A DNA stretch of 64,000 nucleotides from an uncultured Candidatus Saccharibacteria bacterium (GTDB taxonomy: Bacteria > Patescibacteriota > Doudnabacteria > UBA920). The stretch covers positions 10,671 to 74,670 of the forward strand of contig CAYSUI010000005.1 of assembly GCA_964434195.1 (NCBI GenBank). Direction: 5' to 3'. The notes below the pieces were generated by a model that was given only the letters and a program-made list of their open reading frames with translations, was not told the DNA's origin and made no database searches. Positions within the stretch are counted from its first letter, which is position 1; the number at the start of each line of letters is the position of its first letter. A program made the position numbers and the translations under genes. This document shows, piece by piece, positions 1 to 64,000 of the stretch.

Positions 1-10369: not shown

Positions 10370-10756
10370 TTAAATCAGTGAATTATAACCCAAAATGGTG
10401 TTTACTATTACGTTTATAATTATGTAAGACAATATTATAAGTACTAAACCAATTATAGCATTTACCACCGTCTTCTTACCTTTGGTTGCGCTCTCTGCAT
10501 TACCCGCAGAAAGGATATATTGGAATCCACCAATTATTATAAACAACACGGATACCCCACCAGCTATATAAAGTAGTATCTGAATAATAAAATATATAAA
10601 ACCAGATATAGAGTTAAATGCTACGCTAGGAAATAAAATTCTAAGCCTAGATAAACCACTGTTAATTTCATTCTGAGCAGAAGCAACAAAAGGAACTAAC
10701 ATTCCTGCAGCAGTTGCCCCAAAAGTAACTAAATTTTTCTTACTAATACTTTTCAT
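10370..10756 (-). CDS. Minimal pilin-like protein (signal peptide plus conserved two-helix C-terminal domain), paralog 2
   Basis: IIGGFQYILSAGNAESATKGKKTVVNAIIGLVLIIL; 128 aa, VirB2/TrbC-like size and topology. Confidence 0.6.
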   Translation of the reverse strand: MKSISKKNLVTFGATAAGMLVPFVASAQNEINSGLSRLRILFPSVAFNSISGFIYFIIQILLYIAGGVSVLFIIIGGFQYILSAGNAESATKGKKTVVNAIIGLVLIILSYIIINVIVNTILGYNSLI

Positions 10757-10875
10757 TGATATATATTAATTAATCTTCAAGGTACTATCCCCAAATACCC
10801 TAGAGATTATTCCGTAAGTTTTGCCTACGGAATAAAAATGTAAGAGATAGGATCCTATTACCTAACTTCTTCCAA

Positions 10876-11292
10876 CTACGGTGCGCTTGTACCCGCGCCT
10901 CCAGTTGAAACCAGGTTAGAAACAACGTTAACAATAACGTAAGAAAGAACGATTATGATAATACCAATAATTGCATTTATCACTGTACTCTTTCCTTTGC
11001 TTGCTGTTTCTTCGTTTCCTGCGGAAGTTATATACCAAAATCCACCAATGATCAAGAACAAAACTGCAACACCAAAGGTAATACCTAGTACCCAGTTTAT
11101 AACAGTTCTAATAAAACTGTTAACATCTGTACCTGCGTTACAATTTAGTCCTGAGCCAGCTGGACATTGGAAGTTTCTATTTAACTGAGCAGAAACTTCT
11201 AAAGGAGCAAGCACTAAAGCTAATGCTAAAATGCCCTGCAAAAAAACCAACACATTCACTTTTTTCAAAATATTTCTCAAAATTTTTTTCAC
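10876..11292 (-). CDS. Minimal pilin-like protein, paralog 3
   Basis: IIGGFWYITSAGNEETASKGKSTVINAIIGIIIIVL C-terminal domain; signal peptide. Confidence 0.6.
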   Translation of the reverse strand: MKKILRNILKKVNVLVFLQGILALALVLAPLEVSAQLNRNFQCPAGSGLNCNAGTDVNSFIRTVINWVLGITFGVAVLFLIIGGFWYITSAGNEETASKGKSTVINAIIGIIIIVLSYVIVNVVSNLVSTGGAGTSAP

Positions 11293-11299
11293 CGCCTTT

Positions 11300-11350
11300 C
11301 ATTGGCCGTTCTTGGCTGAGAGTTTTTAAAGAATAATTTTTTAAAAACTC
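11300..11350. terminator. Long perfect inverted repeat (cttggctgagagtttttaaag...ctttaaaaactctcagccaag) between paralogs 4 and 3; terminator or attenuator
   Basis: Roughly 20-bp perfect stem read from sequence. Confidence 0.45.
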
Positions 11351-11410
11351 TCAGCCAAGAACTATATATTAAATAATTTTTTTAATTTTACTTACTAACA
11401 TTATATACCA

Positions 11411-12679
11411 TTAATTTATATATTGGGTGCTATTTTTTATAGCCTCCCCGCAAACCGTTACAGTAACATCCGCAGGAGGAGTTATATCTAAAGTAACATT
11501 CGCACTTTGAGTTGTACTCTGATCTGAAAATTTTTCAAACGAAGCTGAAGCCGATTTGCCATTCGAACTTGCCTCTACGGTAGCTCCGGTATTTCCACAA
11601 ACAGTTGAAAGCGTACTCGTTGGTGCACTTACTGAAACTTTTACAGCTTTACCTCGAGTAGTCGAAACTAAAGACCATGACCAACCTATCGTACTTGCAG
11701 CCTGGACCACCGGATCCACAGGTGGATTAACTGACCCACTTGGACTTGGGCTAGGTGTAGGCTTACTCACTATTGGATTCCCTCTACTATTATTATTTCC
11801 AGAATTACTCGTACCTCCAGAACTCCCAGTAAACAAACCAAGAACTATATTTACTAAAGCTGATGCCATTATTATAACTATCAAACCTATAACCGCTTGC
11901 GTTATTGTCTTTTTGCCAGCGCCAGTCGCCTCTTTGCCGCCACTAGACATACCTGTCATGTATTGATAACCACCAATGATTATAAAAATAACTGCAACAG
12001 CACCCGAAAATGCAAAAAGTATATTTAAAATAAAACCCATTAAAGACGAAGCAGTACAGAAATGAGGAACAATTCCAAGCACATCAGTAAATCGACTATC
12101 TCCACCCGCAGCAAATTCTATGGATTGCTCAAGCGTAGCGCAGTCTCCACTTCCAAGCGCAGGCACATCACCAGTAAGCCCTCCGGAGTTTGAATCCTGT
12201 GGTGTATTATTCGAAACGTTAGGATTATTTGGATTATTATTACCCCCAGAAATAGCCAGGGTACTTCCACATACATATCCACTGCCAAGATCGTAACAAT
12301 TTCTATAGCTAGACCCAGCCTGTCCGTTTACATTTGTTGTTTTTATATACCCCCTGGAGTCAGTTGTTTTAGTGACTTCACCAGGATTTCCCGCAGTTAC
12401 ACCATCTTTCAAAATCTTAAACTTAACCTGCTTACCTACACAGGGTTGATTATTTGAATCAACTATCAATCCCAAATTATTATAAGAACCTACAGCGCCT
12501 GTTGTAAGTTCAGTACTATTCGAAGAATCACTCGACGCATACCACGAATCACCCTTAAATGTACAAGTTGTATTTTGAGCTTCAGCTTTCTGAAAATCCA
12601 GTCGTACACTAAAAGGTATTGAAAAAAACAAAAAACCTAACGACAGAGCAACTATGTATTTAAAATAATTTTTCATCAT
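11411..12679 (-). CDS. Large secreted protein (Ser/Thr/Asn/Pro-rich ectodomain) with the same C-terminal pilin-like anchor, paralog 4
   Basis: Signal peptide; IIGGYQYMTGMSSGGKEATGAGKKTITQAVIGLIVIIM. Confidence 0.55.
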   Translation of the reverse strand: MMKNYFKYIVALSLGFLFFSIPFSVRLDFQKAEAQNTTCTFKGDSWYASSDSSNSTELTTGAVGSYNNLGLIVDSNNQPCVGKQVKFKILKDGVTAGNPGEVTKTTDSRGYIKTTNVNGQAGSSYRNCYDLGSGYVCGSTLAISGGNNNPNNPNVSNNTPQDSNSGGLTGDVPALGSGDCATLEQSIEFAAGGDSRFTDVLGIVPHFCTASSLMGFILNILFAFSGAVAVIFIIIGGYQYMTGMSSGGKEATGAGKKTITQAVIGLIVIIMASALVNIVLGLFTGSSGGTSNSGNNNSRGNPIVSKPTPSPSPSGSVNPPVDPVVQAASTIGWSWSLVSTTRGKAVKVSVSAPTSTLSTVCGNTGATVEASSNGKSASASFEKFSDQSTTQSANVTLDITPPADVTVTVCGEAIKNSTQYIN

Positions 12680-12681
12680 TT

Positions 12682-13854
12682 TTATAATCCCTTATAACCT
12701 ATTAAGTTTTGCACTATTGCTACTATACTAAACGCAAGTAAAGATACAATAACTCCTGCTATTGCCCAAGTCATTGTAGCCTTTGCCTGAGTAAGAGCTT
12801 CGCTATTTCCTTGAGAAATCACCATTTTAAAACCCGCTACAACAATAAACAAAACCGCCCATGCTGCTATAAGCGCAATAAATGCTTTCATTATTACTAG
12901 CATCAACTGACCTAAATTACCCGATTCAAGTGGATTACATAGTTGGGCACCAGGATTACAACCTGAACTAGAGGTAGTAGAAGTCCCACCCGTACTAGGC
13001 CCTCCAGTATTCGGATTTCCTGTACTTGGGTTTCCCGTTGGACCACCCGTTGGACCACCAGTGGGTCCACCCGTGGGCCCACCGGTAGGACCGCCGCTAG
13101 TTGGACTTCCCGAACCAGAAGTTACCGTTGCCCCTCCAATCTGACCTCCGGTAATTGAACCTTTAGCCTGATAAACCCTAATTGCGTAATTTTGCGTAAT
13201 TGTAGGTGTAAATGTCGTATCCTCAACATAAAAATCATTCGGGTCAATAGCCAATCCCCGATTCGTTAACACCACTTTATTATTTGGATCCAGAACTTCA
13301 ACCACAACCGTGTCGCCATTTGGCCCAGTCTGGCATCCAGTAGCCTTCACGCGGATATAATATTTTTCTCCCTTTACAACCGATGTAGCTGGTTGCCTGC
13401 TTGAGTTGAAAACCGATATTTCAGCACGGCAATTACTTGAACTAACCCCAACATTCATTATGGGGCCACATACAAATGACCTATCGTCGTCATATTGATA
13501 CTTAGCGCAAATATTATAACTACCTGGATTGTTGAAAGTTATTTGAATTAAACCAATACCTGGTGATTTTTCAGAAGCATAACCCCCAACAAAATCGGTA
13601 TTATTACTTACTACCGAATTATCTTTTTTTACTTTATAACCAATATCTCGAATCGAACAATTACTGAAGTTAAAAGTATAATCATACTTCTGACCCGTAA
13701 CCGGCCCGCTACCACTATAAAAAAGTTTACCCCCCGATATGTTACATGTCGCAGCACTTGCTTGTTCTGTTAGCAAAGAAGCTACTCCCAAATAAAAGAC
13801 TGCAGTAAAAACAGAGAAAGTAAATATTTTAAATAGTAATGTAAGAAATTTCAT
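12682..13854 (-). CDS. Large secreted protein with (GGPT)n repeat linker and C-terminal pilin-like anchor, paralog 5
   Basis: Signal peptide; GGPTGGPTGGPTGGPTGGPTG repeat; VVAGFKMVISQGNSEALTQAKATMTWAIAGVIVSLL. Confidence 0.55.
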   Translation of the reverse strand: MKFLTLLFKIFTFSVFTAVFYLGVASLLTEQASAATCNISGGKLFYSGSGPVTGQKYDYTFNFSNCSIRDIGYKVKKDNSVVSNNTDFVGGYASEKSPGIGLIQITFNNPGSYNICAKYQYDDDRSFVCGPIMNVGVSSSNCRAEISVFNSSRQPATSVVKGEKYYIRVKATGCQTGPNGDTVVVEVLDPNNKVVLTNRGLAIDPNDFYVEDTTFTPTITQNYAIRVYQAKGSITGGQIGGATVTSGSGSPTSGGPTGGPTGGPTGGPTGGPTGNPSTGNPNTGGPSTGGTSTTSSSGCNPGAQLCNPLESGNLGQLMLVIMKAFIALIAAWAVLFIVVAGFKMVISQGNSEALTQAKATMTWAIAGVIVSLLAFSIVAIVQNLIGYKGL

Positions 13855-13859
13855 AAATA

Positions 13860-14969
13860 TTAATTATTGGTATTTGTAGTAGCGTTTCTTTGTAAAATAT
13901 AATCTACTGGGTTAGTTAAAATATTTTGACCACCAGATAATCCAAGTATGCCATTTACAATTGTATTTATTAACAAGAAAGCCATCATTGCTAAAACTAA
14001 TCCCAATACAGAATTAATCAAATGTTTCTTTGCAGCAGTTATCTTTTCGGCACTACCCTGAGCAAGCAACATTGAAAATGCTGATCGAATAATCTGAAAA
14101 GTTGCAAAGAATCCAGCCATCAAAATAAGATAATTTGTTACCCGAGTCATCAGAGTAAACAAATCTCTAACTGTACAGCTATCACTCGGTCTAGGCCCAG
14201 CCGGACCACTTCCAGTAACAGCAGAATCTCTACCGCACGGAACTAACCCCTTCTCTTTCTCCTGTGCAACCGAAATATTCCCAGTAGAATTATTGTTATT
14301 ACCTGGAGCATTACTGTCTATTGTCTGACCTGGAGGTGCAGAAGATTCACTTCTTACACTCACTGTCCTAGCATCGGACTGAGTAACGGTTGCACCATTA
14401 GTAAGCGCCAGATAACTTGCCAACTGCAAAGTTCCACCATTTTGAATCAACTGTTTTGTACCTGAATCTTTTAACCCACTTGTTTGCCAAGGTAATTTAA
14501 ATTCAAAATATCCTTTAGATGCAAAGTCTTTATTGTATGGGTCAGTAGTATAACTTTGTTCTGGTCCAATAGTTTCATAACTGCCATCACTAAAGACATT
14601 TCTAAACCTATGCTTAAAAGTCTGACCACAAGTAGCATCTACAGTATATTTTGAATACAAAATAAATCTTGTATCTTTATTGGCCAAAGAGCTTATTTGC
14701 GCTCCGTTCATATCGGTAACATAAAACTGCACAACCGCATTGCAAACAGAAGCAGCCTGAACATCATGACCGAAAAAAACCACAGAAAGTAGCACTAACA
14801 GCATCCCAACTGAGGCTTTCGCCTTTATCAATTTATTATTCCAAATTTTTATTTTTGAGTTCAAAAAAGACATCCAACTAATATTTTTTACTATTAATAC
14901 TATACCACATTTACTATCCTCTAACTTATAAAAAATGAACCTTCTAGAACTTTCGCCTAGACGGCTCAT
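13860..14969 (-). CDS. Large secreted protein with C-terminal pilin-like anchor, paralog 6 (probable true start at the internal Met near 14873)
   Basis: Internal signal-peptide-like MLLVLLSVVFFGHDVQAAS; C-terminal LAQGSAEKITAAKKHLINSVLGLVLAMMAFLL. Confidence 0.5.
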   Translation of the reverse strand: MSRLGESSRRFIFYKLEDSKCGIVLIVKNISWMSFLNSKIKIWNNKLIKAKASVGMLLVLLSVVFFGHDVQAASVCNAVVQFYVTDMNGAQISSLANKDTRFILYSKYTVDATCGQTFKHRFRNVFSDGSYETIGPEQSYTTDPYNKDFASKGYFEFKLPWQTSGLKDSGTKQLIQNGGTLQLASYLALTNGATVTQSDARTVSVRSESSAPPGQTIDSNAPGNNNNSTGNISVAQEKEKGLVPCGRDSAVTGSGPAGPRPSDSCTVRDLFTLMTRVTNYLILMAGFFATFQIIRSAFSMLLAQGSAEKITAAKKHLINSVLGLVLAMMAFLLINTIVNGILGLSGGQNILTNPVDYILQRNATTNTNN

Positions 14970-14998
14970 TTTACTTAATTTGAACCTTTAAGTCAACA

Positions 14999-16321
14999 CT
15001 AATATACACTTCTCCCTATAGTCGAAACTTGTTGTTCAGCTTGCGATATTGCTTGATCCACCCTCATTCCTGTAAGCACAACATTATCTATTGCTTTTAG
15101 CATAATCGTGTCTACTCTTGCCTGATCTGGACGATAAAATTGTTTTGCTGTTAGACCCGAATATGCAAATACAGATAACTTAGGATCTTGAGTCTGTGTT
15201 TCAACTAAATCTTTTCTACTTGATGGGTATTTATAAACCGTATAATACTTAGATAATTTTTCCTTTGTTGTAATAAATTTCAAAAAATCCCAAGCAATTT
15301 CGCTATTTTTACTCTGCTTACTCACAACTTCCCCAAAATAATTTGAAAAATTAACCCTAGGATCATCTAAATTCACTTGTGGTACAGGCGCAACATCAAA
15401 ATTCAAATTAGGAGCTTTGTCGATAATAGTATCTCTAGTAAAAGAATACCCATACAAAAATGCAGCTCTTCCATTGGCAAACGCATCTATTGAATAGTCA
15501 CTCTGGGTATTCCAGGTATAATTCGCAGAATTTGGATTTGCAAAAGACGTATAGTAACTAAGACCTAAAGCTCCTGGAAAAATTTGCTTCCCATTTTTGG
15601 TTACAGGCTGTGCAAAAGTAGGTCTGGTTTTATCCGTAGACCAAGCCTGAACACCAGACTGGAGCATCAATAAATACAGAATATCTTGCGACCTATTAAC
15701 ATTTCCTGAAGTACCCATAGCTACTCCACTCACAGTAAAATAACCCCGATCGTTTTGTTTAGTAATATTTCTAACCTGCCTCCCCAACTCTTCCCATGTT
15801 TTAGGAGGACTAGCAAAACCCGCGCTACCCAGTAAGTCTTTATTGTAGTAGAGAGCAAGAGTATCTACAGAAAGAGCAGTGCCATAAACCTGATTATCTT
15901 TAGTAAAATCTTCAGTAATTACATCCAAAAAAGTATTTTTGTAATCGTTAAAGGAGAAAACTTTTTGTGGGGCAGGAGTAATTTTATCCTGATACTTTGG
16001 CAACCAAGCATTATTAATAGAAAATATATCCGGTCCGTTTCCTGATGCTAAAGCATCAATTAGATCTTCTTCGTAGTTTTCAATATTCTTTTTTGTATAT
16101 TCTATTCTAACCCTTGGATGAGCGGCCTGATATTCACCAATAAAATTCTGCATTTCTTCGCTATCTGTAAAAGGTTTCCAAAATTTCAATGTCACATAGC
16201 CATCCGTAGTAGTAGACCCATTATTTCCACTATTACAACCAGCAGCTACAAAAGAAATCAATACCAATACGGATAATATTTTTATTTTGGAAGCAATAAA
16301 CCTAAAAAAATTTTGTTTCAT
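14999..16321 (-). CDS. ABC transporter extracellular solute-binding lipoprotein (family 1, sugar type)
   Basis: Lipobox LISFVAAGC then Asn/Gly/Ser/Thr-rich linker; overall SBP_bac_1-like composition. Confidence 0.5.
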   Translation of the reverse strand: MKQNFFRFIASKIKILSVLVLISFVAAGCNSGNNGSTTTDGYVTLKFWKPFTDSEEMQNFIGEYQAAHPRVRIEYTKKNIENYEEDLIDALASGNGPDIFSINNAWLPKYQDKITPAPQKVFSFNDYKNTFLDVITEDFTKDNQVYGTALSVDTLALYYNKDLLGSAGFASPPKTWEELGRQVRNITKQNDRGYFTVSGVAMGTSGNVNRSQDILYLLMLQSGVQAWSTDKTRPTFAQPVTKNGKQIFPGALGLSYYTSFANPNSANYTWNTQSDYSIDAFANGRAAFLYGYSFTRDTIIDKAPNLNFDVAPVPQVNLDDPRVNFSNYFGEVVSKQSKNSEIAWDFLKFITTKEKLSKYYTVYKYPSSRKDLVETQTQDPKLSVFAYSGLTAKQFYRPDQARVDTIMLKAIDNVVLTGMRVDQAISQAEQQVSTIGRSVY

Positions 16322-16335
16322 TATTTTTGCGCTTT

Positions 16336-17214
16336 TTAACTCAAATTTTTTAAATACTCAGAAAACTCTTCTCTTAAATCTTCATGCTTAAGCCCAAATT
16401 CTACAACTGCTTTAAGGTATTCTAACTTATTTCCTGTGTCATAATATCTTCCATTCGCTATTTCCACAGCATAAATTTCATCTTCTTTCATGAGCTTACT
16501 AATTGCATCTACAAGCCACAGCTCACCACTTTTACCTAAACTTGTAGATTCTAGATAACTAAATATACTCGGAGGAAGTATATAAGCCCCTAACATAGCC
16601 AAATTAGATGGTGCACTTCCTGGTTCTGGCTTTTCTACAATAGATTTAAGTTTAAAAATACCTTCATTTCCCTCTTCACAATCTGCCACACCATACTTAG
16701 ACAATTTAACTGGGTCGTCTATCCTAACCGCGCTTATATTTCCTTTACCATTCTTTTCAAAAACATCGATCATCTGTTTAAGCCTAGGGGGATTAGAATA
16801 GATAAATTCATCTGCCCAAAGCACCGCAAAAGGCTCATCACCAACAACATGTTTTGCATTTAGTACTGGAGTACCATTACCGTATGGGCCTTTTTGTCTC
16901 ACATAAACAAAATTAGCCATCTCAGCTATTTTTCTCACTTCCTCTGCCTGTGCGTCTTTTCCCGCCTCAAGCAGTCTTTTTTCTAGTTCGAAAGGATAGT
17001 CAAAATGATCTTCTATGCTTCTTTTATGCCAACCAGTAACTATAATAATATCTTCTATACCCGAAGCAACACACTCTTCAACTACATATTGAATAATGGG
17101 TTTATCTACTATCGGCAACATTTCCTTAGGCATCGCCTTAGTTGCTGGTAAAAACCTAGTTCCAAAACCTGCGGCAGGAATAACCGCCTTGCGAATCTTT
17201 TTAGTCTCTTTCAT
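16336..17214 (-). CDS. galU: UTP--glucose-1-phosphate uridylyltransferase (start moved to internal Met; track ORF extends to 17400)
   Basis: KAVIPAAGFGTRFLPATKAMPKEMLP nucleotidyltransferase motif; VDKPIIQYVVEE. Confidence 0.8.
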   Translation of the reverse strand: MKETKKIRKAVIPAAGFGTRFLPATKAMPKEMLPIVDKPIIQYVVEECVASGIEDIIIVTGWHKRSIEDHFDYPFELEKRLLEAGKDAQAEEVRKIAEMANFVYVRQKGPYGNGTPVLNAKHVVGDEPFAVLWADEFIYSNPPRLKQMIDVFEKNGKGNISAVRIDDPVKLSKYGVADCEEGNEGIFKLKSIVEKPEPGSAPSNLAMLGAYILPPSIFSYLESTSLGKSGELWLVDAISKLMKEDEIYAVEIANGRYYDTGNKLEYLKAVVEFGLKHEDLREEFSEYLKNLS

Positions 17215-17523
17215 AGAGCAATTATACCTCACCATCAAGGTCGAGCAAAGTGCAAAAAACATCTTGACTAGCACCAAACCCTTTAGTAAACTAGCAACGC
17301 TTCGAATATTTACTTCTGTCAAACAATCCCATAAGGAGAATACATGTACAATAGCAGCTGTCCTGATTGCCGCAGACAGGGAAGTGCCTGTTCCAAACAC
17401 GAAGAAAGCGATACTGACACTATCGAACTTCCAGATATCGAAATTGGAGGATATGAAAGTTCCGATAGCGGCTCTGGAAGTGGAGAATAACTAGATCTAA
17501 ACTATAAGGATCTAGTTTTTTAT

Positions 17524-19032
17524 TTAGTCTACAAAATTTCTATACTGAATTGCTTCCGTTAGATGCTCTTTTCTTACATTTGCTGAAGCATCTAAATCTG
17601 CAATAGTTCTAGTTACTTTTAACAATCTATGAATTTGTCTAGGTGAAAGACTATAATTATTAGCTATTTTTTCTAAAAGGGATTCAGACTCAGTATCCAA
17701 TTCACAAAACGCATTTATATCTTTTGGACTTAGTTTAGAATTAGTTTTAACACTCTTATATCTTTCTATTTGTACCGTACGACAATTTTCCACTTGGATT
17801 CTAACTAACTCAGACTCATTTGTATTAGTTTTTCCTGCCGTTCGCATTTCTAAAAATGAAACTCTGCCGACATTTACGAATAAATCTATCCTATCCAACA
17901 GTGGTCCTGAAATTTTTTTCTGATACTTAATAATTTGAGCCGGACCACATACACAGTTCTTCTCCTTATCTCCATAGAACCCGCATGGACAAGGGTTTTG
18001 AGAAGCTAGCAAAATAAACTCAGCTGGATATGTTTGCGTGGTTTTAGCTCTAGATACTGTAACTACACCATCCTCCAGAGGTTGCCTTAATGATTCCAAG
18101 ACATTTCTTGGAAATTCTGGAAATTCATCTAAAAATAAAACCCCTTTATGAGCAAGCGTAATTTCGCCTGGCCTAGCATTCATACCACCCCCTACCAAAG
18201 CAATGTTCGACATAGTATGGTGGGGAGACCTAAAGGGCCGGTTCTCAATAAGACCCCCTTTAAGCAAGCCTGCAACACTATATATAGTACTAACTTCTAA
18301 AATTTCTTCCGATTTTAATGCAGGCAATATACCTACGACCGACCTGGCAAGCATAGTTTTACCGCTTCCAGGAGGGCCATAGAATAGAACATTATGCCCA
18401 CCAGCTGCTGCTATAGTTAGGGCTCTTTTTGCCAAATTTTGTCCTGCGATATCAGAAAAATCCACAAAACCCATATTTTCTTTAACTCTGTTTTTCTTTT
18501 TTTGCCTTGATGGTTGAAGTACTTTCACTCCTAATAAATGTTCCATTACAGAAGATAGATTAGTACAACTAAATATTTTCACACCCTTAACACAAAGTGC
18601 CTCAAAAACATTCGCTTCCGGTACATATATTTCTTTAAAGCCAGCCAAGCTTGCACGCCTTACCATAGCCAATACCCCTGAAACCGCCCTAAGGCTTCCG
18701 TCCAAAGCCAATTCACCTATAAATAATTTATCTTTCACCACGAAATTCACATCGCCCGAAGAAAGTAGAATAGAAAGAGCAATTGGAAAATCAAAATGTG
18801 ACCCCACTTTAGGAACATCCGCAGGTGCTAAATTTACAGAAATTTTAGTCTGAGGGTAATTACCACCACTATTTTTAATAGCACTCTTTACCCTCTCCTT
18901 ACTCTCTTTAACAGCCATATCCGGCAAACCAACTATATTTGTAGTAGGTAATCCGTTTACTACGTCTGCCTCTACTTCAATAATAACCGCATCAATACCA
19001 CTTAAACTAGCTGAATAAACTTTCTGTACCAT
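17524..19032 (-). CDS. comM: YifB/ComM family Mg-chelatase-like AAA+ ATPase
   Basis: N-terminal MVQKVYSASLSGIDAVIIEVE; Walker A GPPGSGKTM; C-terminal Mg-chelatase-type domain. Confidence 0.8.
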   Translation of the reverse strand: MVQKVYSASLSGIDAVIIEVEADVVNGLPTTNIVGLPDMAVKESKERVKSAIKNSGGNYPQTKISVNLAPADVPKVGSHFDFPIALSILLSSGDVNFVVKDKLFIGELALDGSLRAVSGVLAMVRRASLAGFKEIYVPEANVFEALCVKGVKIFSCTNLSSVMEHLLGVKVLQPSRQKKKNRVKENMGFVDFSDIAGQNLAKRALTIAAAGGHNVLFYGPPGSGKTMLARSVVGILPALKSEEILEVSTIYSVAGLLKGGLIENRPFRSPHHTMSNIALVGGGMNARPGEITLAHKGVLFLDEFPEFPRNVLESLRQPLEDGVVTVSRAKTTQTYPAEFILLASQNPCPCGFYGDKEKNCVCGPAQIIKYQKKISGPLLDRIDLFVNVGRVSFLEMRTAGKTNTNESELVRIQVENCRTVQIERYKSVKTNSKLSPKDINAFCELDTESESLLEKIANNYSLSPRQIHRLLKVTRTIADLDASANVRKEHLTEAIQYRNFVD

Positions 19033-19204
19033 AAAAAAATAAACGCAAAAGACAATAAATTTCTTATTCTGTCTCTCTCTAATAATAGGGTGAACGAATG
19101 TTCTACTTAGAATACCATAACAAAAAAAATGGTCAAAGAACTATTGACAAATAAATAAAAAAATGATTTAATGTGTAATTAAATCATCAGAAAAAAGGAG
19201 AATC

Positions 19205-19549
19205 ATGAATAAACTAATCATTTATCAAGTATGGCCAGCAAGTGAAGGTGATGTTCGTATCCCAATCAAAGAAACTTTTTACCGGTGTTTGGGATATGAG
19301 AATGCCGGAAGCATACCAACCCAACATGTTCTGAAGGAAAGTTTGCTTGTGAAATTGGCTCAGGAATATTTTTCCGAAGGTGGAGAAGTAATCTTTGGAA
19401 CGAATTCAGGTGCTTTTTCTTACAGCCCACCAAATGCAGAAGAAGGCACATACGGCGTATTTTATTTCACCCCAGTTAGACTTGAATTTCAAGACGATCT
19501 AGTAAGAGCTTTTCAAAAAGCATCACCCTTACCAAATTTCAACTTTTAA
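19205..19549 (+). CDS. Hypothetical protein
   Basis: ORF with good SD (aaaaggagaatcATG); no recognisable motif. Confidence 0.3.
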   Translation: MNKLIIYQVWPASEGDVRIPIKETFYRCLGYENAGSIPTQHVLKESLLVKLAQEYFSEGGEVIFGTNSGAFSYSPPNAEEGTYGVFYFTPVRLEFQDDLVRAFQKASPLPNFNF

Positions 19550-19571
19550 CTTACCCTCAGTGTAAGTCTTT

Positions 19572-20120
19572 TTATTTTTTCTTTGTTACATTTTCACCCA
19601 CTAAAACGACTAAGGCTATAAGTAGGATAATACCGCAAATAATCCAACTCCAATATTCAGGCCAAGGAATATTATGTCTCCAATGCCTATGAACAAAACC
19701 TATAGAAAATGCTCCCCACCATCCTAATTGAGAGATAGCAGATGCCAACCCGATTCTAAACATTATCTTTGCAGGTACTTCCTCTACATTTCCCAACATT
19801 TCCATACTTTTCTTAATGAAATGCAAGAATATTCCATTTAAACCAACCATCAATACAAAAAATAATTTAATCTTAGTCAGATTATCCACATAACCCTTCA
19901 TAGTTATCAGAAACAGACCAGAAAATACCAACCCGCCCCACCCTAACCAGATTAACCTTTGCGTAATCTCTGCTACCGATGTAACCCTAGCCAAAGTGAT
20001 ATTTTTCACTTTAAGCAACCACAATAAACCAAAAGTATCTATTACTATAACCGATCCAAAACCAACTATAAGAGAAATTAAATGAATAAAAAGAAATATA
20101 TAAAAAGGTAAAGTATCCAT
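19572..20120 (-). CDS. Integral membrane protein, unknown function
   Basis: Five to six hydrophobic helices. Confidence 0.35.
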   Translation of the reverse strand: MDTLPFYIFLFIHLISLIVGFGSVIVIDTFGLLWLLKVKNITLARVTSVAEITQRLIWLGWGGLVFSGLFLITMKGYVDNLTKIKLFFVLMVGLNGIFLHFIKKSMEMLGNVEEVPAKIMFRIGLASAISQLGWWGAFSIGFVHRHWRHNIPWPEYWSWIICGIILLIALVVLVGENVTKKK

Positions 20121-20573
20121 TTATTTTTTATTTCTAAATAAAAGTATAAGTAATCCTATTATAATGCACCCGTCAGCAAAATTAAAAACTCCTGTAAAAA
20201 TACGAATATAATCATACACATAACCAAAGAACAATCTTTCAAATATATTAGAAATCGCTCCAGAAATTACGAGTACCCAAGCAAATCTTTCGGCTAAATC
20301 GAATTTTTTACCGTTAGAAACAATATACAAAGCCACAATTACAGCGATAACTGAATAAATCAGATAAATAAATAGGGCAGGAATCGGTAAACTAAATGCG
20401 AATTTATCATTTCTAAAATGAGTAATGCCAATAAAACCAAAATTAACTGATTCTAATCGTAAAAAAAACAATCTTGTTATCTGCGAGACTACAAAAAATA
20501 AAAATGATACAAGAATAGAACCCTTTAGGGTTCTATTTAATTTATATATCAATTTTAAAATCGATGTAAACAC
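20121..20573 (-). CDS. lspA: Lipoprotein signal peptidase (signal peptidase II)
   Basis: Four-TM 150-aa protein with FNFADGCIIIG and NxxxAF-like motifs. Confidence 0.65.
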   Translation of the reverse strand: MFTSILKLIYKLNRTLKGSILVSFLFFVVSQITRLFFLRLESVNFGFIGITHFRNDKFAFSLPIPALFIYLIYSVIAVIVALYIVSNGKKFDLAERFAWVLVISGAISNIFERLFFGYVYDYIRIFTGVFNFADGCIIIGLLILLFRNKK

Positions 20574-20575
20574 GT

Positions 20576-20881
20576 TTAAATGGCTTTATCTGCCCATGGA
20601 ATTGCTCTCAGCCTATCTTCCCCTATCTCCTTACCTTCATCGTCCATACCATAAGTTCCTTCAGCAATTTTTGAGAGCGCCCACTCAACTTTTTGAAGAT
20701 CCGCTCTCAAGGTAGCAATAACTTCCATATTTACTGCATCTACAGGAAATTCCTCTGCATTATCTTCTAAAGAATCCCCAATCTCTGTATGAGCATGCAA
20801 CGAAGCTAACTCAACCTCGAGCCTTTCCTTCTCCGCCATTAATTTCCCCTCCATCTCCTTAACAAATTCCTCAGATAACAT
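20576..20881 (-). CDS. DksA/TraR-family-like protein lacking the Cys4 zinc finger
   Basis: Coiled-coil then C-terminal GxxxEGKEIGEDRLRAIPWA resembling the DksA/TraR C-terminal motif without cysteines. Confidence 0.4.
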   Translation of the reverse strand: MLSEEFVKEMEGKLMAEKERLEVELASLHAHTEIGDSLEDNAEEFPVDAVNMEVIATLRADLQKVEWALSKIAEGTYGMDDEGKEIGEDRLRAIPWADKAI

Positions 20882-20969
20882 ATAAATAAATATTAATTCA
20901 CTTTAATTATAACAAAAATAAAATCACCCCCAAAAAAAGGTGTTAAAAATAGTGCATATATTAACCAAA

Positions 20970-21605
20970 CCCCAGCACGATTGCAGATTCTAAGTGCAGT
21001 TTCGTCGATTTTCGATGGCCTAGTCGAAGGCGTCCCCAGCCCCAGCTCGATTGCAGATTCTGTGGAGATTTTCAAAACTGTCAAAATTTAGCACGATTGC
21101 AGATTTTGTATGCAGTTTCGTCGATTTTCGATAGCCTAGTCGGAGGCGTCCTCAGTCTCAGCCCGATTGCAGATTCTGGAGGTTATTTTTGTGCAAATGC
21201 GAGTACCGAACGGAGGCGACCTACAGTCCCAGCACGATTGCAGATTTTGAAGAGATTTTCCAAATTATCGTAATTTAGCTCGATTGTATATTTTGAGTGG
21301 ATTTTTGTGACTCTTGATAGCACCTGGCTTTGCCAGTGCTAGCTCAAGTCGATTTACGAGCACCGGAACGGAGGCGTCCCCAGTCTCAGCTCGATTGCAG
21401 ATTTTGAGGAGATTTTCCAAATTATCGTAATTTAGCTCGATTGTATATTTTGAGTGGATTTTTGTGACTCTTGATAGCACCTGGCTTTGCCAGTGCTAGC
21501 TCAAGTCGATTTACGAGCACTGGAACGGAGGCGTCCGTGCTGGGACGGTGAAGTGAGGAGCGGAGCAAATCGGCAAAAAGCCGCCAAAATAGACGATCCC
21601 CTGTT
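20970..21605. repeat. Non-coding degenerate tandem repeat array (8 units starting CGATTGCAGATT/CGATTGTATATT; last two roughly 157-bp units near-identical)
   Basis: Repeat units identified by eye; the ORFs on the track here (21265-21480, 21422-21649) share identical C-termini because they lie in repeat copies. Confidence 0.75.
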
Positions 21606-22239
21606 AGCAAAGTATGCCTATAAATGTTAAAAGCGCCATCTTTAGGCACCCATAAAATTTGTTATATAGTGCAGATGGCGCTTAACCCAAAGCCTCGGAC
21701 TTCACTTCGCAGAATATTTCTATTCTGAAAAGAGCAGTACTCCATCTTTAGGCGATCACGCAATTACTTGCGAGATTAGCGTCTGTATTCCAATCTAATG
21801 ACAAACTGCACTTCAAACTTCTCTTGTGGTCTTTCGACCTGAAACTTTTTGTTCTTTTTTTGTATTTAAATTTTTGTGCTTTTTAAAAGGAAGCAAGAAC
21901 CTACATTTTGTTTTTGTTTTTCAAACAGCTCAGATTGGATGAGCTATGACGAGAAGTGAGAAGGAAAACTGTCCACAATCTAATTTTGGATTCTGAAAAG
22001 ATTTCCTTAGTCCAGATTATCTTTCTCTGTAACCAGAAATAATTATTATCTCAGGTCCTTTGAAAGTTTGTCATTTTTATTTCGGTTGTCAAAGTTCTTT
22101 TGTTCGATCTGTAATAATCATACTAAGCATTTCATAAAATGTCAACTCTATCGTGTAATATTTCTAGTATTGCTTTTATTTAAAACAAAAAAAAATATTT
22201 TTTGATAAAAAAAATATTTTTTCTTAGTAAAATTAATTA

Positions 22240-22330
22240 TTCACATGTGTGGATAACCTAGGGATAACACCCGAATAACTACTCTCAACTGTGTATAAGT
22301 GGATAAAATTGTGGATTACTAATGGATTAT
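22240..22330. promoter_or_regulatory. Cluster of DnaA-box-like 9-mers (TGTGGATAA perfect; AGTGGATAA, TGTGGATTA one mismatch) next to an A/T-rich tract at 22140-22240
   Basis: Matches to TTATCCACA consensus read on the reverse strand. Confidence 0.5.
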
Positions 22331-22347
22331 CCTAGGAAACCAATGTA

Positions 22348-24546
22348 TTACTCATACCTAATAACTTTTTTTAGCCTCTTAGAATAAAAAGAAACAAATA
22401 AATTTCTTAATTTTAATTCCCCTAAAACTTCTTCAAGATCGATCCCTAAAATTTTATATTCGTTGAATAACGATTTTATATACGGATGCCTAATATCAAT
22501 CTTAATCTTTCGAGGAATCACCAACGTGTTAACCGTAGCGTTCGTTGTATGCGGTCCTCCAAAAAAATCCACGGTAGCCAACATTAAACTTTGATCTTTT
22601 ATTCGAAAATTCTTTAGAAGCTTATTTCCCCCACCTGTGATATTTAAAGCCAGAAGATTCCCGCGCTTTTTTAATTCTAAGTGGTTATCTTCATAAAATT
22701 TCTTAACTAAAGCTGGGCCTTGAAATAATATTGCTCCAGGTAAATCTATCTTTTTAGACAAGTCCTCAATAGTCTCATCTGTATCAATGCTGATATCTTC
22801 AAAAAATAAAGACTTCTTATTGCTTTCTAACTTAAAATCCTTTAAACCTAACCGAATACTAAAATATTCAAACGTCTCTTTCCCCAAACCCGAGTCCCAA
22901 AAAGTCACAGAATCATTATTCTTCAAGACATTTTTGGTACCTTTGGTAATATTTAACGGTCTCGTTAATAACGCACAGTAACCCTCACCGAATTCGACCC
23001 ATTTTACATTCACGTTATCCTCAGCAAAAAATTTATCTAACGCTTTAATACTCTCCTTTAACTGCTTAGTTAAAACTTTAGAACTTAACCTAAGCATCTT
23101 CTTCTTATAATTAACGGCAGCCTTTCTTACCTTCTCATAAAAATTCAGATCCAAATCATCTCTAGATACAGTCGACAACCCCACGCCCTTTGGTCTTAAA
23201 TACAACATGAACAAAGCAAAAAACAGATCCGTATCTGAAATTGCCTTAATAATCTCGTCCTTATAAGCTAACTCTCCATAACCCGATTCAGGGTTATATA
23301 CACTCTTAAGGCTATAAAGTATCGAATTCCAGCTAGTTTTACTACCAAACATTTTACTAATTTCCAATTCAAAAACCTCTAAATTTACAATATTTAGCTT
23401 AAATTTAGAAAATGAATCATTTTTTGAATAAAACGCAAAAGTATTCGCGTCACAAATTAACTTACCTGAAAACTTATTTCGCTTTTTCTTGGACTGTATA
23501 TAATTTACAAATTGATTTCCAAAAAAGTTCAAATTTAAATCCTTAAAACTGATACTTTGCCAATTTGTTTCTTTCCAGATTAAAGTTTTCAAAAAAAATT
23601 TAACTTCGTCGCTAGTTTTATTCTTCTTTTTGTCGAATTTACTAAACAATTTATTATCAAATGTATCTGAAGGTAAGAACAAACCATCGATCTTATACTT
23701 ATTCATCACTTCGAATACCTGCTTTTTTTCTGGTACTACTACCAAAACATTCTCATCTTTAGTTCCAAAAGCCTCATAAATTGTTGTTTTCAGTAAATCT
23801 TGTTTTAAATTTATCGATTTTACTAACCTAGATTCATTACGTTTTTCTGAAATTTCTTTTAATTCATCAAATTCTAATTTAACTTGTGAACTAAAAGGCT
23901 TAACCTCATTCATCTCTAACAACGAAATCCAATCAAAGCTCGATTTCTTTACTATCTTCTTTACTTTTTCTTGTAATTTATCTGGATAAGAGTTATAAAT
24001 CGATGCAATTTTCTCTAAAAGTTCAGCACTAGCTATAGCATCCGACAGTGCCCTGTGAGCGTTTTTATGGGTTATCCCGAAATAGTGGGCTAAATTTTCT
24101 AAATTATAACTATGATACGTTGGTAAAAAAATCTGAACCAAATCCATAGTGTCAATTTTTTCTCCAGAAAGCTTTACTCCATAACTCTCAAGAAATCTCA
24201 TATCCAAACCAACATTATGACCAACAACCACAACCTTCTCTAACTTCTCAGTCAACCAATCTCTATATTGATCAAATTTTTCCGCATTCTCAAGCTCAAT
24301 CTCGGATATCCCGGTTAACCCTAAAATATTTTGGGAAACTGTACCAGAAGGCTTAAACACCTTAGTCCACTGTTCTAATACTTTAATACCCTTCTTTTGT
24401 AACCTAAAAAAACATAAACCCACTTCTATAATTTCTGCTTTACTAGGATCAAACCCGGTAAATTCTAAGTCTACACCGCAATAAACCACATCATTTATAA
24501 AATTTTCTTTTCCCATATCTTCTATTGTAACAAAATACCTGTTCAC
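22348..24546 (-). CDS. DnaQ-like DEDDh 3'-5' exonuclease domain fused to a roughly 500-aa C-terminal domain of unknown function
   Basis: Exo I DLEFTG, Exo II VVVGHNVGLDMRFL, Exo III HRALSDAIASAEL; no Walker A in the remainder. Confidence 0.55.
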   Translation of the reverse strand: MNRYFVTIEDMGKENFINDVVYCGVDLEFTGFDPSKAEIIEVGLCFFRLQKKGIKVLEQWTKVFKPSGTVSQNILGLTGISEIELENAEKFDQYRDWLTEKLEKVVVVGHNVGLDMRFLESYGVKLSGEKIDTMDLVQIFLPTYHSYNLENLAHYFGITHKNAHRALSDAIASAELLEKIASIYNSYPDKLQEKVKKIVKKSSFDWISLLEMNEVKPFSSQVKLEFDELKEISEKRNESRLVKSINLKQDLLKTTIYEAFGTKDENVLVVVPEKKQVFEVMNKYKIDGLFLPSDTFDNKLFSKFDKKKNKTSDEVKFFLKTLIWKETNWQSISFKDLNLNFFGNQFVNYIQSKKKRNKFSGKLICDANTFAFYSKNDSFSKFKLNIVNLEVFELEISKMFGSKTSWNSILYSLKSVYNPESGYGELAYKDEIIKAISDTDLFFALFMLYLRPKGVGLSTVSRDDLDLNFYEKVRKAAVNYKKKMLRLSSKVLTKQLKESIKALDKFFAEDNVNVKWVEFGEGYCALLTRPLNITKGTKNVLKNNDSVTFWDSGLGKETFEYFSIRLGLKDFKLESNKKSLFFEDISIDTDETIEDLSKKIDLPGAILFQGPALVKKFYEDNHLELKKRGNLLALNITGGGNKLLKNFRIKDQSLMLATVDFFGGPHTTNATVNTLVIPRKIKIDIRHPYIKSLFNEYKILGIDLEEVLGELKLRNLFVSFYSKRLKKVIRYE

Positions 24547-24584
24547 TTATATAAAAGTGAACAGGTATATTCTACTAAAAGGTA

Positions 24585-25667
24585 TTAATCGTCAATAGAA
24601 CCTTCTTCTTCCTCTTCTTTAGGAGGTGCTGCTATTACTGCTTCCCCACTCTTTAACTTTACCCTAATTGCATGGTCTATTTTCTTAGCGATATCTTTAT
24701 TATCTTTTATGAACGCTTTAGAATTTTCTCTACCTACACCTAGCTTAACAGATTCAAATGCATATGTATTACCACTCTTAGAAATTACCCCAAGAATAAC
24801 ACCCGTATCAAGTAAATCTCCTGGTACTGAAATACCTTCATTATACATAATATCGAACTCAGCTATTTTAAAAGGAGGAGCTACTTTGTTTTTGACTATT
24901 TTTACTTTAGTTCTATTTCCTACAATTTTCTCACCGCTCTTAATTTGAGCTACTCTTCTCACCTCCACCCTTACAGAAGCATAAAATTTTAAAGCATTAC
25001 CACCAGTTGTTGTCTCAGGGTTACCAAACATAACCCCAATCTTCATGCGTATTTGGTTAATAAATATAACCGTAGTCTGCGTTTTAGATATAATACCCGT
25101 CAGTTTTCTCAAAGCCTGGCTCATCAGCCTAGCCTGTAAACCCATATGAGAATCACCCATTTCACCTTCTATTTCCGCCCTAGGTGTAAGCGCTGCAACA
25201 GAATCAATTACTATAAGATCTAAACTATTACTTCTAACTAAAGTTTCCGCTATATCCAAAGCTTGTTCACCGTTATCTGGTTGCGAAATCAGTAAATCAT
25301 CTAAATTAACCCCAATTCTTTTTGCATATTCAGGATCCAAGGCATGCTCAGCATCTATAAACGCTGCCAGGCCACCAGCTTTCTGTGCTTCAGCAATCAT
25401 ATGCAGAGTCAAAGTGGTTTTTCCTGAGCTTTCTGGACCATAAATTTCAATAACCCTGCCCTTTGGAATTCCACCAACCCCCAATGCAATATCCAAACTA
25501 ATACTACCTGTCGGTATAGTTGCAATACTCAAAGTAGTATTTTCTGAAAGCTTCATAATACTACCGTCACCAAACTTATCCTTAATTTGATCGAGCGCAG
25601 TACTTAGTGCCTTCCATTTTCCAGGTTCTATATTAGAAATCCCCTTTTTCACTAGTTGTTTAGCCAT
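24585..25667 (-). CDS. recA: Recombinase RecA
   Basis: [13 protein letters not shown] Walker A; L1/L2 loop context; classical length. Confidence 0.92.
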
Positions 25668-25689
25668 AATTATACCTTTCTGTACGAGA

Positions 25690-26649
25690 TTATTTTGTGA
25701 TTATGTTTATAGTATCTTTGGTAAATGGAACGGTCAACGTTTCACCAATTCTCCCCAACGCACCCAGCTCTTTACCATTCACTTTTACGTAGGTATTTCC
25801 TGCGTCCGAAGTAAGTAAAACTATTTTTTGCTTAGCGGTTATCTTTAAAGGCTCAGCTTGCGTTACTTTCTTAGTTTCTAAAACTACATCGTCAACCGTT
25901 AGAGAAATGTTTAAGTCTTTCTTTACACTTATCTCCAATACTAACTCACTTTCAGCGGTTTGATCCTTACTCCCACCCTGATTCTCAGGAATATCTACTA
26001 TTATCGAAAGGGTTTCTGTAGCTTTTTTCTTAAATTTATTTTCGGACTCAAAAACCAAATCCTTTTGACCAGAAGACAAACTCAGTTCTGCATAAAATGT
26101 ACCATCTTTATCTACAAACACTTTCTCCTTATTGATATTTAAATTAGTTCCTGGGTCTGTTTTACCTTTTACCCTTACCACAGACTCTTTTACCACTGTA
26201 CCAGGCTTAGGTTCGTATATTTCGAGCTTAGGGCTCGTGTTAATCTGAAACACTTGCCAAATTATCCAAATTAAAGTTGCTGTTATCAATACTGCACCCA
26301 AGATAAAACTCAACATTTTAGGAGTAATAGAAAAAAATATTCTACCCGAACCTAAAACTGTTTTATTGGGAATTTTTTGTGGTACTTCTACTCTACGCTC
26401 TCTCTTATACTGATCAATCAAAACTCCGCCTTGAATACCATAATAAACTGATAACTTTTTTAGAAACCCCATTACATACACATCAGCCGGAAGATTTTGA
26501 AATTCTCCATTTTCAAGAAGTTTCAGTGCTTTTTCAGGAATCCCACATTCCAGAGCAACGTTCCTTATATTTAAGCTCTTGGATTCTCTTATTTGCCTTA
26601 AGTATTCACCCAAGCTCTCTGTTTGCAAGTTATCATGTTCAAATACCAT
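25690..26649 (-). CDS. rodZ: RodZ-like cytoskeleton protein (XRE HTH, single TM, C-terminal domain)
   Basis: N-terminal [28 protein letters not shown], one TM helix, extended C-terminus. Confidence 0.55.
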
Positions 26650-26662
26650 ATAGGTATAGTTA

Positions 26663-26737
26663 TCAAGTTTGTAAAGTTTGTAAAGTAAAAAGTAGTCTCT
26701 TTCAAGACTACTTTATAAACTTGATAAACTTTACTAA
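26663..26737. terminator. Nested palindromes (inner agtagtct/agactact) between ftsK and rodZ
   Basis: Inverted repeats read from sequence. Confidence 0.4.
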
Positions 26738-26740
26738 CTT

Positions 26741-28954
26741 TTAACTTACATCTTCTTCAATACCATACTCTGCTTTTTCTTCGGGGGAAACAGATCCACC
26801 GTACACTTCTCTAGGTTTTGCACCATCGCCTGGGCCTATTATCCCCTTATCTTCAAGTATGTCCAACAATCTAGCAGCTCTTGCATAACCTATTCTAAGC
26901 CTTCTCTGTAGTAAGCTTGCCGAGGCTTTGCCTGCATTCCTTACCTCTTCTACTGCCGCATCAAACAAATCGTCGTCTACATCTGAAGATTCAGAAAATC
27001 CTGGTATCCCAAGGTTAGTCCTTGGCTTCTCAAGAATTTCCTCATTATATATAACAGCACCAGTCTGTTGCTTGAAGAAATCCACCACTTTTTTTACTTC
27101 TTTTTCACCTATGTACGCGCCTTGAACCCTTTTCGGTTTATTAAACTCCGCAGAAACAAACAACATATCTCCATTACCCAACAATTTTTCTGCCCCACTA
27201 CTGTCTAATATAGTTCTACTATCTATCTGACTTGCTACAGCAAAAGCGATTCTAGAAGTTATATTTGCTTTAATTAAACCAGTAATTACTTCAACACTTG
27301 GTCTTTGTGTCGCGAGAATGAGATGAATACCAACTGCTCTTGCCATTTGAGACAACCTCACTATTGTCGCTTCTACATCTGCCTGAGCCACTGCCATTAA
27401 GTCCGCCAATTCATCTACAATTATCACAATATATGGCAACTTTAACTCTGTAACCTCGTTATACTCTGAAATATTCCTCTTACCTACCTCAGCAAGTAAC
27501 CTGTATCGTCTATCCATCTCAGTAACAGCCCACTTGAGCGCATTTACTGCTTTATCATGATCAGTAACTACAGGTGTAAGTAAATGAGGAATTCCATTAT
27601 ACAAATTAAGCTCTACTCTTTTCGGATCCACAACTATAAATTTCACATCCTGTGGTGTATTTCTAAACAACAAACTAATAAACAAACTATTTATACTTAC
27701 ACTTTTACCAGTACCAGTTGCGCCTGCTATTAGCAAGTGAGGCATTTTGGCCAAATCAACTATCTGCGGTATACCTGCCACATCCCTACCTAACGCTAGA
27801 GCCAACCTACTCTTGTGATCTACAAAAGTATTTATTTGCATAACCTCTCGAAGTCTAACTATTGCAGTCGCTCTATTTGGGACTTCAATACCGACCAAAG
27901 GCTTTCCCGGTATTGGTAGCTCCATACGTAAACTATGTGCAGCCAGAGCCAATGCCAAGTCATTCTGAAGTTGTGCAATCTGCGACAATTTCACCCCAGT
28001 AGCTGGTCTTAAAGTATATTGGGTTACTGTAGGCCCCACATTAACCTCTCCCATCTCTACTTCTATACCAAAATCAGATAAGGTTTTCTGAATTATTGCG
28101 ACATTAGTTTCAATATTTCCACTGTCTACTTCAGTCTTATTATCATCTAGCAAATCAAATGGAGGTAATTTCCAGTCTTTTCTCTCTTCTCTTACAACAG
28201 ATTCAAGCTTAATTGGGGTTTTGTCATCTGCAAAAGTCTTTACCTGTGGTACTTTTAATTCTGTCTTCTGGGGCATTTCTTCTTCAGCATCTTCATCTTT
28301 TAGCTTTTTATTCTTAGAAGTTACGCTATCACTCATAAAACCAGCGTCAGTCATTCCATTTACTTTCAAAGAATTAGCACCCTGAAGCTTATCTTCAGTT
28401 TTTACCCTTCTCTTAAACAAAGCCAAAATAGAAATATTTAAAGTAATAATTACCCCAATAGCTAACAAAGCAATTAAAATTATGGCTCCAGCGTAACCCA
28501 ACCAATTATGTAAAGGTGCTGAAAATATAGCTCCAAGCAAACCACCGCCTCTGCCTGAGAATGCAATATCGAATGCACTTTCATTCTCCTGCAAAACAAA
28601 CATATGAATTAAACCCGCAAGACTCCCTGTAAATAAGATCGCACCAAGATATACCCTAAGAAATGAACTAGAATATTCATCACGTTCTTTTCTGTCCTTA
28701 AAAAGAAAATACGCGATGGCGAAAAATAAAAATGCCACCAAATAAGCCATCACTCCGAATAATATTTGAAAAAATCCAAATATTTTTACTCCCAACTGCC
28801 CCGCCAAACTAAATTCTGACAACGCCACCACAATACCAAGGACAACAAACGCGATAATTACGATATCGCGCTTAGTCTCAGACTGTAAGTTAAGTTCCAT
28901 ACTCGGCATAGCAAGTCTAGCTCTGCCCTTTTCTGTTTTCTTTTGTTTCGCCAT
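26741..28954 (-). CDS. ftsK: DNA translocase FtsK/SpoIIIE
   Basis: N-terminal TM helices, linker, motor domain with Walker A GATGTGKS, C-terminal gamma (winged-helix) domain. Confidence 0.9.
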   Translation of the reverse strand: MAKQKKTEKGRARLAMPSMELNLQSETKRDIVIIAFVVLGIVVALSEFSLAGQLGVKIFGFFQILFGVMAYLVAFLFFAIAYFLFKDRKERDEYSSSFLRVYLGAILFTGSLAGLIHMFVLQENESAFDIAFSGRGGGLLGAIFSAPLHNWLGYAGAIILIALLAIGVIITLNISILALFKRRVKTEDKLQGANSLKVNGMTDAGFMSDSVTSKNKKLKDEDAEEEMPQKTELKVPQVKTFADDKTPIKLESVVREERKDWKLPPFDLLDDNKTEVDSGNIETNVAIIQKTLSDFGIEVEMGEVNVGPTVTQYTLRPATGVKLSQIAQLQNDLALALAAHSLRMELPIPGKPLVGIEVPNRATAIVRLREVMQINTFVDHKSRLALALGRDVAGIPQIVDLAKMPHLLIAGATGTGKSVSINSLFISLLFRNTPQDVKFIVVDPKRVELNLYNGIPHLLTPVVTDHDKAVNALKWAVTEMDRRYRLLAEVGKRNISEYNEVTELKLPYIVIIVDELADLMAVAQADVEATIVRLSQMARAVGIHLILATQRPSVEVITGLIKANITSRIAFAVASQIDSRTILDSSGAEKLLGNGDMLFVSAEFNKPKRVQGAYIGEKEVKKVVDFFKQQTGAVIYNEEILEKPRTNLGIPGFSESSDVDDDLFDAAVEEVRNAGKASASLLQRRLRIGYARAARLLDILEDKGIIGPGDGAKPREVYGGSVSPEEKAEYGIEEDVS

Positions 28955-29028
28955 GTTTAAACTAATGAAATAGTAGATAAATTATAGCACTAGACCAGTT
29001 TATGAATAAAATTTACTGGGTTTCTATC

Positions 29029-29058
29029 AAAACACCCAGCTTTCGCTGGGTGTTTAAA
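29029..29058 (-). terminator. Intrinsic terminator hairpin (aaacaccc/gggtgttt) downstream of the hsp20 gene
   Basis: Hairpin directly after the stop on the coding strand. Confidence 0.45.
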
Positions 29059-29059
29059 C

Positions 29060-29668
29060 TTATAATCCTTTAACTTTCACTTTTCTAGTCTTTGCTTTTG
29101 CCGCTTTCGGCACAATTATGGTAAGTATTCCATCTTTCAGGTCTGCTTCTATATGCTCACTGTCTATATCTACCGGCACTATTACGCTTCTCGTAAAATT
29201 TCCCCAATAACATTCCTGATAGAAATAATCTTCCGCGCTTACATTTTCTTCTTTTCTTCTACTACCTTTTACTGTAACCATATCGTTCGCGATAGTTATA
29301 TCTATATCCTCTGGTCTAACACCAGCGATCGTGGACTTTATGATTACATTATCTTTTGTTTGATACATATCTATATTCAATTGGCCTTCAAAATCCGACA
29401 TCCACTCTTCCCCCTCAGTGGCTTTCTTACTCACAGAGGTACTGCCCGCTTGAACATTCATTACAGGAACTTCTTGTGGACCCGTATCATCCTCTTCAAC
29501 CATTATTTCCGTTTCAGAATCTTCTAATTCATCTTCTAGTTCTTCTATTTCGAGGAATTCATCCCCATCATCCTCTTCCTCATTTGACTTCACAGGGACT
29601 TGTTCTTCTTCATCGGTAACATTTCCCCCCATAATTTTTCCGAAAAACGACTTTTCTTTTCTAGGCAT
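29060..29668 (-). CDS. Hsp20/alpha-crystallin small heat-shock protein with acidic N-terminal extension
   Basis: Alpha-crystallin domain with C-terminal ILTIIVPK (I-x-I-like) motif. Confidence 0.75.
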   Translation of the reverse strand: MPRKEKSFFGKIMGGNVTDEEEQVPVKSNEEEDDGDEFLEIEELEDELEDSETEIMVEEDDTGPQEVPVMNVQAGSTSVSKKATEGEEWMSDFEGQLNIDMYQTKDNVIIKSTIAGVRPEDIDITIANDMVTVKGSRRKEENVSAEDYFYQECYWGNFTRSVIVPVDIDSEHIEADLKDGILTIIVPKAAKAKTRKVKVKGL

Positions 29669-29734
29669 ATTGGTTTCAGTAAATTAAAATCTTAGTTAGC
29701 TGTATGGGTATATTAAGCAAACAACAAAACACCG

Positions 29735-30838
29735 TCAAACTTTCCGTGAAGCACTCGAAAAGTAAGAATTTACAGCCTGCACACATACAGGTAAACCATC
29801 GGTTTTTGCTAATAAAACAGAAATATTGCCATTTTCTCTTAAAGCTCTTCGATACTCACCCGTTTCTAGCTCAACTTGGACCAAATTTACTATTTCAACA
29901 AAAGTCTTATTTCGCATATCAATGACCAAACCCTTAGGCACCAAATACTGCATATTAAACTCTTCTTGACCCGGCAGTGTAAAAATTACGCAAATCGGCA
30001 AATTATAGCTCAACGCTTCAGCCACAGATATTCCCCCTGGTTTAGTTATAAAAATACCTGCATTTCTATATACCTCGTCCATATTCTCCGTAAATCCTAG
30101 CACCTCAACTCTTTCTTCTGACGAATATTTGTTATCTAGAACCGTCTTTAATTTCTCATTTTTACCAGTTACTACCACAATAGATATTTCCTTCTTTTTT
30201 AATAACTCGTCTATTAAGTCTCCTGGTTCAAATATCCCTAAAGACCCAGCAGCCAACAATACCTTTTTTCTCTCTTTAGCTCCTTCAACTACCACTTTTT
30301 CAGGTAGTGTGATTCCACAAACAAAAATATCATTCGGACTAATCCCCAGTTCTATTAGCATACTTTTCTGCTCTACTATATTCACCAAATACCCATCCGC
30401 ATTATCTACTTTCCAAAATCTATGAAAATGATAGTCACTAAATGCTACATATAATCCACAGTCTATCAGCCCCCTCTTCTTTAAATTCGACACAACACTA
30501 CTTGCTGTTACTTGGGTAGTAATTACAAGTTCAGGTTTTTCATTAAGAATTAAGCTTAATACCTTTTCAGAATTTTTACTTGCAACGAAATCCCTAAAGG
30601 GTAATAACAGCCTATGTACCCACTTATTGGTATATAAAAAATCCCAAACCCATGGGGTTTTAGAAATAATCTTCATATACAAAGTAGTCCCAAAGCTGCC
30701 TAATCTATTATTTTCTACTTCGAGAATATCTCGAGTCACACAAGAGTAACCATATTTGGAAAGTTCTGCCGCAATATTTCTTGCAATCATCTTGTGACCT
30801 AAACCTATAGAAGTATAAAGAACTAAAATTTTATTCAC
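29735..30838 (-). CDS. GT28-family diacylglycerol glycosyltransferase (MGDG synthase / UgtP-like)
   Basis: N-terminal ILVLYTSIGLGHKMIARNIA (MGDG_synth-type) and C-terminal GT-B domain. Confidence 0.6.
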   Translation of the reverse strand: MNKILVLYTSIGLGHKMIARNIAAELSKYGYSCVTRDILEVENNRLGSFGTTLYMKIISKTPWVWDFLYTNKWVHRLLLPFRDFVASKNSEKVLSLILNEKPELVITTQVTASSVVSNLKKRGLIDCGLYVAFSDYHFHRFWKVDNADGYLVNIVEQKSMLIELGISPNDIFVCGITLPEKVVVEGAKERKKVLLAAGSLGIFEPGDLIDELLKKKEISIVVVTGKNEKLKTVLDNKYSSEERVEVLGFTENMDEVYRNAGIFITKPGGISVAEALSYNLPICVIFTLPGQEEFNMQYLVPKGLVIDMRNKTFVEIVNLVQVELETGEYRRALRENGNISVLLAKTDGLPVCVQAVNSYFSSASRKV

Positions 30839-31007
30839 GAAAAACCTCTCTTACAATCCGCTTTCAAATAGCTTTAAATATTTTCGAGCAAGAAAGTTTT
30901 AAAAAAATGTTAGCGTAATCATTATTACGGTAACATTTTTTTAAAAATTTCACAGCCGAAAATATTTAAAGGTTGTTTAGAATGAGATAGTAAGATAGAC
31001 CTGCCAA

Positions 31008-31979
31008 CTATTTTCTTAATTTTAGATACTCTAGCAATCCTTCTTGCAATCTTTTTTCGCCATCCCAAACAACTATATTGTAACCCGGAAGAAACTCAGA
31101 CGGATCTTCTTGTCTAAAAGTTATAGACCGAACATTAGGATCTAATGCTTCAGAAATATGCCTGTCTGTCCCACCCTTAATAATAGAAAATTTATCTCCC
31201 CAAACTTCTAACCTATCTGCGTTTAAAAGTTCTTCAGAGGATGTTCCTAAAATTTTAAGATGCTCCTCATTTTCTAAAACAAATTTTACAGCTGTATTTT
31301 TTGAAACTCCTTCTACAGCAAAATCTACAGCAAACTCTCCTGCCAATCTTGGGGTCATCGGAACATCATATTCTTTCAAAAGTTGATCCGCTCTTTCTAT
31401 GAAAGGAATTCTAAAATCAAAAATTTCTTTATCAAGATTTAATTTTTCAGAAATAGTTTTTGACTGATCAGAAGACATGTCATATGAGTTCACAAACTCA
31501 TACGTAATCTGAGGACCTCTATCTTGGTACATGACTGCAAATGGATCTCTTCCACTGTCCATTAAAAATTTAGTCACGTTAGTTGGAGGGAAAATTTTTA
31601 ACTTGAATTCAGAAATTAATTTTGAAGATACGACTCTTAAATTTTTCTTTTGGACCTCAGAAAGTTTTTCTTCATACAAACTATAAAAAGGTCTTAAATT
31701 TATTTTTCCATCTTTGTTGAATCCCCAAACTTCTGTACCACTACACGACCCTATTAAAATTTTATTTCTATAATTAAAATTTATTTTATCCGTTACTCTC
31801 CAAACTATATCTTTAACATCTTGTCCAGAAATTAAAAATAAAATTTTACCTTCTTCTAAAATTTTTTCTAGCTCTCGAACCAATTCTTGATCTATAGGAG
31901 AATATAGATCAGCGATAGTTTGATCTACATCTGAAAGTATCAACTTTACATTTTTATTCCACTCAATTTTTTTTTGCAT
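31008..31979 (-). CDS. HAD-superfamily phosphatase-like protein
   Basis: Motif I LSDVDQT (DxDxT), motif II LISGQ, motif IV-like GDKFSIIKGGTD. Confidence 0.45.
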   Translation of the reverse strand: MQKKIEWNKNVKLILSDVDQTIADLYSPIDQELVRELEKILEEGKILFLISGQDVKDIVWRVTDKINFNYRNKILIGSCSGTEVWGFNKDGKINLRPFYSLYEEKLSEVQKKNLRVVSSKLISEFKLKIFPPTNVTKFLMDSGRDPFAVMYQDRGPQITYEFVNSYDMSSDQSKTISEKLNLDKEIFDFRIPFIERADQLLKEYDVPMTPRLAGEFAVDFAVEGVSKNTAVKFVLENEEHLKILGTSSEELLNADRLEVWGDKFSIIKGGTDRHISEALDPNVRSITFRQEDPSEFLPGYNIVVWDGEKRLQEGLLEYLKLRK

Positions 31980-31981
31980 AA

Positions 31982-32767
31982 TTATTTTTTTAAATTTTCA
32001 ATTCTCAATCTAGAAACTTCTAAATAATTTTTATCGATATCGATACCTACAAATTTTCTATTCTCACTAAGAGCAACAACTCCCGTTGTCGAGCTTCCTG
32101 TAAATGGATCCAAAATCAAATCTTCTTTTTTTGTACTCGATAAAATTATTCTTCTTAAAAGTTCTAAAGGTTTTTGTGTAGGATGATTTCCTAAAATTTT
32201 TTCTTCCATCTTCGGACTAGAAATTTGCCATACCGTATGCATCTGCTGATTTGGAATTTTTAAATTATCATCTGCATCCAAATAATTTTTCATAGTATCG
32301 TATTCAAAAATATATTTTGAATTGCTATCTTTACCAGCCCATATTAAATTTTCATGGCTTGCTGTAAATGTGCGTTTAGTAAAATTTGGTGTAATCTTTT
32401 TTTTTAACCAAACTATATCATTTAATATTTTAAAACCAGATGCTTGCAGTGCGAAGCCGGACATATATATAGAGTGGAAAGTTCCACTTACCCAAAGTGT
32501 CGCATTCGGTTTCATTATTCTTCTGCATGCTCTTATCCAAGACAGATGAAATTCAAAATCTTTCTTTACCCCCTGACTCTTATCCCAGTCTCCCTTATCA
32601 ACACTTTTAATTGTTCCATTCACAAATGTTTTACCACCATTAGAAAGAAAATATGGCGGGTCAGCGAATACCATATCTACTGTTTCAGGCTCGAAAGTTT
32701 CAAGTACTGAAACACAGTTTCCCAAATACAGCTTATAGTCTTTTCCTTCAAAGAATGATTGTTGCAT
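31982..32767 (-). CDS. Beta-class (N4-cytosine or N6-adenine) DNA methyltransferase
   Basis: Motif IV DPPY (VFADPPYF) precedes motif I (LDPFTGSSTTG), the beta-class order. Confidence 0.75.
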   Translation of the reverse strand: MQQSFFEGKDYKLYLGNCVSVLETFEPETVDMVFADPPYFLSNGGKTFVNGTIKSVDKGDWDKSQGVKKDFEFHLSWIRACRRIMKPNATLWVSGTFHSIYMSGFALQASGFKILNDIVWLKKKITPNFTKRTFTASHENLIWAGKDSNSKYIFEYDTMKNYLDADDNLKIPNQQMHTVWQISSPKMEEKILGNHPTQKPLELLRRIILSSTKKEDLILDPFTGSSTTGVVALSENRKFVGIDIDKNYLEVSRLRIENLKK

Positions 32768-32847
32768 ACAGAGTTTGTGCTTTATTTACTAGCGTTTCAC
32801 TTGTTTCATTACCATCAGTTTAACAGTTTAACCGAGTGTTACACAAA

Positions 32848-32879
32848 ATGAAACCGCCATATTTATGGCGGTTTCATTT
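32848..32879 (-). terminator. Perfect hairpin (gaaaccgccat/atggcggtttc) immediately 3' of tRNA-Ser
   Basis: 11-bp perfect stem. Confidence 0.5.
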
Positions 32880-32974
32880 TGGCGGAAGCGGTGGGATTCG
32901 AACCCACGTGAAGGCTTTTGGCCCTCAAGCGCATTTCGAGTGCGCCCCGTTACGACCACTTCGGTACGCTTCCC
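32880..32974 (-). tRNA. tRNA-Ser (anticodon CGA), type II long variable arm, CCA encoded
   Basis: Anticodon stem GCGCA/TGCGC, loop CTCGAAA, long variable arm, T-arm GTGGGTTCGAATCCCAC. Confidence 0.75.
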
Positions 32975-32996
32975 TACAAACGCTTGCTTATTGTAT

Positions 32997-33656
32997 CTAG
33001 CCAGCAAAATTTTTGCAAAATGTTTTTCTATGAAAGTTTGTTAATCCAAATCTTAAAATTGCATCTACGTGTTTCTTAGTTCCATAACCTTTATTTTCTT
33101 CCCAAAAATACTTCGGGAAACATTCTGAAAGTTTCTTCATTAAGTTATCTCTATATACCTTCGCAATAATCGAAGCACAAGCTATTTCAAAAACCTTAGA
33201 ATCCCCTTTCACAACCGAATATGCATTATAAGAAATATTGTTTGGAACAAATTTGCCATCAAACAAAACCAAGGTATTGTCTCGATCAATAACACCTTCG
33301 CTAAAAATACTTTTCACACATTCATTCATACTCTCCAAAACAGCGTTGTGAATATTTATTTCATCTATCCTAGCAGGTGTAGTTTCTAAAATTATATACT
33401 TGGTAGCTGTATTTATAATTTCTTTTGAAAGAATTTCGCGTTTGCCCTCGCGCAATGCCTTACTGTCTTTAACTTCACTCTTCCACGGCTCACGTGCAGC
33501 GGTGGTGTGATTCACGTTGAACACCACCGCTGCAACCACTAAGGGCCCAGCCAAACTCCCCCTTCCTACTTCATCCACCCCCACAACCCACTCCGTCCCT
33601 TCACTCAAATCCCTACCGGCCCACACCATTCCTTTTTGAGTATTTTGATTCTTCAT
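32997..33656 (-). CDS. rnhB: Ribonuclease HII
   Basis: VVGVDEVGRGSLAGPLVVAAV catalytic N-terminal motif. Confidence 0.85.
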   Translation of the reverse strand: MKNQNTQKGMVWAGRDLSEGTEWVVGVDEVGRGSLAGPLVVAAVVFNVNHTTAAREPWKSEVKDSKALREGKREILSKEIINTATKYIILETTPARIDEINIHNAVLESMNECVKSIFSEGVIDRDNTLVLFDGKFVPNNISYNAYSVVKGDSKVFEIACASIIAKVYRDNLMKKLSECFPKYFWEENKGYGTKKHVDAILRFGLTNFHRKTFCKNFAG

Positions 33657-33704
33657 TATCTTTGATTTGATTTATAAAACAAAATTACGCCAACTCACCG
33701 CAGA

Positions 33705-33841
33705 GAGACCGAGGATGTTTTAGCTCGAACGAAATCCGGACCCGATTTAGAATCTGGCTTTGCCAGTTATAAATCTCAGGCTATTGGCCACATGCCAGTG
33801 CCGATAAGAAGCCGGACCTAGTGAGAGTTGAAACATCCTCG
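33705..33841. mobile_element. MITE-like 137-bp element with 16-bp perfect terminal inverted repeats (GAGACCGAGGATGTTT / AAACATCCTCGGTCTC) carrying an internal CTGGCTTTGCCAG hairpin
   Basis: TIRs and internal hairpin read directly; same internal hairpin motif recurs at 5 other sites. Confidence 0.5.
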
Positions 33842-33864
33842 GTCTCGAACACGGACAAAACATC

Positions 33865-34302
33865 TTAAAATCTAACTCTCAATCTCGGGGACAACTCCAA
33901 GTTCAATAACCTAAAACAACTATCATTCTCAAAAAACAAAACCTCCCCTACCATCTCCCCTTCCAACAAAAGCATCTTCTCATTCAAAACTTCCATTGAC
34001 CCATTCAACAAAAATATTCCATTCTTCTTCTTCGTTTTAATCTCCGAAAACCTATACCATAAGAAACCACTAGGTATCCTATTCTCAACTACAAAATTTA
34101 CAAACTCTTGTTTCCCAAGTTTACTATATTCAGTTAATCCTACATTCCCAAATCCAACATCCAAAAAATCAGCAACCTCATCCAGGTTTCCATAATTTAA
34201 TGCATATGCAAATTTTTCTAACCATTTCCTCAAACTGAACCTTTCTTCGGTTGTTAAGGTATAGTCAAACGTAAACTTAAAATCTAAATTTATATCTTTC
34301 AT
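33865..34302 (-). CDS. Hypothetical protein
   Basis: ORF only. Confidence 0.3.
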   Translation of the reverse strand: MKDINLDFKFTFDYTLTTEERFSLRKWLEKFAYALNYGNLDEVADFLDVGFGNVGLTEYSKLGKQEFVNFVVENRIPSGFLWYRFSEIKTKKKNGIFLLNGSMEVLNEKMLLLEGEMVGEVLFFENDSCFRLLNLELSPRLRVRF

Positions 34303-35628
34303 AGTATTAAATATTTAAACAAGTAGTTACAAACAACGAAAACAAGTTTTACCGACTTAAATTAGAATAGCCTTTATTACAAAAATCTTCTATAGACAAA
34401 AAGTGTTAAACAAAAATTTTTAAGCTTATTCATTTATAACTTGCCTAACCGTCCACTATTTAATAAAAACATTCAGAGGAAACATAAATCTAGAAATCCG
34501 CTCTCCTGTTATCTCTCAAATTCAAATTCTTTTTCACAAAGGCAGAAATATTGCAAAAGAAGTTTCCAACAAATCTCGAATAACTATTTCCAGAAAAAAG
34601 ACGTAAGAAAATCTTTTCGAAGGTAAGATACAACTAGGTTTAAAAACACAATTCAAGCTCCAAAACCATACACGAATAACCTTAGTGTTTATTTCCAAAT
34701 AACCGAGACCCTAAGATTACTTTCAGAGCACGTTACATACATTTCTCCCATAGGAATAAGAAGCGTTTTAGAGTTTTGTTTAAAAAACAAACTGACGTAT
34801 GAAAAGATAACCGGAAGTATATTTAGCGACAAACTCTAGCACCTTGAACTTTGGTCTACAGGATTCATAGGGAATTTCCTAAATATCATAAACAAAAAAA
34901 GAATTGAACTTTTTTAAAATGGAGAATCAAAGTGAAACAGATTTTAGTCCCGAAGTCTGTACTACTTGTGGCGCAAACCCACACCAAAAGAACTGGCACA
35001 TTCACTCCTGAAACGAACCAAAAAAAGAACAAACATTCTTCGAATATTAATTTGCGGTTTCAAGTTGGTTCATCCGAGCATGAGCATAGACCACGGATAC
35101 ACAAGAGATAAAAAATCAACACTGCAAACAGTGCCCGGGTAAAGTAAGTAGTGGAAGAAAATGAAACTCTTGCAAAATCCATGATCCAATGATCTATATT
35201 CATTAGCGAGAATTCTTGATAGGTCTCTGGCTTTGCCAGAACCTAGCTCAAGTCGAGAAAGTTTAAAAAAACTGTAGCGATATCGCTACATCGGTAGAAT
35301 TTTTTAAAATTATCTTAGAGGTCATTATGGGAATCTGGTTTTACCTATTCCCAACTAATGTCCGGAAATTGGTGCAGACGCTTGTAACAGAGGTTATTTA
35401 AGAAGTCTTACACCACAAAAACTATTGCCCTCATATTCTCTCTGTTCTTTGGGGAGCAGGTTACAATTTTGGGAAAACTTACTGTAGCTCCATTCTCCCC
35501 TATCAAAACCCAGAGACCGCTTTCGGTCTTGGTTTTAAGCCATTCAAAACTTCACCAACCTGACAAAATGTAATGTTATTTCTAAAAAAAATGAATCCAA
35601 ATAATGGATTCTAAAAAACGACATAAAA

Positions 35629-35973
35629 TTAGTCATCTACCAATACCACAGGACTCCCTGAAATTTTTTCATTCAACTCACTTCTACTAATCTCAGTAAC
35701 GGGAAAACGAATATAATTTGAATCATCTCCACCGTCCTTAAATAGCAACAACTCATTTCTAGTTATTTGGAACTGCATAACCCCATTAGTTATCGGAATT
35801 GAGACAAATACTTTTTCACTGCCCCCCTCTCCTTTTACTAAGTAGCAATCAAGGTTATGAAAATAAACATAAGAGTTACTCCCCTCACGAGGGAAATACT
35901 TAAACAAAATCACAAGCCCCCAAATTACCAAAGTAACCATTAACACATTCACCGTAACTAAAGCATAAATCAT
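35629..35973 (-). CDS. Hypothetical protein with N-terminal TM helix
   Basis: ORF only. Confidence 0.3.
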   Translation of the reverse strand: MIYALVTVNVLMVTLVIWGLVILFKYFPREGSNSYVYFHNLDCYLVKGEGGSEKVFVSIPITNGVMQFQITRNELLLFKDGGDDSNYIRFPVTEISRSELNEKISGSPVVLVDD

Positions 35974-36222
35974 AACAATCCTCCTTTACGATTGACCCCT
36001 ATTATAGTCCAACCAAACAAAAACTCCTATCATAAGATAGAAGCTTATGCCTGGTCGGAGCACTTCGGTCTTTAGTAAGCAAAATCATAGTCTTCCTGGT
36101 ATAACCTGACGTCACTAAAACAAAAATATCATTTCATTTAAAAATACTTAAACCAACTTACTCCAAAACATACTACACATGAATAAATCATTCTATAACC
36201 AAATAACTCATTACTTTATATC

Positions 36223-36250
36223 TTGACATTTCTTTAAAAAATGTTAGATT
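36223..36250 (+). promoter_or_regulatory. Sigma-70-like promoter (TTGACA, 16 nt, TGnTAGATT extended -10) upstream of 36285 ORF
   Basis: Motif spacing read from sequence; SD aaaaggag before ATG. Confidence 0.35.
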
Positions 36251-36284
36251 TACATTTATTTTTACCAACCAAAAGGAGCAAAAC

Positions 36285-36701
36285 ATGGAGCTATCAACTT
36301 TACAGAGCCTTATCTCTGGACTCCCTAATACACTGCTAGACGAGTTAGTTATCAAGCTTCGTCTTGATTCAGAGATAAACTTAGGTAATTCCTCGAATTC
36401 AGAAATTTCTGCTAACTTAATAGCTTACCTAAACCGAAGAAACCAAATCTCTTTTTTAGCCCAAGCGATTACCGAACTCGCCCCGGGACTGCTGACATAT
36501 TCATCAGCAGAAGAAATTCTCACTAAGAGAAATGAACTTGCGGAAAGAATCACAAAAGAATTGGGTGCTACAAAAGTTAACAGCCTAGCAGAAAGATACA
36601 CATTCAGAAAATATATACCTAGGAATACTAGTGGCAACCTCATCCCCTATCTAGTTTGCCATTTAGCGATCGTCTTAGAAAAAGAACAAGAACTAAGCTA
36701 A
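36285..36701 (+). CDS. Hypothetical protein
   Basis: ORF with promoter and SD. Confidence 0.35.
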   Translation: MELSTLQSLISGLPNTLLDELVIKLRLDSEINLGNSSNSEISANLIAYLNRRNQISFLAQAITELAPGLLTYSSAEEILTKRNELAERITKELGATKVNSLAERYTFRKYIPRNTSGNLIPYLVCHLAIVLEKEQELS

Positions 36702-36762
36702 ATACCACCCTTCATATGAAGGGTATTTTTATAAACAAAAAATCCCCCTCAGGGGATTTTTT

Positions 36763-36835
36763 GGTGGACCCACGGAGAATCGAACTCCGAACTAATCCAT
36801 GCCATGGATCCGTATTACCACTATACTATGGGCCC
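36763..36835 (-). tRNA. tRNA-Ala (anticodon GGC), G3:U70 identity pair, CCA encoded; preceded by hairpin terminator at 36739-36762
   Basis: Acceptor GGGCCCA/TGGGTCC with G3-U70; anticodon loop ATGGCAT. Confidence 0.75.
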
Positions 36836-36883
36836 TAATAAAAGAATTAAAAATATTCTACTGAATCATCTTTTATAGGTCAA

Positions 36884-37186
36884 CTACTTACTATTATTTA
36901 TATTTGGGAGCCTAGTCTGTTCTGCCTGCTTAAGTAAACCATCAAAGCGTTTCATCTGGTCTCTGAAAGCTGGCACAACGCCAATTGCATTCAACATCCA
37001 ACCTAATATAGCCAGAGCCAAAACTGCACCCACCACAGAACCAAAACCACTGAGTGTTCCATGAAAAAAGCTCTTCCACCAACCTTGTTTAAGTACCTGC
37101 TGAGTCTCTACAATACTCTTATGAATCTCGTCTAGTTTTTTATAAAAATCTTGTTCATTCATATTCAAATTATAACATATCAACAA
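36884..37186 (-). CDS. Small membrane protein, hypothetical
   Basis: ORF with one TM helix. Confidence 0.3.
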   Translation of the reverse strand: MLICYNLNMNEQDFYKKLDEIHKSIVETQQVLKQGWWKSFFHGTLSGFGSVVGAVLALAILGWMLNAIGVVPAFRDQMKRFDGLLKQAEQTRLPNINNSK

Positions 37187-37208
37187 TAGCCTCTTCAGTT
37201 CTTACTTT

Positions 37209-37283
37209 TGGTCCCTTTGGAGGGAATCGAACCCCCATCTTATCCTTAGGACGGATCTGCTCTATCCATTGAGCTACAAAGGG
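37209..37283 (-). tRNA. tRNA-Arg (anticodon CCU), CCA encoded
   Basis: Acceptor CCCTTTG/CAAAGGG, anticodon loop GTCCTAA, T-arm GGGGGTTCGATTCCCTC. Confidence 0.7.
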
Positions 37284-37348
37284 CACAAAAATAAAAATGG
37301 AAAAAATAATATATTTATACTACAGAGAAACTTTATAAAAAACAAAGT

Positions 37349-38767
37349 ATGTTCAGGAAATTAACAAACCTATCATTGTTAAACACAAAAGCGATTGATC
37401 AAAAATATAAATTCTCACCTCTACAAAAGATATTCACAGGACTGATCATAGTTTTATATGTAACCTCAATTTTTTATCCTATAAAAGCTAATCTCAATAC
37501 TTCTCTACAATTTGCAACAGGAAGTAAATCAGATTTTTTAATAATTTTTCTTTATTTAAGCGATATTTTGTTGCTTTGTTTATTCTACCTTTTAATACTA
37601 CATAAAAAATTACTCTCAAAAAAAATAGTATGTTTATGGGGATTATTTATTTTTTCCTCTTTATTAAGCATTTTTTATAACGGGCTTAATAATCTCGCCA
37701 TTCCTATATATTATCTTGCTCTAATATCTTTAGGTTTTGTTACATATGAAACTGTACGTATTATCTTTAATAATATTCAGCTTAAAAAAATATTTATTAG
37801 TACATTTCTAATTCTCTCAATTACTCAGTCATTATTAGTAATATATCAGTGGAATAAACAACAATCATTTGGATTATTTCACGTGGGAGAATCAAATATA
37901 TCACGTGAAATTGTAGGAGTTGCCAAAATCGACACTCCACGTGGAAAACTAATACGTCCTTACGGTACTTTTCCTCATCCAAATATACTTTCTGTATTTT
38001 TATTAACTGCATGGTTTATAGGATTTACCCAAATAAAACCTAATAAACATTTAATATATCCTCATATTTACGGGATATTAACTACATTTTGCTTACTTCT
38101 AACATTTAGCCGATCCACCATCATAATTTGGACCATAAGCCTAATAGCACTACTCCTATATAACTTAATTAAGAAGCTTCACAGGAAACATCTATACTAT
38201 CTAATAACTAGTTTAGTAACTTTATGTCTATTCATTACTATAAATTTACAATATCTATTAAATAGATATAACAGTGCATATACAGATGGGTCTTTAAATC
38301 TTCGTAATACCTACAACCTATTCGCATATAAGTTTATCCAAAATTCTCCTATTTTTGGCATAGGGCCGGGACAAACAATGTTTCAAATGAAACAAAACAA
38401 CTATCTCAGCTTAAAAACATACGAAATTCAACCAATTCACAACTTCCCCCTACTTATATGGACAGAATTCGGGATTATACCTCTTCTCATAATTTTATTA
38501 ATAGTACTTCTCACTATAATGAATCTTTGGAAATCTTTTAATACAGCATTAAAAGATGATGAGAAAAAATCTGAATTATTCTTTTTAATGGTGTATATTT
38601 TCTCAATTCTTGCATTATCCCTTACAGACCACTACTTCTACACTTCTAGACAAGGAATACTGATTTTTTGGGGAACCATCGGAGTGTCTTATTCAATACT
38701 TCTAAAACTCAACAAAAAAGATGTTTCAGATGAAACATCAATTTACGAGCCCCCTAGTAATAATTGA
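37349..38767 (+). CDS. Polytopic membrane protein, O-antigen ligase/polymerase (Wzy_C)-like
   Basis: At least 10 TM helices with a large periplasmic loop; composition typical of O-antigen ligase family. Confidence 0.4.
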   Translation: MFRKLTNLSLLNTKAIDQKYKFSPLQKIFTGLIIVLYVTSIFYPIKANLNTSLQFATGSKSDFLIIFLYLSDILLLCLFYLLILHKKLLSKKIVCLWGLFIFSSLLSIFYNGLNNLAIPIYYLALISLGFVTYETVRIIFNNIQLKKIFISTFLILSITQSLLVIYQWNKQQSFGLFHVGESNISREIVGVAKIDTPRGKLIRPYGTFPHPNILSVFLLTAWFIGFTQIKPNKHLIYPHIYGILTTFCLLLTFSRSTIIIWTISLIALLLYNLIKKLHRKHLYYLITSLVTLCLFITINLQYLLNRYNSAYTDGSLNLRNTYNLFAYKFIQNSPIFGIGPGQTMFQMKQNNYLSLKTYEIQPIHNFPLLIWTEFGIIPLLIILLIVLLTIMNLWKSFNTALKDDEKKSELFFLMVYIFSILALSLTDHYFYTSRQGILIFWGTIGVSYSILLKLNKKDVSDETSIYEPPSNN

Positions 38768-38810
38768 GTAGAAATTGAGGAAACTACATAAGCAAGAAGT
38801 TTATTATGGC

Positions 38811-39281
38811 TTATTTATGGTAATTTTTTCCCGCTATAATCATACACGCTCTATATAATTGCTCCTCTAGTAAAATACGAGCAAAATTGTGGGTAAATGT
38901 CATTTTACTTAAAGAAATCTGATAATTAGAAACTGCTCTCAGGCTAGAATGAATCCCAAGGGAACCACCTATTACAAAAACTAACTCCTGCCCTAAATTT
39001 CCTACTCTTTCAATAAAATTAGCAAATCCCATAGAGTCTCTTTCTGTCCCCTTCTCTTCCAGCACAATCGTAATTGATTCCTTATCAAGGTACTTTAAAA
39101 TATTTGTCGCCTCTTTCTCTTTTACGCGCTCTAAATCTTCGTTTTCTTTATAGCCCACCTCTTGCAATTCTACTATTTTAAGTTTCGCATATGGAGATAA
39201 ACGTTTCATGTACAACAATTCCAACTCCTTAAACTCTTTTTCTTTAAATTTACCTAAACAAATAATCTTTATTTTAAACAT
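38811..39281 (-). CDS. rlmH: 23S rRNA (pseudouridine1915-N3)-methyltransferase RlmH (SPOUT)
   Basis: 155-aa SPOUT fold; LVFVIGGSLGI and C-terminal motif match the RlmH pattern. Confidence 0.7.
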   Translation of the reverse strand: MFKIKIICLGKFKEKEFKELELLYMKRLSPYAKLKIVELQEVGYKENEDLERVKEKEATNILKYLDKESITIVLEEKGTERDSMGFANFIERVGNLGQELVFVIGGSLGIHSSLRAVSNYQISLSKMTFTHNFARILLEEQLYRACMIIAGKNYHK

Positions 39282-39401
39282 ATATATACTCTACCTTAGA
39301 TAATACCCAGTGTGTATAGTACTACCGAAATTCATTACACGCACGCCTAACCAAACTAAATACTAAACAAAAAACACCCTATTTGGGTGTTTTTCTTAAA
39401 A

Positions 39402-39632
39402 TTAAAGATGTATAAACTTATCTAAATACTTATGCAGAACGTTATGACTCAAGTCATAGTAGTATAAAGCAAGTAACAACCCTAAATACAAGACATTTAA
39501 CATTAAAAGCCTCACTAAGTCTTGTTTAATAAATGCATATTCTTCGGCGAAATGCCCTGGGACCGCTGAGTTCGGGACCATACCAGAATGCTCATTAATG
39601 CTTACCCTATTATTCTTATGTTTTTTACTCAT
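39402..39632 (-). CDS. Small hypothetical membrane protein
   Basis: ORF only. Confidence 0.25.
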   Translation of the reverse strand: MSKKHKNNRVSINEHSGMVPNSAVPGHFAEEYAFIKQDLVRLLMLNVLYLGLLLALYYYDLSHNVLHKYLDKFIHL

Positions 39633-39749
39633 AGTTTGTAATTTATAAAGAAATAATAAACAATTTCAACATTGTAGGCAAGCAAAAAGGTTGTTAATAT
39701 TAATATGATTTAATCTAATTTCAATGACTAGTTTGCTTCATGTCAAACA

Positions 39750-40286
39750 ATGCAAAGAAAATTATTAAGTCTTTTTAAATCGTTCTTAATAAAAATAAAT
39801 ATCTTGATAAATACTCTACAAATTGTCTTAACTATTTTTTGCCTTTTATCACTCTGCTTCTCCACATACTCTCTTATATGGGTTATAAAACTCAAAAAAC
39901 TTAGAAGAAAATTATTAGAAAAAAGCCCACCTTTAACTTTAGAAGAGGCATTAAATAGCCTAGAAACCCACTTAACAGTTCTTGAAAGGAACCAACTTTC
40001 TACTCAAGAACAAATAGATATTGTAGAAAAAATTCTCCAAGGAGCTATTCAAAAAGTAGGAATTGTAAAATTCAATTCGCTTTCAAACGACGGTGGCAAT
40101 TTCTCTTTCTCTGCAGCACTATTAAATCATCATAACTCTGGAATAATCTTATCGAGTTTATATGGACGAGAATTCAATAGAATTTATATAAAATCCATAC
40201 AAAATGGACATAGTGAAATTCCTTTAACCGAGGAGGAGGAAAAAGCTCTAGCAGAAACACAAGTTAGGAAAAAAATAATTAATTAA
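39750..40286 (+). CDS. Hypothetical membrane-anchored protein
   Basis: N-terminal TM; ORF only. Confidence 0.3.
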   Translation: MQRKLLSLFKSFLIKINILINTLQIVLTIFCLLSLCFSTYSLIWVIKLKKLRRKLLEKSPPLTLEEALNSLETHLTVLERNQLSTQEQIDIVEKILQGAIQKVGIVKFNSLSNDGGNFSFSAALLNHHNSGIILSSLYGREFNRIYIKSIQNGHSEIPLTEEEEKALAETQVRKKIIN

Positions 40287-40307
40287 CCAATACTTTAAAT
40301 AAATTTT

Positions 40308-40697
40308 ATGTCAAAAAACCCAGATTCAGAAAACTTAAGCGCAGAAACCGTAGTAGGACCTTCGGTGAAAATACAAGGTGATTTAAATAGCGAGGGAAAT
40401 ATAAAAATAGAAGGTCAAGTAACTGGTAAAGTAAATACAACTCAAAGCGTTTATGTGGGTCAAGCAGCTAAGATTCTCGCTGATGTATTTGCGGGAAATG
40501 CCATTATCGCTGGCGATATCCAAGGAAATATCAAAGTATCTGGTAATTTAATTCTCCAAGGGACAGCTAAAATTAAAGGCGATATTACTTGTTCCATACT
40601 AAGAGTCGAAGATGGTGCACTATTCACAGGCAAATGTAGCATGAACGGTGGATCTCCCCGAGTAGCTAGTTCTTCAATGGAAGCCGAATTAGAATAG
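40308..40697 (+). CDS. Bactofilin (DUF583) cytoskeletal protein
   Basis: Beta-helical repeat pattern VKIQGDLNSEGNIKIEGQVTGKV... characteristic of bactofilins. Confidence 0.75.
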   Translation: MSKNPDSENLSAETVVGPSVKIQGDLNSEGNIKIEGQVTGKVNTTQSVYVGQAAKILADVFAGNAIIAGDIQGNIKVSGNLILQGTAKIKGDITCSILRVEDGALFTGKCSMNGGSPRVASSSMEAELE

Positions 40698-40835
40698 AAA
40701 ATTAAACTTCCTCAAACCACGGATCGCAAATTTGGGGTCAGATTATTGCGCAAATAAAACTTAAATCCAGCTCAGCTGGTTTTAAAATCAGTAGTTCACT
40801 TAGATGATTTATGCTTAAAGGCAAAATCCAAACTT

Positions 40836-41705
40836 GTGATCCCGTTTCTGAGCACAAAAATTTTGTATTATTACATATTAGACCCAACAAATATACCGTA
40901 CGATAAATTCGAACGGTATCAAATCGAATTACAAGGTCTTGTAGCTGAGTTTAATGTTTCTGGTGAAACCTCGAGAGTTACCCCACTAAGAAGTATTTCC
41001 GACCTTGTCGACACCGCCAGTAGTCGTGGAGTAAAAACCATAATCGCCTGCGGTACCGACGATACCTTTAACCTAATGCTCGCGAGTTTAAAAGGACGAG
41101 ATTTCGTACTGGGATTTGTTCCATTCGACGAAAATTCCTACCTTTCAAAAATACTTGGTCTAGGAAGTGTTTCTAATGCAATTAGAACAATAGCGGGTAG
41201 AAGAATTGAAAAAATAGATTTAGCCTACGTCGGATCTTCATATTTCATAAGTTCCTTAGAAATGGGCACCCCAACATCTGAGATAAAAAAAGCGGGTTTC
41301 TTCAGCAGTTTTAAAATCTTTGGAAATACCGGTGAAGAAATAACTCTTAGAATAGACGACAATTACACTTTAAACACAGAAATTTTAAGTGCGCTTGTTG
41401 TTAACACGCGTTCTACTTCTTCCAAAAACGCCAAACTCGCAAACCCAACCGACGGTTATCTGGATTTACTCATGATTCCCAAACTAAAAACTACCGATGC
41501 ACTGAAAAATAAAAGCATTATAGGTGAAGGTTTGTTGGAGCAAATACCGAATTCCTCAACAATAAGGTGTAAACAAGTAGAATGCCTCGAACCAAAAGGA
41601 ATGCCTATCAGGCTAGCAGGCAAAGTAATCGCTAAATTCCCTTGTTTAATCCAAATATCATCTGAAAGCTTAAGAGTTATTGTAGGCAAAAACCGCACAT
41701 TTTAA
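40836..41705 (+). CDS. Hypothetical protein, weakly DAGK_cat/lipid-kinase-like
   Basis: TIIACGTDDTFNLMLASL loosely resembles the GGDGT region of DAGK_cat kinases. Confidence 0.25.
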   Translation: MIPFLSTKILYYYILDPTNIPYDKFERYQIELQGLVAEFNVSGETSRVTPLRSISDLVDTASSRGVKTIIACGTDDTFNLMLASLKGRDFVLGFVPFDENSYLSKILGLGSVSNAIRTIAGRRIEKIDLAYVGSSYFISSLEMGTPTSEIKKAGFFSSFKIFGNTGEEITLRIDDNYTLNTEILSALVVNTRSTSSKNAKLANPTDGYLDLLMIPKLKTTDALKNKSIIGEGLLEQIPNSSTIRCKQVECLEPKGMPIRLAGKVIAKFPCLIQISSESLRVIVGKNRTF

Positions 41706-41869
41706 CCCCGTTGCTCGGGGTTTTTAGTTGCCAAAACACGCGCTTTTAGGTATATTTAGAAAGTTATAAATAAATTCCCTCGAATTTACTCATCCTTCTT
41801 ATATTGAATTATGCGATTCAAAAAATAGCTTTTTCTCGATACGGGTCTCCTATTTCGAGAAAAAATAAA

Positions 41870-41914
41870 AGGAAAGAGTGAGTCATGAGAGGGAAAACCA
41901 TGTTTTCCCTCTTA
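41870..41914 (+). repeat. 45-nt repeat: purine-rich SD (GGAAAGAGTGAGT) + ATG + perfect hairpin AGAGGGAAAA-ccatg-TTTTCCCTCT; copy A at the infB start
   Basis: Near-identical copy at 53317-53361. Confidence 0.7.
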
Positions 41915-43849
41915 TATTACTTTATGAATCTATCCTCCCTTTCAGAACAACTAAATTTGTCCATTCAGGAACTTCGCGATAAAGCTAACGCAAAGGGTTT
42001 TCGCATATCCCCAAGAGCAAACAAGATAGATAACCACCTCGCAAAGGAAATAATAGAAGCCCTACAAGTCAAAAAAACAGTTGAGAATAACACCCCAACA
42101 ACCCCAACCAGTATAAACCTCCCTCCATTCATTAAGGTCAGGGAATTTGCAGATTTGTTGAAAAAACCCGTGACCGAGGTCATTAAAGTGCTCATTCAGA
42201 ATGGAGTCATGGCTACTATCAACGAAGAGGTAGACTATGAAACAGCCGCTATCGTTGCTCAAGATCTAGGTTTCGAAGTCTCTACTCAGGTAAATAATGA
42301 CGAAGAAACTTATGGCTTAGGTTTCCTTCAACAAGTTATAACTTCTGAAACAGAAGGGAATTTACAACCCAGATCACCTATAGTAGCCGTAATGGGACAC
42401 GTAGATCACGGTAAAACCACCTTATTAGACGCAATCCGAAGAACCAAAGTAGCGGAAGGTGAATCAGGCGGTATTACTCAACATATTGGAGCTTATCAAG
42501 TTAAGCATAACGGTAAAAATGTTACTTTCTTAGACACACCTGGACACGAAGCTTTCTCAGAAATGAGAGCCAGAGGCGCTAATGTAACAGATATCATTAT
42601 TCTGGTTGTAGCGGCCGATGATGGCGTAAGACCACAAACAGTTGAGGTTATTAACAGAGCAAAATTCACCAATACCCCCATTATTGTTGCCATAAACAAG
42701 ATCGACAAAGAAAATGCTAACCCAATGAGGGTCAAACAGGAATTAGCAGAATATGGCATTTTAACCGAAGAATGGGGAGGCAAAACTATTGCGGTAGAAA
42801 TTTCAGCTAAACAAAACAAAGGAATAGATGATTTACTTGAAATGGTCCTTCTAACAGCAGAAATAGAAAACCTGAAGGCTAACCCAGAAGGTAAAACAGT
42901 GGGTACTGTAATTGAATCAGATACCGAACTCGGCTTAGGTGCTGTAGCAACCCTAATAGTCCAAAATGGGACCCTAAAAATTGGTGATATCTGTGTTGCT
43001 GGTAAAGCATACGGAAAAATAAAGAGTATGGAGAGCGATTCAGGTAAAAAGCTCAAAATAGCACCACCTAGCTCCCCGGTTAGAGTTTCGGGTCTTTCCA
43101 CCACCGCAGAAGCAGGAGATGTCCTACAAACAGTCGAAACTATCGAAAAAGCTAAACAAATTGCAGAAAGCGTAGCAAAAAGACAAAGAAGCCATACCTT
43201 AAAAGGTAAACACAGTCTCCAAGGAGATTTACAAAATAAGAGTCTCAATTTAATCATAAAAACCGACGTAGCTGGTAGCCTTGAAGCTATTAAACAATCT
43301 CTAGCCAAGTTAAAGAATGACGAAGTAAAAATTGAAATTCTAAATAGCGGTGTTGGAGAAGTAAATGAATCAGATGTTTTACTAGCAGAACCTTCTAAAG
43401 CCACCATTATAGCTTTTAGGGCCAAAACAAACCCCAAGGCAATAAATCTCGCTAAACAGAAAAAGGTTATAATCGATTCGTACGACGTTATTTACGAATT
43501 AATCGAGAACATTACTTCAGCAGTCGTCCAAATGTTCACCCCTGAATATGAAAAAGTAAGTTTTGGTAAAGGTGAGATATTAGCTATCTTTAGAACAGAA
43601 AAATCTGAAATGATAATTGGTGGAAAAGTAACAGAAGGCGAACTCAGAAAGAATAAGCGCATTTCCATAGAAAGAGCCGGAGTTCAAATTGGAACCGCCG
43701 AGATCCTAGAACTTCAACAAAGTAAGATCGCAACAAAAGAAGTTACTAAAGGAAATGAGTTTGGTATGAAACTAAAAACGAATATCAAACTTCAAACAGG
43801 AGATATTCTAGAAAGCTTCGAAGAAAACCTAAAACAAAAGAGTCTTTAA
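41885..43849 (+). CDS. infB: Translation initiation factor IF-2 (N-terminal 9 codons come from the repeat; real start could be further downstream)
   Basis: G-domain AVMGHVDHGKTTLLD, DTPGH, NKID; C-terminal beta-barrel domains. Confidence 0.9.
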   Translation: MRGKTMFSLLYYFMNLSSLSEQLNLSIQELRDKANAKGFRISPRANKIDNHLAKEIIEALQVKKTVENNTPTTPTSINLPPFIKVREFADLLKKPVTEVIKVLIQNGVMATINEEVDYETAAIVAQDLGFEVSTQVNNDEETYGLGFLQQVITSETEGNLQPRSPIVAVMGHVDHGKTTLLDAIRRTKVAEGESGGITQHIGAYQVKHNGKNVTFLDTPGHEAFSEMRARGANVTDIIILVVAADDGVRPQTVEVINRAKFTNTPIIVAINKIDKENANPMRVKQELAEYGILTEEWGGKTIAVEISAKQNKGIDDLLEMVLLTAEIENLKANPEGKTVGTVIESDTELGLGAVATLIVQNGTLKIGDICVAGKAYGKIKSMESDSGKKLKIAPPSSPVRVSGLSTTAEAGDVLQTVETIEKAKQIAESVAKRQRSHTLKGKHSLQGDLQNKSLNLIIKTDVAGSLEAIKQSLAKLKNDEVKIEILNSGVGEVNESDVLLAEPSKATIIAFRAKTNPKAINLAKQKKVIIDSYDVIYELIENITSAVVQMFTPEYEKVSFGKGEILAIFRTEKSEMIIGGKVTEGELRKNKRISIERAGVQIGTAEILELQQSKIATKEVTKGNEFGMKLKTNIKLQTGDILESFEENLKQKSL

Positions 43850-43938
43850 AACCCCTTTCCGGGGGTTTTTTGTTCTGTTTGCTACAATAAAACTACACTT
43901 GATAATAAAATCTAAACCTCGTATACTATCCATTCTCT

Positions 43939-44292
43939 ATGAAAAAAGACCTAAAAAAACCAAGTTTTCGCATAAATAAAGTTGAAGCCTTAGCCCAACA
44001 AATCATTGGCGTTGCCATACGTCCTTTTCTTGAAAATCTACCAGGATTTACCACTGTCAGCAAAGTCCAAGTGAGCAAAGATATGAAATGGGCCAAGGTT
44101 TATATATCTATCGTAGGTGGCGATGATAAAAAAATCTTTGACACTTTAAATAAAAATATTTACGACATCCAAGGCGAATTAAACCACCAATTGGCTGTAA
44201 AAATAGTACCTAGAATAAGTTTTCACCTAGACGAATCCCCTAGATATGCCCAGCACATAGAAGAAATAATAAAAGAGATTCACAAAGATTAA
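43939..44292 (+). CDS. rbfA: Ribosome-binding factor A
   Basis: KH-like RbfA motif RINKVEALAQQIIGVAIR...WAKVYISI. Confidence 0.8.
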   Translation: MKKDLKKPSFRINKVEALAQQIIGVAIRPFLENLPGFTTVSKVQVSKDMKWAKVYISIVGGDDKKIFDTLNKNIYDIQGELNHQLAVKIVPRISFHLDESPRYAQHIEEIIKEIHKD

Positions 44293-44294
44293 AT

Positions 44295-45341
44295 ATGGAT
44301 CCCGTTTTTAACCTAACCAAAGAAACTCTCGAAAAATCTTCAAAGATCCTCCTTACTACCCACGAAAGAACAGATGGAGACGATCTTGGTACTGTTTTGG
44401 CTATTTATGCGCACCTTTCTATTTTCAAAAACAAAGATATTAGAATCGTAATAAAAGGCGGAGTTCCTGAACAACTCAAATATCTACCTAATTCAGACAA
44501 AGTAACGGAAAAACTAGACCCTGGTTTTATTCCAGAAGTAATATTGTATTCTGGTTGTTCAAAAAAAGACCGTTGTAACTTACCAGAAATTACATCTCTG
44601 ACCACTCCTATAATAAATTTTGACCATCACCCAGATAACACAAATTTTGGTGATATCAATGTGGTCGATAGTAAAAAATCTTCTGTAGCAGAACTAACTT
44701 ACGATTTTTTTAATTACTCTAATTGGAAAATAACACCTGAGACAGCCACCTGTCTTTTGACTGGCATATTTACGGATACTGGCTCATTTATGCACAGCAA
44801 TACCAAACAAGCCAGCCTACTAGCTGCTGCTGATCTAATGAAAAAAGGAGCATCACTAACTAAAATTGCTAAATATACTTACAAAGGCAAGAGTCCCAAT
44901 ACACTAAAAGCATGGGGCAAAGCCCTTGAAAACACGTATTACGACGCAAACAGAAAGATAATCTATTCAGTAATGACTACCAAAGATTTAACCGACTTAA
45001 AAGACCTACCTTTATCTTCATTTGAAGGATTTGTAGAGACACTTAACAAAGTACCCGAAGCAAAGGTAGCCATGTTCCTAAAACAAGACGGAGATACCAT
45101 AAAAGGCAGCCTAAGAAGCGACCCACATAAAGGTATAAACGTTCAAAAAATAGCTAAAATCCTAGGTGGAGGAGGCCATGTATGGGCATCCGGCTTCTCC
45201 ATAGTAGGCCAACTACAAAAAAACGAACTAGGCAAATGGGTAGTAACCCCAACTATGCCAGAAGTTACGGAAAATATAACTTCAGTTAAAAACTACCTGA
45301 AAGAAGAAGCCTCCCTCCCCTTCCCCAAAAAACAAGCCTAA
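44295..45341 (+). CDS. nrnA: DHH/DHHA1 phosphoesterase, NrnA-like nanoRNase / pAp phosphatase
   Basis: DHH motifs HERTDGDDLG, NFDHHPDN; DHHA1 GGGGH. Confidence 0.75.
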   Translation: MDPVFNLTKETLEKSSKILLTTHERTDGDDLGTVLAIYAHLSIFKNKDIRIVIKGGVPEQLKYLPNSDKVTEKLDPGFIPEVILYSGCSKKDRCNLPEITSLTTPIINFDHHPDNTNFGDINVVDSKKSSVAELTYDFFNYSNWKITPETATCLLTGIFTDTGSFMHSNTKQASLLAAADLMKKGASLTKIAKYTYKGKSPNTLKAWGKALENTYYDANRKIIYSVMTTKDLTDLKDLPLSSFEGFVETLNKVPEAKVAMFLKQDGDTIKGSLRSDPHKGINVQKIAKILGGGGHVWASGFSIVGQLQKNELGKWVVTPTMPEVTENITSVKNYLKEEASLPFPKKQA

Positions 45342-45467
45342 ATACTCAAACAATCGTTCTTAAATAGAACGATTTTTGTTAGCTAAATAAATGAAAAGAG
45401 AATATTTTATAACTCACAAAAAGAAAGAAAACTTATCCAAGCTGAGGAAAGAGGAGAAAAAAATTAA

Positions 45468-45875
45468 CAAAGAGCATTTGATCTAGCTTTAAACCTAACC
45501 AACATACCAAAAGAAAAATATCCTCAAATAATTCTCTTCGCGCACTGTACAAGGTCGGAAAATTATTCCAGAACAGATAGAAAAGGGGAAGATATAAGAA
45601 TACGTATAAAATCGGTATCAGGGGGCAATACAAAAGAACAAGGATATATTGTCTATGACGTAAAAAGTTCGGAATACGGAGCATATCTCAAAGAAACTGC
45701 TGATGCAAAATTTAGCTCATATGTTAACGCAAAAAGAAAAGCTGGAAATATCAAAAATGCCAGATTGTCAAAAACATTAGTGGTAAATGAAATGAAATCA
45801 GACCATGAAATCCAGGAACAAATACTAAAGGACCTAAAAGAAGTAAACTTATTACCAGATTCCATAGATCTATAG
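45468..45875 (+). pseudogene. Roughly 135-codon open frame without ATG start, preceded by a short ATG ORF (45391-45486) in another frame; adjacent to an A7 homopolymer; frameshifted gene or non-canonical start
   Basis: Manual frame tracing; stop TAA at 45465-45467 opens the frame, first ATG only 27 codons before the end. Confidence 0.3.
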
Positions 45876-45890
45876 GAAATCCAGTTTTCC

Positions 45891-45924
45891 CAAAAGAAAA
45901 CACCCAATTATGGGTGTTTTCTTT
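45891..45924. terminator. Perfect palindromic hairpin AAAGAAAACACCCA-atta-TGGGTGTTTTCTTT at the 3' end of the tRNA operon
   Basis: 14-bp perfect stem. Confidence 0.55.
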
Positions 45925-45998
45925 TGGAGCGGCTAACGGGAATCGAACCCGTGTCCCTTCCTTGGCAAGGAAGAGTTCTACCATTGAACCATAGCCGC
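45925..45998 (-). tRNA. tRNA-Gly (anticodon GCC), CCA encoded
   Basis: Anticodon stem CTTCC/GGAAG, loop TTGCCAA; T-arm CGGGTTCGATTCCCG. Confidence 0.8.
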
Positions 45999-46026
45999 AC
46001 TATGTAAAACATATTCTACTACAAGA

Positions 46027-46167
46027 TTCACGAGCGTAGCAATGTGAATGCGCCAACCAAAAGTAGCTCGCTACTTTTGAAAGGGACAACAAGGTAAACG
46101 AAGTGTAGTCTTTATGAAGCGAAAGCGTAATAAAGACGTAACGCAGTGAGCCTTGGTTGGCCCGTGG
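46027..46167. ncRNA. E2: tRNA-associated structured repeat, copy 2, between tRNA-Phe and tRNA-Gly
   Basis: Aligns with E1/E4; hairpin 2 AAAAGTAGC-tcg-GCTACTTTT and hairpin 3 GTCTTTAT...ATAAAGAC show compensatory changes. Confidence 0.55.
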
Positions 46168-46244
46168 TGGTGCCTCGGCTCAGAATCGAACTGAGTACGC
46201 AAGCCTCTTCAGGGCTTCGCTCTACCAATGAGCTACCGAGGCGC
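46168..46244 (-). tRNA. tRNA-Phe (anticodon GAA), CCA encoded
   Basis: Anticodon stem AAGCC/GGCTT, loop CTGAAGA. Confidence 0.8.
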
Positions 46245-46251
46245 TTCTATA

Positions 46252-46282
46252 TTCACGAGCGCAGCAATGTGAACCATTTATC
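46252..46282. repeat. E3: truncated roughly 25-nt remnant of the E repeat between tRNA-Val and tRNA-Phe
   Basis: TTCACGAGCGCAGCAATGTGAACC matches the conserved E 5' end only. Confidence 0.5.
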
Positions 46283-46358
46283 TGGTGGACGCTACAGGAC
46301 TCGAACCTGTGACATCTTCGGTGTAAACGAAGCGCTCTACCAACTGAGCTAAGCGTCC
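46283..46358 (-). tRNA. tRNA-Val (anticodon UAC), CCA encoded
   Basis: Anticodon stem CTTCG/CGAAG, loop TTTACAC. Confidence 0.8.
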
Positions 46359-46385
46359 CTATATATATTATAACTGAGACTATGA

Positions 46386-46522
46386 TTCACGAGCGCAGCA
46401 ATGTGAATTCGCTACAAAATGTAACTCGTTACATTTTAAAGGGGCAACTTGGGGAACGTAGTGAAAGGTTTATGGAGCGATAGCGTAATAAACCTGCAAC
46501 GAAGAGAGCCAAGATTGACCCG
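46386..46522. ncRNA. E4: tRNA-associated structured repeat, copy 4, between tRNA-Leu(GAG) and tRNA-Val
   Basis: Aligns with E1 over the full length. Confidence 0.55.
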
Positions 46523-46607
46523 TGGTGCCCGAGGAGGGACTCGAACCCTCAAGCCTTACGGCATACGCACCTCAAGCGTACGCGTATACCAATTCCGCCA
46601 CCCGGGC
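46523..46607 (-). tRNA. tRNA-Leu (anticodon GAG), type II, CCA encoded
   Basis: Anticodon stem TACGC/GCGTA, loop TTGAGGT; long variable arm. Confidence 0.8.
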
Positions 46608-46915
46608 ATAGATACATTTTACTAACTGAGGAAAAACTAAACGCTTCGTTATTTTAACAAAGTCATAAAAAAAAATCTAGCTTATTTACGCACAAAGAAC
46701 TTTCGCTGTTTTCAGAGGAAAAAAATAAAACTCCTCTTGTTTAAGAGCAAAAATAACCAAAAGGCCTTGTTTTTAACCCCAAAATCTGCTATACTAGACA
46801 TAGAACGTGCTAAATGGCACGCTCTTTTAATTCCGGAATTTGAATACAGAAACATTAATCTGGATACAAATTCCTTAGCATTAACCCAAAAGGGATATAG
46901 GATTACTATCATAAA

Positions 46916-47566
46916 ATGAAAGCAACCCCTACAATTTCTTCTGCAGTTACAAAACTCCAAGCAATTGGACTTATGGTAACGACTTTAGTTTGGGCTTACC
47001 CAACTGACGCTTTGGCTTCAAGCCTCCAGCAAGAAATGCTTACAAAAGCTCTCGTTTTCGATGTAAAACAAAAAGAAGAACTCACTTCCCTATATGGTTA
47101 TACCGTTGGTACTAGCCCTAAAGAAAAACTTGCTCAAAGTGTTAAAGAATATCTTGCTAGAAGAAATTCCCCACTCGCTGAATGTGATAACATCATAGAA
47201 CAAAACAACTGGAAAAAAATTCTTTCACTGGCCAATGCAGAAAGCGGATTAGGAAAACGTACAATACCAGGAACCCATAATTATTGGGGTGTTATGGCAG
47301 GAAGTACTTTAAAAGTTATGGCAGACAATAAATGTGATGCCATAGCAAACATGAACGAATTCTTAGCCAACTATCCACGTAGAATGTCAGTGAAATATCA
47401 GGATATGCCAATAGAACGCATGAACGGATTATATAAACAACCCTATGCTCTACACTGGACTATAAATAATAAAGTTATTATCAACGACCTCACTAAGCTT
47501 GAAAAAGAAGCATATGGCCCCCTACTCACCGAAATTGAACCCGAGGCTGTATTAGCTAAAAATTAA
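46916..47566 (+). CDS. Secreted glucosaminidase-domain (GH73 / FlgJ-C-like) peptidoglycan hydrolase
   Basis: Signal peptide; ANAESGLGKRTIPGTHNYWGVMAG resembles the E-S-G-W-G...N-Y/L-F-G-I/V glucosaminidase motif. Confidence 0.45.
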   Translation: MKATPTISSAVTKLQAIGLMVTTLVWAYPTDALASSLQQEMLTKALVFDVKQKEELTSLYGYTVGTSPKEKLAQSVKEYLARRNSPLAECDNIIEQNNWKKILSLANAESGLGKRTIPGTHNYWGVMAGSTLKVMADNKCDAIANMNEFLANYPRRMSVKYQDMPIERMNGLYKQPYALHWTINNKVIINDLTKLEKEAYGPLLTEIEPEAVLAKN

Positions 47567-47577
47567 TAGAAATAATA

Positions 47578-47607
47578 AACCTCCCCCATAATAGGGGGAG
47601 GTTTTTA
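47578..47607 (+). terminator. Terminator hairpin AACCTCCCCC-ataata-GGGGGAGGTT + T-run
   Basis: 10-bp perfect stem after the stop codon. Confidence 0.6.
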
Positions 47608-47785
47608 AATGAAAAACCTCGGGGCAAGCCCACGAGGTATCGAATCTCATGTGTCATTCCCGAGAAGTCGGGAATCCATGCGCTTGAATCTCATGGATCC
47701 CCGCATGCGCGAGGATGACAACACAGCGGGGCAAGCCCCGGGGTATTAACCCTAACAGAGATAATAAAAAACCGACATAACAATT

Positions 47786-48109
47786 TCATAATCGTATGTC
47801 GGCAATAATGTCTGCAAGAGACGTAATTAACACAATTCGCCTCTTCATTCTTCTGGCTTGTCTTATCTCCTCCATCTGCAACTGAGGATCATAAACTAGA
47901 AGAAAGATACGCTTCGTAGCGCTTGTGAAGAGTTGCTCCAATCCCTGAAAACTAGTTAGAACTACATGACTGGGACCTTGTTCTACTACCTCCTGAGCAG
48001 ACTGGGTGAATGATGTTTCAAAACCCATAGCACGAATAGTATCTAGAAGCGGATTTGCCTCGTCCACTCGCGCCACACTTCCGTTGGTGAAACAGAGTGT
48101 ACTTGTCAC
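47786..48109 (-). CDS. Hypothetical protein in a locally GC-richer segment
   Basis: ORF; DNA here is visibly richer in G+C than the flanking genes. Confidence 0.3.
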   Translation of the reverse strand: MTSTLCFTNGSVARVDEANPLLDTIRAMGFETSFTQSAQEVVEQGPSHVVLTSFQGLEQLFTSATKRIFLLVYDPQLQMEEIRQARRMKRRIVLITSLADIIADIRL

Positions 48110-48394
48110 TTAATCTCCTCCCGAAAAATTTATTGTGAAAACCAAATAAAATAGATAACTAACGAATATTAATAAAATAATAACCACATGTAAAGTGGAC
48201 AACTAATTTATAATTTAAGAGTCCATTCCCATGGAAATGGGAATCCACACCCAGATTGATTTTTACGCCCTAATAAAGTAAAATTGAGTAACGAATTCCC
48301 CACTGACGTTGCACTTCTGCATTTAATAGCAGCAAAGCTGCGAGACGGGGGAAGCTTCGATCCGGGTTTCCCGGATGAAGGGGTGCTCTTGAAG

Positions 48395-48446
48395 GAATCA
48401 GGCTTCGCCTGTCCCTGCTCAAGTCGGCTACGCAAGCCCCTACCTA
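48395..48446. repeat. X1: REP-like hairpin module (CAGGCTTCGCCTG ... GCTCAAGTCGGCTACGCAAGCCCC) immediately 5' of tRNA-Cys; paralog of the insert at 56714-56792
   Basis: Aligns with CGAATCTGGCTCTGCCAGTTCGAGAGGCGACGCAAGCCCCC at the gyrA 3' scar. Confidence 0.45.
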
Positions 48447-48521
48447 GGTGCGTTGGCGAAGTGGTAACGCTGCGGTCTGCAAAACCGCCATGCGTGGGTT
48501 CGAATCCCACACGCACCTCCA
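48447..48521 (+). tRNA. tRNA-Cys (anticodon GCA), CCA encoded
   Basis: Acceptor GGTGCGT/ACGCACC, anticodon loop CTGCAAA, T-arm GTGGGTTCGAATCCCAC. Confidence 0.8.
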
Positions 48522-48537
48522 TGTGGGAGGTTATTCA

Positions 48538-48705
48538 GGATTCCCAAATTACTTGCTTACGTATGAGTTTATTTGAAAAACCCCGAAGAGGGGTTTTTCA
48601 AAAAACAAAGCAAGAAGCAGTTTGGGAAGAGGAGAACTTTATGGAAACTGCAGTTACTAGTTCTGCAACGAACTAGTAACGGAGGTTGGAATAAAGTATG
48701 ACGAG
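48538..48705 (+). ncRNA. Y1: roughly 165-nt structured element (long GAAGA-loop hairpin; SD GGGAAGAGGAGAA + 11-codon mini-ORF 48641-48676) between tRNA-Cys and its truncated copy
   Basis: Second copy at 56844-57009 with compensatory stem changes (CCCC/GGGG vs GCGC/GCGC; ACTAGTTC/GAACTAGT vs ATTAGTTT/AAACTAAT). Confidence 0.55.
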
Positions 48706-48771
48706 GCGAAGTGGTAACGCTGCGGTCTGCAAAACCGCCATTCGCGGGCTCGAATCCCGCTCGCGCCTCCA
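48706..48771 (+). pseudogene. 5'-truncated tRNA-Cys copy (D-arm to CCA; acceptor 5' strand absent) with compensatory T-stem/acceptor changes relative to the intact gene
   Basis: GCGAAGTGGTAACGCTGCGGTCTGCAAAACCGCCAT identical; T-stem GCGGG/CCCGC vs GTGGG/CCCAC; 3' acceptor TCGCGCC has no 5' partner upstream. Confidence 0.7.
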
Positions 48772-48859
48772 AAAAACAACAATCCTATTTGTTGTTTTTT
48801 AATTGGTATACGATAATAAATCTCTTGTGATTACGTTTACCTATTGATATAATTGTAAT

Positions 48860-49345
48860 ATGCCCAACAAAAGGAGATGGACAAATAAAGAATTGATTAA
48901 GGCTGTGAAAACATCTTATAGTCTCAGGCAAGTATTAATACTACTCGGACTACGGCCAACAGGTGGTAATTACGATCAACTAGCAAAATACATAAAAGAA
49001 CTAAATCTAAATATCACACATTTTAAGGGTAAGGGCTGGAATAAGGGTTTAACATATTTTCATCCTCGTCAGGAATTAAAAGATCTTCTTGTCAAAGGTG
49101 GAACTTCCCAAAGTTACAAATTAAAACTACGACTATTCCGAGAAAATCTTAAACCTCAACAATGCGAAGAGTGTGGGTGGGCAAAAAAATCACCTGATGG
49201 ACGCCTACCACTAGAACTTGAACACATAAATGGAGACAGGCACGATAATAGAATAGAAAACTTAAAAATTCTGTGTCCAAACTGCCATAGTTTAACTATT
49301 ACATATAGGGCTAGAAATAAAATCAAAAAATCTGCTACAATATGA
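48860..49345 (+). CDS. HNH-family endonuclease (stand-alone, 161 aa)
   Basis: CEECGW...LELEHINGDRHDNRIENLKILCPNCHS: canonical HNH with flanking Cys pairs. Confidence 0.8.
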   Translation: MPNKRRWTNKELIKAVKTSYSLRQVLILLGLRPTGGNYDQLAKYIKELNLNITHFKGKGWNKGLTYFHPRQELKDLLVKGGTSQSYKLKLRLFRENLKPQQCEECGWAKKSPDGRLPLELEHINGDRHDNRIENLKILCPNCHSLTITYRARNKIKKSATI

Positions 49346-49350
49346 ACCAT

Positions 49351-49436
49351 GCCCGAGTGGCGGAACTGGTATACGCACAACACTTAAAATGTTGCGTCCT
49401 ATGGAATTGAGGGTTCGAGTCCCTCCTCGGGCACCA
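49351..49436 (+). tRNA. tRNA-Leu (anticodon UAA), type II, CCA encoded; starts 6 nt after the HNH stop
   Basis: Acceptor GCCCGAG, anticodon stem CAACA/TGTTG, loop CTTAAAA, long variable arm. Confidence 0.8.
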
Positions 49437-49596
49437 CAAAAAACACGTTCATATATGTGAACGTGTTTTTTATTAATATTAACTAAAAATAAAGGGAATC
49501 AAACCTTCGCGCTAGCGAAATCTTTAGAAAGCTTAAGACATGCTCCGCTGGCTTAAGCGTTCGGCGCAAGCCTGCGAAGTCGCCGATATATAGACA

Positions 49597-49658
49597 TCCC
49601 TCCTCGGGCACCACAAAAAAACACGTTCTATATATGAACGTGTTTTTAAGTAATATAT
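49597..49658 (+). repeat. Direct repeat of the last 18 nt of tRNA-Leu(UAA) plus its terminator hairpin, 160 nt downstream of the original (att-like duplication flanking a 113-nt structured insert at 49481-49593)
   Basis: TCCCTCCTCGGGCACCAC + AAACACGTTC-tatatat-GAACGTGTTT duplicates 49419-49468. Confidence 0.7.
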
Positions 49659-49725
49659 AGACAGAAAAATTAAGAAATGCTATAAATACAAATTAATTCC
49701 TACATCCAACATTCGGAGGCTAAAA

Positions 49726-50184
49726 GTGGACATAAGAAAATCAGCTAAGTCATTGTTAGATGTGTTAATCTTTCTCTGGCCAATCACCATCATATTAATT
49801 GGGGTATTATTATCCCTAACTTTCGTCATATTGTACGACTACTTACCAACTTCTCCTCTACCAAGTTACAAAATCGAAGGTATAGGACAAATCTACATGC
49901 ACGAAAAAGGTAGATACACCATCGAAGTAAACAAACCTGGTACAAAAGAATTCACGCTGGAATCTCTTTCGCAAGACCGATACGATTTTGGAGCTAATAT
50001 TGTTGTAAGAGACGTGCCCGAAGAAAACCAAAATTACATCATCATTAAACAGGTTAAAAATGGTTTAACCGGTGGAACGCAAAACGCGCAACTCGAATTC
50101 CATATTAAGCCTTCTTCCCGAATACAAGGTGGAAGTTGGGACCATGGTAAGTCAGGCAAAGGGACAACCCAGCCAATCGATTAG
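49726..50184 (+). CDS. Hypothetical protein with N-terminal TM helix
   Basis: ORF with terminator hairpin at 50186-50215. Confidence 0.35.
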   Translation: MDIRKSAKSLLDVLIFLWPITIILIGVLLSLTFVILYDYLPTSPLPSYKIEGIGQIYMHEKGRYTIEVNKPGTKEFTLESLSQDRYDFGANIVVRDVPEENQNYIIIKQVKNGLTGGTQNAQLEFHIKPSSRIQGGSWDHGKSGKGTTQPID

Positions 50185-50249
50185 CATACAACCCAAACAA
50201 GGTTGTTTTTTTATTTGGCAACTCGAGGCTATACCATTAAACTAACCAT

Positions 50250-51284
50250 ATGCAAAACAAGATAAAAATCGCCATTCTATACGGTGGCAAATCAGCGGAA
50301 CACGAAATCTCCATAAGGTCAGCCGAAAGCATAGAAAAAGCTCTCGATAAAGAAAAATACGAAATAACAAAAATATTCATTGCTCCAAGTGGAAAGTGGC
50401 AACTGGAAAATAAATCTAAAAACATCCTTCTAGCCCCAGAATCTAACGGCGAACTAACCGTTAATGGAGAAGTTTCGGCACAAAAAATAGATGTTGTTTT
50501 TCCAGTCCTCCACGGACCCTTCGGTGAAGATGGCACTGTTCAGGGACTCCTTAAACTTGCCGGAATACCTTTTGTAGGGCCAAGCGTACTAGGTTCTAGC
50601 ATAGGTATGGACAAAGACGTTACCAAAAGACTACTAAAGGAAGCTGGTATTCCCATCCCAAAATTCATAACAACCACACAGTCTAAATTACCTAGCTACG
50701 TATTAGCCAAAGAAACCCTAGGTAATATCATATTCGTAAAACCAGCAAATTTAGGTTCTTCTGTTGGTGTACATAAGGTAACCAATGAACAAGAATACCA
50801 ATCGGCAACTATAAATGCTTTCTCTTACGACACTAAAATATTACTAGAAGAATTCATAGAAGGTAGAGAAATAGAATGCTCCGTTTTAGGTAACGAAGAC
50901 CCCATAAGTTCTCTTCCCGGTGAAATAATCCCCACTCACGACTTCTATTCATACGACGCAAAATATACCGATCAAAACGGAGCTAAATACGAAATTCCAG
51001 CTAAGCTAGACGAAATTACAACGAAAAAAATTCAAGATTTAAGTATAAAATCTTTTAAAACACTTTGTTGCGAAGGAATGTCTCGAGTAGATTTTTTCCT
51101 TAAGCCAAATGGTGAAATATTAGTAAACGAAGTTAACACCATCCCGGGTTTCACTTCTATCAGCATGTACCCGAAAATGTGGGAAGCTAGCGGTCTCCCA
51201 TATAGCAAACTATTAGATAAACTAATAGATCTAGCAATAAAAAGACATCAGACAGAACAAAAACTCCTAACAAATAGACCATAA
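50250..51284 (+). CDS. ddl: D-alanine--D-alanine ligase
   Basis: N-terminal IAILYGGKSAEHEISIRSA, ATP-grasp domain, C-terminal EVNTIPGFTSISMYPK. Confidence 0.9.
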   Translation: MQNKIKIAILYGGKSAEHEISIRSAESIEKALDKEKYEITKIFIAPSGKWQLENKSKNILLAPESNGELTVNGEVSAQKIDVVFPVLHGPFGEDGTVQGLLKLAGIPFVGPSVLGSSIGMDKDVTKRLLKEAGIPIPKFITTTQSKLPSYVLAKETLGNIIFVKPANLGSSVGVHKVTNEQEYQSATINAFSYDTKILLEEFIEGREIECSVLGNEDPISSLPGEIIPTHDFYSYDAKYTDQNGAKYEIPAKLDEITTKKIQDLSIKSFKTLCCEGMSRVDFFLKPNGEILVNEVNTIPGFTSISMYPKMWEASGLPYSKLLDKLIDLAIKRHQTEQKLLTNRP

Positions 51285-51286
51285 TT

Positions 51287-51320
51287 AAAACCCCCGAAAC
51301 TATCGGGGGTTTTAAATACT
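51287..51320. terminator. Bidirectional terminator hairpin AAAACCCCCGA-aacta-TCGGGGGTTTT between convergent ddl and rpsA
   Basis: 11-bp stem flanked by A/T runs on both sides. Confidence 0.6.
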
Positions 51321-51323
51321 TTA

Positions 51324-52484
51324 CTACTTTGTCTTCTCTTCTGTGTTTTCCTTTGTAGGAGCATCACTAGACTTAAGTGTAAGCCCAAGTCTGTGCTCGC
51401 CTGGTTCAATAGAAATTATCTTGAACACTTTCTCATCTCCAATAGCAACAACATCTTCTGCCTGCTTCACTGGGTCATTAGATAATTCCATTAAATGTGC
51501 CAAGCCCTGTATATCTTTATCCAGCTCTACAAATACTCCAAATGGCATTATCTTTGTAATTTTTCCACTTACTTCCTGACCTACCTGATATTTTTTAACA
51601 GCCTCTAACCAAGGGTCTGTCTTAAGTTGTTTAATAGACAAAGAAACTCTACCTTTGTCTATAGCTATTATTTTACATTCAACTTCTTGCCCAACTCTTA
51701 TAATATCTTTCGGATTCTCTATTCTCTGCCAAGCAAGCTCAGAAATATGCACCAAACCTTCAAGTTCACCAAATTTTACGAAAACACCGAAATCTACTAC
51801 ACCTGTTACTGTACCTTTTACTACCTGGCCTATTTTCAACTTACCCAACTTATCTTCCATTTCTTTTTCATATACCGCACGCTCAGAAACGATGAGCTTT
51901 TCTTCTTCAGAATCAGCAGTAATTATCTGTACAGTGAAAATTTGTCCTACATAAGAATTTAAAGCGGAAAGAATTTTGTTCTTATCGCCTTCTTCTACTC
52001 TAGGGTAGTGTTCTAAAGAAAGCTGAGACACTGGCAAGAATCCAGTTACTCCGTTTATTTCTACCATAAGTCCACCCTTGTTAGCAGCCAATATCTTAGT
52101 GTGAACAACTTCTTTACTATCAAGCTTGTCTTTAAGTGTTTGCCATACTCGTTCTTGCCCAGCAACACGAAGACTAAGCTCTACGTTACCATCTTTATTT
52201 TCTGCCTCTACAACAGAGGCAGTAATGATATCACCTACTTTTAAAGAATTTAGGGTAGCTTCATCATCATAAAGCTCTCTACCTCTTACAACACCCAGAC
52301 CCAAACCCTCTATATCAATATAAACTTCATTTTTACCTACGGAAAGTAGAGTACCTTCTACCATATCTCCAGGTTTAATAACCCGGATCTCAACACCACT
52401 TGCTAACAAATCGCTCATTGTCTGAGCTTTTTGAGCATTTGAATTAATTTGTTCGTCTGACATATATATAAAAAACACCTGCAA
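51324..52484 (-). CDS. rpsA: 30S ribosomal protein S1, short 4-domain form (likely start at internal Met near 52463)
   Basis: Four S1 OB-fold repeats (GDMVEGTLLSV..., GDIITASVV..., GQIFTVQII..., GQVVKGTVTGV..., GQEVSGKITKI...). Confidence 0.85.
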   Translation of the reverse strand: MQVFFIYMSDEQINSNAQKAQTMSDLLASGVEIRVIKPGDMVEGTLLSVGKNEVYIDIEGLGLGVVRGRELYDDEATLNSLKVGDIITASVVEAENKDGNVELSLRVAGQERVWQTLKDKLDSKEVVHTKILAANKGGLMVEINGVTGFLPVSQLSLEHYPRVEEGDKNKILSALNSYVGQIFTVQIITADSEEEKLIVSERAVYEKEMEDKLGKLKIGQVVKGTVTGVVDFGVFVKFGELEGLVHISELAWQRIENPKDIIRVGQEVECKIIAIDKGRVSLSIKQLKTDPWLEAVKKYQVGQEVSGKITKIMPFGVFVELDKDIQGLAHLMELSNDPVKQAEDVVAIGDEKVFKIISIEPGEHRLGLTLKSSDAPTKENTEEKTK

Positions 52485-52661
52485 GCAGATGTTTAACCAT
52501 AAGAATACAATTCCCTATAAAAACAGAGTATTAAATTCTAATAATTAAACAGTGCCTTGCCCAAAACGGGCAACTTATTCGGGATTAATAATTAAATTTA
52601 GATAAAAGCACTGAACCAAATAAGCCTCCCCATTATACGTAAAAGATTTACCCTTGTCATC

Positions 52662-52690
52662 TTGACAAAAATACTAATTATTAGCATAAT
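52662..52690 (+). promoter_or_regulatory. Sigma-70-like promoter TTGACA-17 nt-CATAAT upstream of the 52777 ORF
   Basis: Consensus -35 and near-consensus -10 with 17-nt spacer. Confidence 0.4.
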
Positions 52691-52776
52691 TTCATTTATT
52701 TCTAACACTCCGAATGAAAAAGTTTTAACCCAAATATACCTTTATTAGGAGTCAAAAAAACTAACCTGGAGAAGTA

Positions 52777-53148
52777 ATGGTTAAATTCGTTATAAAAGTA
52801 AAAATAGAAGAAGATGACCCAAACATACAAACAAAATCATGGGAAGGGTTTATTGAACTACCAGTACCGAATGGATGCAATCTTCAAGACCCCCAAACAT
52901 TTGGAAGAATGGCCTCAAAAGCGCTATGTATGTTGGGTGGCTGGAAGTCAGTCGATACTGAACGCCCTCAAAACAGGATCATAGCTATCGCTCAACTTAT
53001 GCAACTTTTAGGTAAACTTGCCAATTCATTTAGGAATGCATTCGAAACCCGCTCAAATGAATCTCTCCAAGGCATAGACACTATCATAATCGGATTCCCA
53101 AAAAATGGAATTGGTATCGCTCAAACCCATGAAATCAGAATGAAATGA
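52777..53148 (+). CDS. Hypothetical protein
   Basis: ORF with SD ggagaagtaATG. Confidence 0.35.
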   Translation: MVKFVIKVKIEEDDPNIQTKSWEGFIELPVPNGCNLQDPQTFGRMASKALCMLGGWKSVDTERPQNRIIAIAQLMQLLGKLANSFRNAFETRSNESLQGIDTIIIGFPKNGIGIAQTHEIRMK

Positions 53149-53316
53149 ATTCAAACATACCGTAAAAGTGACAGTATTTTTTATTGCCTAAACACCCCAA
53201 AAAAAGTACAATACATAGGTACTTTTAATAATTTATTAGCGGTTTTTTCTTCTCTTTTTGCCTTCCAAAGATGTAGCATTTCTAGGATCCGGCTTTGCCG
53301 GGCATAGAAATAACAG

Positions 53317-53361
53317 CGGAAAGGGTGAGTAATGAGAGGGAAAACCATGTTTTCCCTCTCA
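53317..53361 (+). repeat. Copy B of the SD + ATG + hairpin repeat (GGAAAGGGTGAGTAATGAGAGGGAAAACCATGTTTTCCCTCT) just upstream of the 53363 ORF
   Basis: Near-identical to 41870-41914. Confidence 0.7.
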
Positions 53362-53362
53362 T

Positions 53363-53989
53363 ATGCATTTACAATTTTTCGGACTTTCAAGTTTCAAATT
53401 CACAACAAAAGAAGCAGTGGTAGTTACCGACCCCTTCGATAAATCGTCTGGTCTTACTCCACCAAGAGGTGGAGCAGATATAGTAATTCTCGCCGAAAAA
53501 GAAAACCCACTCTATTCAGAAATAAAAGGTATTACCGGTGAACCTTTCCATGCTTTCGACCCAGGAGAATACGACGTAAAAGGAGTAACAATAACCGGCA
53601 TCCCTTTAAAACAAGATAAGGGCTATGTAACGGCATTCCTAATAGAAAGTGAAGATATCAGAATTCTTAATTTAACTCACATTAAAGAATTCTCTATGAA
53701 ACAAGACGAACTAGAAGACTTGGGAGATATAGACATTCTCATCTTGCCCGTTGGTGGCCACTCTGTAATGGACGCTAGTACAGCAGCCAAAGTAGTAAAC
53801 CAAGTAGAACCCGCTCTTATTATTCCCAGCCACTACAGTATGGACGGACTAAAAACAGAAACCGATAAATTAGAAAAATTTGTTAAAGAAATGGGTGGTA
53901 AATCAGAAGAGACAGATAAAATAATCGTTAAAAAGAAAGACCTAAACCCAGAAATTTCCAAAGTTATGGTTCTCACGCCTATGAGATAA
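53363..53989 (+). CDS. MBL-fold-like hydrolase homolog lacking the HxHxDH metal motif
   Basis: UPF0173-like length and C-terminal ILILPVGGH...IIPSHY pattern; N-terminal His cluster absent. Confidence 0.3.
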   Translation: MHLQFFGLSSFKFTTKEAVVVTDPFDKSSGLTPPRGGADIVILAEKENPLYSEIKGITGEPFHAFDPGEYDVKGVTITGIPLKQDKGYVTAFLIESEDIRILNLTHIKEFSMKQDELEDLGDIDILILPVGGHSVMDASTAAKVVNQVEPALIIPSHYSMDGLKTETDKLEKFVKEMGGKSEETDKIIVKKKDLNPEISKVMVLTPMR

Positions 53990-53998
53990 TTTTGATCC

Positions 53999-54229
53999 AT
54001 GTATATGTCTCTAAAAGATATTCAAAACAAAAGTCCCGAAGAAAAAAAGAGATTAATAGCTATAATCTTATTCATAACATCTCTATTTCTTGTAGGTCTC
54101 TGGATAGCAACGTCTAAACTCAGACATAACCTAAACAAAGACGAAACTATAATTGAAACCTTCAGAACCGGAATCCAGGATACCAAAACCAATTTTAAAA
54201 ACCCTAACGCCCCAGATCCTTCTAAATAA
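53999..54229 (+). CDS. Small membrane protein, hypothetical
   Basis: ORF with one TM helix. Confidence 0.25.
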   Translation: MYMSLKDIQNKSPEEKKRLIAIILFITSLFLVGLWIATSKLRHNLNKDETIIETFRTGIQDTKTNFKNPNAPDPSK

Positions 54230-54238
54230 CTATCAAAA

Positions 54239-56713
54239 ATGACCAACAAAGATAAAGAAATCGCAAAAACCGATGAATTCAACATCGGCACAGTCAAACC
54301 AAGAGACATTCAAACAGAAATGCAAGAATCTTACTTGGATTACGCAATGAGTGTTATCGTTAACCGCGCCCTCCCAGACATTAGAGACGGCCTTAAGCCA
54401 GTACACAGACGCATATTCTATGCTATGCACGAACTAGGACTACGCCATAACGCTAAATTCCGTAAATCTGCAGCTGTTGTTGGTGAAGTACTTGGTAAAT
54501 ACCACCCACACGGCGACCAAGCGGTTTACCAGTCCATGGTTCACATGGCCCAAGACTTCGCCATGCGTTACCCGCTTATAGACGGTCAAGGAAATTTCGG
54601 TTCTATGGATGGCGATGAAGCCGCAGCCATGCGTTATACAGAAGCCAGAATGGATTCTCTTGCAGAGGAACTCCTAACAGACCTAGACAAAGAAACCGTT
54701 GAATGGCGAGATAACTACGATGCCACAAGAAAAGAACCTTCTGTGCTCCCAGCAAAGCTTCCAAACCTTTTACTAAATGGAACTCTTGGCATCGCTGTTG
54801 GTATGGCCACAGACATACCCCCACACAACATAAGCGAAGTTATAGACGGCATCACAATGCTTATAGAAGACCCAGAGGTAACCGTTGAAGATCTCACTAC
54901 AGTAGTTAAAGGTCCAGATTTTCCTACCGGAGGAACAATCTACGATATCGCAAGTATAAGAAACGCATACGCTACAGGAAAAGGAAGCATAGTAATGCGC
55001 GGTAAAACCGAAATTGTAGAAACCAAAAGTGGCATGTTCCAAATCATCATCAACGAAATTCCGTATCGTGTGAACAAAGCCACAATGCTCGAAAGAATTG
55101 CCGACCTAGTTCGTGACAAAAAAATTGAAGGCATAAAAGATGTACGTGATGAATCCGACAAAGAGGGCGTTAGGGTCGTAATCGACTTAAAAAAAGAAAG
55201 TTTACCAAACAAAATACTCAATCAGTTATTCTCTTACACCCAGCTCCAAGAAACCTTTCACATGAACATGCTGGCGCTTATAGACGGACTAGAACCAAGG
55301 GTTCTAAACCTCAAAAGCATTCTGGAAGAATACATAAAACACAGACAAGTTGTTGTAAGAAGAAGAACGGAGTTCGATCTCAAAAAAGCAAAAGAACGAG
55401 CACACATTTTAGAGGGTTTAACTATTGCGCTAGACCACATAGACGAAGTCATAAACACCATAAGAAAGAGCGCAACAAAAGAAGAAGCCCACGCTAACTT
55501 AATGAAAAAGTTTAAGTTAAGCACTCTTCAAGCTCAAGCTATCCTAGATATGAGACTGCAAACACTCGCAGGTCTCGAAAGAAAGAAAATAGACGATGAG
55601 TTAAAAGAGAAAAGAAAACTTATCGCAGAACTGGAAGATATACTTAGCAAACCAAAGCGTATTCTCGCTATTATAAAAACCGAAATTGCTGAACTCAAAG
55701 AAAAATATGGCGACGAGAGACGTACTCAAATAGTTAAGTCCCCTGTTGGCACATTCTCTGTAGAAGACCTTATACCAGAAAACGAAAGCCTAATATCTTT
55801 CACTAAGAGTGGGTACATAAAACGTCTAGCTCCAGAAACCTACAAAGCCCAAGTTAGAGGAGGCAAGGGTGTCATAGGTACCGGACTAAAAGACGAAGAC
55901 GTCGTTGAGAAGTTAATTTCCGCCAATACTCACGACGAAATTCTCTTTTTCACCAATAAAGGGAGGGTATTTCTTACTAAAGTTTATGAACTCCCAGAAG
56001 GAAGCAGAACTAGTAAAGGACAAGCTCTGGTTAACTTCCTAGAAATGGGTACAGGCGAAACCGCTACAGCAATTCTGACCCTAAGCAAAAACGACTCAGT
56101 AAAATTCCTCGTAATGGCCACTAAGGGCGGGGTTATAAAAAAGGTTGCAAGAGAAGAATTCGCTAAAGTTAGAAGATCAGGTCTTATCGCCATAAACCTA
56201 AAAGACGGAGATGAACTAAAATGGGTAGAAGGCAGTAGCGGAACTGACGAGATCATTCTTGTATCAGAAAATGGAATGGCAATTCGTTTCAACGAAAAAG
56301 ACGTAAGAGCAATGGGCAGAGTATCCACCGGAGTAGGTGGCATGAGACTTAAAAAAGGTGATTGCCTAATATCCATGGATGTAATCGCTAAAACTGCAGA
56401 CCAAAAAAATCTTGAGGTTTTGGTAATAACAGAAAAAGGTCTAGGTAAAAAGAGCCCTATCTCAGATTATAAAACCCAAAAAAGAGCCGGTGGTGGTGTA
56501 AAGACCCTAAAAATTACTCCAAAGACAGGTAAAGCCGTTGCAATGAATATCGTTAACAACAAAGATGAAAACGACCTTGTAATTATCTCCAAGCAAGGCC
56601 AAACCCTAAGAACACCCCTAAACTCCATCTCCACCCTAGGCCGAGCCACCCAAGGCGTAAGAGTAATGAGATTAGACGATGGAGACTCAGTGGCTAGCGT
56701 AACGGTCATTTAA
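54239..56713 (+). CDS. gyrA: DNA gyrase subunit A
   Basis: Active-site region [10 protein letters not shown] with catalytic Tyr; QRDR-like HPHGD; C-terminal beta-pinwheel repeats. Confidence 0.92.
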
Positions 56714-56843
56714 TAGCGGCAAGGCCGCGAGAAGGGAGGCTCGAATCTGGCTCTGCCAGTTCGAGAGGCGACGCAAGCCCCCTTAGTAGCAAGTCATGAG
56801 ATTAGACGATGGCGATAGCGTAGCAAGCGTTACTGTCATTTAG
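56714..56843. repeat. Insertion scar after the gyrA stop: 79-nt REP-like hairpin module X2 (56714-56792) followed by a diverged 51-nt duplicate of the gyrA 3' end (56793-56843)
   Basis: gtcatgagattagacgatggcgatagcgtagcaagcgttactgtcatttag vs gyrA terminal gtaatgagattagacgatggagactcagtggctagcgtaacggtcatttaa (about 80% identity). Confidence 0.7.
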
Positions 56844-57009
56844 GGATCCTAAATTACTTGCTTACATATTAGTTTTAGAAAAAAGCGCGAAGAGCGCTTT
56901 TTTCTAAAACATGGAAAGAAGCAATTTGGGAAGAGGAGAACTTTATGGAGACTGCAGTAATTAGTTTTATATCAAACTAATTAGGGAAGTCGAAATAAAG
57001 TTGGACGAG
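56844..57009 (+). ncRNA. Y2: second copy of the 165-nt structured element with SD + 11-codon mini-ORF (56945-56980, METAVISFISN)
   Basis: Aligns with Y1 with compensatory stem changes. Confidence 0.55.
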
Positions 57010-57066
57010 CAAGTGTGACTGTTATCTAAAACCCTAACCATTATTAAATATAAAAATAAGCGACTC

Positions 57067-57435
57067 CTAAGCGGGGTCGCTTTCGTTTTCTACCAGTTCA
57101 AGAATTCTCCTCTCAATTGTTATAAGATTAACGTTTAAAGGGAAACAAAATTGAGGAATTTCGGGATATTTCATTTGAGATTCACGCCAACTCTTAAGTG
57201 ATATAGTAACACCAAAAGATTTCTCAAGCTTATCGGTCCAAATCGTAAAATCTTTACCCTCACCATCAGCAACCGAATGGGGCCTGTGTCTCTTGTATTT
57301 AGTTATATACCCTTTCACTTTAAGTTCTTCTAATAATTTCTCGACCTTAGACTCCAAATCTCTACCGAATTCGGAATATCTTTTAGATTTTCTTTCACGA
57401 TAAGCCTGAAAATCTCGTTTATTCTTCCAACCCAT
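57067..57435 (-). CDS. Hypothetical basic protein
   Basis: ORF only. Confidence 0.3.
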   Translation of the reverse strand: MGWKNKRDFQAYRERKSKRYSEFGRDLESKVEKLLEELKVKGYITKYKRHRPHSVADGEGKDFTIWTDKLEKSFGVTISLKSWRESQMKYPEIPQFCFPLNVNLITIERRILELVENESDPA

Positions 57436-57563
57436 ATTCCCTCCTTTACCCCCCCTATTTTAAATATAATAACCCCACTTATCCACTCTTTGCAAAAACA
57501 TTTAGCCTTTGCTATCTTTGCTTTTGGTACAATCCATATATTGTCCAAAAAAGGAGACGACAA

Positions 57564-58466
57564 ATGATAAAGAGGGAAAAACAAAGCACATTAAATTGGA
57601 CTGAAGGTCATAACCTTTTGCTCGAATGCGGGATTAACCCCGATAGTCTAGATCCCGATTTTCTATTGCGTTATCGCATCCAAACAGAGGAATCAGATAG
57701 CATATATGACGCAAAAATAACTATCGAGCTAGCCAAAGAATTCAATACGTATTTAGAAAACTGTGGGTTTGCAATCCTGGACGATACAGAACTCAGAGAA
57801 ATTTTTGTAGGCTTGCTACTTTCGGATATCGGTAAAACTGGACCAGAATTTCCAGAAGGCATGCAAGAAACTCAAAAAATTCAACAGATACGCGATTACT
57901 TAAAACTATATTCAATTAAAAATATACCGAATTACGAGTCAATTTCTCTAGAAGATTGTATCAGAAAATATTTCTCCGAAGACAAAGAAATGGTATCCAG
58001 ATTTAAGGCATACGGCGAAGACCCATCTCAGTCCATGAGAAATTTCACTAACCAACACGCACACCGAAGCTACAAAATAGCTTGCAATAGCGGAATTCCC
58101 GAGGACACAATCCCCGCAATTGCTCTTCATCACATATTTGAAGACCAAAATCCTGATAATCTAGTTGCTGAAGACGGCCACTTTACTCGCGACTGTGGTT
58201 GCAACACAGAATTTCACCGTCCTGAACTTCTAGTGGTTATACTAGACAAACTAAATGCCGTCCAAACAAGACTTACTCCCGGACAAACCGCTCCCAGTTG
58301 GCTGGAAGCCACACTTTTAGTAGAAGTTCAAATGGAAGAACGAATCGAAAGACTAACTCACCCCGAACTCAAAAAACTTCTAAAATCCATGTGGTATGAG
58401 GTCACACAAACACTTCATAGAATCGCGGCCTTCAAATCTCCCAGAGCCTACAGTACGAAAGCTTAA
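57564..58466 (+). CDS. Hypothetical protein, possibly divergent HD-domain (LLSDIGK in place of LLHDIGK)
   Basis: HDIG-like context with several conserved His (HAHRS, IALHHI); SD aaaaaggagacgacaaATG. Confidence 0.3.
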   Translation: MIKREKQSTLNWTEGHNLLLECGINPDSLDPDFLLRYRIQTEESDSIYDAKITIELAKEFNTYLENCGFAILDDTELREIFVGLLLSDIGKTGPEFPEGMQETQKIQQIRDYLKLYSIKNIPNYESISLEDCIRKYFSEDKEMVSRFKAYGEDPSQSMRNFTNQHAHRSYKIACNSGIPEDTIPAIALHHIFEDQNPDNLVAEDGHFTRDCGCNTEFHRPELLVVILDKLNAVQTRLTPGQTAPSWLEATLLVEVQMEERIERLTHPELKKLLKSMWYEVTQTLHRIAAFKSPRAYSTKA

Positions 58467-58570
58467 AAAACCGAGCAACTTAGTTGCTCATTTTATTTTC
58501 CTTCTTGACTTTTATACAAAAATTCAGCAAAATGCACGATTCGACTTAAAATAATTTCTTTGGAGGGAAC

Positions 58571-59902
58571 ATGACAGGAACAAATCTGAACTCGCTTCTC
58601 AGCGAGTTTAAAAGACTAGCAGGAAACAACTTCCAACTTTTTACAAACCGATATTTCCAAGCGAGGTCGGGAGGAGAATTCGTTCTCCCTTACGAAGCCA
58701 TTCTTGAACACTTTGGTCTGAACCCCAAACTAGTTTCTGGCCAAACCCACATAATCATATGCGATGCTTTTCGTGACTTAGACGACGAGAAGACTATCAT
58801 TCTCATGAAAGCACTAATTGAATGCGAAGCCGAGCTCGCTGTCGTGGTCACAAATCTAAACAGCGCGCTCGACCGGGCGTGCGGAGTTAAAGGATTACTA
58901 AGACTACTGGATCTGGGTTTTGTACCAGTAGGAGTAGGTACTGACGGCTCCAACGAAGCGGTACCTTTCCATTTCGAAAGGACAGTACCTTTTGCAGTGC
59001 CCGCATACCAAGTAAACCCAGACGGTCAAAGCCTAATAATTAACACACTCACTTCCGCTAAGCCAAAAAGTGTAAGTGTGTTACTAATCTCCTCACTTCG
59101 TGATATGGACATCATATTAGAAGAAAACAACTCCCTCTGCCGCGATCGGATAAACCGAATTACCTTAATGGCGGGGGTAAAAATCGCAAATGGTAAACCA
59201 AAGTTGCTAAATGGCTTACTTCAAGCAGACATAAAGACTAACGGCGTAGGTGGTGCATCAAACTGCAATTTTGATACAGCTGCTAGCACAAGACTGTATC
59301 GGAACGCTCAAAAGCTCGAAATTCCTACTACAACTCTCACAAGAGTAACCGCGGGTGAAGTTAAGTTACCGTTTAGTATCTTCGATATTTGGGCTACCAC
59401 AGGCCACCCAGCCGCCTCACGCCTCAAAGACGGCCAATCCCATAGTTTCAATAACTTACGCCTGGCTTGCCTGGAAGGTAAAGGTGGTCCACACAGAGTA
59501 GCTCTCGAACTCGCGCTGGACCGAGACATAAACTGGTTCATCTATAAGGCGTTTTTCAGAAACGCTCCAAAAGAAATACAGGAGCAAATTCTGAACCTGC
59601 CATTACATGAATCTGTCTGGCCCATTGCCGCCGACTACGGCGAGCTTATGCCCTACGACCCACTGGCACTACTCGCAAGCATAGAAGGCAACTCGCTGTT
59701 TAACTATCACTCCACAGTGGTAGGCGGAGCTGTTCACAAGGTGGTAGGTATAGACGCCCAAAACACCGGCGCCCTAGACCCACTTTCCTTAAGAATGCTT
59801 CTGTTCATAGCCACAACAGAAGTACTCATAAGAACATCCAACCACGCCAAACGCGAATTCCTCGCCATAAAACGCGAACGCCTAGAAGCAAAAACTATCT
59901 AA
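58571..59902 (+). CDS. Hypothetical protein, weakly inosine-uridine nucleoside hydrolase-like N-terminus (IICDAFRDLDDE)
   Basis: Asp cluster resembling IUNH DxDxxxDD; locally higher GC. Confidence 0.25.
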   Translation: MTGTNLNSLLSEFKRLAGNNFQLFTNRYFQARSGGEFVLPYEAILEHFGLNPKLVSGQTHIIICDAFRDLDDEKTIILMKALIECEAELAVVVTNLNSALDRACGVKGLLRLLDLGFVPVGVGTDGSNEAVPFHFERTVPFAVPAYQVNPDGQSLIINTLTSAKPKSVSVLLISSLRDMDIILEENNSLCRDRINRITLMAGVKIANGKPKLLNGLLQADIKTNGVGGASNCNFDTAASTRLYRNAQKLEIPTTTLTRVTAGEVKLPFSIFDIWATTGHPAASRLKDGQSHSFNNLRLACLEGKGGPHRVALELALDRDINWFIYKAFFRNAPKEIQEQILNLPLHESVWPIAADYGELMPYDPLALLASIEGNSLFNYHSTVVGGAVHKVVGIDAQNTGALDPLSLRMLLFIATTEVLIRTSNHAKREFLAIKRERLEAKTI

Positions 59903-59988
59903 TCCCAAGACCCAAAACGGTCTTTTTTATTTCCCATACTTAATTTCCCTACATAATAAACAAAAGACACCACTAAAGGTGCCTAAAA

Positions 59989-60126
59989 TTCACGAGCGAA
60001 GCAATGTGAGTGCTAAAATGGGGTCCCCGACAGCTCGCTTTTGGGGAAGAGGGACACGAGCCAAAACATCGCGCAAGGTTTTCTGCATCGAAAACCTGGA
60101 GCAAAGTTTGGGCTCGATGGCCCGAG
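59989..60126. ncRNA. E5: most divergent copy of the tRNA-associated structured repeat, abutting tRNA-Ile(UAU)
   Basis: Shares 5' TTCACGAGCGAAGCAATGTGAG and the 3' junction ...GGCCCGAG-TGGTGGGCGC; middle region diverged. Confidence 0.45.
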
Positions 60127-60203
60127 TGGTGGGCGCACTAGGACTCGAACCTAGGACCCTCGAGGTATAAGCTCGATGCTCTAACCAACTGAGCTATGCG
60201 CCC
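60127..60203 (-). tRNA. tRNA-Ile (anticodon UAU as encoded; AUA-decoding), CCA encoded
   Basis: Acceptor GGGCGCA, anticodon stem TCGAG/CTCGA, loop CTTATAC, T-arm CTAGGTTCGAGTCCTAG. Confidence 0.65.
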
Positions 60204-60457
60204 AAAATACTAACCTACCAATTATAGGAAAGTTCCAGCATCTTGAAAAGACCTCAGATAAAAATATTCAAAGAATAATAAAGTTATCCCCTGTTGTGCA
60301 TAAACTGTGCACAACTACCTATTTTTCTGTGGGTAGAACAAGGATGAAACATGCAAAACCCCAAAATTCCCTTTTTATCCAAACTCCTCTATTCTTTATC
60401 TGGATGTTTTTACGGATTGCAGATTTGGGCGATCTCGTTTTCAAAGGGAGGATATTT

Positions 60458-61729
60458 ATGGCAGGAATTTTTGGTATATATAAACACAACGAAGCAAGTA
60501 ACTTCGCATATCTTGGTTGTTATGCCATGCAGCAACGTGGTACAAAACAATCAGGTATTGTGAGCTCAGATGAAAATAAACTTTACTCTTTTCATGGTCA
60601 GGGTCTAATAAAAAAATCTGTACACGAAGGAACTATCAGGCATTTAAAAGGTAAACATGCTATTGCCCAGATAGATCATAAAAAAGGCTTAGCACTTCCC
60701 TATAAATTCAAACACGCAACTGAAGGAGAAATAGCGGTATGTTTAGATTCAAATCAAAACCAACCCATTTCACAGTTTAGCCTCTTGGACAATAACGAAC
60801 TTGAAAGACTTATTCTTAGCAGTCTTCAATATCTAGACTTTAGCACCGAAGAAACACTCAGAATGAGTCTAAATGGCGTAAACAAAACCTTTATCGCTTT
60901 AAGCAAGAACAAAATGCTTATTTCAAGAGATCCTTGGGGAAATAGGCCTCTAATTTTGGGAAAACTAGGCGAATCCATCTTAGCTAGTACAGAGTCCACA
61001 TCTTTCGATTTACTCGGAGCAGAAATAATAAGAGAAGTTGAACCAGGAGAAGTAATTCTGATTACCGACTCCTCATTAATCTCTCTTTTAAAGAGGCCCT
61101 CCGAGAACCTTCTTCAGTGCTCCTTCGAACATGTTTATTTCTCAAGACCCGACTCCATAATTTTCAATCAGAGTGTAAACAAAAGCCGTCACAAATGGGG
61201 AAAACTACTAGCAAAAGAACACCCTGTTGAAAAGGACTGTATAACTATAGGCGTACCTGACTCTGGGGTACCAGTAGCTTTAGGATTCGCCCAAGGCTCA
61301 GACACAAGCTACTTAAACGGTATAATTCGCAACCGATATGTAGGAAAAATGGAAAGCAATGCCACTTTAAGTCCAAGTAGAGTTCGTACTAAATTCAACG
61401 CAGATAGATCGCTAATTGAGGGACAAAAAGTTGCTTTGCTCGACGATTCATTACTTGGCGGAGAAGTAGCTAGGCTCTTAGTTCAAATGCTTAGAAACGC
61501 TGGAGCAATTGAAGTCCACGTCAGGATAGCGTGTCCACCCATTCTTTCCACTTGCCAATTTGGACAAGGTATTTCCAATCAAGGCATTCTTATCGCCAAA
61601 ACTCATTCATTTGAAGAGATACTCAAACACCTCAAAGCAGATTCACTAGGATTTCTGAGTATGGAAAGTTTTCTCTCGGTGTTTCACTCCAAACAAAATT
61701 TTTGTACCGAATGTATGCGTCGAAGCTAG
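60458..61729 (+). CDS. Amidophosphoribosyltransferase (PurF)-like protein with N-terminal Cys replaced by Ala (MAGIFGI); start placed at the internal Met with strong SD (track ORF begins 60296)
   Basis: Ntn-GATase-like N-terminus, PRTase domain VALLDDSLLGGEVARLLVQMLRNAGAIEVHVRIACPPI; AGGGAGG 7 nt before ATG. Confidence 0.55.
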   Translation: MAGIFGIYKHNEASNFAYLGCYAMQQRGTKQSGIVSSDENKLYSFHGQGLIKKSVHEGTIRHLKGKHAIAQIDHKKGLALPYKFKHATEGEIAVCLDSNQNQPISQFSLLDNNELERLILSSLQYLDFSTEETLRMSLNGVNKTFIALSKNKMLISRDPWGNRPLILGKLGESILASTESTSFDLLGAEIIREVEPGEVILITDSSLISLLKRPSENLLQCSFEHVYFSRPDSIIFNQSVNKSRHKWGKLLAKEHPVEKDCITIGVPDSGVPVALGFAQGSDTSYLNGIIRNRYVGKMESNATLSPSRVRTKFNADRSLIEGQKVALLDDSLLGGEVARLLVQMLRNAGAIEVHVRIACPPILSTCQFGQGISNQGILIAKTHSFEEILKHLKADSLGFLSMESFLSVFHSKQNFCTECMRRS

Positions 61730-61770
61730 ACTTCGATCTTTTTTTATGGAAAAATACATACACGCACTAA

Positions 61771-62082
61771 TTGAGTCGAAAAAAAATCGACAAAGAAAAA
61801 AATATGGAAGAAGAAGATATAAAAAATATATTCGAAGACAAATATGCAGATTTGCTTGAAATGGGTTATGAGGAATGGTTAGAAAAATCTCCAAAAACCG
61901 AAGATCAAGCATATGCCAGATGCATCGCAATAGATCGTGAACTAAACAAAACCTACGACGAATGGTTTGAGTCTAAAGGTGACAAGCGGGAAGAACTAGG
62001 AGAACACCGCGCCAAACTAAAAGCCGAGTACGATCTCATAGAAGAAATATTCAAACTAGAGGCCAACGATCGCAGTTGGTAA
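61771..62082 (+). CDS. Small acidic hypothetical protein
   Basis: ORF followed by hairpin terminator at 62090-62118. Confidence 0.3.
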   Translation: MSRKKIDKEKNMEEEDIKNIFEDKYADLLEMGYEEWLEKSPKTEDQAYARCIAIDRELNKTYDEWFESKGDKREELGEHRAKLKAEYDLIEEIFKLEANDRSW

Positions 62083-62152
62083 TAAAATTGACTAACTTAG
62101 TTAGTCTTTTTTATTACTTTTACCTTTTATTAATTTCTGCTAGCATTGCCCT

Positions 62153-62818
62153 ATGTTAACCATAGTTCCAACGCCTCTAGGCAACTTAAAAGACATTACC
62201 TTCCGCGGAGTAGAAGCCTTAACAGAAGCAGGTTTTATAATTGCGGAAAACCCAAGCTACTCCAAAAGACTACTCGACCACTACAAAATTCCAAAAAAAG
62301 AATTAGTTCAATTTGCAGACCACAACGAACTCAAAGTTTTAGATAATCTAATCGAAAAACTAAAAACCCAATCTGCCTGCTTAATAACCGACGCCGGCAC
62401 GCCAGGAATTTCCGACCCCGGTTTCAGACTGGTAAAAGCTTGCATAGAAAATAAGATTCAAATAGTCGCACTCCCCGGACCAAACGCTGCCATTACCGCA
62501 CTTTCCGCCAGTGGTCTACCCACCGACAAATTTATTTTTTTTGGTTTCCTAGGCAAAACCGAGCCAAAAGTTGTAAAAGCAATACAAGAGGCTAAAACTA
62601 CCGAATCCACAGCATGCTTCTACGAATCTCCTGAACGCATTACAAAAACTATTAGCTATATTACAAAAAACTTTCCAAGAGCAAACGTAGTAGTCATAAG
62701 AGAAATATCCAAAATCCACGAAGAATACATAAGAGGCACTGCAGAGGAAGTTGAAAAAAATCTAAAACTCCGCCAAACTATCAAAGGTGAAATCACAGTA
62801 ATATTATCATTTAAATGA
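62153..62818 (+). CDS. rsmI: 16S rRNA (cytidine1402-2'-O)-methyltransferase RsmI (tetrapyrrole-methylase fold)
   Basis: LTIVPTPLGNLKDITFRGVEAL and TDAGTPGISDPG motifs. Confidence 0.8.
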   Translation: MLTIVPTPLGNLKDITFRGVEALTEAGFIIAENPSYSKRLLDHYKIPKKELVQFADHNELKVLDNLIEKLKTQSACLITDAGTPGISDPGFRLVKACIENKIQIVALPGPNAAITALSASGLPTDKFIFFGFLGKTEPKVVKAIQEAKTTESTACFYESPERITKTISYITKNFPRANVVVIREISKIHEEYIRGTAEEVEKNLKLRQTIKGEITVILSFK

Positions 62819-62828
62819 TTAAGTAAGA

Positions 62829-63209
62829 TTGCGCATGATTGACAAGAATGAAAAACCGAAAGACCTACAACGCAGAACGAAAATATTCGCAATTCGGATC
62901 ATAAAATTAGTAAAATTTTTAGAAAAAGACTCAGTAGCAAAAATAATTGGTAAACAAATCTTACGTTCTGGCACTTCAGTTGCCACCAACTACAGAGCAT
63001 CATGTAGAGCAAAATCTGCTAGAGATTTTATTTCCAAAATCTCTATAGTTATGGAAGAATCTGACGAAACGCTATTTTGGCTGGAATTACTTGAAGAATC
63101 CAATTTAGTAAATGCAAAAACAATTGCGGATCTCAAAGACGAGGCAAATCAAATCACTGCAATCATGACAGCCTCTAAAACTTCTGCAATAAAAAACCAA
63201 AAAGGTTAG
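62829..63209 (+). CDS. Four-helix-bundle protein (23S rRNA intervening-sequence protein family)
   Basis: GKQILRSGTSVATNYRASCRAKSARDFISKISIVMEESDETLFWLELL, the family's conserved core. Confidence 0.7.
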   Translation: MRMIDKNEKPKDLQRRTKIFAIRIIKLVKFLEKDSVAKIIGKQILRSGTSVATNYRASCRAKSARDFISKISIVMEESDETLFWLELLEESNLVNAKTIADLKDEANQITAIMTASKTSAIKNQKG

Positions 63210-63268
63210 TAACTTGCAGCTTATTCATATTCAATCCTATTTAATCTTTTAAATCTTGTTCAATCTCT

Positions 63269-63985
63269 ATGTCTGGACATTCAAAATGGGCTCAAATAAA
63301 ACGTTCAAAGGGGGCTAAAGATGCCAAACGTGGCGTACTTTTTTCCAAACTAAGTAAAAAAATAACCCTTGCTGCCAAAGCCGGTAACTCCCCCGACCCA
63401 AGTCTTAATTTCCAGCTAAGAGCCGAAATAGAAAATGCTAAGGCGGAAGGAATGCCAAACGAGAATATTGAACGCGCGGCAAAAAAACCTTTCGGTAAAG
63501 ACGCGGTACAACTAACAGAAGTAGTCTACGAGGCCTATGGCCCATTTGGCACAGCATTCATAATAGAATGTGCTACCGACAACACAAATCGTGCAGTCGG
63601 CAACGTTAAAAAAATTCTCGGTAAACACGAAGGTAATCTAGGTAGCGTTGGTTCAGTCTCCTGGCAATTCACCACAAAGGGCCAAATCCTTATAGAAAAA
63701 GATCCCAAACTAGAAGAATACGAATTAGATGCCATAGAGGCTGGTGCAATAGACACTGAACTAAGCACAGAAGGCTTAATAGTCTACACACAACCAGATA
63801 AACTCCATGAAATAAAAACAATCCTCGCTGGTAAAGGCGCAAAGGTAGCGAGCAATGAAATAATTAAAGAAAGTACCCAACCAGTAGAACTAACAGACAC
63901 CCAAAAACCCAAAGTAGAAGCATTGTTCAATGAACTGGAAGACGACGAAGAAGTAATCGCCGTCCACACCAACGCCCTACTATAA
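63269..63985 (+). CDS. yebC: YebC/PmpR-family transcriptional regulatory protein
   Basis: MSGHSKWAQIKRSKGAKDAKRG N-terminus diagnostic of the YebC family. Confidence 0.85.
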   Translation: MSGHSKWAQIKRSKGAKDAKRGVLFSKLSKKITLAAKAGNSPDPSLNFQLRAEIENAKAEGMPNENIERAAKKPFGKDAVQLTEVVYEAYGPFGTAFIIECATDNTNRAVGNVKKILGKHEGNLGSVGSVSWQFTTKGQILIEKDPKLEEYELDAIEAGAIDTELSTEGLIVYTQPDKLHEIKTILAGKGAKVASNEIIKESTQPVELTDTQKPKVEALFNELEDDEEVIAVHTNALL

Positions 63986-64000
63986 TTTCTATTTAATTCG

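Follow-up and report, generated by a model that had tools for sequence, protein, structure and literature searches.

Does a pair of tRNA genes, each followed by a partial copy of its own 3' end, record the loss of integrated islands, or can the same arrangement arise around something smaller? We addressed this question in a window of 64 kb (the whole stretch of DNA analysed, 64,000 nucleotides of one contig from a Patescibacteria (CPR) genome), to which all copy numbers and statements on gene content refer. The original prediction described the locus as an islet of tRNA-targeted integration scars, and nearly all of the features on which it drew are present: an intact tRNA-Cys, a 5'-truncated copy of it, an HNH endonuclease gene adjoining tRNA-Leu(UAA), and a duplicated tRNA-Leu end with its terminator. 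As a description of the locus, a graveyard of integrase-borne islands was rejected; its parts have separate histories. No close relative of the genome was found among the GTDB representatives. The backbone of the locus consists of the following features:

47786-48109, minus strand: conserved 107-aa gene, with homologs in the same synteny
48256-48284, plus strand: promoter-like site TTGATT-17-TAAAAT (consensus scan), which would drive X1 and tRNA-Cys
48327-48441, plus strand: X1, a structured leader between this promoter and tRNA-Cys, related to X2 (below)
48447-48521, plus strand: intact tRNA-Cys(GCA) with encoded CCA (ARAGORN; Rfam 67 bits, full length)
48825-48853, plus strand: promoter-like site TTGTGA-17-TATAAT with TG upstream, the best in this region (consensus scan, 10/12 matches)
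48860-49345, plus strand: free-standing HNH endonuclease, 161 aa (Pfam HNH/HNH_3 near the cut-off; PHROG 10822, E=2e-47)
49351-49436, plus strand: tRNA-Leu(UAA) (tRNA calls and Rfam)

This backbone, comprising the small gene, the promoter, the X leader with tRNA-Cys and the tRNA-Cys/HNH/tRNA-Leu(UAA) module, is resident DNA. The 107-aa ORF was found where it had been placed, but it is no scar: homologs with 96% (P0123, L103) and 45% identity (P0124, L104) occupy the same synteny, and the ORF is a resident conserved gene rather than element cargo. Its product has no Pfam or PHROG match. The AlphaFold model (pLDDT 82) has a predicted CheY/flavodoxin-like fold, with receiver domains as its best, albeit weak, PDB matches (E=2.5e-3, TM 0.55-0.72). 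The promoter-like site ahead of X1 is conserved in L103 and in the distant relative L104, where X starts at the same place beside a neighbouring protein of only 45% identity. By this comparison X1 is a conserved leader, not an insertion scar. Given its conserved place downstream of a promoter that is itself conserved, X may act as a functional RNA instead of being a parasite.

The HNH protein scores at or near the profile cut-offs (Pfam HNH, 21.4 bits, at the cut-off; HNH_3, 23.9 bits versus a cut-off of 24.8), carries the catalytic motif with flanking Cys pairs (CEECGW...ELEHINGDRHDNRIENLKILCPNCH), and has more than 1600 homologs at about 60-68% identity. The candidate promoter TTGTGA-17-TATAAT lies 7 nt ahead of its ATG, and the gap from its stop codon to tRNA-Leu is 5 nt, not the 6 nt first given. 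Among loci found via the HNH protein itself, a sample that leaves HNH-less genomes outside, the gene adjoins tRNA-Leu(UAA) in 5/5 other distant Patescibacteria lineages (6/6 with the window). In four of these five (L091-093, L094, L097-098, L099-101) it lies between tRNA-Cys and tRNA-Leu(UAA), with a tRNA-Cys-HNH spacing of 52-317 nt, compared with 88 nt from the truncated tRNA-Cys copy to the HNH start here; in the exception, L102, it follows tRNA-Leu(UAA). The protein is 60-66% identical between lineages whose RbfA proteins are 20-34% identical. The sporadic distribution of homing genes was not seen, the gene being present in all six lineages (again, at loci found through HNH), none of the five others having partial tRNA copies. 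HNH or homing genes do occur inside phage tRNA clusters, such as SegB of T4 and the HNH enzymes F-TflI/II/IV of T5; their stop codons abut or run into the following tRNA, whose processing would then cleave the message (PMC2330249). The HNH ORF resembles these in being wedged between tRNA genes, in the closeness of its stop codon to the next tRNA and in having full-length phage homologs, one of which, in phage S-CRM01, also adjoins tRNA-Leu. It differs in being chromosomal, in standing beside tRNA-Leu(UAA) in every sampled cellular lineage, and in being much more conserved than the neighbouring RbfA. The gene, which had been counted among the integration scars, is thus, as far as these comparisons indicate, a conserved resident of the tRNA-Cys/tRNA-Leu(UAA) interval. 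It looks fixed or domesticated rather than sporadic and selfish.

Several short structured sequences are superimposed on this backbone, among them the following three:

47608-47762, plus strand: W, a GC-rich, structured insertion (155 nt) with the terminators of two convergent genes on either side
48220-48250, plus strand: small hairpin module (CATTCCCATGGAAATGGGAATCCA), 75% identical over 24 nt to an internal W hairpin
48386-48429, plus strand: M, a 44-nt hairpin module nested in X1, with further copies in the window

W is a true insertion/deletion polymorphism between close strains, with precise boundaries. Comparison with relatives for empty sites, which the original prediction had proposed, was successful here: in L103 (Logan SRR12404957), which shares 95% identity across 1208 aligned nt, the site is cleanly empty, with locally raised divergence at the left flank of W. 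An imperfect direct repeat of 11 nt borders the insertion (AATGAAAAACC at 47608-47618, AATAAAAAACC at 47763-47773), and the terminal repeats of W are direct, not inverted (CGGGGCAAGCCC..GGTAT). W is single-copy within the window. The stretch at 47608-47760 had been called tRNA-like and structured; it is strongly structured (fold z=-4.2), but nothing tRNA-like was found in it, with no tRNA (ARAGORN) or Rfam match. L103 shares the small hairpin, with two stem differences that look compensatory; L104 lacks it at the equivalent position. M occurs in four copies in all, the others at approximately 21310, 21467 and 35213, in unrelated intergenic places where the hairpin motif lies on the plus strand between minus-strand genes. 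The shared hairpin motif TCYGGSTYTSCCRG was found seven times versus 0.19 expected in the window, always on one strand, a bias that rests on seven sites, two of them in tandem repeats.

We scanned each of the window's 71 genes and tRNAs for a copy of its 3' end lying downstream. Apart from two matches that we attribute to a hairpin repeated in the tRNA cluster, only tRNA-Cys (z=52), tRNA-Leu(UAA) (z=30) and gyrA (z=19) stood out. The repeats and the sequences between them are as follows, the last four features lying outside the locus, behind gyrA:

48530-48704, plus strand: Y1, a discrete structured element of 175 nt (second copy Y2 with the same ends; fold z)
48573-48605, plus strand: terminator-like hairpin of Y1
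48636-48697, plus strand: long second hairpin of Y1
48705-48771, plus strand: 5'-truncated tRNA-Cys copy, positions 9-76 (Rfam model positions 9-63, 38 bits)
48771-48800, plus strand: hairpin and T-run (AAAAAACAACAA/TTGTTGTTTTTT) after the truncated tRNA-Cys (inverted repeat, read from sequence)
49420-49479, plus strand: repeat A, the last 18 nt of tRNA-Leu with the terminator hairpin (direct repeat; terminator scan)
49480-49596, plus strand: Z, the 117-nt insert between the tRNA-Leu-end repeats, kept in L088-L090 and single-copy in the window
49597-49656, plus strand: repeat A', a second tRNA-Leu 3' end with terminator (direct repeat)
56714-56782, plus strand: X2, a short version of X immediately behind the gyrA stop codon
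56793-56843, plus strand: second gyrA-end copy, the last 16 codons and stop (11 nt differences, all synonymous)
56835-57008, plus strand: Y2, the second copy of Y
57009-57029, plus strand: third gyrA-end copy, ASVTVI* (differs from copy 2 at 5 nt, each a third codon position)

The complete tRNA-Cys was called by ARAGORN and Rfam, its truncated second copy by Rfam. The second copy, which lies 250 nt downstream of the intact one, is identical to it at 61 of 67 nt (91%), including a 37-nt identical 5' block. The spacer between them is 183 nt and Y proper is 175 nt, rather than the 165 nt proposed. Six differences separate the copies: only one T-stem pair is demonstrably compensated, and one change hits T54 of the T-loop. 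The truncated copy had been considered self-consistent through compensatory changes in T-stem and 3' acceptor, which is demonstrable for that one T-stem pair, its 3' acceptor strand lacking a 5' partner. The 5' acceptor strand of the host, GGTGCGT, pairs perfectly with the proximal 3' strand and not with the distal one. The repeat begins at position 9, before the D-arm, an atypical start for an integrase attachment repeat.

Y1 and Y2 are 78-79% identical and have the same left and right ends; these termini pair over 3 bp only. Y folds with z=-4.9 to -8.4, and of the 55 pairs predicted for it, nine are compensated between the copies and none is broken; 5/16 pairs are compensated between X1 and X2. 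Each Y copy precedes an end-copy of the upstream gene, and Y occurs, with identical termini, at two unrelated targets, tRNA-Cys and gyrA. Because Y and X are discrete and their structure is kept by compensatory changes, they are not random deletion remnants. The fallback description of the inserts as remnants or trans-mobilised mini-elements comes closest to the data in its second half.

Behind gyrA the order is end 1, X2, end 2, Y2, end 3. These three serial ends differ only synonymously (P<1e-4). With only 6 random substitutions, copy 2 would keep its protein unchanged with a probability of 5e-5, and with 11 it did so in 0/100,000 trials; for copy 3, p=0.001 at the nucleotide level and P=4e-4 for the unchanged peptide. 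This pattern rejects simple tandem duplication followed by neutral decay and indicates that each copy derives from a working allele. The proposal that the truncated tRNA-Cys came from a different allele was borne out by its compensated T-stem pair and, more decisively, by these synonymous-only gyrA ends around the same Y. Some elements are bracketed by old, once-working end copies of the neighbouring gene.

The duplication of the tRNA-Leu end and terminator was confirmed (A versus A', 92% identical by gapped BLAST, with a 24-nt identical core). Its insert had been described as structured and 113 nt long (49481-49593); Z is instead 117 nt and shows no significant structure (fold z=-0.5). Z is retained in relatives L088-L090 at 92% over 100 nt, between terminators that are more diverged, and A' in L088 reads ACCCTCCCTGGGCACCA, with 3/18 nt differing from that genome's own tRNA end. 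No empty site was found for Z, which is filled in the sole relative readable there (L088-L090), nor for Y or X2. An arrangement conserved in relatives without any empty site had been named as evidence against integration, and the tRNA-Leu/Z arrangement in this one readable relative goes part of the way.

Across the locus and gyrA, flanking and gene-end repeats vary in length (11, 21, 51 and 60-67 nt), and 79-183 nt lie between the gene-end repeats (117-183 nt, all non-coding, at the two tRNAs). The elements are discrete, and X, Y, M and the shared hairpin motif are multi-copy within the window. They were absent from the distant Patescibacteria loci, phage records and viral contigs examined; in the phage records and viral contigs, only tRNA-Leu and HNH gave matches. 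Pfam searches of every ORF of 100 aa or more in the 64 kb found no integrase, as had been predicted, and no other recombinase, transposase or reverse transcriptase, and no RAYT (HUH Y1) transposase or autonomous transposase partner was detected by Pfam within the window.

We compared this arrangement with known systems. MITEs, REP/BIME/REPIN sequences, the GC-rich palindromic clusters of AT-rich yeast mitochondrial genomes and the Rickettsia palindromic elements are small, protein-less GC-rich hairpins. The present elements resemble them in occurring in an AT-rich genome as multi-copy, modular and nested units, in their intergenic location near gene 3' ends and terminators, in the presence/absence of W, and in the strand bias of the motif. 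As in MITEs, several related copies occupy unrelated loci (Y two, X two, M four, the motif seven; W and Z are single-copy), and as in REP/BIME/REPIN sequences, short GC-rich imperfect palindromes are extragenic, modular and present in many copies. The differences are that no clear terminal inverted repeats or short fixed-length target duplications were found at the elements, whose flanking repeats, at 11-67 nt, greatly exceed ordinary target-site duplications in length and variability, that the window encodes no RAYT/transposase partner, and that the families are confined to one Patescibacteria lineage. IS1634/IS1549-type insertion sequences produce unusually long target duplications of variable length by means of an autonomous DDE transposase and inverted repeats. 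Long, variable target repeats of tens of nucleotides in an AT-rich small-genome bacterium are shared with these, whereas such a transposase and inverted repeats were not seen here; fresh duplications of this type would be identical, and later allele replacement would still be needed.

Based on these observations, it is about an even call that the resident backbone was colonised, in the window's lineage, by several families of protein-less GC-rich hairpin-forming elements of approximately 30-180 nt (W, the small hairpin, M nested in X1, Y and Z). With the same balanced confidence, we regard them as lineage-specific non-autonomous mobile repeats that are MITE/REP-like but flanked by long repeats of the target. 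An enzyme from another part of the genome would insert an element beside the 3' end or terminator of a transcription unit, leaving a long direct target repeat of variable length (11-67 nt); alternatively, element and target-end copy might enter together by Campbell-type recombination. The upstream repeat would stay the working gene end, and the downstream repeat would be stranded. Descent from different working alleles would explain why the substitutions between the repeats preserve function. Either homologous recombination with a diverged strain later exchanged the working end, a step that we infer, or the element arrived carrying the donor's gene end. Mosaic imports are visible next door: the window is 98-100% identical to L088 at 50550-52000 and only 72-90% at 49408-50550, which we read as frequent import of alleles with 10-28% divergence, a span that the divergences of the repeats share. 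RecA is encoded at 24585-25667. Successive events would stack old ends downstream, as in the series of ends with X2 and Y2 behind gyrA.

The reading that survives next best, though we consider it unlikely, takes the repeats as attL/attR pairs of tyrosine or serine integrase elements at the 3' parts of tRNA-Cys, tRNA-Leu and gyrA, the surrogate ends having been carried from a previous host and the bodies deleted or trans-mobilised as mini-derivatives. Integrative elements, including integrase-less, cis-mobilisable CIMEs, restore a working copy of the target, and the copies differ slightly. The tRNA-Leu repeat starts exactly at the boundary of T-loop and T-stem, which we take to be a classical integrase crossover sublocation, the copies share identical cores (37 nt at tRNA-Cys, 24 nt at tRNA-Leu, 17 nt between gyrA copies 1 and 2), and the function-preserving divergence would suit a carried surrogate end. 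Integration into tRNA genes leaves a complete and a partial target copy in direct orientation, the standard signature seen at both tRNAs here, and tRNA genes or 3' ends of protein genes can be the targets (PMC9897764), again as observed. The fit to a classic attL/attR pair is nevertheless poor. Only 79-183 nt separate the repeats, integrase is absent from the 64 kb, repeats of varying length lie three deep behind gyrA, and the inserts, unlike remnants in decay, have a structure that compensatory changes preserve. Neither a fixed attP nor two independent random deletions would explain one insert family, Y, with the same ends at two unrelated targets. At tRNA-Cys the repeat begins atypically in the D-arm region, and since GGTGCGT pairs with the proximal strand only, a crossover inside the gene would imply a mismatched original tRNA. 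Moreover, gyrA copies 2 and 3 lack an identical core of more than 6 nt, and the phage and viral matches stop at tRNA-Leu and HNH.

It is improbable, in our judgement, that the inserts are not mobile and act as functional non-coding RNAs or as punctuation of transcription units (leaders, trailers, terminator cassettes), with end repeats formed by local tandem duplication or slippage. The place of X1 between a conserved promoter and tRNA-Cys, in the distant relative too, favours such a role, as do the structures that X, Y and the tRNA-trailing T elements keep through compensatory change and the retention of Z between more diverged terminators. Y also has a terminator-like hairpin, and two consensus scans flag no other terminator from gyrA or the intact tRNA-Cys to Y. 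However, W is dispensable in a close strain, M is nested in X1 and recurs in unrelated intergenic places with its motif on the strand opposite to the adjacent genes, no Rfam family matches, and the synonymous-only gyrA ends reject tandem duplication with neutral decay. We are similarly doubtful that Y, X and perhaps Z represent a new protein-less mini-element "addressed" by a carried piece of its target gene. Such an element, with one gene 3'-end copy, would pop out as a small circle and, guided by homology, return to that gene in other strains with the help of RecA or a structure-specific recombinase. Each entry would supply or keep a working end and push the previous one downstream, and re-entry of this kind would yield the nested series of once-working ends behind gyrA and tRNA-Cys. 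Finally, it is very improbable that the HNH enzyme cleaved or nicked the flanking tRNA-Cys and tRNA-Leu, with repair from diverged donors (intron-less homing with co-conversion, or aberrant repair) producing allele-mixed partial duplications and templated insertions: the only 2/12 window tRNAs with 3'-end repeats do flank HNH (1 in 66 if random), and homing endonuclease genes in tRNA clusters and the S-CRM01 homolog offer precedents, but the five other lineages have the gene without partial tRNA copies, the same repeat type and the same Y lie behind gyrA, approximately 7 kb from HNH, and the gene appears fixed, as expected of a long resident.

Colonisation by small mobile repeats, the reading we prefer, bears on how such loci are interpreted. 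It is routine to take a partial tRNA copy as evidence of an integrated island; in this locus that signature encloses non-coding elements of 80-180 nt and is found at a protein gene as well, and it can therefore mislead island finders and tRNA annotation. The HNH gene, beside tRNA-Leu(UAA) across lineages with such divergent RbfA, does not behave as one would expect if it were selfish, and it merits study: embedded among tRNAs, it may be a domesticated, functionally important gene of Patescibacteria and not a selfish homing gene. In the stacked gyrA ends, working alleles that succeeded one another are preserved as a small fossil record, and these ends give a direct handle on recombination between diverged strains. 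Mobile DNA in Patescibacteria is poorly described, and this locus presents a tiny AT-rich genome with several families of small structured repeats, which in the window's lineage are gained or lost between close strains.

Each of the 71 genes and tRNAs in the window was checked for a repetition of its 3' end further downstream. Such repeats stood out only at tRNA-Cys (z = 52), tRNA-Leu(UAA) (z = 30), and gyrA (z = 19), besides two other matches, which were attributed to a hairpin repeated within a tRNA cluster. The features concerned are as follows.

47608-47762: W, a 155-nt insertion
48256-48284: promoter-like site upstream of tRNA-Cys
48327-48441: X1, conserved leader of tRNA-Cys
48386-48429: M, a 44-nt hairpin module nested in X1
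48447-48521: tRNA-Cys(GCA), intact
48530-48704: Y1
48705-48760: partial tRNA-Cys, model positions 9-63
48860-49345: HNH endonuclease ORF
49351-49436: tRNA-Leu(UAA)
49420-49479: last 18 nt of tRNA-Leu(UAA) and its terminator
49480-49596: Z
49597-49656: second copy of the tRNA-Leu end and terminator
56714-56782: X2, a short form of X1, 3' of gyrA
56835-57008: Y2, second copy of Y1, 3' of gyrA

ARAGORN and Rfam identified both intact tRNAs, and Rfam scored the partial tRNA at 38 bits. The intact tRNA-Cys, its 5'-truncated copy, and the duplicated tRNA-Leu end described in the original prediction were thus all confirmed; with only three genes outstanding in the scan, the pattern is real and non-random.

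The truncated tRNA-Cys is identical to the intact one at 61/67 positions, with an unchanged 37-nt 5' block and six changes, all in the 3' third. These had been regarded as compensatory in both the T-stem and the acceptor. This holds for one T-stem pair (GTGGG/CCCAC to GCGGG/CCCGC, two of the six changes). Two more changes fall in the 3' strand of the acceptor, where the absence of the 5' partner leaves no pairing against which self-consistency could be judged. The remaining two lie in the variable region and at T54 of the T-loop. An origin from a different tRNA-Cys allele had also been proposed, and the copies of the gyrA end extend that idea to a second gene. The truncated copy is closest to the tRNA-Cys of its own genome (91%), much above those of other lineages as judged by inspection, so any donor would be a fairly close relative.

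Downstream of gyrA, the order is end 1, X2, end 2 (51 nt), Y2, and end 3 (21 nt), where the ends are serial copies of the gyrA 3' end. Ends 1 and 2 differ at 11/51 nt, including a serine codon (TCA vs AGC), and encode the same 16-residue peptide; ends 2 and 3 differ at 5/21 nt, every one at a third codon position. The probability of keeping the peptide under random substitution is 5e-5, counting only six changes for end 1, and 4e-4 for the five changes in the last 21 nt. All 11/11 and 5/5 differences preserve the peptide, which excludes a fresh duplication decaying neutrally; each copy took shape as a working end of gyrA. Template and variable repeats of a diversity-generating retroelement were ruled out by inspection, as both the gyrA and the tRNA-Cys copies also differ at bases other than adenine. 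The right flank of Y2 matches a gyrA end (p = 0.001) and not a decayed tRNA-Cys (p = 0.73), while the left flank of Y1 matches gyrA at 8/10 nt, which is not significant alone. A search with the gyrA C-terminus returned identities of at most 73%, and the matched loci end in plain gyrA.

The inserts at tRNA-Cys and gyrA are discrete, structured elements that are related to each other. Y1 and Y2 are 78-79% identical and have their left and right ends in common; of the 55 base pairs predicted, nine carry changes in both partners and none is disrupted. X2 differs from X1 by the absence of module M, and 5/16 of its pairs are compensated. Further copies of M occur at about 21310, 21467, and 35213. 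X1 and X2 share the left junction CATTTAATAGC, and both X1 and Y1 have short left junctions in common with their gyrA-locus counterparts, CATTTAA|TAGC and GTYATTYAG|G, which resemble the last codons of gyrA. With weak statistics, these could represent either a target motif or a carried-over flank. The hairpin motif TCYGGSTYTSCCRG occurs seven times, where chance alone would give 0.19, and all seven copies are on the plus strand. A replication origin at about 22.2 kb was ruled out as the cause of this strand bias, since no GC-skew switch occurs within the window. A DnaA-box-like cluster (TGTGGATAA and variants) does lie at 22240-22340, in AT-rich sequence upstream of a DEDDh exonuclease-domain gene.

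The window (37% G+C) belongs to a 77,020-nt NCBI contig of a Patescibacteria (CPR) metagenome-assembled genome. Its D-Ala-D-Ala ligase has a top identity of 60% among GTDB representative genomes, so comparisons with close relatives rest on short Logan contigs. One such relative, L103, is 95% identical across 1208 aligned nt and lacks W, reading ...GGGGGAGATTTTTA|AAATAAAAACCGACATAAC at the empty site. In the window, imperfect 11-nt repeats (AATGAAAAACC and AATAAAAAACC) border the insertion, and divergence in the left flank is locally above that in the rest of the alignment. W is strongly folded (z = −4.2). The tRNA-like character originally assigned to 47608-47760 was rejected, as neither ARAGORN nor Rfam detected any tRNA signal. 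Unitigs assembled from short reads are interrupted at these repeat elements. Those of the window strain in Logan (L004-L007) break off at 47607 or 47636, on the left edge of W. This agrees with a branch in the assembly graph, some members of the sampled populations carrying W and others lacking it. Z, present once in the window, had been described as a structured insert; it is not significantly structured (z = −0.5). The relatives L088-L090 carry Z with both flanking repeats, and no empty site was found.

Rfam returned weak, chance-level matches for W, X, Y, and Z, which ruled out known RNA families as their identity. Another group of structured elements of about 140 nt, the T family, lies at 8749-8886, 46027-46167, and 46385-46522, with a variant at 59985-60126 and a short form at 46251-46273. 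T elements begin right after the CCA of tRNA-Leu(TAG), tRNA-Phe, and tRNA-Leu(GAG) on the minus strand, carry the terminal hairpin TTCACATTGCTGCGCTCGTGAA, and have 8/44 predicted pairs compensated. At tRNA-Val, the terminal hairpin stands alone and looks like an unoccupied site. The core pattern of Y gave no match in viral contigs and two chance matches in JGI metagenomes; patterns for Z, X, the T hairpin, and M gave none in viral contigs. In phage records, matches were limited to tRNA-Leu and HNH, and the small elements were likewise unmatched in the distant Patescibacteria loci.

Other repeats occur elsewhere in the window. A tandem-repeat mosaic at 20974-21540 (units of 116-157 nt, 77-97% identical) holds M twice inside a 1.5-kb non-coding region, and a related piece lies at 4818-4935. 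At 33705-33846, next to the RNase HII gene, a 140-nt element is bounded by an inverted repeat of 35 nt with 80% complementarity; it holds the hairpin CTGGCTTTGCCAG as well, and Rfam gave nothing for it at the gathering threshold. A 54-nt repeat at 41871-41924 and 53318-53371 (89% identical), containing the perfect palindrome ATGAGAGGGAAAACCATGTTTTCCCTCTYAT, overlaps two start codons, those of infB and of a metallo-beta-lactamase-fold gene, and could serve both genes as a regulatory or translational element. The ORF at 62829-63209, between a tetrapyrrole-methylase-fold gene and yebC, matches PF05635, the family of 23S rRNA intervening-sequence proteins.

Parts of the locus are resident. The 107-aa ORF, originally included in the integration islet, has homologs in L103 (96% identical) and in a second relative, L104 (45%), at the same synteny in both. 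A CheY/flavodoxin-type fold is predicted for its product (pLDDT 82), with weak PDB matches. The promoter-like site upstream of tRNA-Cys is kept in both relatives, and in L104 it is followed by the start of X (TAGCAGCAAGGCTGCGAGAGGGGGAAGCT) up to the contig end; X1 is therefore a resident, conserved leader for transcription of tRNA-Cys.

The HNH ORF, whose stop codon lies 5 nt before tRNA-Leu, was likewise found where predicted, but as a conserved resident and not a scar. Homologs of the protein number more than 1600, with identities of roughly 60-68%. Genomic context was read for five homologs from differing sources. Four distant Patescibacteria lineages (L091-093, L094, L097-098, and L099-101) share the order (infB)-rbfA-tRNA-Cys-HNH-tRNA-Leu(UAA), with the HNH stop codon abutting or overlapping tRNA-Leu. 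In the fifth (L102), tRNA-Leu(UAA) comes first and the HNH gene after; just upstream of tRNA-Gly/tRNA-Leu(UAA)/HNH, this locus has a group I intron at 862-1100 (66 bits in Rfam). The window also contains the DUF4446 ... infB-rbfA block, at 39750-44292. Between lineages, HNH is 60-66% identical, whereas the neighbouring RbfA reaches only 20-34%. Full-length phage homologs show 37-43% identity, and that of Synechococcus phage S-CRM01 lies directly 3' of a tRNA-Leu. The closest analogy is with T4 SegB and T5 F-TflI/II/IV, homing endonucleases located within tRNA clusters of phages (PMC2330249); unlike them, the gene in the window resembles a tRNA-cluster endonuclease that has become fixed or domesticated. 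None of the five other HNH loci has a partial tRNA copy, which rules out HNH as a general cause of such copies.

The original interpretation is partly supported. Two points favour reading the gene-end repeats as scars of integrase-borne elements: a complete and a partial target copy in direct orientation are the standard signature of integration (PMC9897764), and the tRNA-Leu repeat begins at the T-loop boundary. However, one element family occupies two unrelated targets with identical ends, and the inserts keep their structure. The tRNA-Cys repeat begins atypically, at position 9, and the 5' acceptor strand, GGTGCGT, forms a perfect stem with the 3' strand of the proximal, intact copy, as it does not with the distal one. 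An integrase is absent from the 64-kb window, where a Pfam search of all ORFs of at least 100 aa found no mobility genes. The observation of an islet is largely confirmed; the points just listed speak against a pure integrase-scar origin.

In the most likely mechanism, a trans-acting enzyme would place the elements close to 3' ends or terminators, and each insertion would create a target repeat that is long and variable in length; or a unit of element and gene end could enter by Campbell-type recombination. The repeats could diverge if the working end were replaced through homologous recombination with diverged strains, or if the element had brought the donor's gene end along. Compared with L088, the window is 98-100% identical at 50550-52000 (about 1.5 kb) and only 72-90% at 49408-50550 (about 1.1 kb); the repeats differ from each other over that latter range. 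We read this sharp identity mosaic (49408-53400) as frequent recombination between diverged lineages. In L091, from an unrelated Patescibacteria genome, a tRNA-Lys terminator and about 60 nt after it recur, as seen by eye, on the far side of a GC-rich insert, about 270 nt further on (3690-4090), so terminator-flanking repeats around small inserts may extend beyond the lineage of the window.

Most likely, the islet is a conserved tRNA/HNH module into which lineage-specific hairpin elements of MITE/REP-like type have spread, accompanied by unusual target repeats that are long and allele-divergent. The conservation of the HNH gene is a separate lead that deserves its own study.

Follow-up and report, generated by a model that had tools for sequence, protein, structure and literature searches.

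A covarying, strand-specific structured element behind tRNA-Cys and gyrA in a Candidatus Saccharibacteria lineage

Among described systems, those closest to the element reported here are the bidirectional intrinsic (Rho-independent) terminators, in which a GC-cored hairpin, preceded by an A run and followed by a T run, stands behind a gene or tRNA, and the spacers of tRNA and rRNA operons together with external transcribed spacers, whose long stems are cut by RNase III or RNase P and may leave 3'ETS-type by-products. Other comparisons are provided by the REP/BIME, REPIN and IS200/IS605-derived palindromic elements, families of extragenic hairpins, biased to one strand, that recur at the 3' ends of genes, and by leader-peptide attenuators and type I toxin mRNAs, in which a strong hairpin overlaps a short ORF with its Shine-Dalgarno sequence (SD). 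Type I toxin-antitoxin systems typically combine a hydrophobic toxin, usually of 19-60 residues, with an overlapping antisense RNA. The boxB hairpin of the lambda nut site carries a GNRA-like pentaloop (GAAGA or GAAAA), and free-standing HNH homing endonucleases are found in tRNA gene regions (e.g., the F-TflIV type of phage T5). In a 64-kb stretch of DNA from a Candidatus Saccharibacteria (TM7) genome, hereafter the window, we analyzed two copies of an element, Y, that most resembles a structured tRNA-operon spacer capped by a terminator-like hairpin and lies outside any described RNA family. Rfam 15 contains no Y family: only tRNAs passed the gathering threshold in the window, and a search at E values up to 10 around both copies returned only tRNAs and noise.

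An initial annotation had placed the two copies at 48538-48705 (Y1) and 56844-57009 (Y2), and both were found there with the strings quoted for them, except that Y2 ends in CGAAATAAAGT and not in GGAATAAAGT. The copies are paralogs that can be aligned end to end at 78-79% identity (MAFFT, BLAST), and their similarity begins 8-9 nt further upstream, at 48530 and 56835 (GTTATTCAG versus GTCATTTAG). With these starts Y1 (48530-48705, plus strand), directly 3' of tRNA-Cys, scored 193 bits with model R1, and Y2 (56835-57009, plus strand), in the gyrA 3' region, scored 201 bits. Hairpin domain 1 of Y1 (48541-48628) has the basal stems TCCCAAAT/ATTTGGGA and TTGCTT/AAGCAA and is topped by an apical hairpin of 13 bp (48572-48602), terminator-like in its GC clamp between A and T runs, with an invariant GAAGA loop. 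The first bases of a purine-rich run, GGGAAGAGGAGAAC (48624-48637), close domain 1, and the remainder forms an unpaired linker with an SD-like AGGAG. Hairpin domain 2 (48636-48697), a rod of 22 bp, is interrupted by two 3x3 internal loops rich in purines (GGA/GGA and GCA/GGA) and includes an 11-codon ORF. The corresponding parts of Y2, likewise on the plus strand, are domain 1 at 56847-56931, the apical hairpin at 56872-56910, domain 2 at 56939-57002 and the mini-ORF at 56945-56980. As quoted, GGGAAGAGGAGAACTTTATGGA is invariant between the copies. The tail of Y (...GGACGAG) is sharply bounded, with unrelated sequence adjoining it in every copy, and the element has no terminal inverted repeats.

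Relatives for comparison were found through GyrA homologs: L029, L030 and L031 belong to the same lineage (∼90% DNA identity), and GyrA identity is 86% for L032 and 81% for L033. The description of Y as a covarying structured element of ∼165-170 nt, present behind tRNA-Cys and again behind gyrA, was borne out by fold statistics and by paired changes. Folding z-scores against shuffled sequences were -8.2 and -9.3 for RNA and -9.9 for DNA, with 0 of 200 shuffles folding as well. The GAAGA-loop hairpins were present (TGAAAAACCCC/GGGGTTTTTCA at 48572-48602 and TAGAAAAAAGCGC/GCGCTTTTTTCTA at 56872-56910), as were the second hairpins of both copies, the outermost pair of hairpin 2 in Y2 being a G.G mismatch in the window and G-C in L029. 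Covariation was assessed in five sequences representing three deep lineages (Y1 of the window, Y1 of L029, and Y2) that are 74-80% identical to one another. RNAalifold gave 52 pairs for these sequences, and in 14 of the 52 both sides had changed; in the named structure 98.1% of cells were paired, and the observed values were not reached by any shuffle. When the partners were slid by 1-3 columns as a control, just 0-1 compensated pairs were left. The double changes cluster in the tip of domain 1 and along the whole of domain 2. In the basal stems of domain 1 there is either no variation or a change from G-C to G.U, and no double change, the one exception being a third Y-like copy in L029 (described below), in which P1b is fully replaced. 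Unpaired parts that do not vary are the GAAGA loop, the AGGAG of the linker, and the GGA shared by the two 3x3 internal loops of domain 2, and the GAAGA loop is kept in Y1, its L029 ortholog, Y2 and the third L029 copy while the stems around it covary. Because G.U pairs (5 positions, 10 cells) occur on the plus strand only, with no A.C cells at all, the fold belongs to the plus strand, which is co-transcribed with tRNA-Cys and gyrA.

The same paired changes bear on the 11-codon ORFs, METAVTSSATN* (48641-48676) and METAVISFISN* (56945-56980), which had been proposed to make Y a leader-peptide attenuator or the structured 5' region of a type I toxin or small-protein gene. The stop codon does lie inside hairpin 2, as claimed. 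The L029 ortholog of Y1 reads AACTTGACGGAG, versus AACTTTATGGAA in the window, and its start codon is lost (ATG to ACG); this T>C change is compensated by A>G on the opposite stem strand, and a preceding T>G is compensated likewise, with the opposite strand changing from ATAAAGT to GACAAGT. The SD-like run of this ortholog is GGGACAAGGAG, and the sole in-frame start is a TTG 3 nt past it. Codon differences are non-synonymous in 6 of 7 cases between Y1 and its L029 ortholog and in 4 of 6 between Y1 and Y2, with the changes paired across the stem, so that synonymous changes do not outnumber non-synonymous ones as they should under purifying selection on the peptide. The compensated loss of the ATG and the mostly non-synonymous changes thus point to selection on pairing and not on the peptide. 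Frame and stop position do persist across the three lineages (stops TAG, TGA and TAA), but the stem by itself demands this, as it does the lack of indels. The base of domain 2 buries the start codon, the 11-residue METAVTSSATN is short, polar and not hydrophobic, and no regulated gene lies 3' of Y2, where the sequence continues with the 20-nt remnant of gyrA, then a terminator and a gene of convergent orientation. Whereas attenuators and type I toxin mRNAs share with Y a short ORF with an SD and an overlapping strong hairpin, Y has no conserved start codon, sign of peptide selection, regulated gene, hydrophobic peptide or antisense partner. From these comparisons Y appears to be a non-coding RNA and not a small-protein gene.

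The tip of domain 1 has 13-17 bp with a GC core of 3-4 bp and 5-6 U, and its U run pairs with the upstream A run. It is like a bidirectional intrinsic terminator in its GC core, in having an A run before and a T run after, and in lying on the transcribed strand behind a gene or tRNA. However, the hairpin is held within a stem of ∼85 nt whose 3' strand continues beyond the U run, its loop is invariant, and a second conserved rod follows. A terminator consensus scan did not call the tip because the U run is inside the stem, and other terminators of the window give partial matches to the terminator-like part of the Y model. The L029 tip also departs from terminators: its GC core has just 3 bp, along with an A.A mismatch, and a tRNA-Leu without a promoter of its own follows, so efficient termination cannot occur at this tip. 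A scan of both loci found no promoter-like site inside Y on either strand, and the idea that a promoter within Y serves tRNA-Leu was rejected for lack of a -35/-10 match. The short GC stem with a GAAGA pentaloop is also like lambda boxB, but the closing pair in Y is C-G and not U-A, no boxA-like sequence lies at the right distance, and Y is downstream of genes rather than in a leader; the resemblance may be merely that of a stable loop.

At the first locus, the intact tRNA-Cys(gca) (48447-48521, plus strand) lies between Y1 and X1 (48320-48446, plus strand), a GC-rich structured 5' leader of the tRNA that contains an extra 45-nt hairpin module at ∼48386-48426. A promoter upstream of X1 and tRNA-Cys (48256-48284) has the same hexamers in L029 and L033. 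On the other side, the tail of Y1 adjoins an insertion (48705-49350, plus strand) consisting of a 5'-truncated tRNA-Cys copy (48705-48771, from position 9 to the end, with compensated differences in the T-stem), a terminator, a promoter (48825-48853) and an HNH endonuclease ORF (48860-49345) that stops 5 nt before tRNA-Leu(taa) (49351-49436). The arrangement in L029 is simpler: tRNA-Cys (4954-5028), Y (5047-5217) and tRNA-Leu(taa) (5216-5302) are co-oriented, and there is no truncated tRNA. Y in L029 therefore has the placement of a structured tRNA-operon spacer, between co-oriented tRNAs on the transcribed strand of one upstream promoter, and shares with such spacers its long rods. It differs from them in having a second copy in the 3' UTR of the gyrA mRNA and in a sequence limited to one lineage. 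L029 and L033 both represent endonuclease-free alleles of this slot, and the Cys-Leu spacer of L033 (139 nt) is unrelated to Y (6.8 bits) and forms two consecutive hairpins (z = -3.35).

The HNH protein has more than 1600 homologs, mostly in Patescibacteria, and one with 66% identity from a distant CPR lineage (L039-L042) occupies the same tRNA-Cys(gca)/tRNA-Leu(taa) slot, its stop codon overlapping the start of tRNA-Leu. Because Y1 of L029 lacks the truncated tRNA-Cys and an HNH homolog occupies this very slot in a distant CPR lineage, the truncated tRNA is assigned to the left end of a homing-endonuclease cassette, joined to the Y1 tail illegitimately, and not to a scar of Y. The proposal that both copies are embedded in integration scars is thus partly wrong: Y2 does lie among duplicated gyrA 3' ends, but the truncated tRNA beside Y1 is part of the neighboring cassette, and Y1 of L029 has no flanking duplication of any kind. 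The likeness to free-standing HNH endonucleases of tRNA gene regions concerns the neighbor of Y1, whereas Y itself fills the slot in endonuclease-free alleles. The window's own GyrA and HNH proteins had no exact database record, and homologs of the neighboring 107-aa gene led to one short contig that ends inside X1. Permuted group I intron halves around tRNA-Cys were considered and rejected, since the last base of X before the tRNA is not G.

Further structured sequence accompanies other tRNAs of the window. After tRNA-Leu(taa), at 49437-49656, come a terminator, a 117-nt insert with an inverted piece resembling a tRNA T-arm, and then the last 17 nt of the tRNA with a terminator; L029 (5303-5700) has two such tRNA-Leu(taa) 3' units in tandem. 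Trailers of ∼140 nt with three hairpins directly follow minus-strand tRNAs at 8749-8891, 46027-46169, 46385-46527 and 60018-60127 (Leu-tag, Phe, Leu-gag and Ile); their stems covary, G.U pairs fall on the tRNA-sense strand, and a small hairpin, TTCACGAGCGCAGCAATGTGA, recurs five times. The presence of these covarying trailers behind other tRNAs is a further point of likeness between Y and tRNA-operon spacers.

At the second locus, the order behind gyrA is end copy 1, X2, copy 2, Y2, copy 3, all on the plus strand. Copy 1 (56663-56713) is the functional end; X2 (56714-56792), a paralog of X1, begins right after the gyrA stop codon; copy 2 (56793-56843) accounts for the 51 nt between X2 and Y2 and encodes the same 16 residues plus stop as copy 1; and copy 3 (57010-57029; ASVTVI*), of 20 nt, directly follows the Y2 tail and is itself followed by the ancestral gyrA terminator (57058-57082). 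Copies 1 and 2 differ in nine codons, all synonymously and including a TCA/AGC serine pair, through changes at 11 bases that involve all four base types, and copy 3 differs from copy 2 at five third positions. This synonymous-only divergence implies that the ends are alleles that diverged under selection and were imported, not duplicated in place. A diversity-generating retroelement was rejected as the source, the differences not being adenine-specific and no RT domain being found in the ORFs scanned, and a selected hairpin in copy 2 was likewise rejected (z = -1.6, not significant). Since in L032 and L033 no such sequence separates the gyrA stop from the terminator or gene that follows, Y2 and X2 together are a lineage-specific insertion behind gyrA.

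X1 and X2 have covarying stems and no Rfam match, and both loci share the layout of X, a middle piece and Y, the middle piece being tRNA-Cys in one case and the 51-nt gyrA end in the other. Homology at the left edges reaches 7-9 nt into the last codons of gyrA (CATTTAA before X1 and GTTATTCAG before Y1), which may reflect microhomology-mediated junctions or copying from the gyrA locus. Long-range pairing between X and Y was rejected, as none was conserved in whole-locus folds.

The distribution of Y is narrow. Run over the 64-kb window with filters off, model R1 found Y1 and Y2 only, within 8.5 kb, and a domain-1 model agreed. A weak match at 60018-60127 (23.8 bits), of uncertain membership, was left out of the count of copies because it has the layout of the ∼140-nt tRNA-trailer family and its functional strand is the opposite one. 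L029 contains orthologs of Y1 and Y2 plus the third Y-like copy (15788-15957, equivalent to L001 4911-5080), which lies next to tRNA-Ile; it has the GAAGA loop and the same P1a, with the inner stem P1b fully replaced by compensated changes, its domain 2 is different, and the window has other sequence at that site. Counting this copy at the corresponding position of ∼60.0 kb, together with those at 48.5 kb and 56.8 kb, the copies span less than 12 kb. An exact scan of genome contigs with a 20-mer of the linker found the same gyrA locus in MAG CAYLIB010000001 (L001) and one chance coding match, and the 20-mer occurs once in the whole representative genome. Metagenome contigs gave 26 loci with an 18-mer, all of them chance matches as judged by nhmmer and by eye; four patterns run against viral contigs gave nothing or chance matches of 11.6 bits; and phage and plasmid BLAST searches found no Y. 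As copies were seen in this lineage alone and the viral, metagenome, phage, plasmid and Rfam searches came back empty, the Y family is real but seems limited to a single Saccharibacteria lineage. The window and L029 share a mosaic identity that ranges from 69 to 100% per 100 nt, and between window 54003-59933 and L029 9766-15687, tracts of 97-100% alternate with tracts of 69-90%; such a pattern suggests frequent homologous exchange with diverged lineages.

The reading we favor, at a probability of about one half, is that Y is a non-coding, strand-specific, structured 3' trailer RNA of ∼170 nt belonging to the unit upstream of it, with a terminator-capped rod followed by a second rod, and that it has spread locally by recombination. 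The home of Y would be the tRNA-Cys/tRNA-Leu(taa) spacer in the endonuclease-free form of the locus, from which one copy, along with the tRNA-Cys leader X, would have been copied behind gyrA, the junctions leaving the recoded gyrA-end duplicates. The joins would have been homologous on one side and illegitimate on the other. Local spread by recombination is suggested by copies less than 12 kb apart, by the empty gyrA end in L032 and L033, by the mosaic identity, and by the synonymous-only divergence of the gyrA ends. The comparisons above show the fold, its strand, the non-coding nature of Y, its position and its distribution, as well as the separate origin of the truncated tRNA-Cys, whereas the recombinational spread is inferred, and for function the anatomy suggests a role in termination or processing. 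Domain 1, a long stem whose GC-clamped tip between A and U runs is built like a bidirectional intrinsic terminator with a GAAGA pentaloop cap, would act in cis on the transcript by ending or pausing transcription at the tip, and the rods would supply double-stranded RNA for 3'-end protection or for RNase III-type processing; a gene for RNase III is present in the window (4949-5707). The predicted effect is that tRNA-Cys is separated from tRNA-Leu and the gyrA mRNA is closed. Y would have to be removed from the Cys-Leu precursor in L029, and Y2 would now be the first terminator-like hairpin behind gyrA. The trailer reading leaves unexplained the invariant GAAGA loop, the GGA-rich internal loops, the linker, and the shared order of X and Y around unrelated middle pieces.

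An unlikely alternative, although one with several observations in its favor, is that Y (and X) is miniature non-autonomous mobile DNA whose hairpins a trans-acting transposase or recombinase would recognize on a single DNA strand, as happens with IS200/IS605-derived palindromic elements, REP/REPIN or attC, the structure being kept for mobility and not for the host. The G.T bias to one strand fits recognition of single-stranded DNA as well as it fits RNA, and the DNA fold has a z-score of -9.9. L032 and L033 lack Y2 and X2 behind gyrA, the third Y-like copy of L029 is replaced in the window, and the ends of Y are sharp, with the ...GGACGAG tail against unrelated sequence. Moreover, other small structured insertions occur in the same genome, one with a clean 7-bp target duplication (47620-47766), and the 45-nt hairpin module nested in X1 is common to a repeat array at 21.3 kb. 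However, mobile DNA would hardly be expected to leave just two or three copies within 12 kb, none further in the 64-kb window with filters off, and a 20-mer found once in the representative genome. The supposed target duplications (20, 51 and 67 nt) show synonymous divergence only, unlike the products of a staggered cut, and Y1 of L029 has none. Terminal inverted repeats are lacking, none of the 30 window ORFs scanned contained a recombinase, transposase, integrase, Y1/HUH or RT domain, and the viral, phage and plasmid collections searched yielded no Y. Y shares with the REP/BIME, REPIN and IS200/IS605-derived elements a strand bias, a place at gene 3' ends and differences in presence and absence, but its copies are two or three, its hairpins are three to four times longer, no Y1 transposase accompanies it, and its flanking repeats are either long and diverged (20 and 51 nt at gyrA) or, at Y1 of L029, absent.

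We consider it doubtful that Y is released from its precursor as a stable trans-acting sRNA that, e.g., binds or sequesters a protein through its GGA-rich loops, linker and GNRA-like GAAGA pentaloop. Such a function would account for invariant loops and an invariant linker amid covarying stems, and in the L029 arrangement maturation of the two neighboring tRNAs, by RNase P and at the 3' end, would be expected to free a discrete Y. The GAAGA loop may nevertheless be a mere stable cap, and domain 2, which holds the GGA-rich loops, differs in the third copy. An sRNA of this kind also sits uneasily with an element that is limited to one narrow lineage and matches no Rfam family, even at E values up to 10.

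Another quite improbable possibility is that X and Y are the two ends of a tiny enzyme-less cassette, X-[target end copy]-Y, that inserts at the 3' ends of essential genes, relying on homology or microhomology with its internal fragment. Such a cassette would supply a recoded replacement end plus a terminator and would spread in a new, guide-like manner in highly recombinogenic CPR genomes. The notion rests on the same order of X and Y at both loci, on the left-edge homology into gyrA codons, and on the nested hairpin modules found elsewhere.

Still less probable is that Y and the adjacent gene-end copy are an attP-sized remnant of integrase-mediated elements that target gene 3' ends. A displaced target 3' end does follow each insert (gyrA copies 2 and 3, tRNA-Cys and tRNA-Leu(taa)), and copy plus Y amounts to ∼240-250 bp, which is near the size of a lambda-type attP. 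But the displaced tRNA-Cys copy of the window is explained by the HNH cassette and is lacking beside Y1 of L029, no integrase was found nearby among the ORFs scanned, and Y is absent from 2.9 million viral contigs searched with three patterns. In addition, a single arm (Y) beside two unrelated cores (tRNA-Cys and gyrA) does not suit core-specific integrases. An attC site was rejected because the R'/R'' motifs did not fit. Translation of the 11-codon ORF as a leader peptide, small protein or type I toxin is scarcely credible, despite an AGGAG 6 nt before the ATG in Y1 and Y2 and the frame kept in three lineages, given the stem-compensated ACG in L029, the non-synonymous codon changes and the buried start described above. 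Overall, Y lacks what defines attenuators, type I toxins, MITE/REP-type repeats, integrase scars and diversity-generating retroelements.

Y thus joins the broad class of structured extragenic elements as a new member, restricted to one lineage. If the trailer reading is true, it would be a clean lineage-specific structured tRNA trailer or 3' UTR RNA in an ultra-small episymbiotic bacterium, with compensatory evolution that is unusually clear for just three lineages, and it would be useful for annotating non-coding RNA in Saccharibacteria while introducing no new principle. Its surroundings outweigh it in interest. The region combines the insertion of a homing endonuclease with partly duplicated tRNA and gyrA ends that derive from diverged alleles and with small structured modules gained and lost between close relatives, a patchwork that could lend itself to a case study of recombination as a force reshaping the intergenic DNA of CPR genomes.

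Several smaller features of the window may be recorded here. The insertion at 47620-47766 is a GC-rich structured sequence of 147 nt flanked by a 7-bp duplication (AAAAACC); L029 and L034 lack it at the corresponding site, so that it is a clean polymorphism for the presence or absence of a small element. The segment at 20970-21540 is a non-coding array of ∼157-nt tandem repeats, and one module of it, at 21311-21351 and 21468-21508, is homologous to the extra 45-nt hairpin of X1 (48386-48426), with a covarying stem. Finally, a 54-nt repeat with 89% identity between its copies, at 41871-41924 and 53318-53371, contains the hairpin GAGAGGGAAAACCATGTTTTCCCTCT and is found where infB and a metallo-beta-lactamase-fold gene begin.

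Follow-up and report, generated by a model that had tools for sequence, protein, structure and literature searches.

A putative mobile, TAG-bordered non-coding element family of Patescibacteria and the duplicated gene ends that recur around it

Results

A second, silently diverged end of gyrA

The stretch of DNA analysed here, referred to as the window, comprises 64,000 nucleotides and carries a complete gyrA gene followed by a small insert, a second copy of the gene's end and a further repeat. These features are denoted X, T′ and Y, respectively, and the working end of the gene is denoted T. All lie on the forward strand:

54239..56713, + strand: gyrA, 824 amino acids, complete at its TAA stop (from the open reading frame listing; homologues with PF00521 and PF03989)
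56662..56713, + strand: T, the working last 16 codons and stop of gyrA, first repeat copy
56714..56791, + strand: X element after gyrA, about 79 nt (from its fold, a consensus structure and a covariance model)
56792..56843, + strand: T′, the second copy of the gyrA 3′ end, with its own TAG stop
56844..57010, + strand: Y repeat after T′, about 80% identical to the copy behind tRNA-Cys

NCBI, JGI and Logan assemblies contain homologues that match the GyrA encoded here at 100% identity, and homologues with 74–78% identity are annotated as Candidatus Doudnabacteria; the host is a Candidatus Doudnabacteria-like member of the Patescibacteria.

As an earlier note on this DNA had claimed from the letters alone, the last 51 nt of gyrA are repeated downstream at 80% identity (56662–56712 versus 56792–56842, family D15 of the repeat finder), with a local alignment score of 62 that was reached by 0 of 300 shuffles. 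Its observation of many synonymous changes also proved correct and could be sharpened: the two translations are identical over 16 residues, and all nine of the codons that differ do so synonymously, among them a serine switch from TCA to AGC. When 10 random substitutions were simulated in T, they gave a mean of 6.6 non-synonymous codons, and a count of zero arose in 0 of 20,000 runs. The 79-nt insert with its nested hairpin is likewise where the note had placed it, together with two hairpins beyond the one described.

GyrA of relatives terminates at the same residue as the window protein, in ..VTVI* or ..AVI*, and an in-frame TAG TAG at 56784–56789 precedes T′. With these stops intervening, T′ is out of reach of translation from gyrA. 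We rejected programmed translational bypass of the T4 gene 60 type, as GyrA is complete at its TAA and T′ repeats the same 16 residues behind stops.

The same T-X-T′ layout at gyrA was observed in four other sister-lineage assemblies (L001, L002, L007 and L008), which share about 90–93% overall nucleotide identity with the window and show a few point differences in the layout; it is therefore no assembly artefact. In relatives whose GyrA is 86%, 81% and about 78–79% identical, gyrA runs straight into unrelated 3′ sequence, that is, into an empty site. In these comparisons, X, T′ and Y after gyrA are an insertion specific to the window's small clade.

The earlier note had proposed aligning the duplicated segment with gyrA ends from related genomes to find its donor, and had held that greatest similarity to this genome's own gyrA, once sequencing errors were excluded, would indicate a simple local duplication. 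Among the gyrA ends of five relatives, none is nearer to T′ than T is, so that no donor emerged and the nearest available sequence is the genome's own T (38/48). The 10 differences between T and T′ are all silent and far beyond sequencing error. The tail that both copies encode is the same in T and T′ and unlike that of every relative sampled, and the second allele would therefore derive from a close sibling lineage.

Exchange between such lineages is visible along gyrA itself. Between the window and L007, 150-nt bins with 13–14% divergence alternate with bins at about 1–2%, all of it protein-silent; diverged lineages thus routinely swap kilobase-scale tracts by homologous exchange here. One block, which runs from the last ~220 nt of gyrA through X, T′ and Y to orf122, the gene that follows, shows 2% divergence between the two. 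Although T′ is identical in the window and L007, this identity is uninformative on constraint, given that the entire block, at 2%, was exchanged only recently.

X belongs to a family of structured repeats

The gyrA copy of X opens with TAG (56714–56716) directly after the TAA stop and closes with TAGTAG (56784–56789) followed by CA. Between these borders lie the hairpins P1 (56716–56728), P2/P3 (56740–56765) and P4 (56767–56779), with P2/P3 forming the nested hairpin CTCGAA-T-CTGGC-TCT-GCCAG-TTCGAG. The predicted fold is no better than that of shuffles (z = −1.6). A covariance model built from 12 copies scored the gyrA copy at 80.7 bits (E = 1.6e-14) and, over the 64-kb window, identified exactly two copies, the other being located upstream of tRNA-Cys. 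The features of that second locus are:

48327..48446, + strand: second X, a long, TAG-flanked variant with an extra hairpin (covariance model 49.3 bits, E = 4.4e-08)
48447..48521, + strand: tRNA-Cys(GCA), working copy
48530..48705, + strand: Y repeat at the tRNA-Cys locus
48705..49345, + strand: cassette of about 650 nt missing from the sister lineage, with a partial tRNA-Cys, a terminator, a promoter and an HNH endonuclease ORF
48705–48771, within the cassette: partial tRNA-Cys, spanning position 9 to the 3′ end at 91% identity, with compensatory changes in the T stem
48860–49345, within the cassette: HNH endonuclease ORF

The covariance model also found further copies in the other loci examined. 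A degenerate pattern drawn from three copies (both window copies and the L007 tRNA-Cys copy) matched 13 places in a collection of species-representative genomes, 10 of them in the Patescibacteria MAG DASPKA01 and three in CAYLIB01, a sister-lineage MAG; it also matched eight metagenome contigs. A covariance-model search of the same loci added two copies in DASPKA01, for which the overall count is at least 14. Overall, X occupies at least 19 distinct sites, where it is 70–190 nt long and non-coding, and copies at different genes in one MAG are 90–95% alike.

All copies follow one order: a TAG, a 5-bp hairpin with an AAG-type loop, GAGA and a long hairpin. The long hairpin varies in sequence while its pairing is kept, and longer copies add at least one hairpin there. 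The 3′ part comprises a final 5-bp hairpin with a GACGCWA loop and then a short A/T-rich tail ending in TAG. Compensatory double changes occur at 5 of the 19 pairs of the consensus, and the copy at grpE provides additional covariation in P1 through a GCCGC/GCGGC swap. Nearly all copies have TAG...TAG borders, and no inverted repeat was found when the left end (TAGCGGCAAGGCC..) was compared with the reverse complement of the right end (CTATAGGGGCTTGCG..). The orientation is always sense relative to the adjacent gene.

No Rfam 15 family falls on X, the gathering-score matches being tRNAs only; permissive scans of both loci, with E up to 10, returned only tRNAs and chance matches, none credible over X. 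Viral contigs searched with the X and Y patterns gave no match, and so offered no phage link. The genes beside X are housekeeping genes, among them grpE, hrcA and atpG as well as a gene designated LemA-like after its C-terminal sequence, and a scan of 16 neighbouring ORFs found no transposase, integrase or reverse transcriptase beside the copies. With dispersed copies and no linked enzyme, X therefore behaves as a non-autonomous element. It is a new family of a known general kind, that of small non-autonomous structured repeats, and its distribution and borders indicate a small mobile, non-autonomous, non-coding element family of several Patescibacteria genomes.

X frequently begins at a stop codon

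The position of X relative to coding sequence is recurrent. At L011, L013, L016 and L018, the element's own TAG is the stop of the gene, and at gyrA, L010 and L020 the element lies directly behind a TAA stop. Other copies are inside genes. In DASPKA01, atpG is a continuous ORF of 299 amino acids that translates X as SGKAARGGGSIRALPVGGGDASPII, and an alignment with the best solved ATP synthase gamma subunit shows a 14-residue gap over part of this segment. A second, TPP-enzyme ORF of 454 amino acids contains two X copies in open frame.

We propose that X would land on TAG triplets. A TAG at or beside a stop codon would be a harmless landing place, which would be why X often begins exactly at the stop and sometimes supplies it, and a copy landing in open frame inside a gene would be tolerated as an extra protein loop, as in atpG. 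Many copies of X have no duplication of a gene end at all.

Gene ends are recurrently duplicated around X

The T-X-T′ arrangement was found at eight sites: gyrA, the LemA-like gene in two lineages, grpE and four others. At each, the observed score was reached by 0 of 300 shuffles. The T/T′ pairs span 37–116 nt, corresponding to the last 12 to 36 codons, and range from 100% to 78% identity (L018, 71/71; L009, 37/38; others at 95% and 89%; gyrA and the LemA-like gene of L017, about 80%; L011, 78%). Across the five pairs with clear frames, the codon differences comprise 40 synonymous versus 2 non-synonymous changes, with AGT/TCA serine and CGY/AGA arginine switches among the former. An untranslated, freely drifting copy cannot give such a 40:2 pattern, and T′ was thus shaped as coding sequence.

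At four of the eight sites (L011, L016, L017 and grpE, two of these being the LemA-like gene in two lineages), an internal TAG marks the 5′ edge of T. There, X has the stop-codon TAG as its left border and a TAG matching the internal one as its right border. At gyrA, the 5′ edge of T is GTAAG, not TAG. Behind T′ at L018 and L016 stands a second X truncated to its first ~20 nt, a remnant that unequal exchange between two copies of the element would predict.

In a single MAG, the duplicated ends of at least six different genes have near-identical copies of X beside them. One family paired with so many gene ends in a single genome argues that the duplicate is made locally and not carried. The view that the duplicated segment is a fixed attachment site carried by X fails on this observation, and so does an integrase attachment-site element, for which the neighbouring ORFs also contain no recombinase domain.

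X, Y and a third module at tRNA loci

The Y homology joins 48530–48705 to 56835–57009 at about 80% identity. Y comprises a terminator-like hairpin, a long-range stem and a 10-bp hairpin with compensatory changes between the copies, and its 11-codon mini-ORF is not conserved, the ATG being lost in L007. It occurs at the two loci only, in the window and in the sister lineage, and nowhere else in the DNA searched. Y is a structured repeat separate from X.

The tRNA-Cys copy of X (48327–48446) lies between a conserved promoter-like site (48256–48284) and tRNA-Cys, with no tRNA copy upstream, and reads as a plain TAG-flanked insertion between the promoter and the working tRNA. The sister lineage has the order X, tRNA-Cys, Y, tRNA-Leu with a single tRNA-Cys, and both X and Y are absent around the tRNA-Cys of a more distant relative. 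We rejected three further candidates in this region. The sequence after Y at gyrA is not a decayed tRNA-Cys, nor is the leader before the tRNA-Cys X a decayed gyrA end, local alignments being no better than shuffles in both cases, and a 161-amino-acid ORF in L007 is not homologous to the HNH endonuclease.

These data recast the earlier note's idea of one X-copy-Y module that can use either a tRNA or the gyrA end as attachment site. The resemblance of the gyrA locus to the tRNA-Cys locus is real as far as the X-like module and the Y homology go, whereas the partial tRNA-Cys turns out to be the edge of the HNH cassette. X with gene-end copies does recur at other loci, where the note had proposed to look for the module, but Y was seen only at gyrA and tRNA-Cys. 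A single module is therefore not supported: X flanks many gene ends and Y is separate.

A comparable arrangement was observed at tRNA-Leu(UAA), where a 117-nt module, Z, is followed by a second copy of the last 17 nt of the tRNA and its terminator. In the sister lineage, an additional unit of tRNA-Leu end and Z is present on the tRNA side. The right end of Z, ATAGC.A, stands directly before the copy, as in X, and the X covariance model matches Z weakly (E = 0.27). The same process may act on X and Z.

Discussion

A model for the duplicated gene ends

We favour, with moderate confidence, a reading in which X is a TAG-targeting non-autonomous element that duplicates the interval reaching to the stop, either as it inserts or when its copies recombine with each other, with silent divergence arising from allele exchange. 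T-X-T′ would be the family's second recurrent outcome, in which the segment from an upstream point, often an internal TAG, to the stop-codon TAG becomes duplicated around X. One possible origin is staggered insertion of X at two TAGs; another is unequal homologous recombination, in which an X sitting at the stop-codon TAG exchanges with one that occupies the internal TAG on a different chromosome copy or allele. Because T keeps the stop, the gene would stay intact, and T′ would be left as an untranslated relic. T and T′ would represent two once-functional alleles from a recombining population, hence their purely synonymous divergence.

Two routes could bring the alleles together. In the first, the duplication would form in place, after which the gyrA-T side would be replaced by the allele of another lineage, the right-hand exchange point falling within the conserved X. 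The second route would have the stop-codon X recombine with the internal-TAG X of an incoming allele and yield T-X-T′ in one step, making T′ and the DNA downstream of it foreign, from a sibling lineage. Counting against a recombination step, neither an allele carrying X at the internal TAG alone nor a freshly X-free allele of the same lineage was among the sequences recovered. The suggestion in the earlier note that the copy had been imported on a mobile element accordingly stands in part: X is one of a mobile family, T′ is a once-working gyrA end and relatives have empty sites, while a sibling-lineage identity for the foreign copy is what we infer from these features. The insertion chemistry and the formation of the duplication are likewise proposed here from the arrangement of the copies.

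Several observations count against this reading. No gene for a mobilising enzyme was found near the X copies, an internal TAG occurs at only four of the eight sites, with gyrA not among them, and, to our knowledge, no known bacterial transposase typically makes target duplications of 37–116 nt.

As a further caution, copies of X in one genome are 90–95% alike, versus T/T′ pairs that fall to 78% identity. This difference fits allele exchange, but could also mean that X is kept uniform by selection.

Alternative explanations

Closest to the idea in the earlier note is an element that rescues the gene it enters. Here, the mobile unit would be X together with a gene-end copy (T+X or X+T′). Homologous or site-specific recombination in T, in Campbell fashion, would bring this unit into the same gene of further lineages, along with a silently diverged replacement end, much as some integrative elements restore the 3′ end of the gene they target. 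The gene-end direct repeats do flank the insert like attL and attR, the copies in T and T′ differ only silently, and the LemA-like gene carries T-X-T′ in two different lineages. Module Z at tRNA-Leu shares the layout, with its extra unit in the sister lineage on the tRNA side, and ATAGC.A is common to the right ends of X and Z, directly before the copy. We nevertheless consider this account unlikely, given that one MAG has near-identical X at no fewer than six gene ends with one pair matching at 71/71, which points to a copy made locally, that a circle of 130–190 bp is an implausible recombination substrate, that no integrase was found in the window or near X copies, and that many X copies lack a duplication.

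A bolder version would make X a new kind of selfish element, one able to spread harmlessly through essential genes thanks to a silently recoded spare gene end, either built in or generated alongside, and which moves between sibling lineages of DNA-scavenging Patescibacteria via recombination in the duplicated end. We regard this as quite doubtful; if true, such an element would parallel in nature the engineered 'home-and-rescue' gene drives.

X could instead be a functional RNA in the gyrA 3′ UTR and the tRNA-Cys leader, such as a processing or stability element or a ribozyme, that is selected and not mobile, and T′ would then belong to the transcript. Its constant sense orientation, the conservation of its hairpins with covariation, and the position of the tRNA-Cys copy downstream of a promoter-like site, from which it would be transcribed, are all compatible with such a role. 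This reading is improbable, however, as X has no match in Rfam at E up to 10, folds no better than shuffles, also lies inside coding sequences in open frame and is absent from close relatives; moreover, it leaves the duplications unexplained.

Plain local duplication by slippage or repair around a hairpin, followed by drift, would account for T′ being nearest to its own T at gyrA and for the identical or near-identical copies at L018 and L009. Yet an untranslated copy should gather mostly changes of the non-synonymous type, contrary to the 40 synonymous versus 2 observed, and the non-synonymous count at gyrA was not matched in any of the 20,000 simulations, making this origin very improbable.

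Finally, it is hardly credible that X provides the scaffold for an element that is RNA-guided or reverse-transcribed (TnpB/IscB omega-RNA-, DGR- or SINE-like) with T′ as its guide or template: a constant structured part does precede a variable target-matching part, and the duplication length varies as in target-primed reverse transcription, but no tnpB, iscB or reverse transcriptase is nearby, the T/T′ differences are not adenine-specific, T′ at 37–116 nt is far longer than known guides and short X copies are only ~70 nt. A diversity-generating retroelement proper was rejected, the differences being A>C, C>T, G>A, T>A and TCA>AGC and no reverse transcriptase being near.

Relation to known systems

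Rickettsia palindromic elements are structured non-coding repeats of about 100 nt in a reduced genome that are found in frame in housekeeping genes, where they are translated as a loop. X resembles them in lying in frame in atpG and the TPP-enzyme ORF, a likeness of general description, and differs in its TAG borders and strong link to stop codons. We know of no report of gene 3′-end duplication around a Rickettsia palindromic element.

As in MITEs, X is non-autonomous, multi-copy and under 200 nt, has short repeated target triplets and is apparently mobilised in trans; by the usual description of that class, TAG stands on both sides of most copies, and the copies are multiple, non-coding and under 300 nt. 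Unlike MITEs, X lacks terminal inverted repeats. A possible likeness to derivatives of IS200/IS605 (PATEs, REP/REPIN) lies in the hairpins near both ends of X, P1 and P4 being 2 and ~10 nt from ends that are bordered by TAG; no Y1 transposase or RAYT was found among the 16 ORFs scanned beside X copies. Both classes are set apart by the X-associated duplications of 37–116 nt, which far exceed any transposase target duplication.

Integrative elements that target gene 3′ ends, together with their remnants (attL/attR; CIMEs, tycheposon remnants), offer a further parallel in that gene-end direct repeats flank the insert and leave the gene intact, and in the stacked units at tRNA-Leu. The gyrA insert, however, is only 79 nt and has no integrase, and site-specific attachment leaves unexplained how one X family pairs with many gene ends per genome. 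Homing endonuclease cassettes are relevant through the neighbouring HNH cassette, which bears a diverged, structurally intact piece of tRNA-Cys from a donor genome and so shows that this locus takes in foreign DNA whose target fragments look functional. By contrast, X has no coding content, and the gyrA copy has no linked endonuclease.

The tiny genomes of Patescibacteria are generally regarded as poor in mobile DNA; here the X family occurs at stop codons of, and within, essential genes (gyrA, grpE, atpG and the LemA-like gene). Its unusual recurrent property is to sit between two protein-constrained copies of the gene's end. Should the insertion mechanism include the duplication, this would constitute a previously undescribed way of entering essential genes without killing the host. 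The T′ relics would also serve as dated fossils of alleles exchanged between lineages, a read-out of recombination in uncultured organisms. On a practical level, duplicated ends and in-frame X inserts can mislead gene callers and assemblers applied to these genomes.

Structured elements and their copies in related loci

In Y, the second structured repeat, which in the window follows both the gyrA-end duplicate and tRNA-Cys, an 11-codon reading frame (METAV..N*) occurs in two places, with a good ribosome-binding site:

56957-56992: 11-codon ORF in Y
48653-48688: 11-codon ORF in Y

In L007, an assembly of the sister lineage, the tRNA-Cys copy of Y carries this ORF without its ATG, and a hairpin of 10-11 bp overlapping the ORF has kept its pairing via compensatory changes. 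Given the loss of the start codon and the maintenance of the pairing, what Y conserves is the hairpin and not the peptide.

X, a small structured non-coding element with TAG borders, is read in frame as protein at two DASPKA01 MAG loci and, on a metagenome contig, lies in direct tandem with ATGTAA ahead of each copy:

L015 3321-4220: one X copy inside the ATP synthase gamma gene, as a 26-aa loop insert
L014 472-1836: two X copies inside a 454-aa ORF
L025 1187-1348: tandem X pair on Ga0114940, a contig from the metagenome of another sample

Insertions and repeats beside tRNA genes

The tRNA-Cys and tRNA-Leu(UAA) region contains two further arrangements:

48705-49345: HNH cassette (truncated tRNA-Cys copy, terminator, promoter-like site and ORF for a 161-aa HNH endonuclease)
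49420-49656 (L007 5285-5700): tRNA-Leu(UAA) end repeat with Z

The tRNA-Cys copy in the cassette is 5'-truncated and 91% identical, with compensatory T-stem changes. The cassette is missing from L007, where tRNA-Leu directly adjoins Y. Its make-up resembles that of a free-standing homing-endonuclease cassette which arrived with part of its donor's tRNA-Cys. At tRNA-Leu(UAA), the 117-nt structured module Z is followed by a second copy of the last 17 nt of the gene and the terminator. L007 has three copies of this tail and two Z modules, and its additional unit is the one nearer the tRNA. Like X, Z has ATAGC.A at its end, and it weakly matches the covariance model built from X copies.

Other repeats also adjoin tRNA genes:

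8749-8891, 46027-46169 and 46385-46527, minus strand: modules of ~143 nt, 71-87% alike, directly downstream of tRNA-Leu(TAG), tRNA-Phe and tRNA-Leu(GAG)
8734, 46012, 46237, 46371 and 59974: 21-nt motif TTCACGAGCGCAGCAATGTGA, all five copies adjoining tRNA genes

The modules and the motif may represent spacers conserved in tRNA operons, or they may form a further repeat family.

Mosaic divergence and further repeats

Comparison of window 54239-58500 with L007 10001-14300 revealed mosaic divergence, with gyrA blocks at 13-14% (all silent) alongside blocks at ~1%, and an ORF at 57564-58466 that is 19-32% divergent. This pattern points to homologous recombination occurring often between diverged lineages.

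Two further repeats occur in the window:

20974-21540 (and 4848-4882): direct-repeat cluster, units of 116-187 nt
41871-41924 and 53318-53371: 54-nt repeat, 89% identity, holding a GAGAGGGAAAACCATGTTTTCCCTCT hairpin

Certain units of the cluster at 20974-21540 are 97% identical, and the motif GTCGATTTTCGA..GGAGGCGTCC is common to its units. One 54-nt copy lies just upstream of a metallo-beta-lactamase-fold ORF near gyrA, the other at a second locus.
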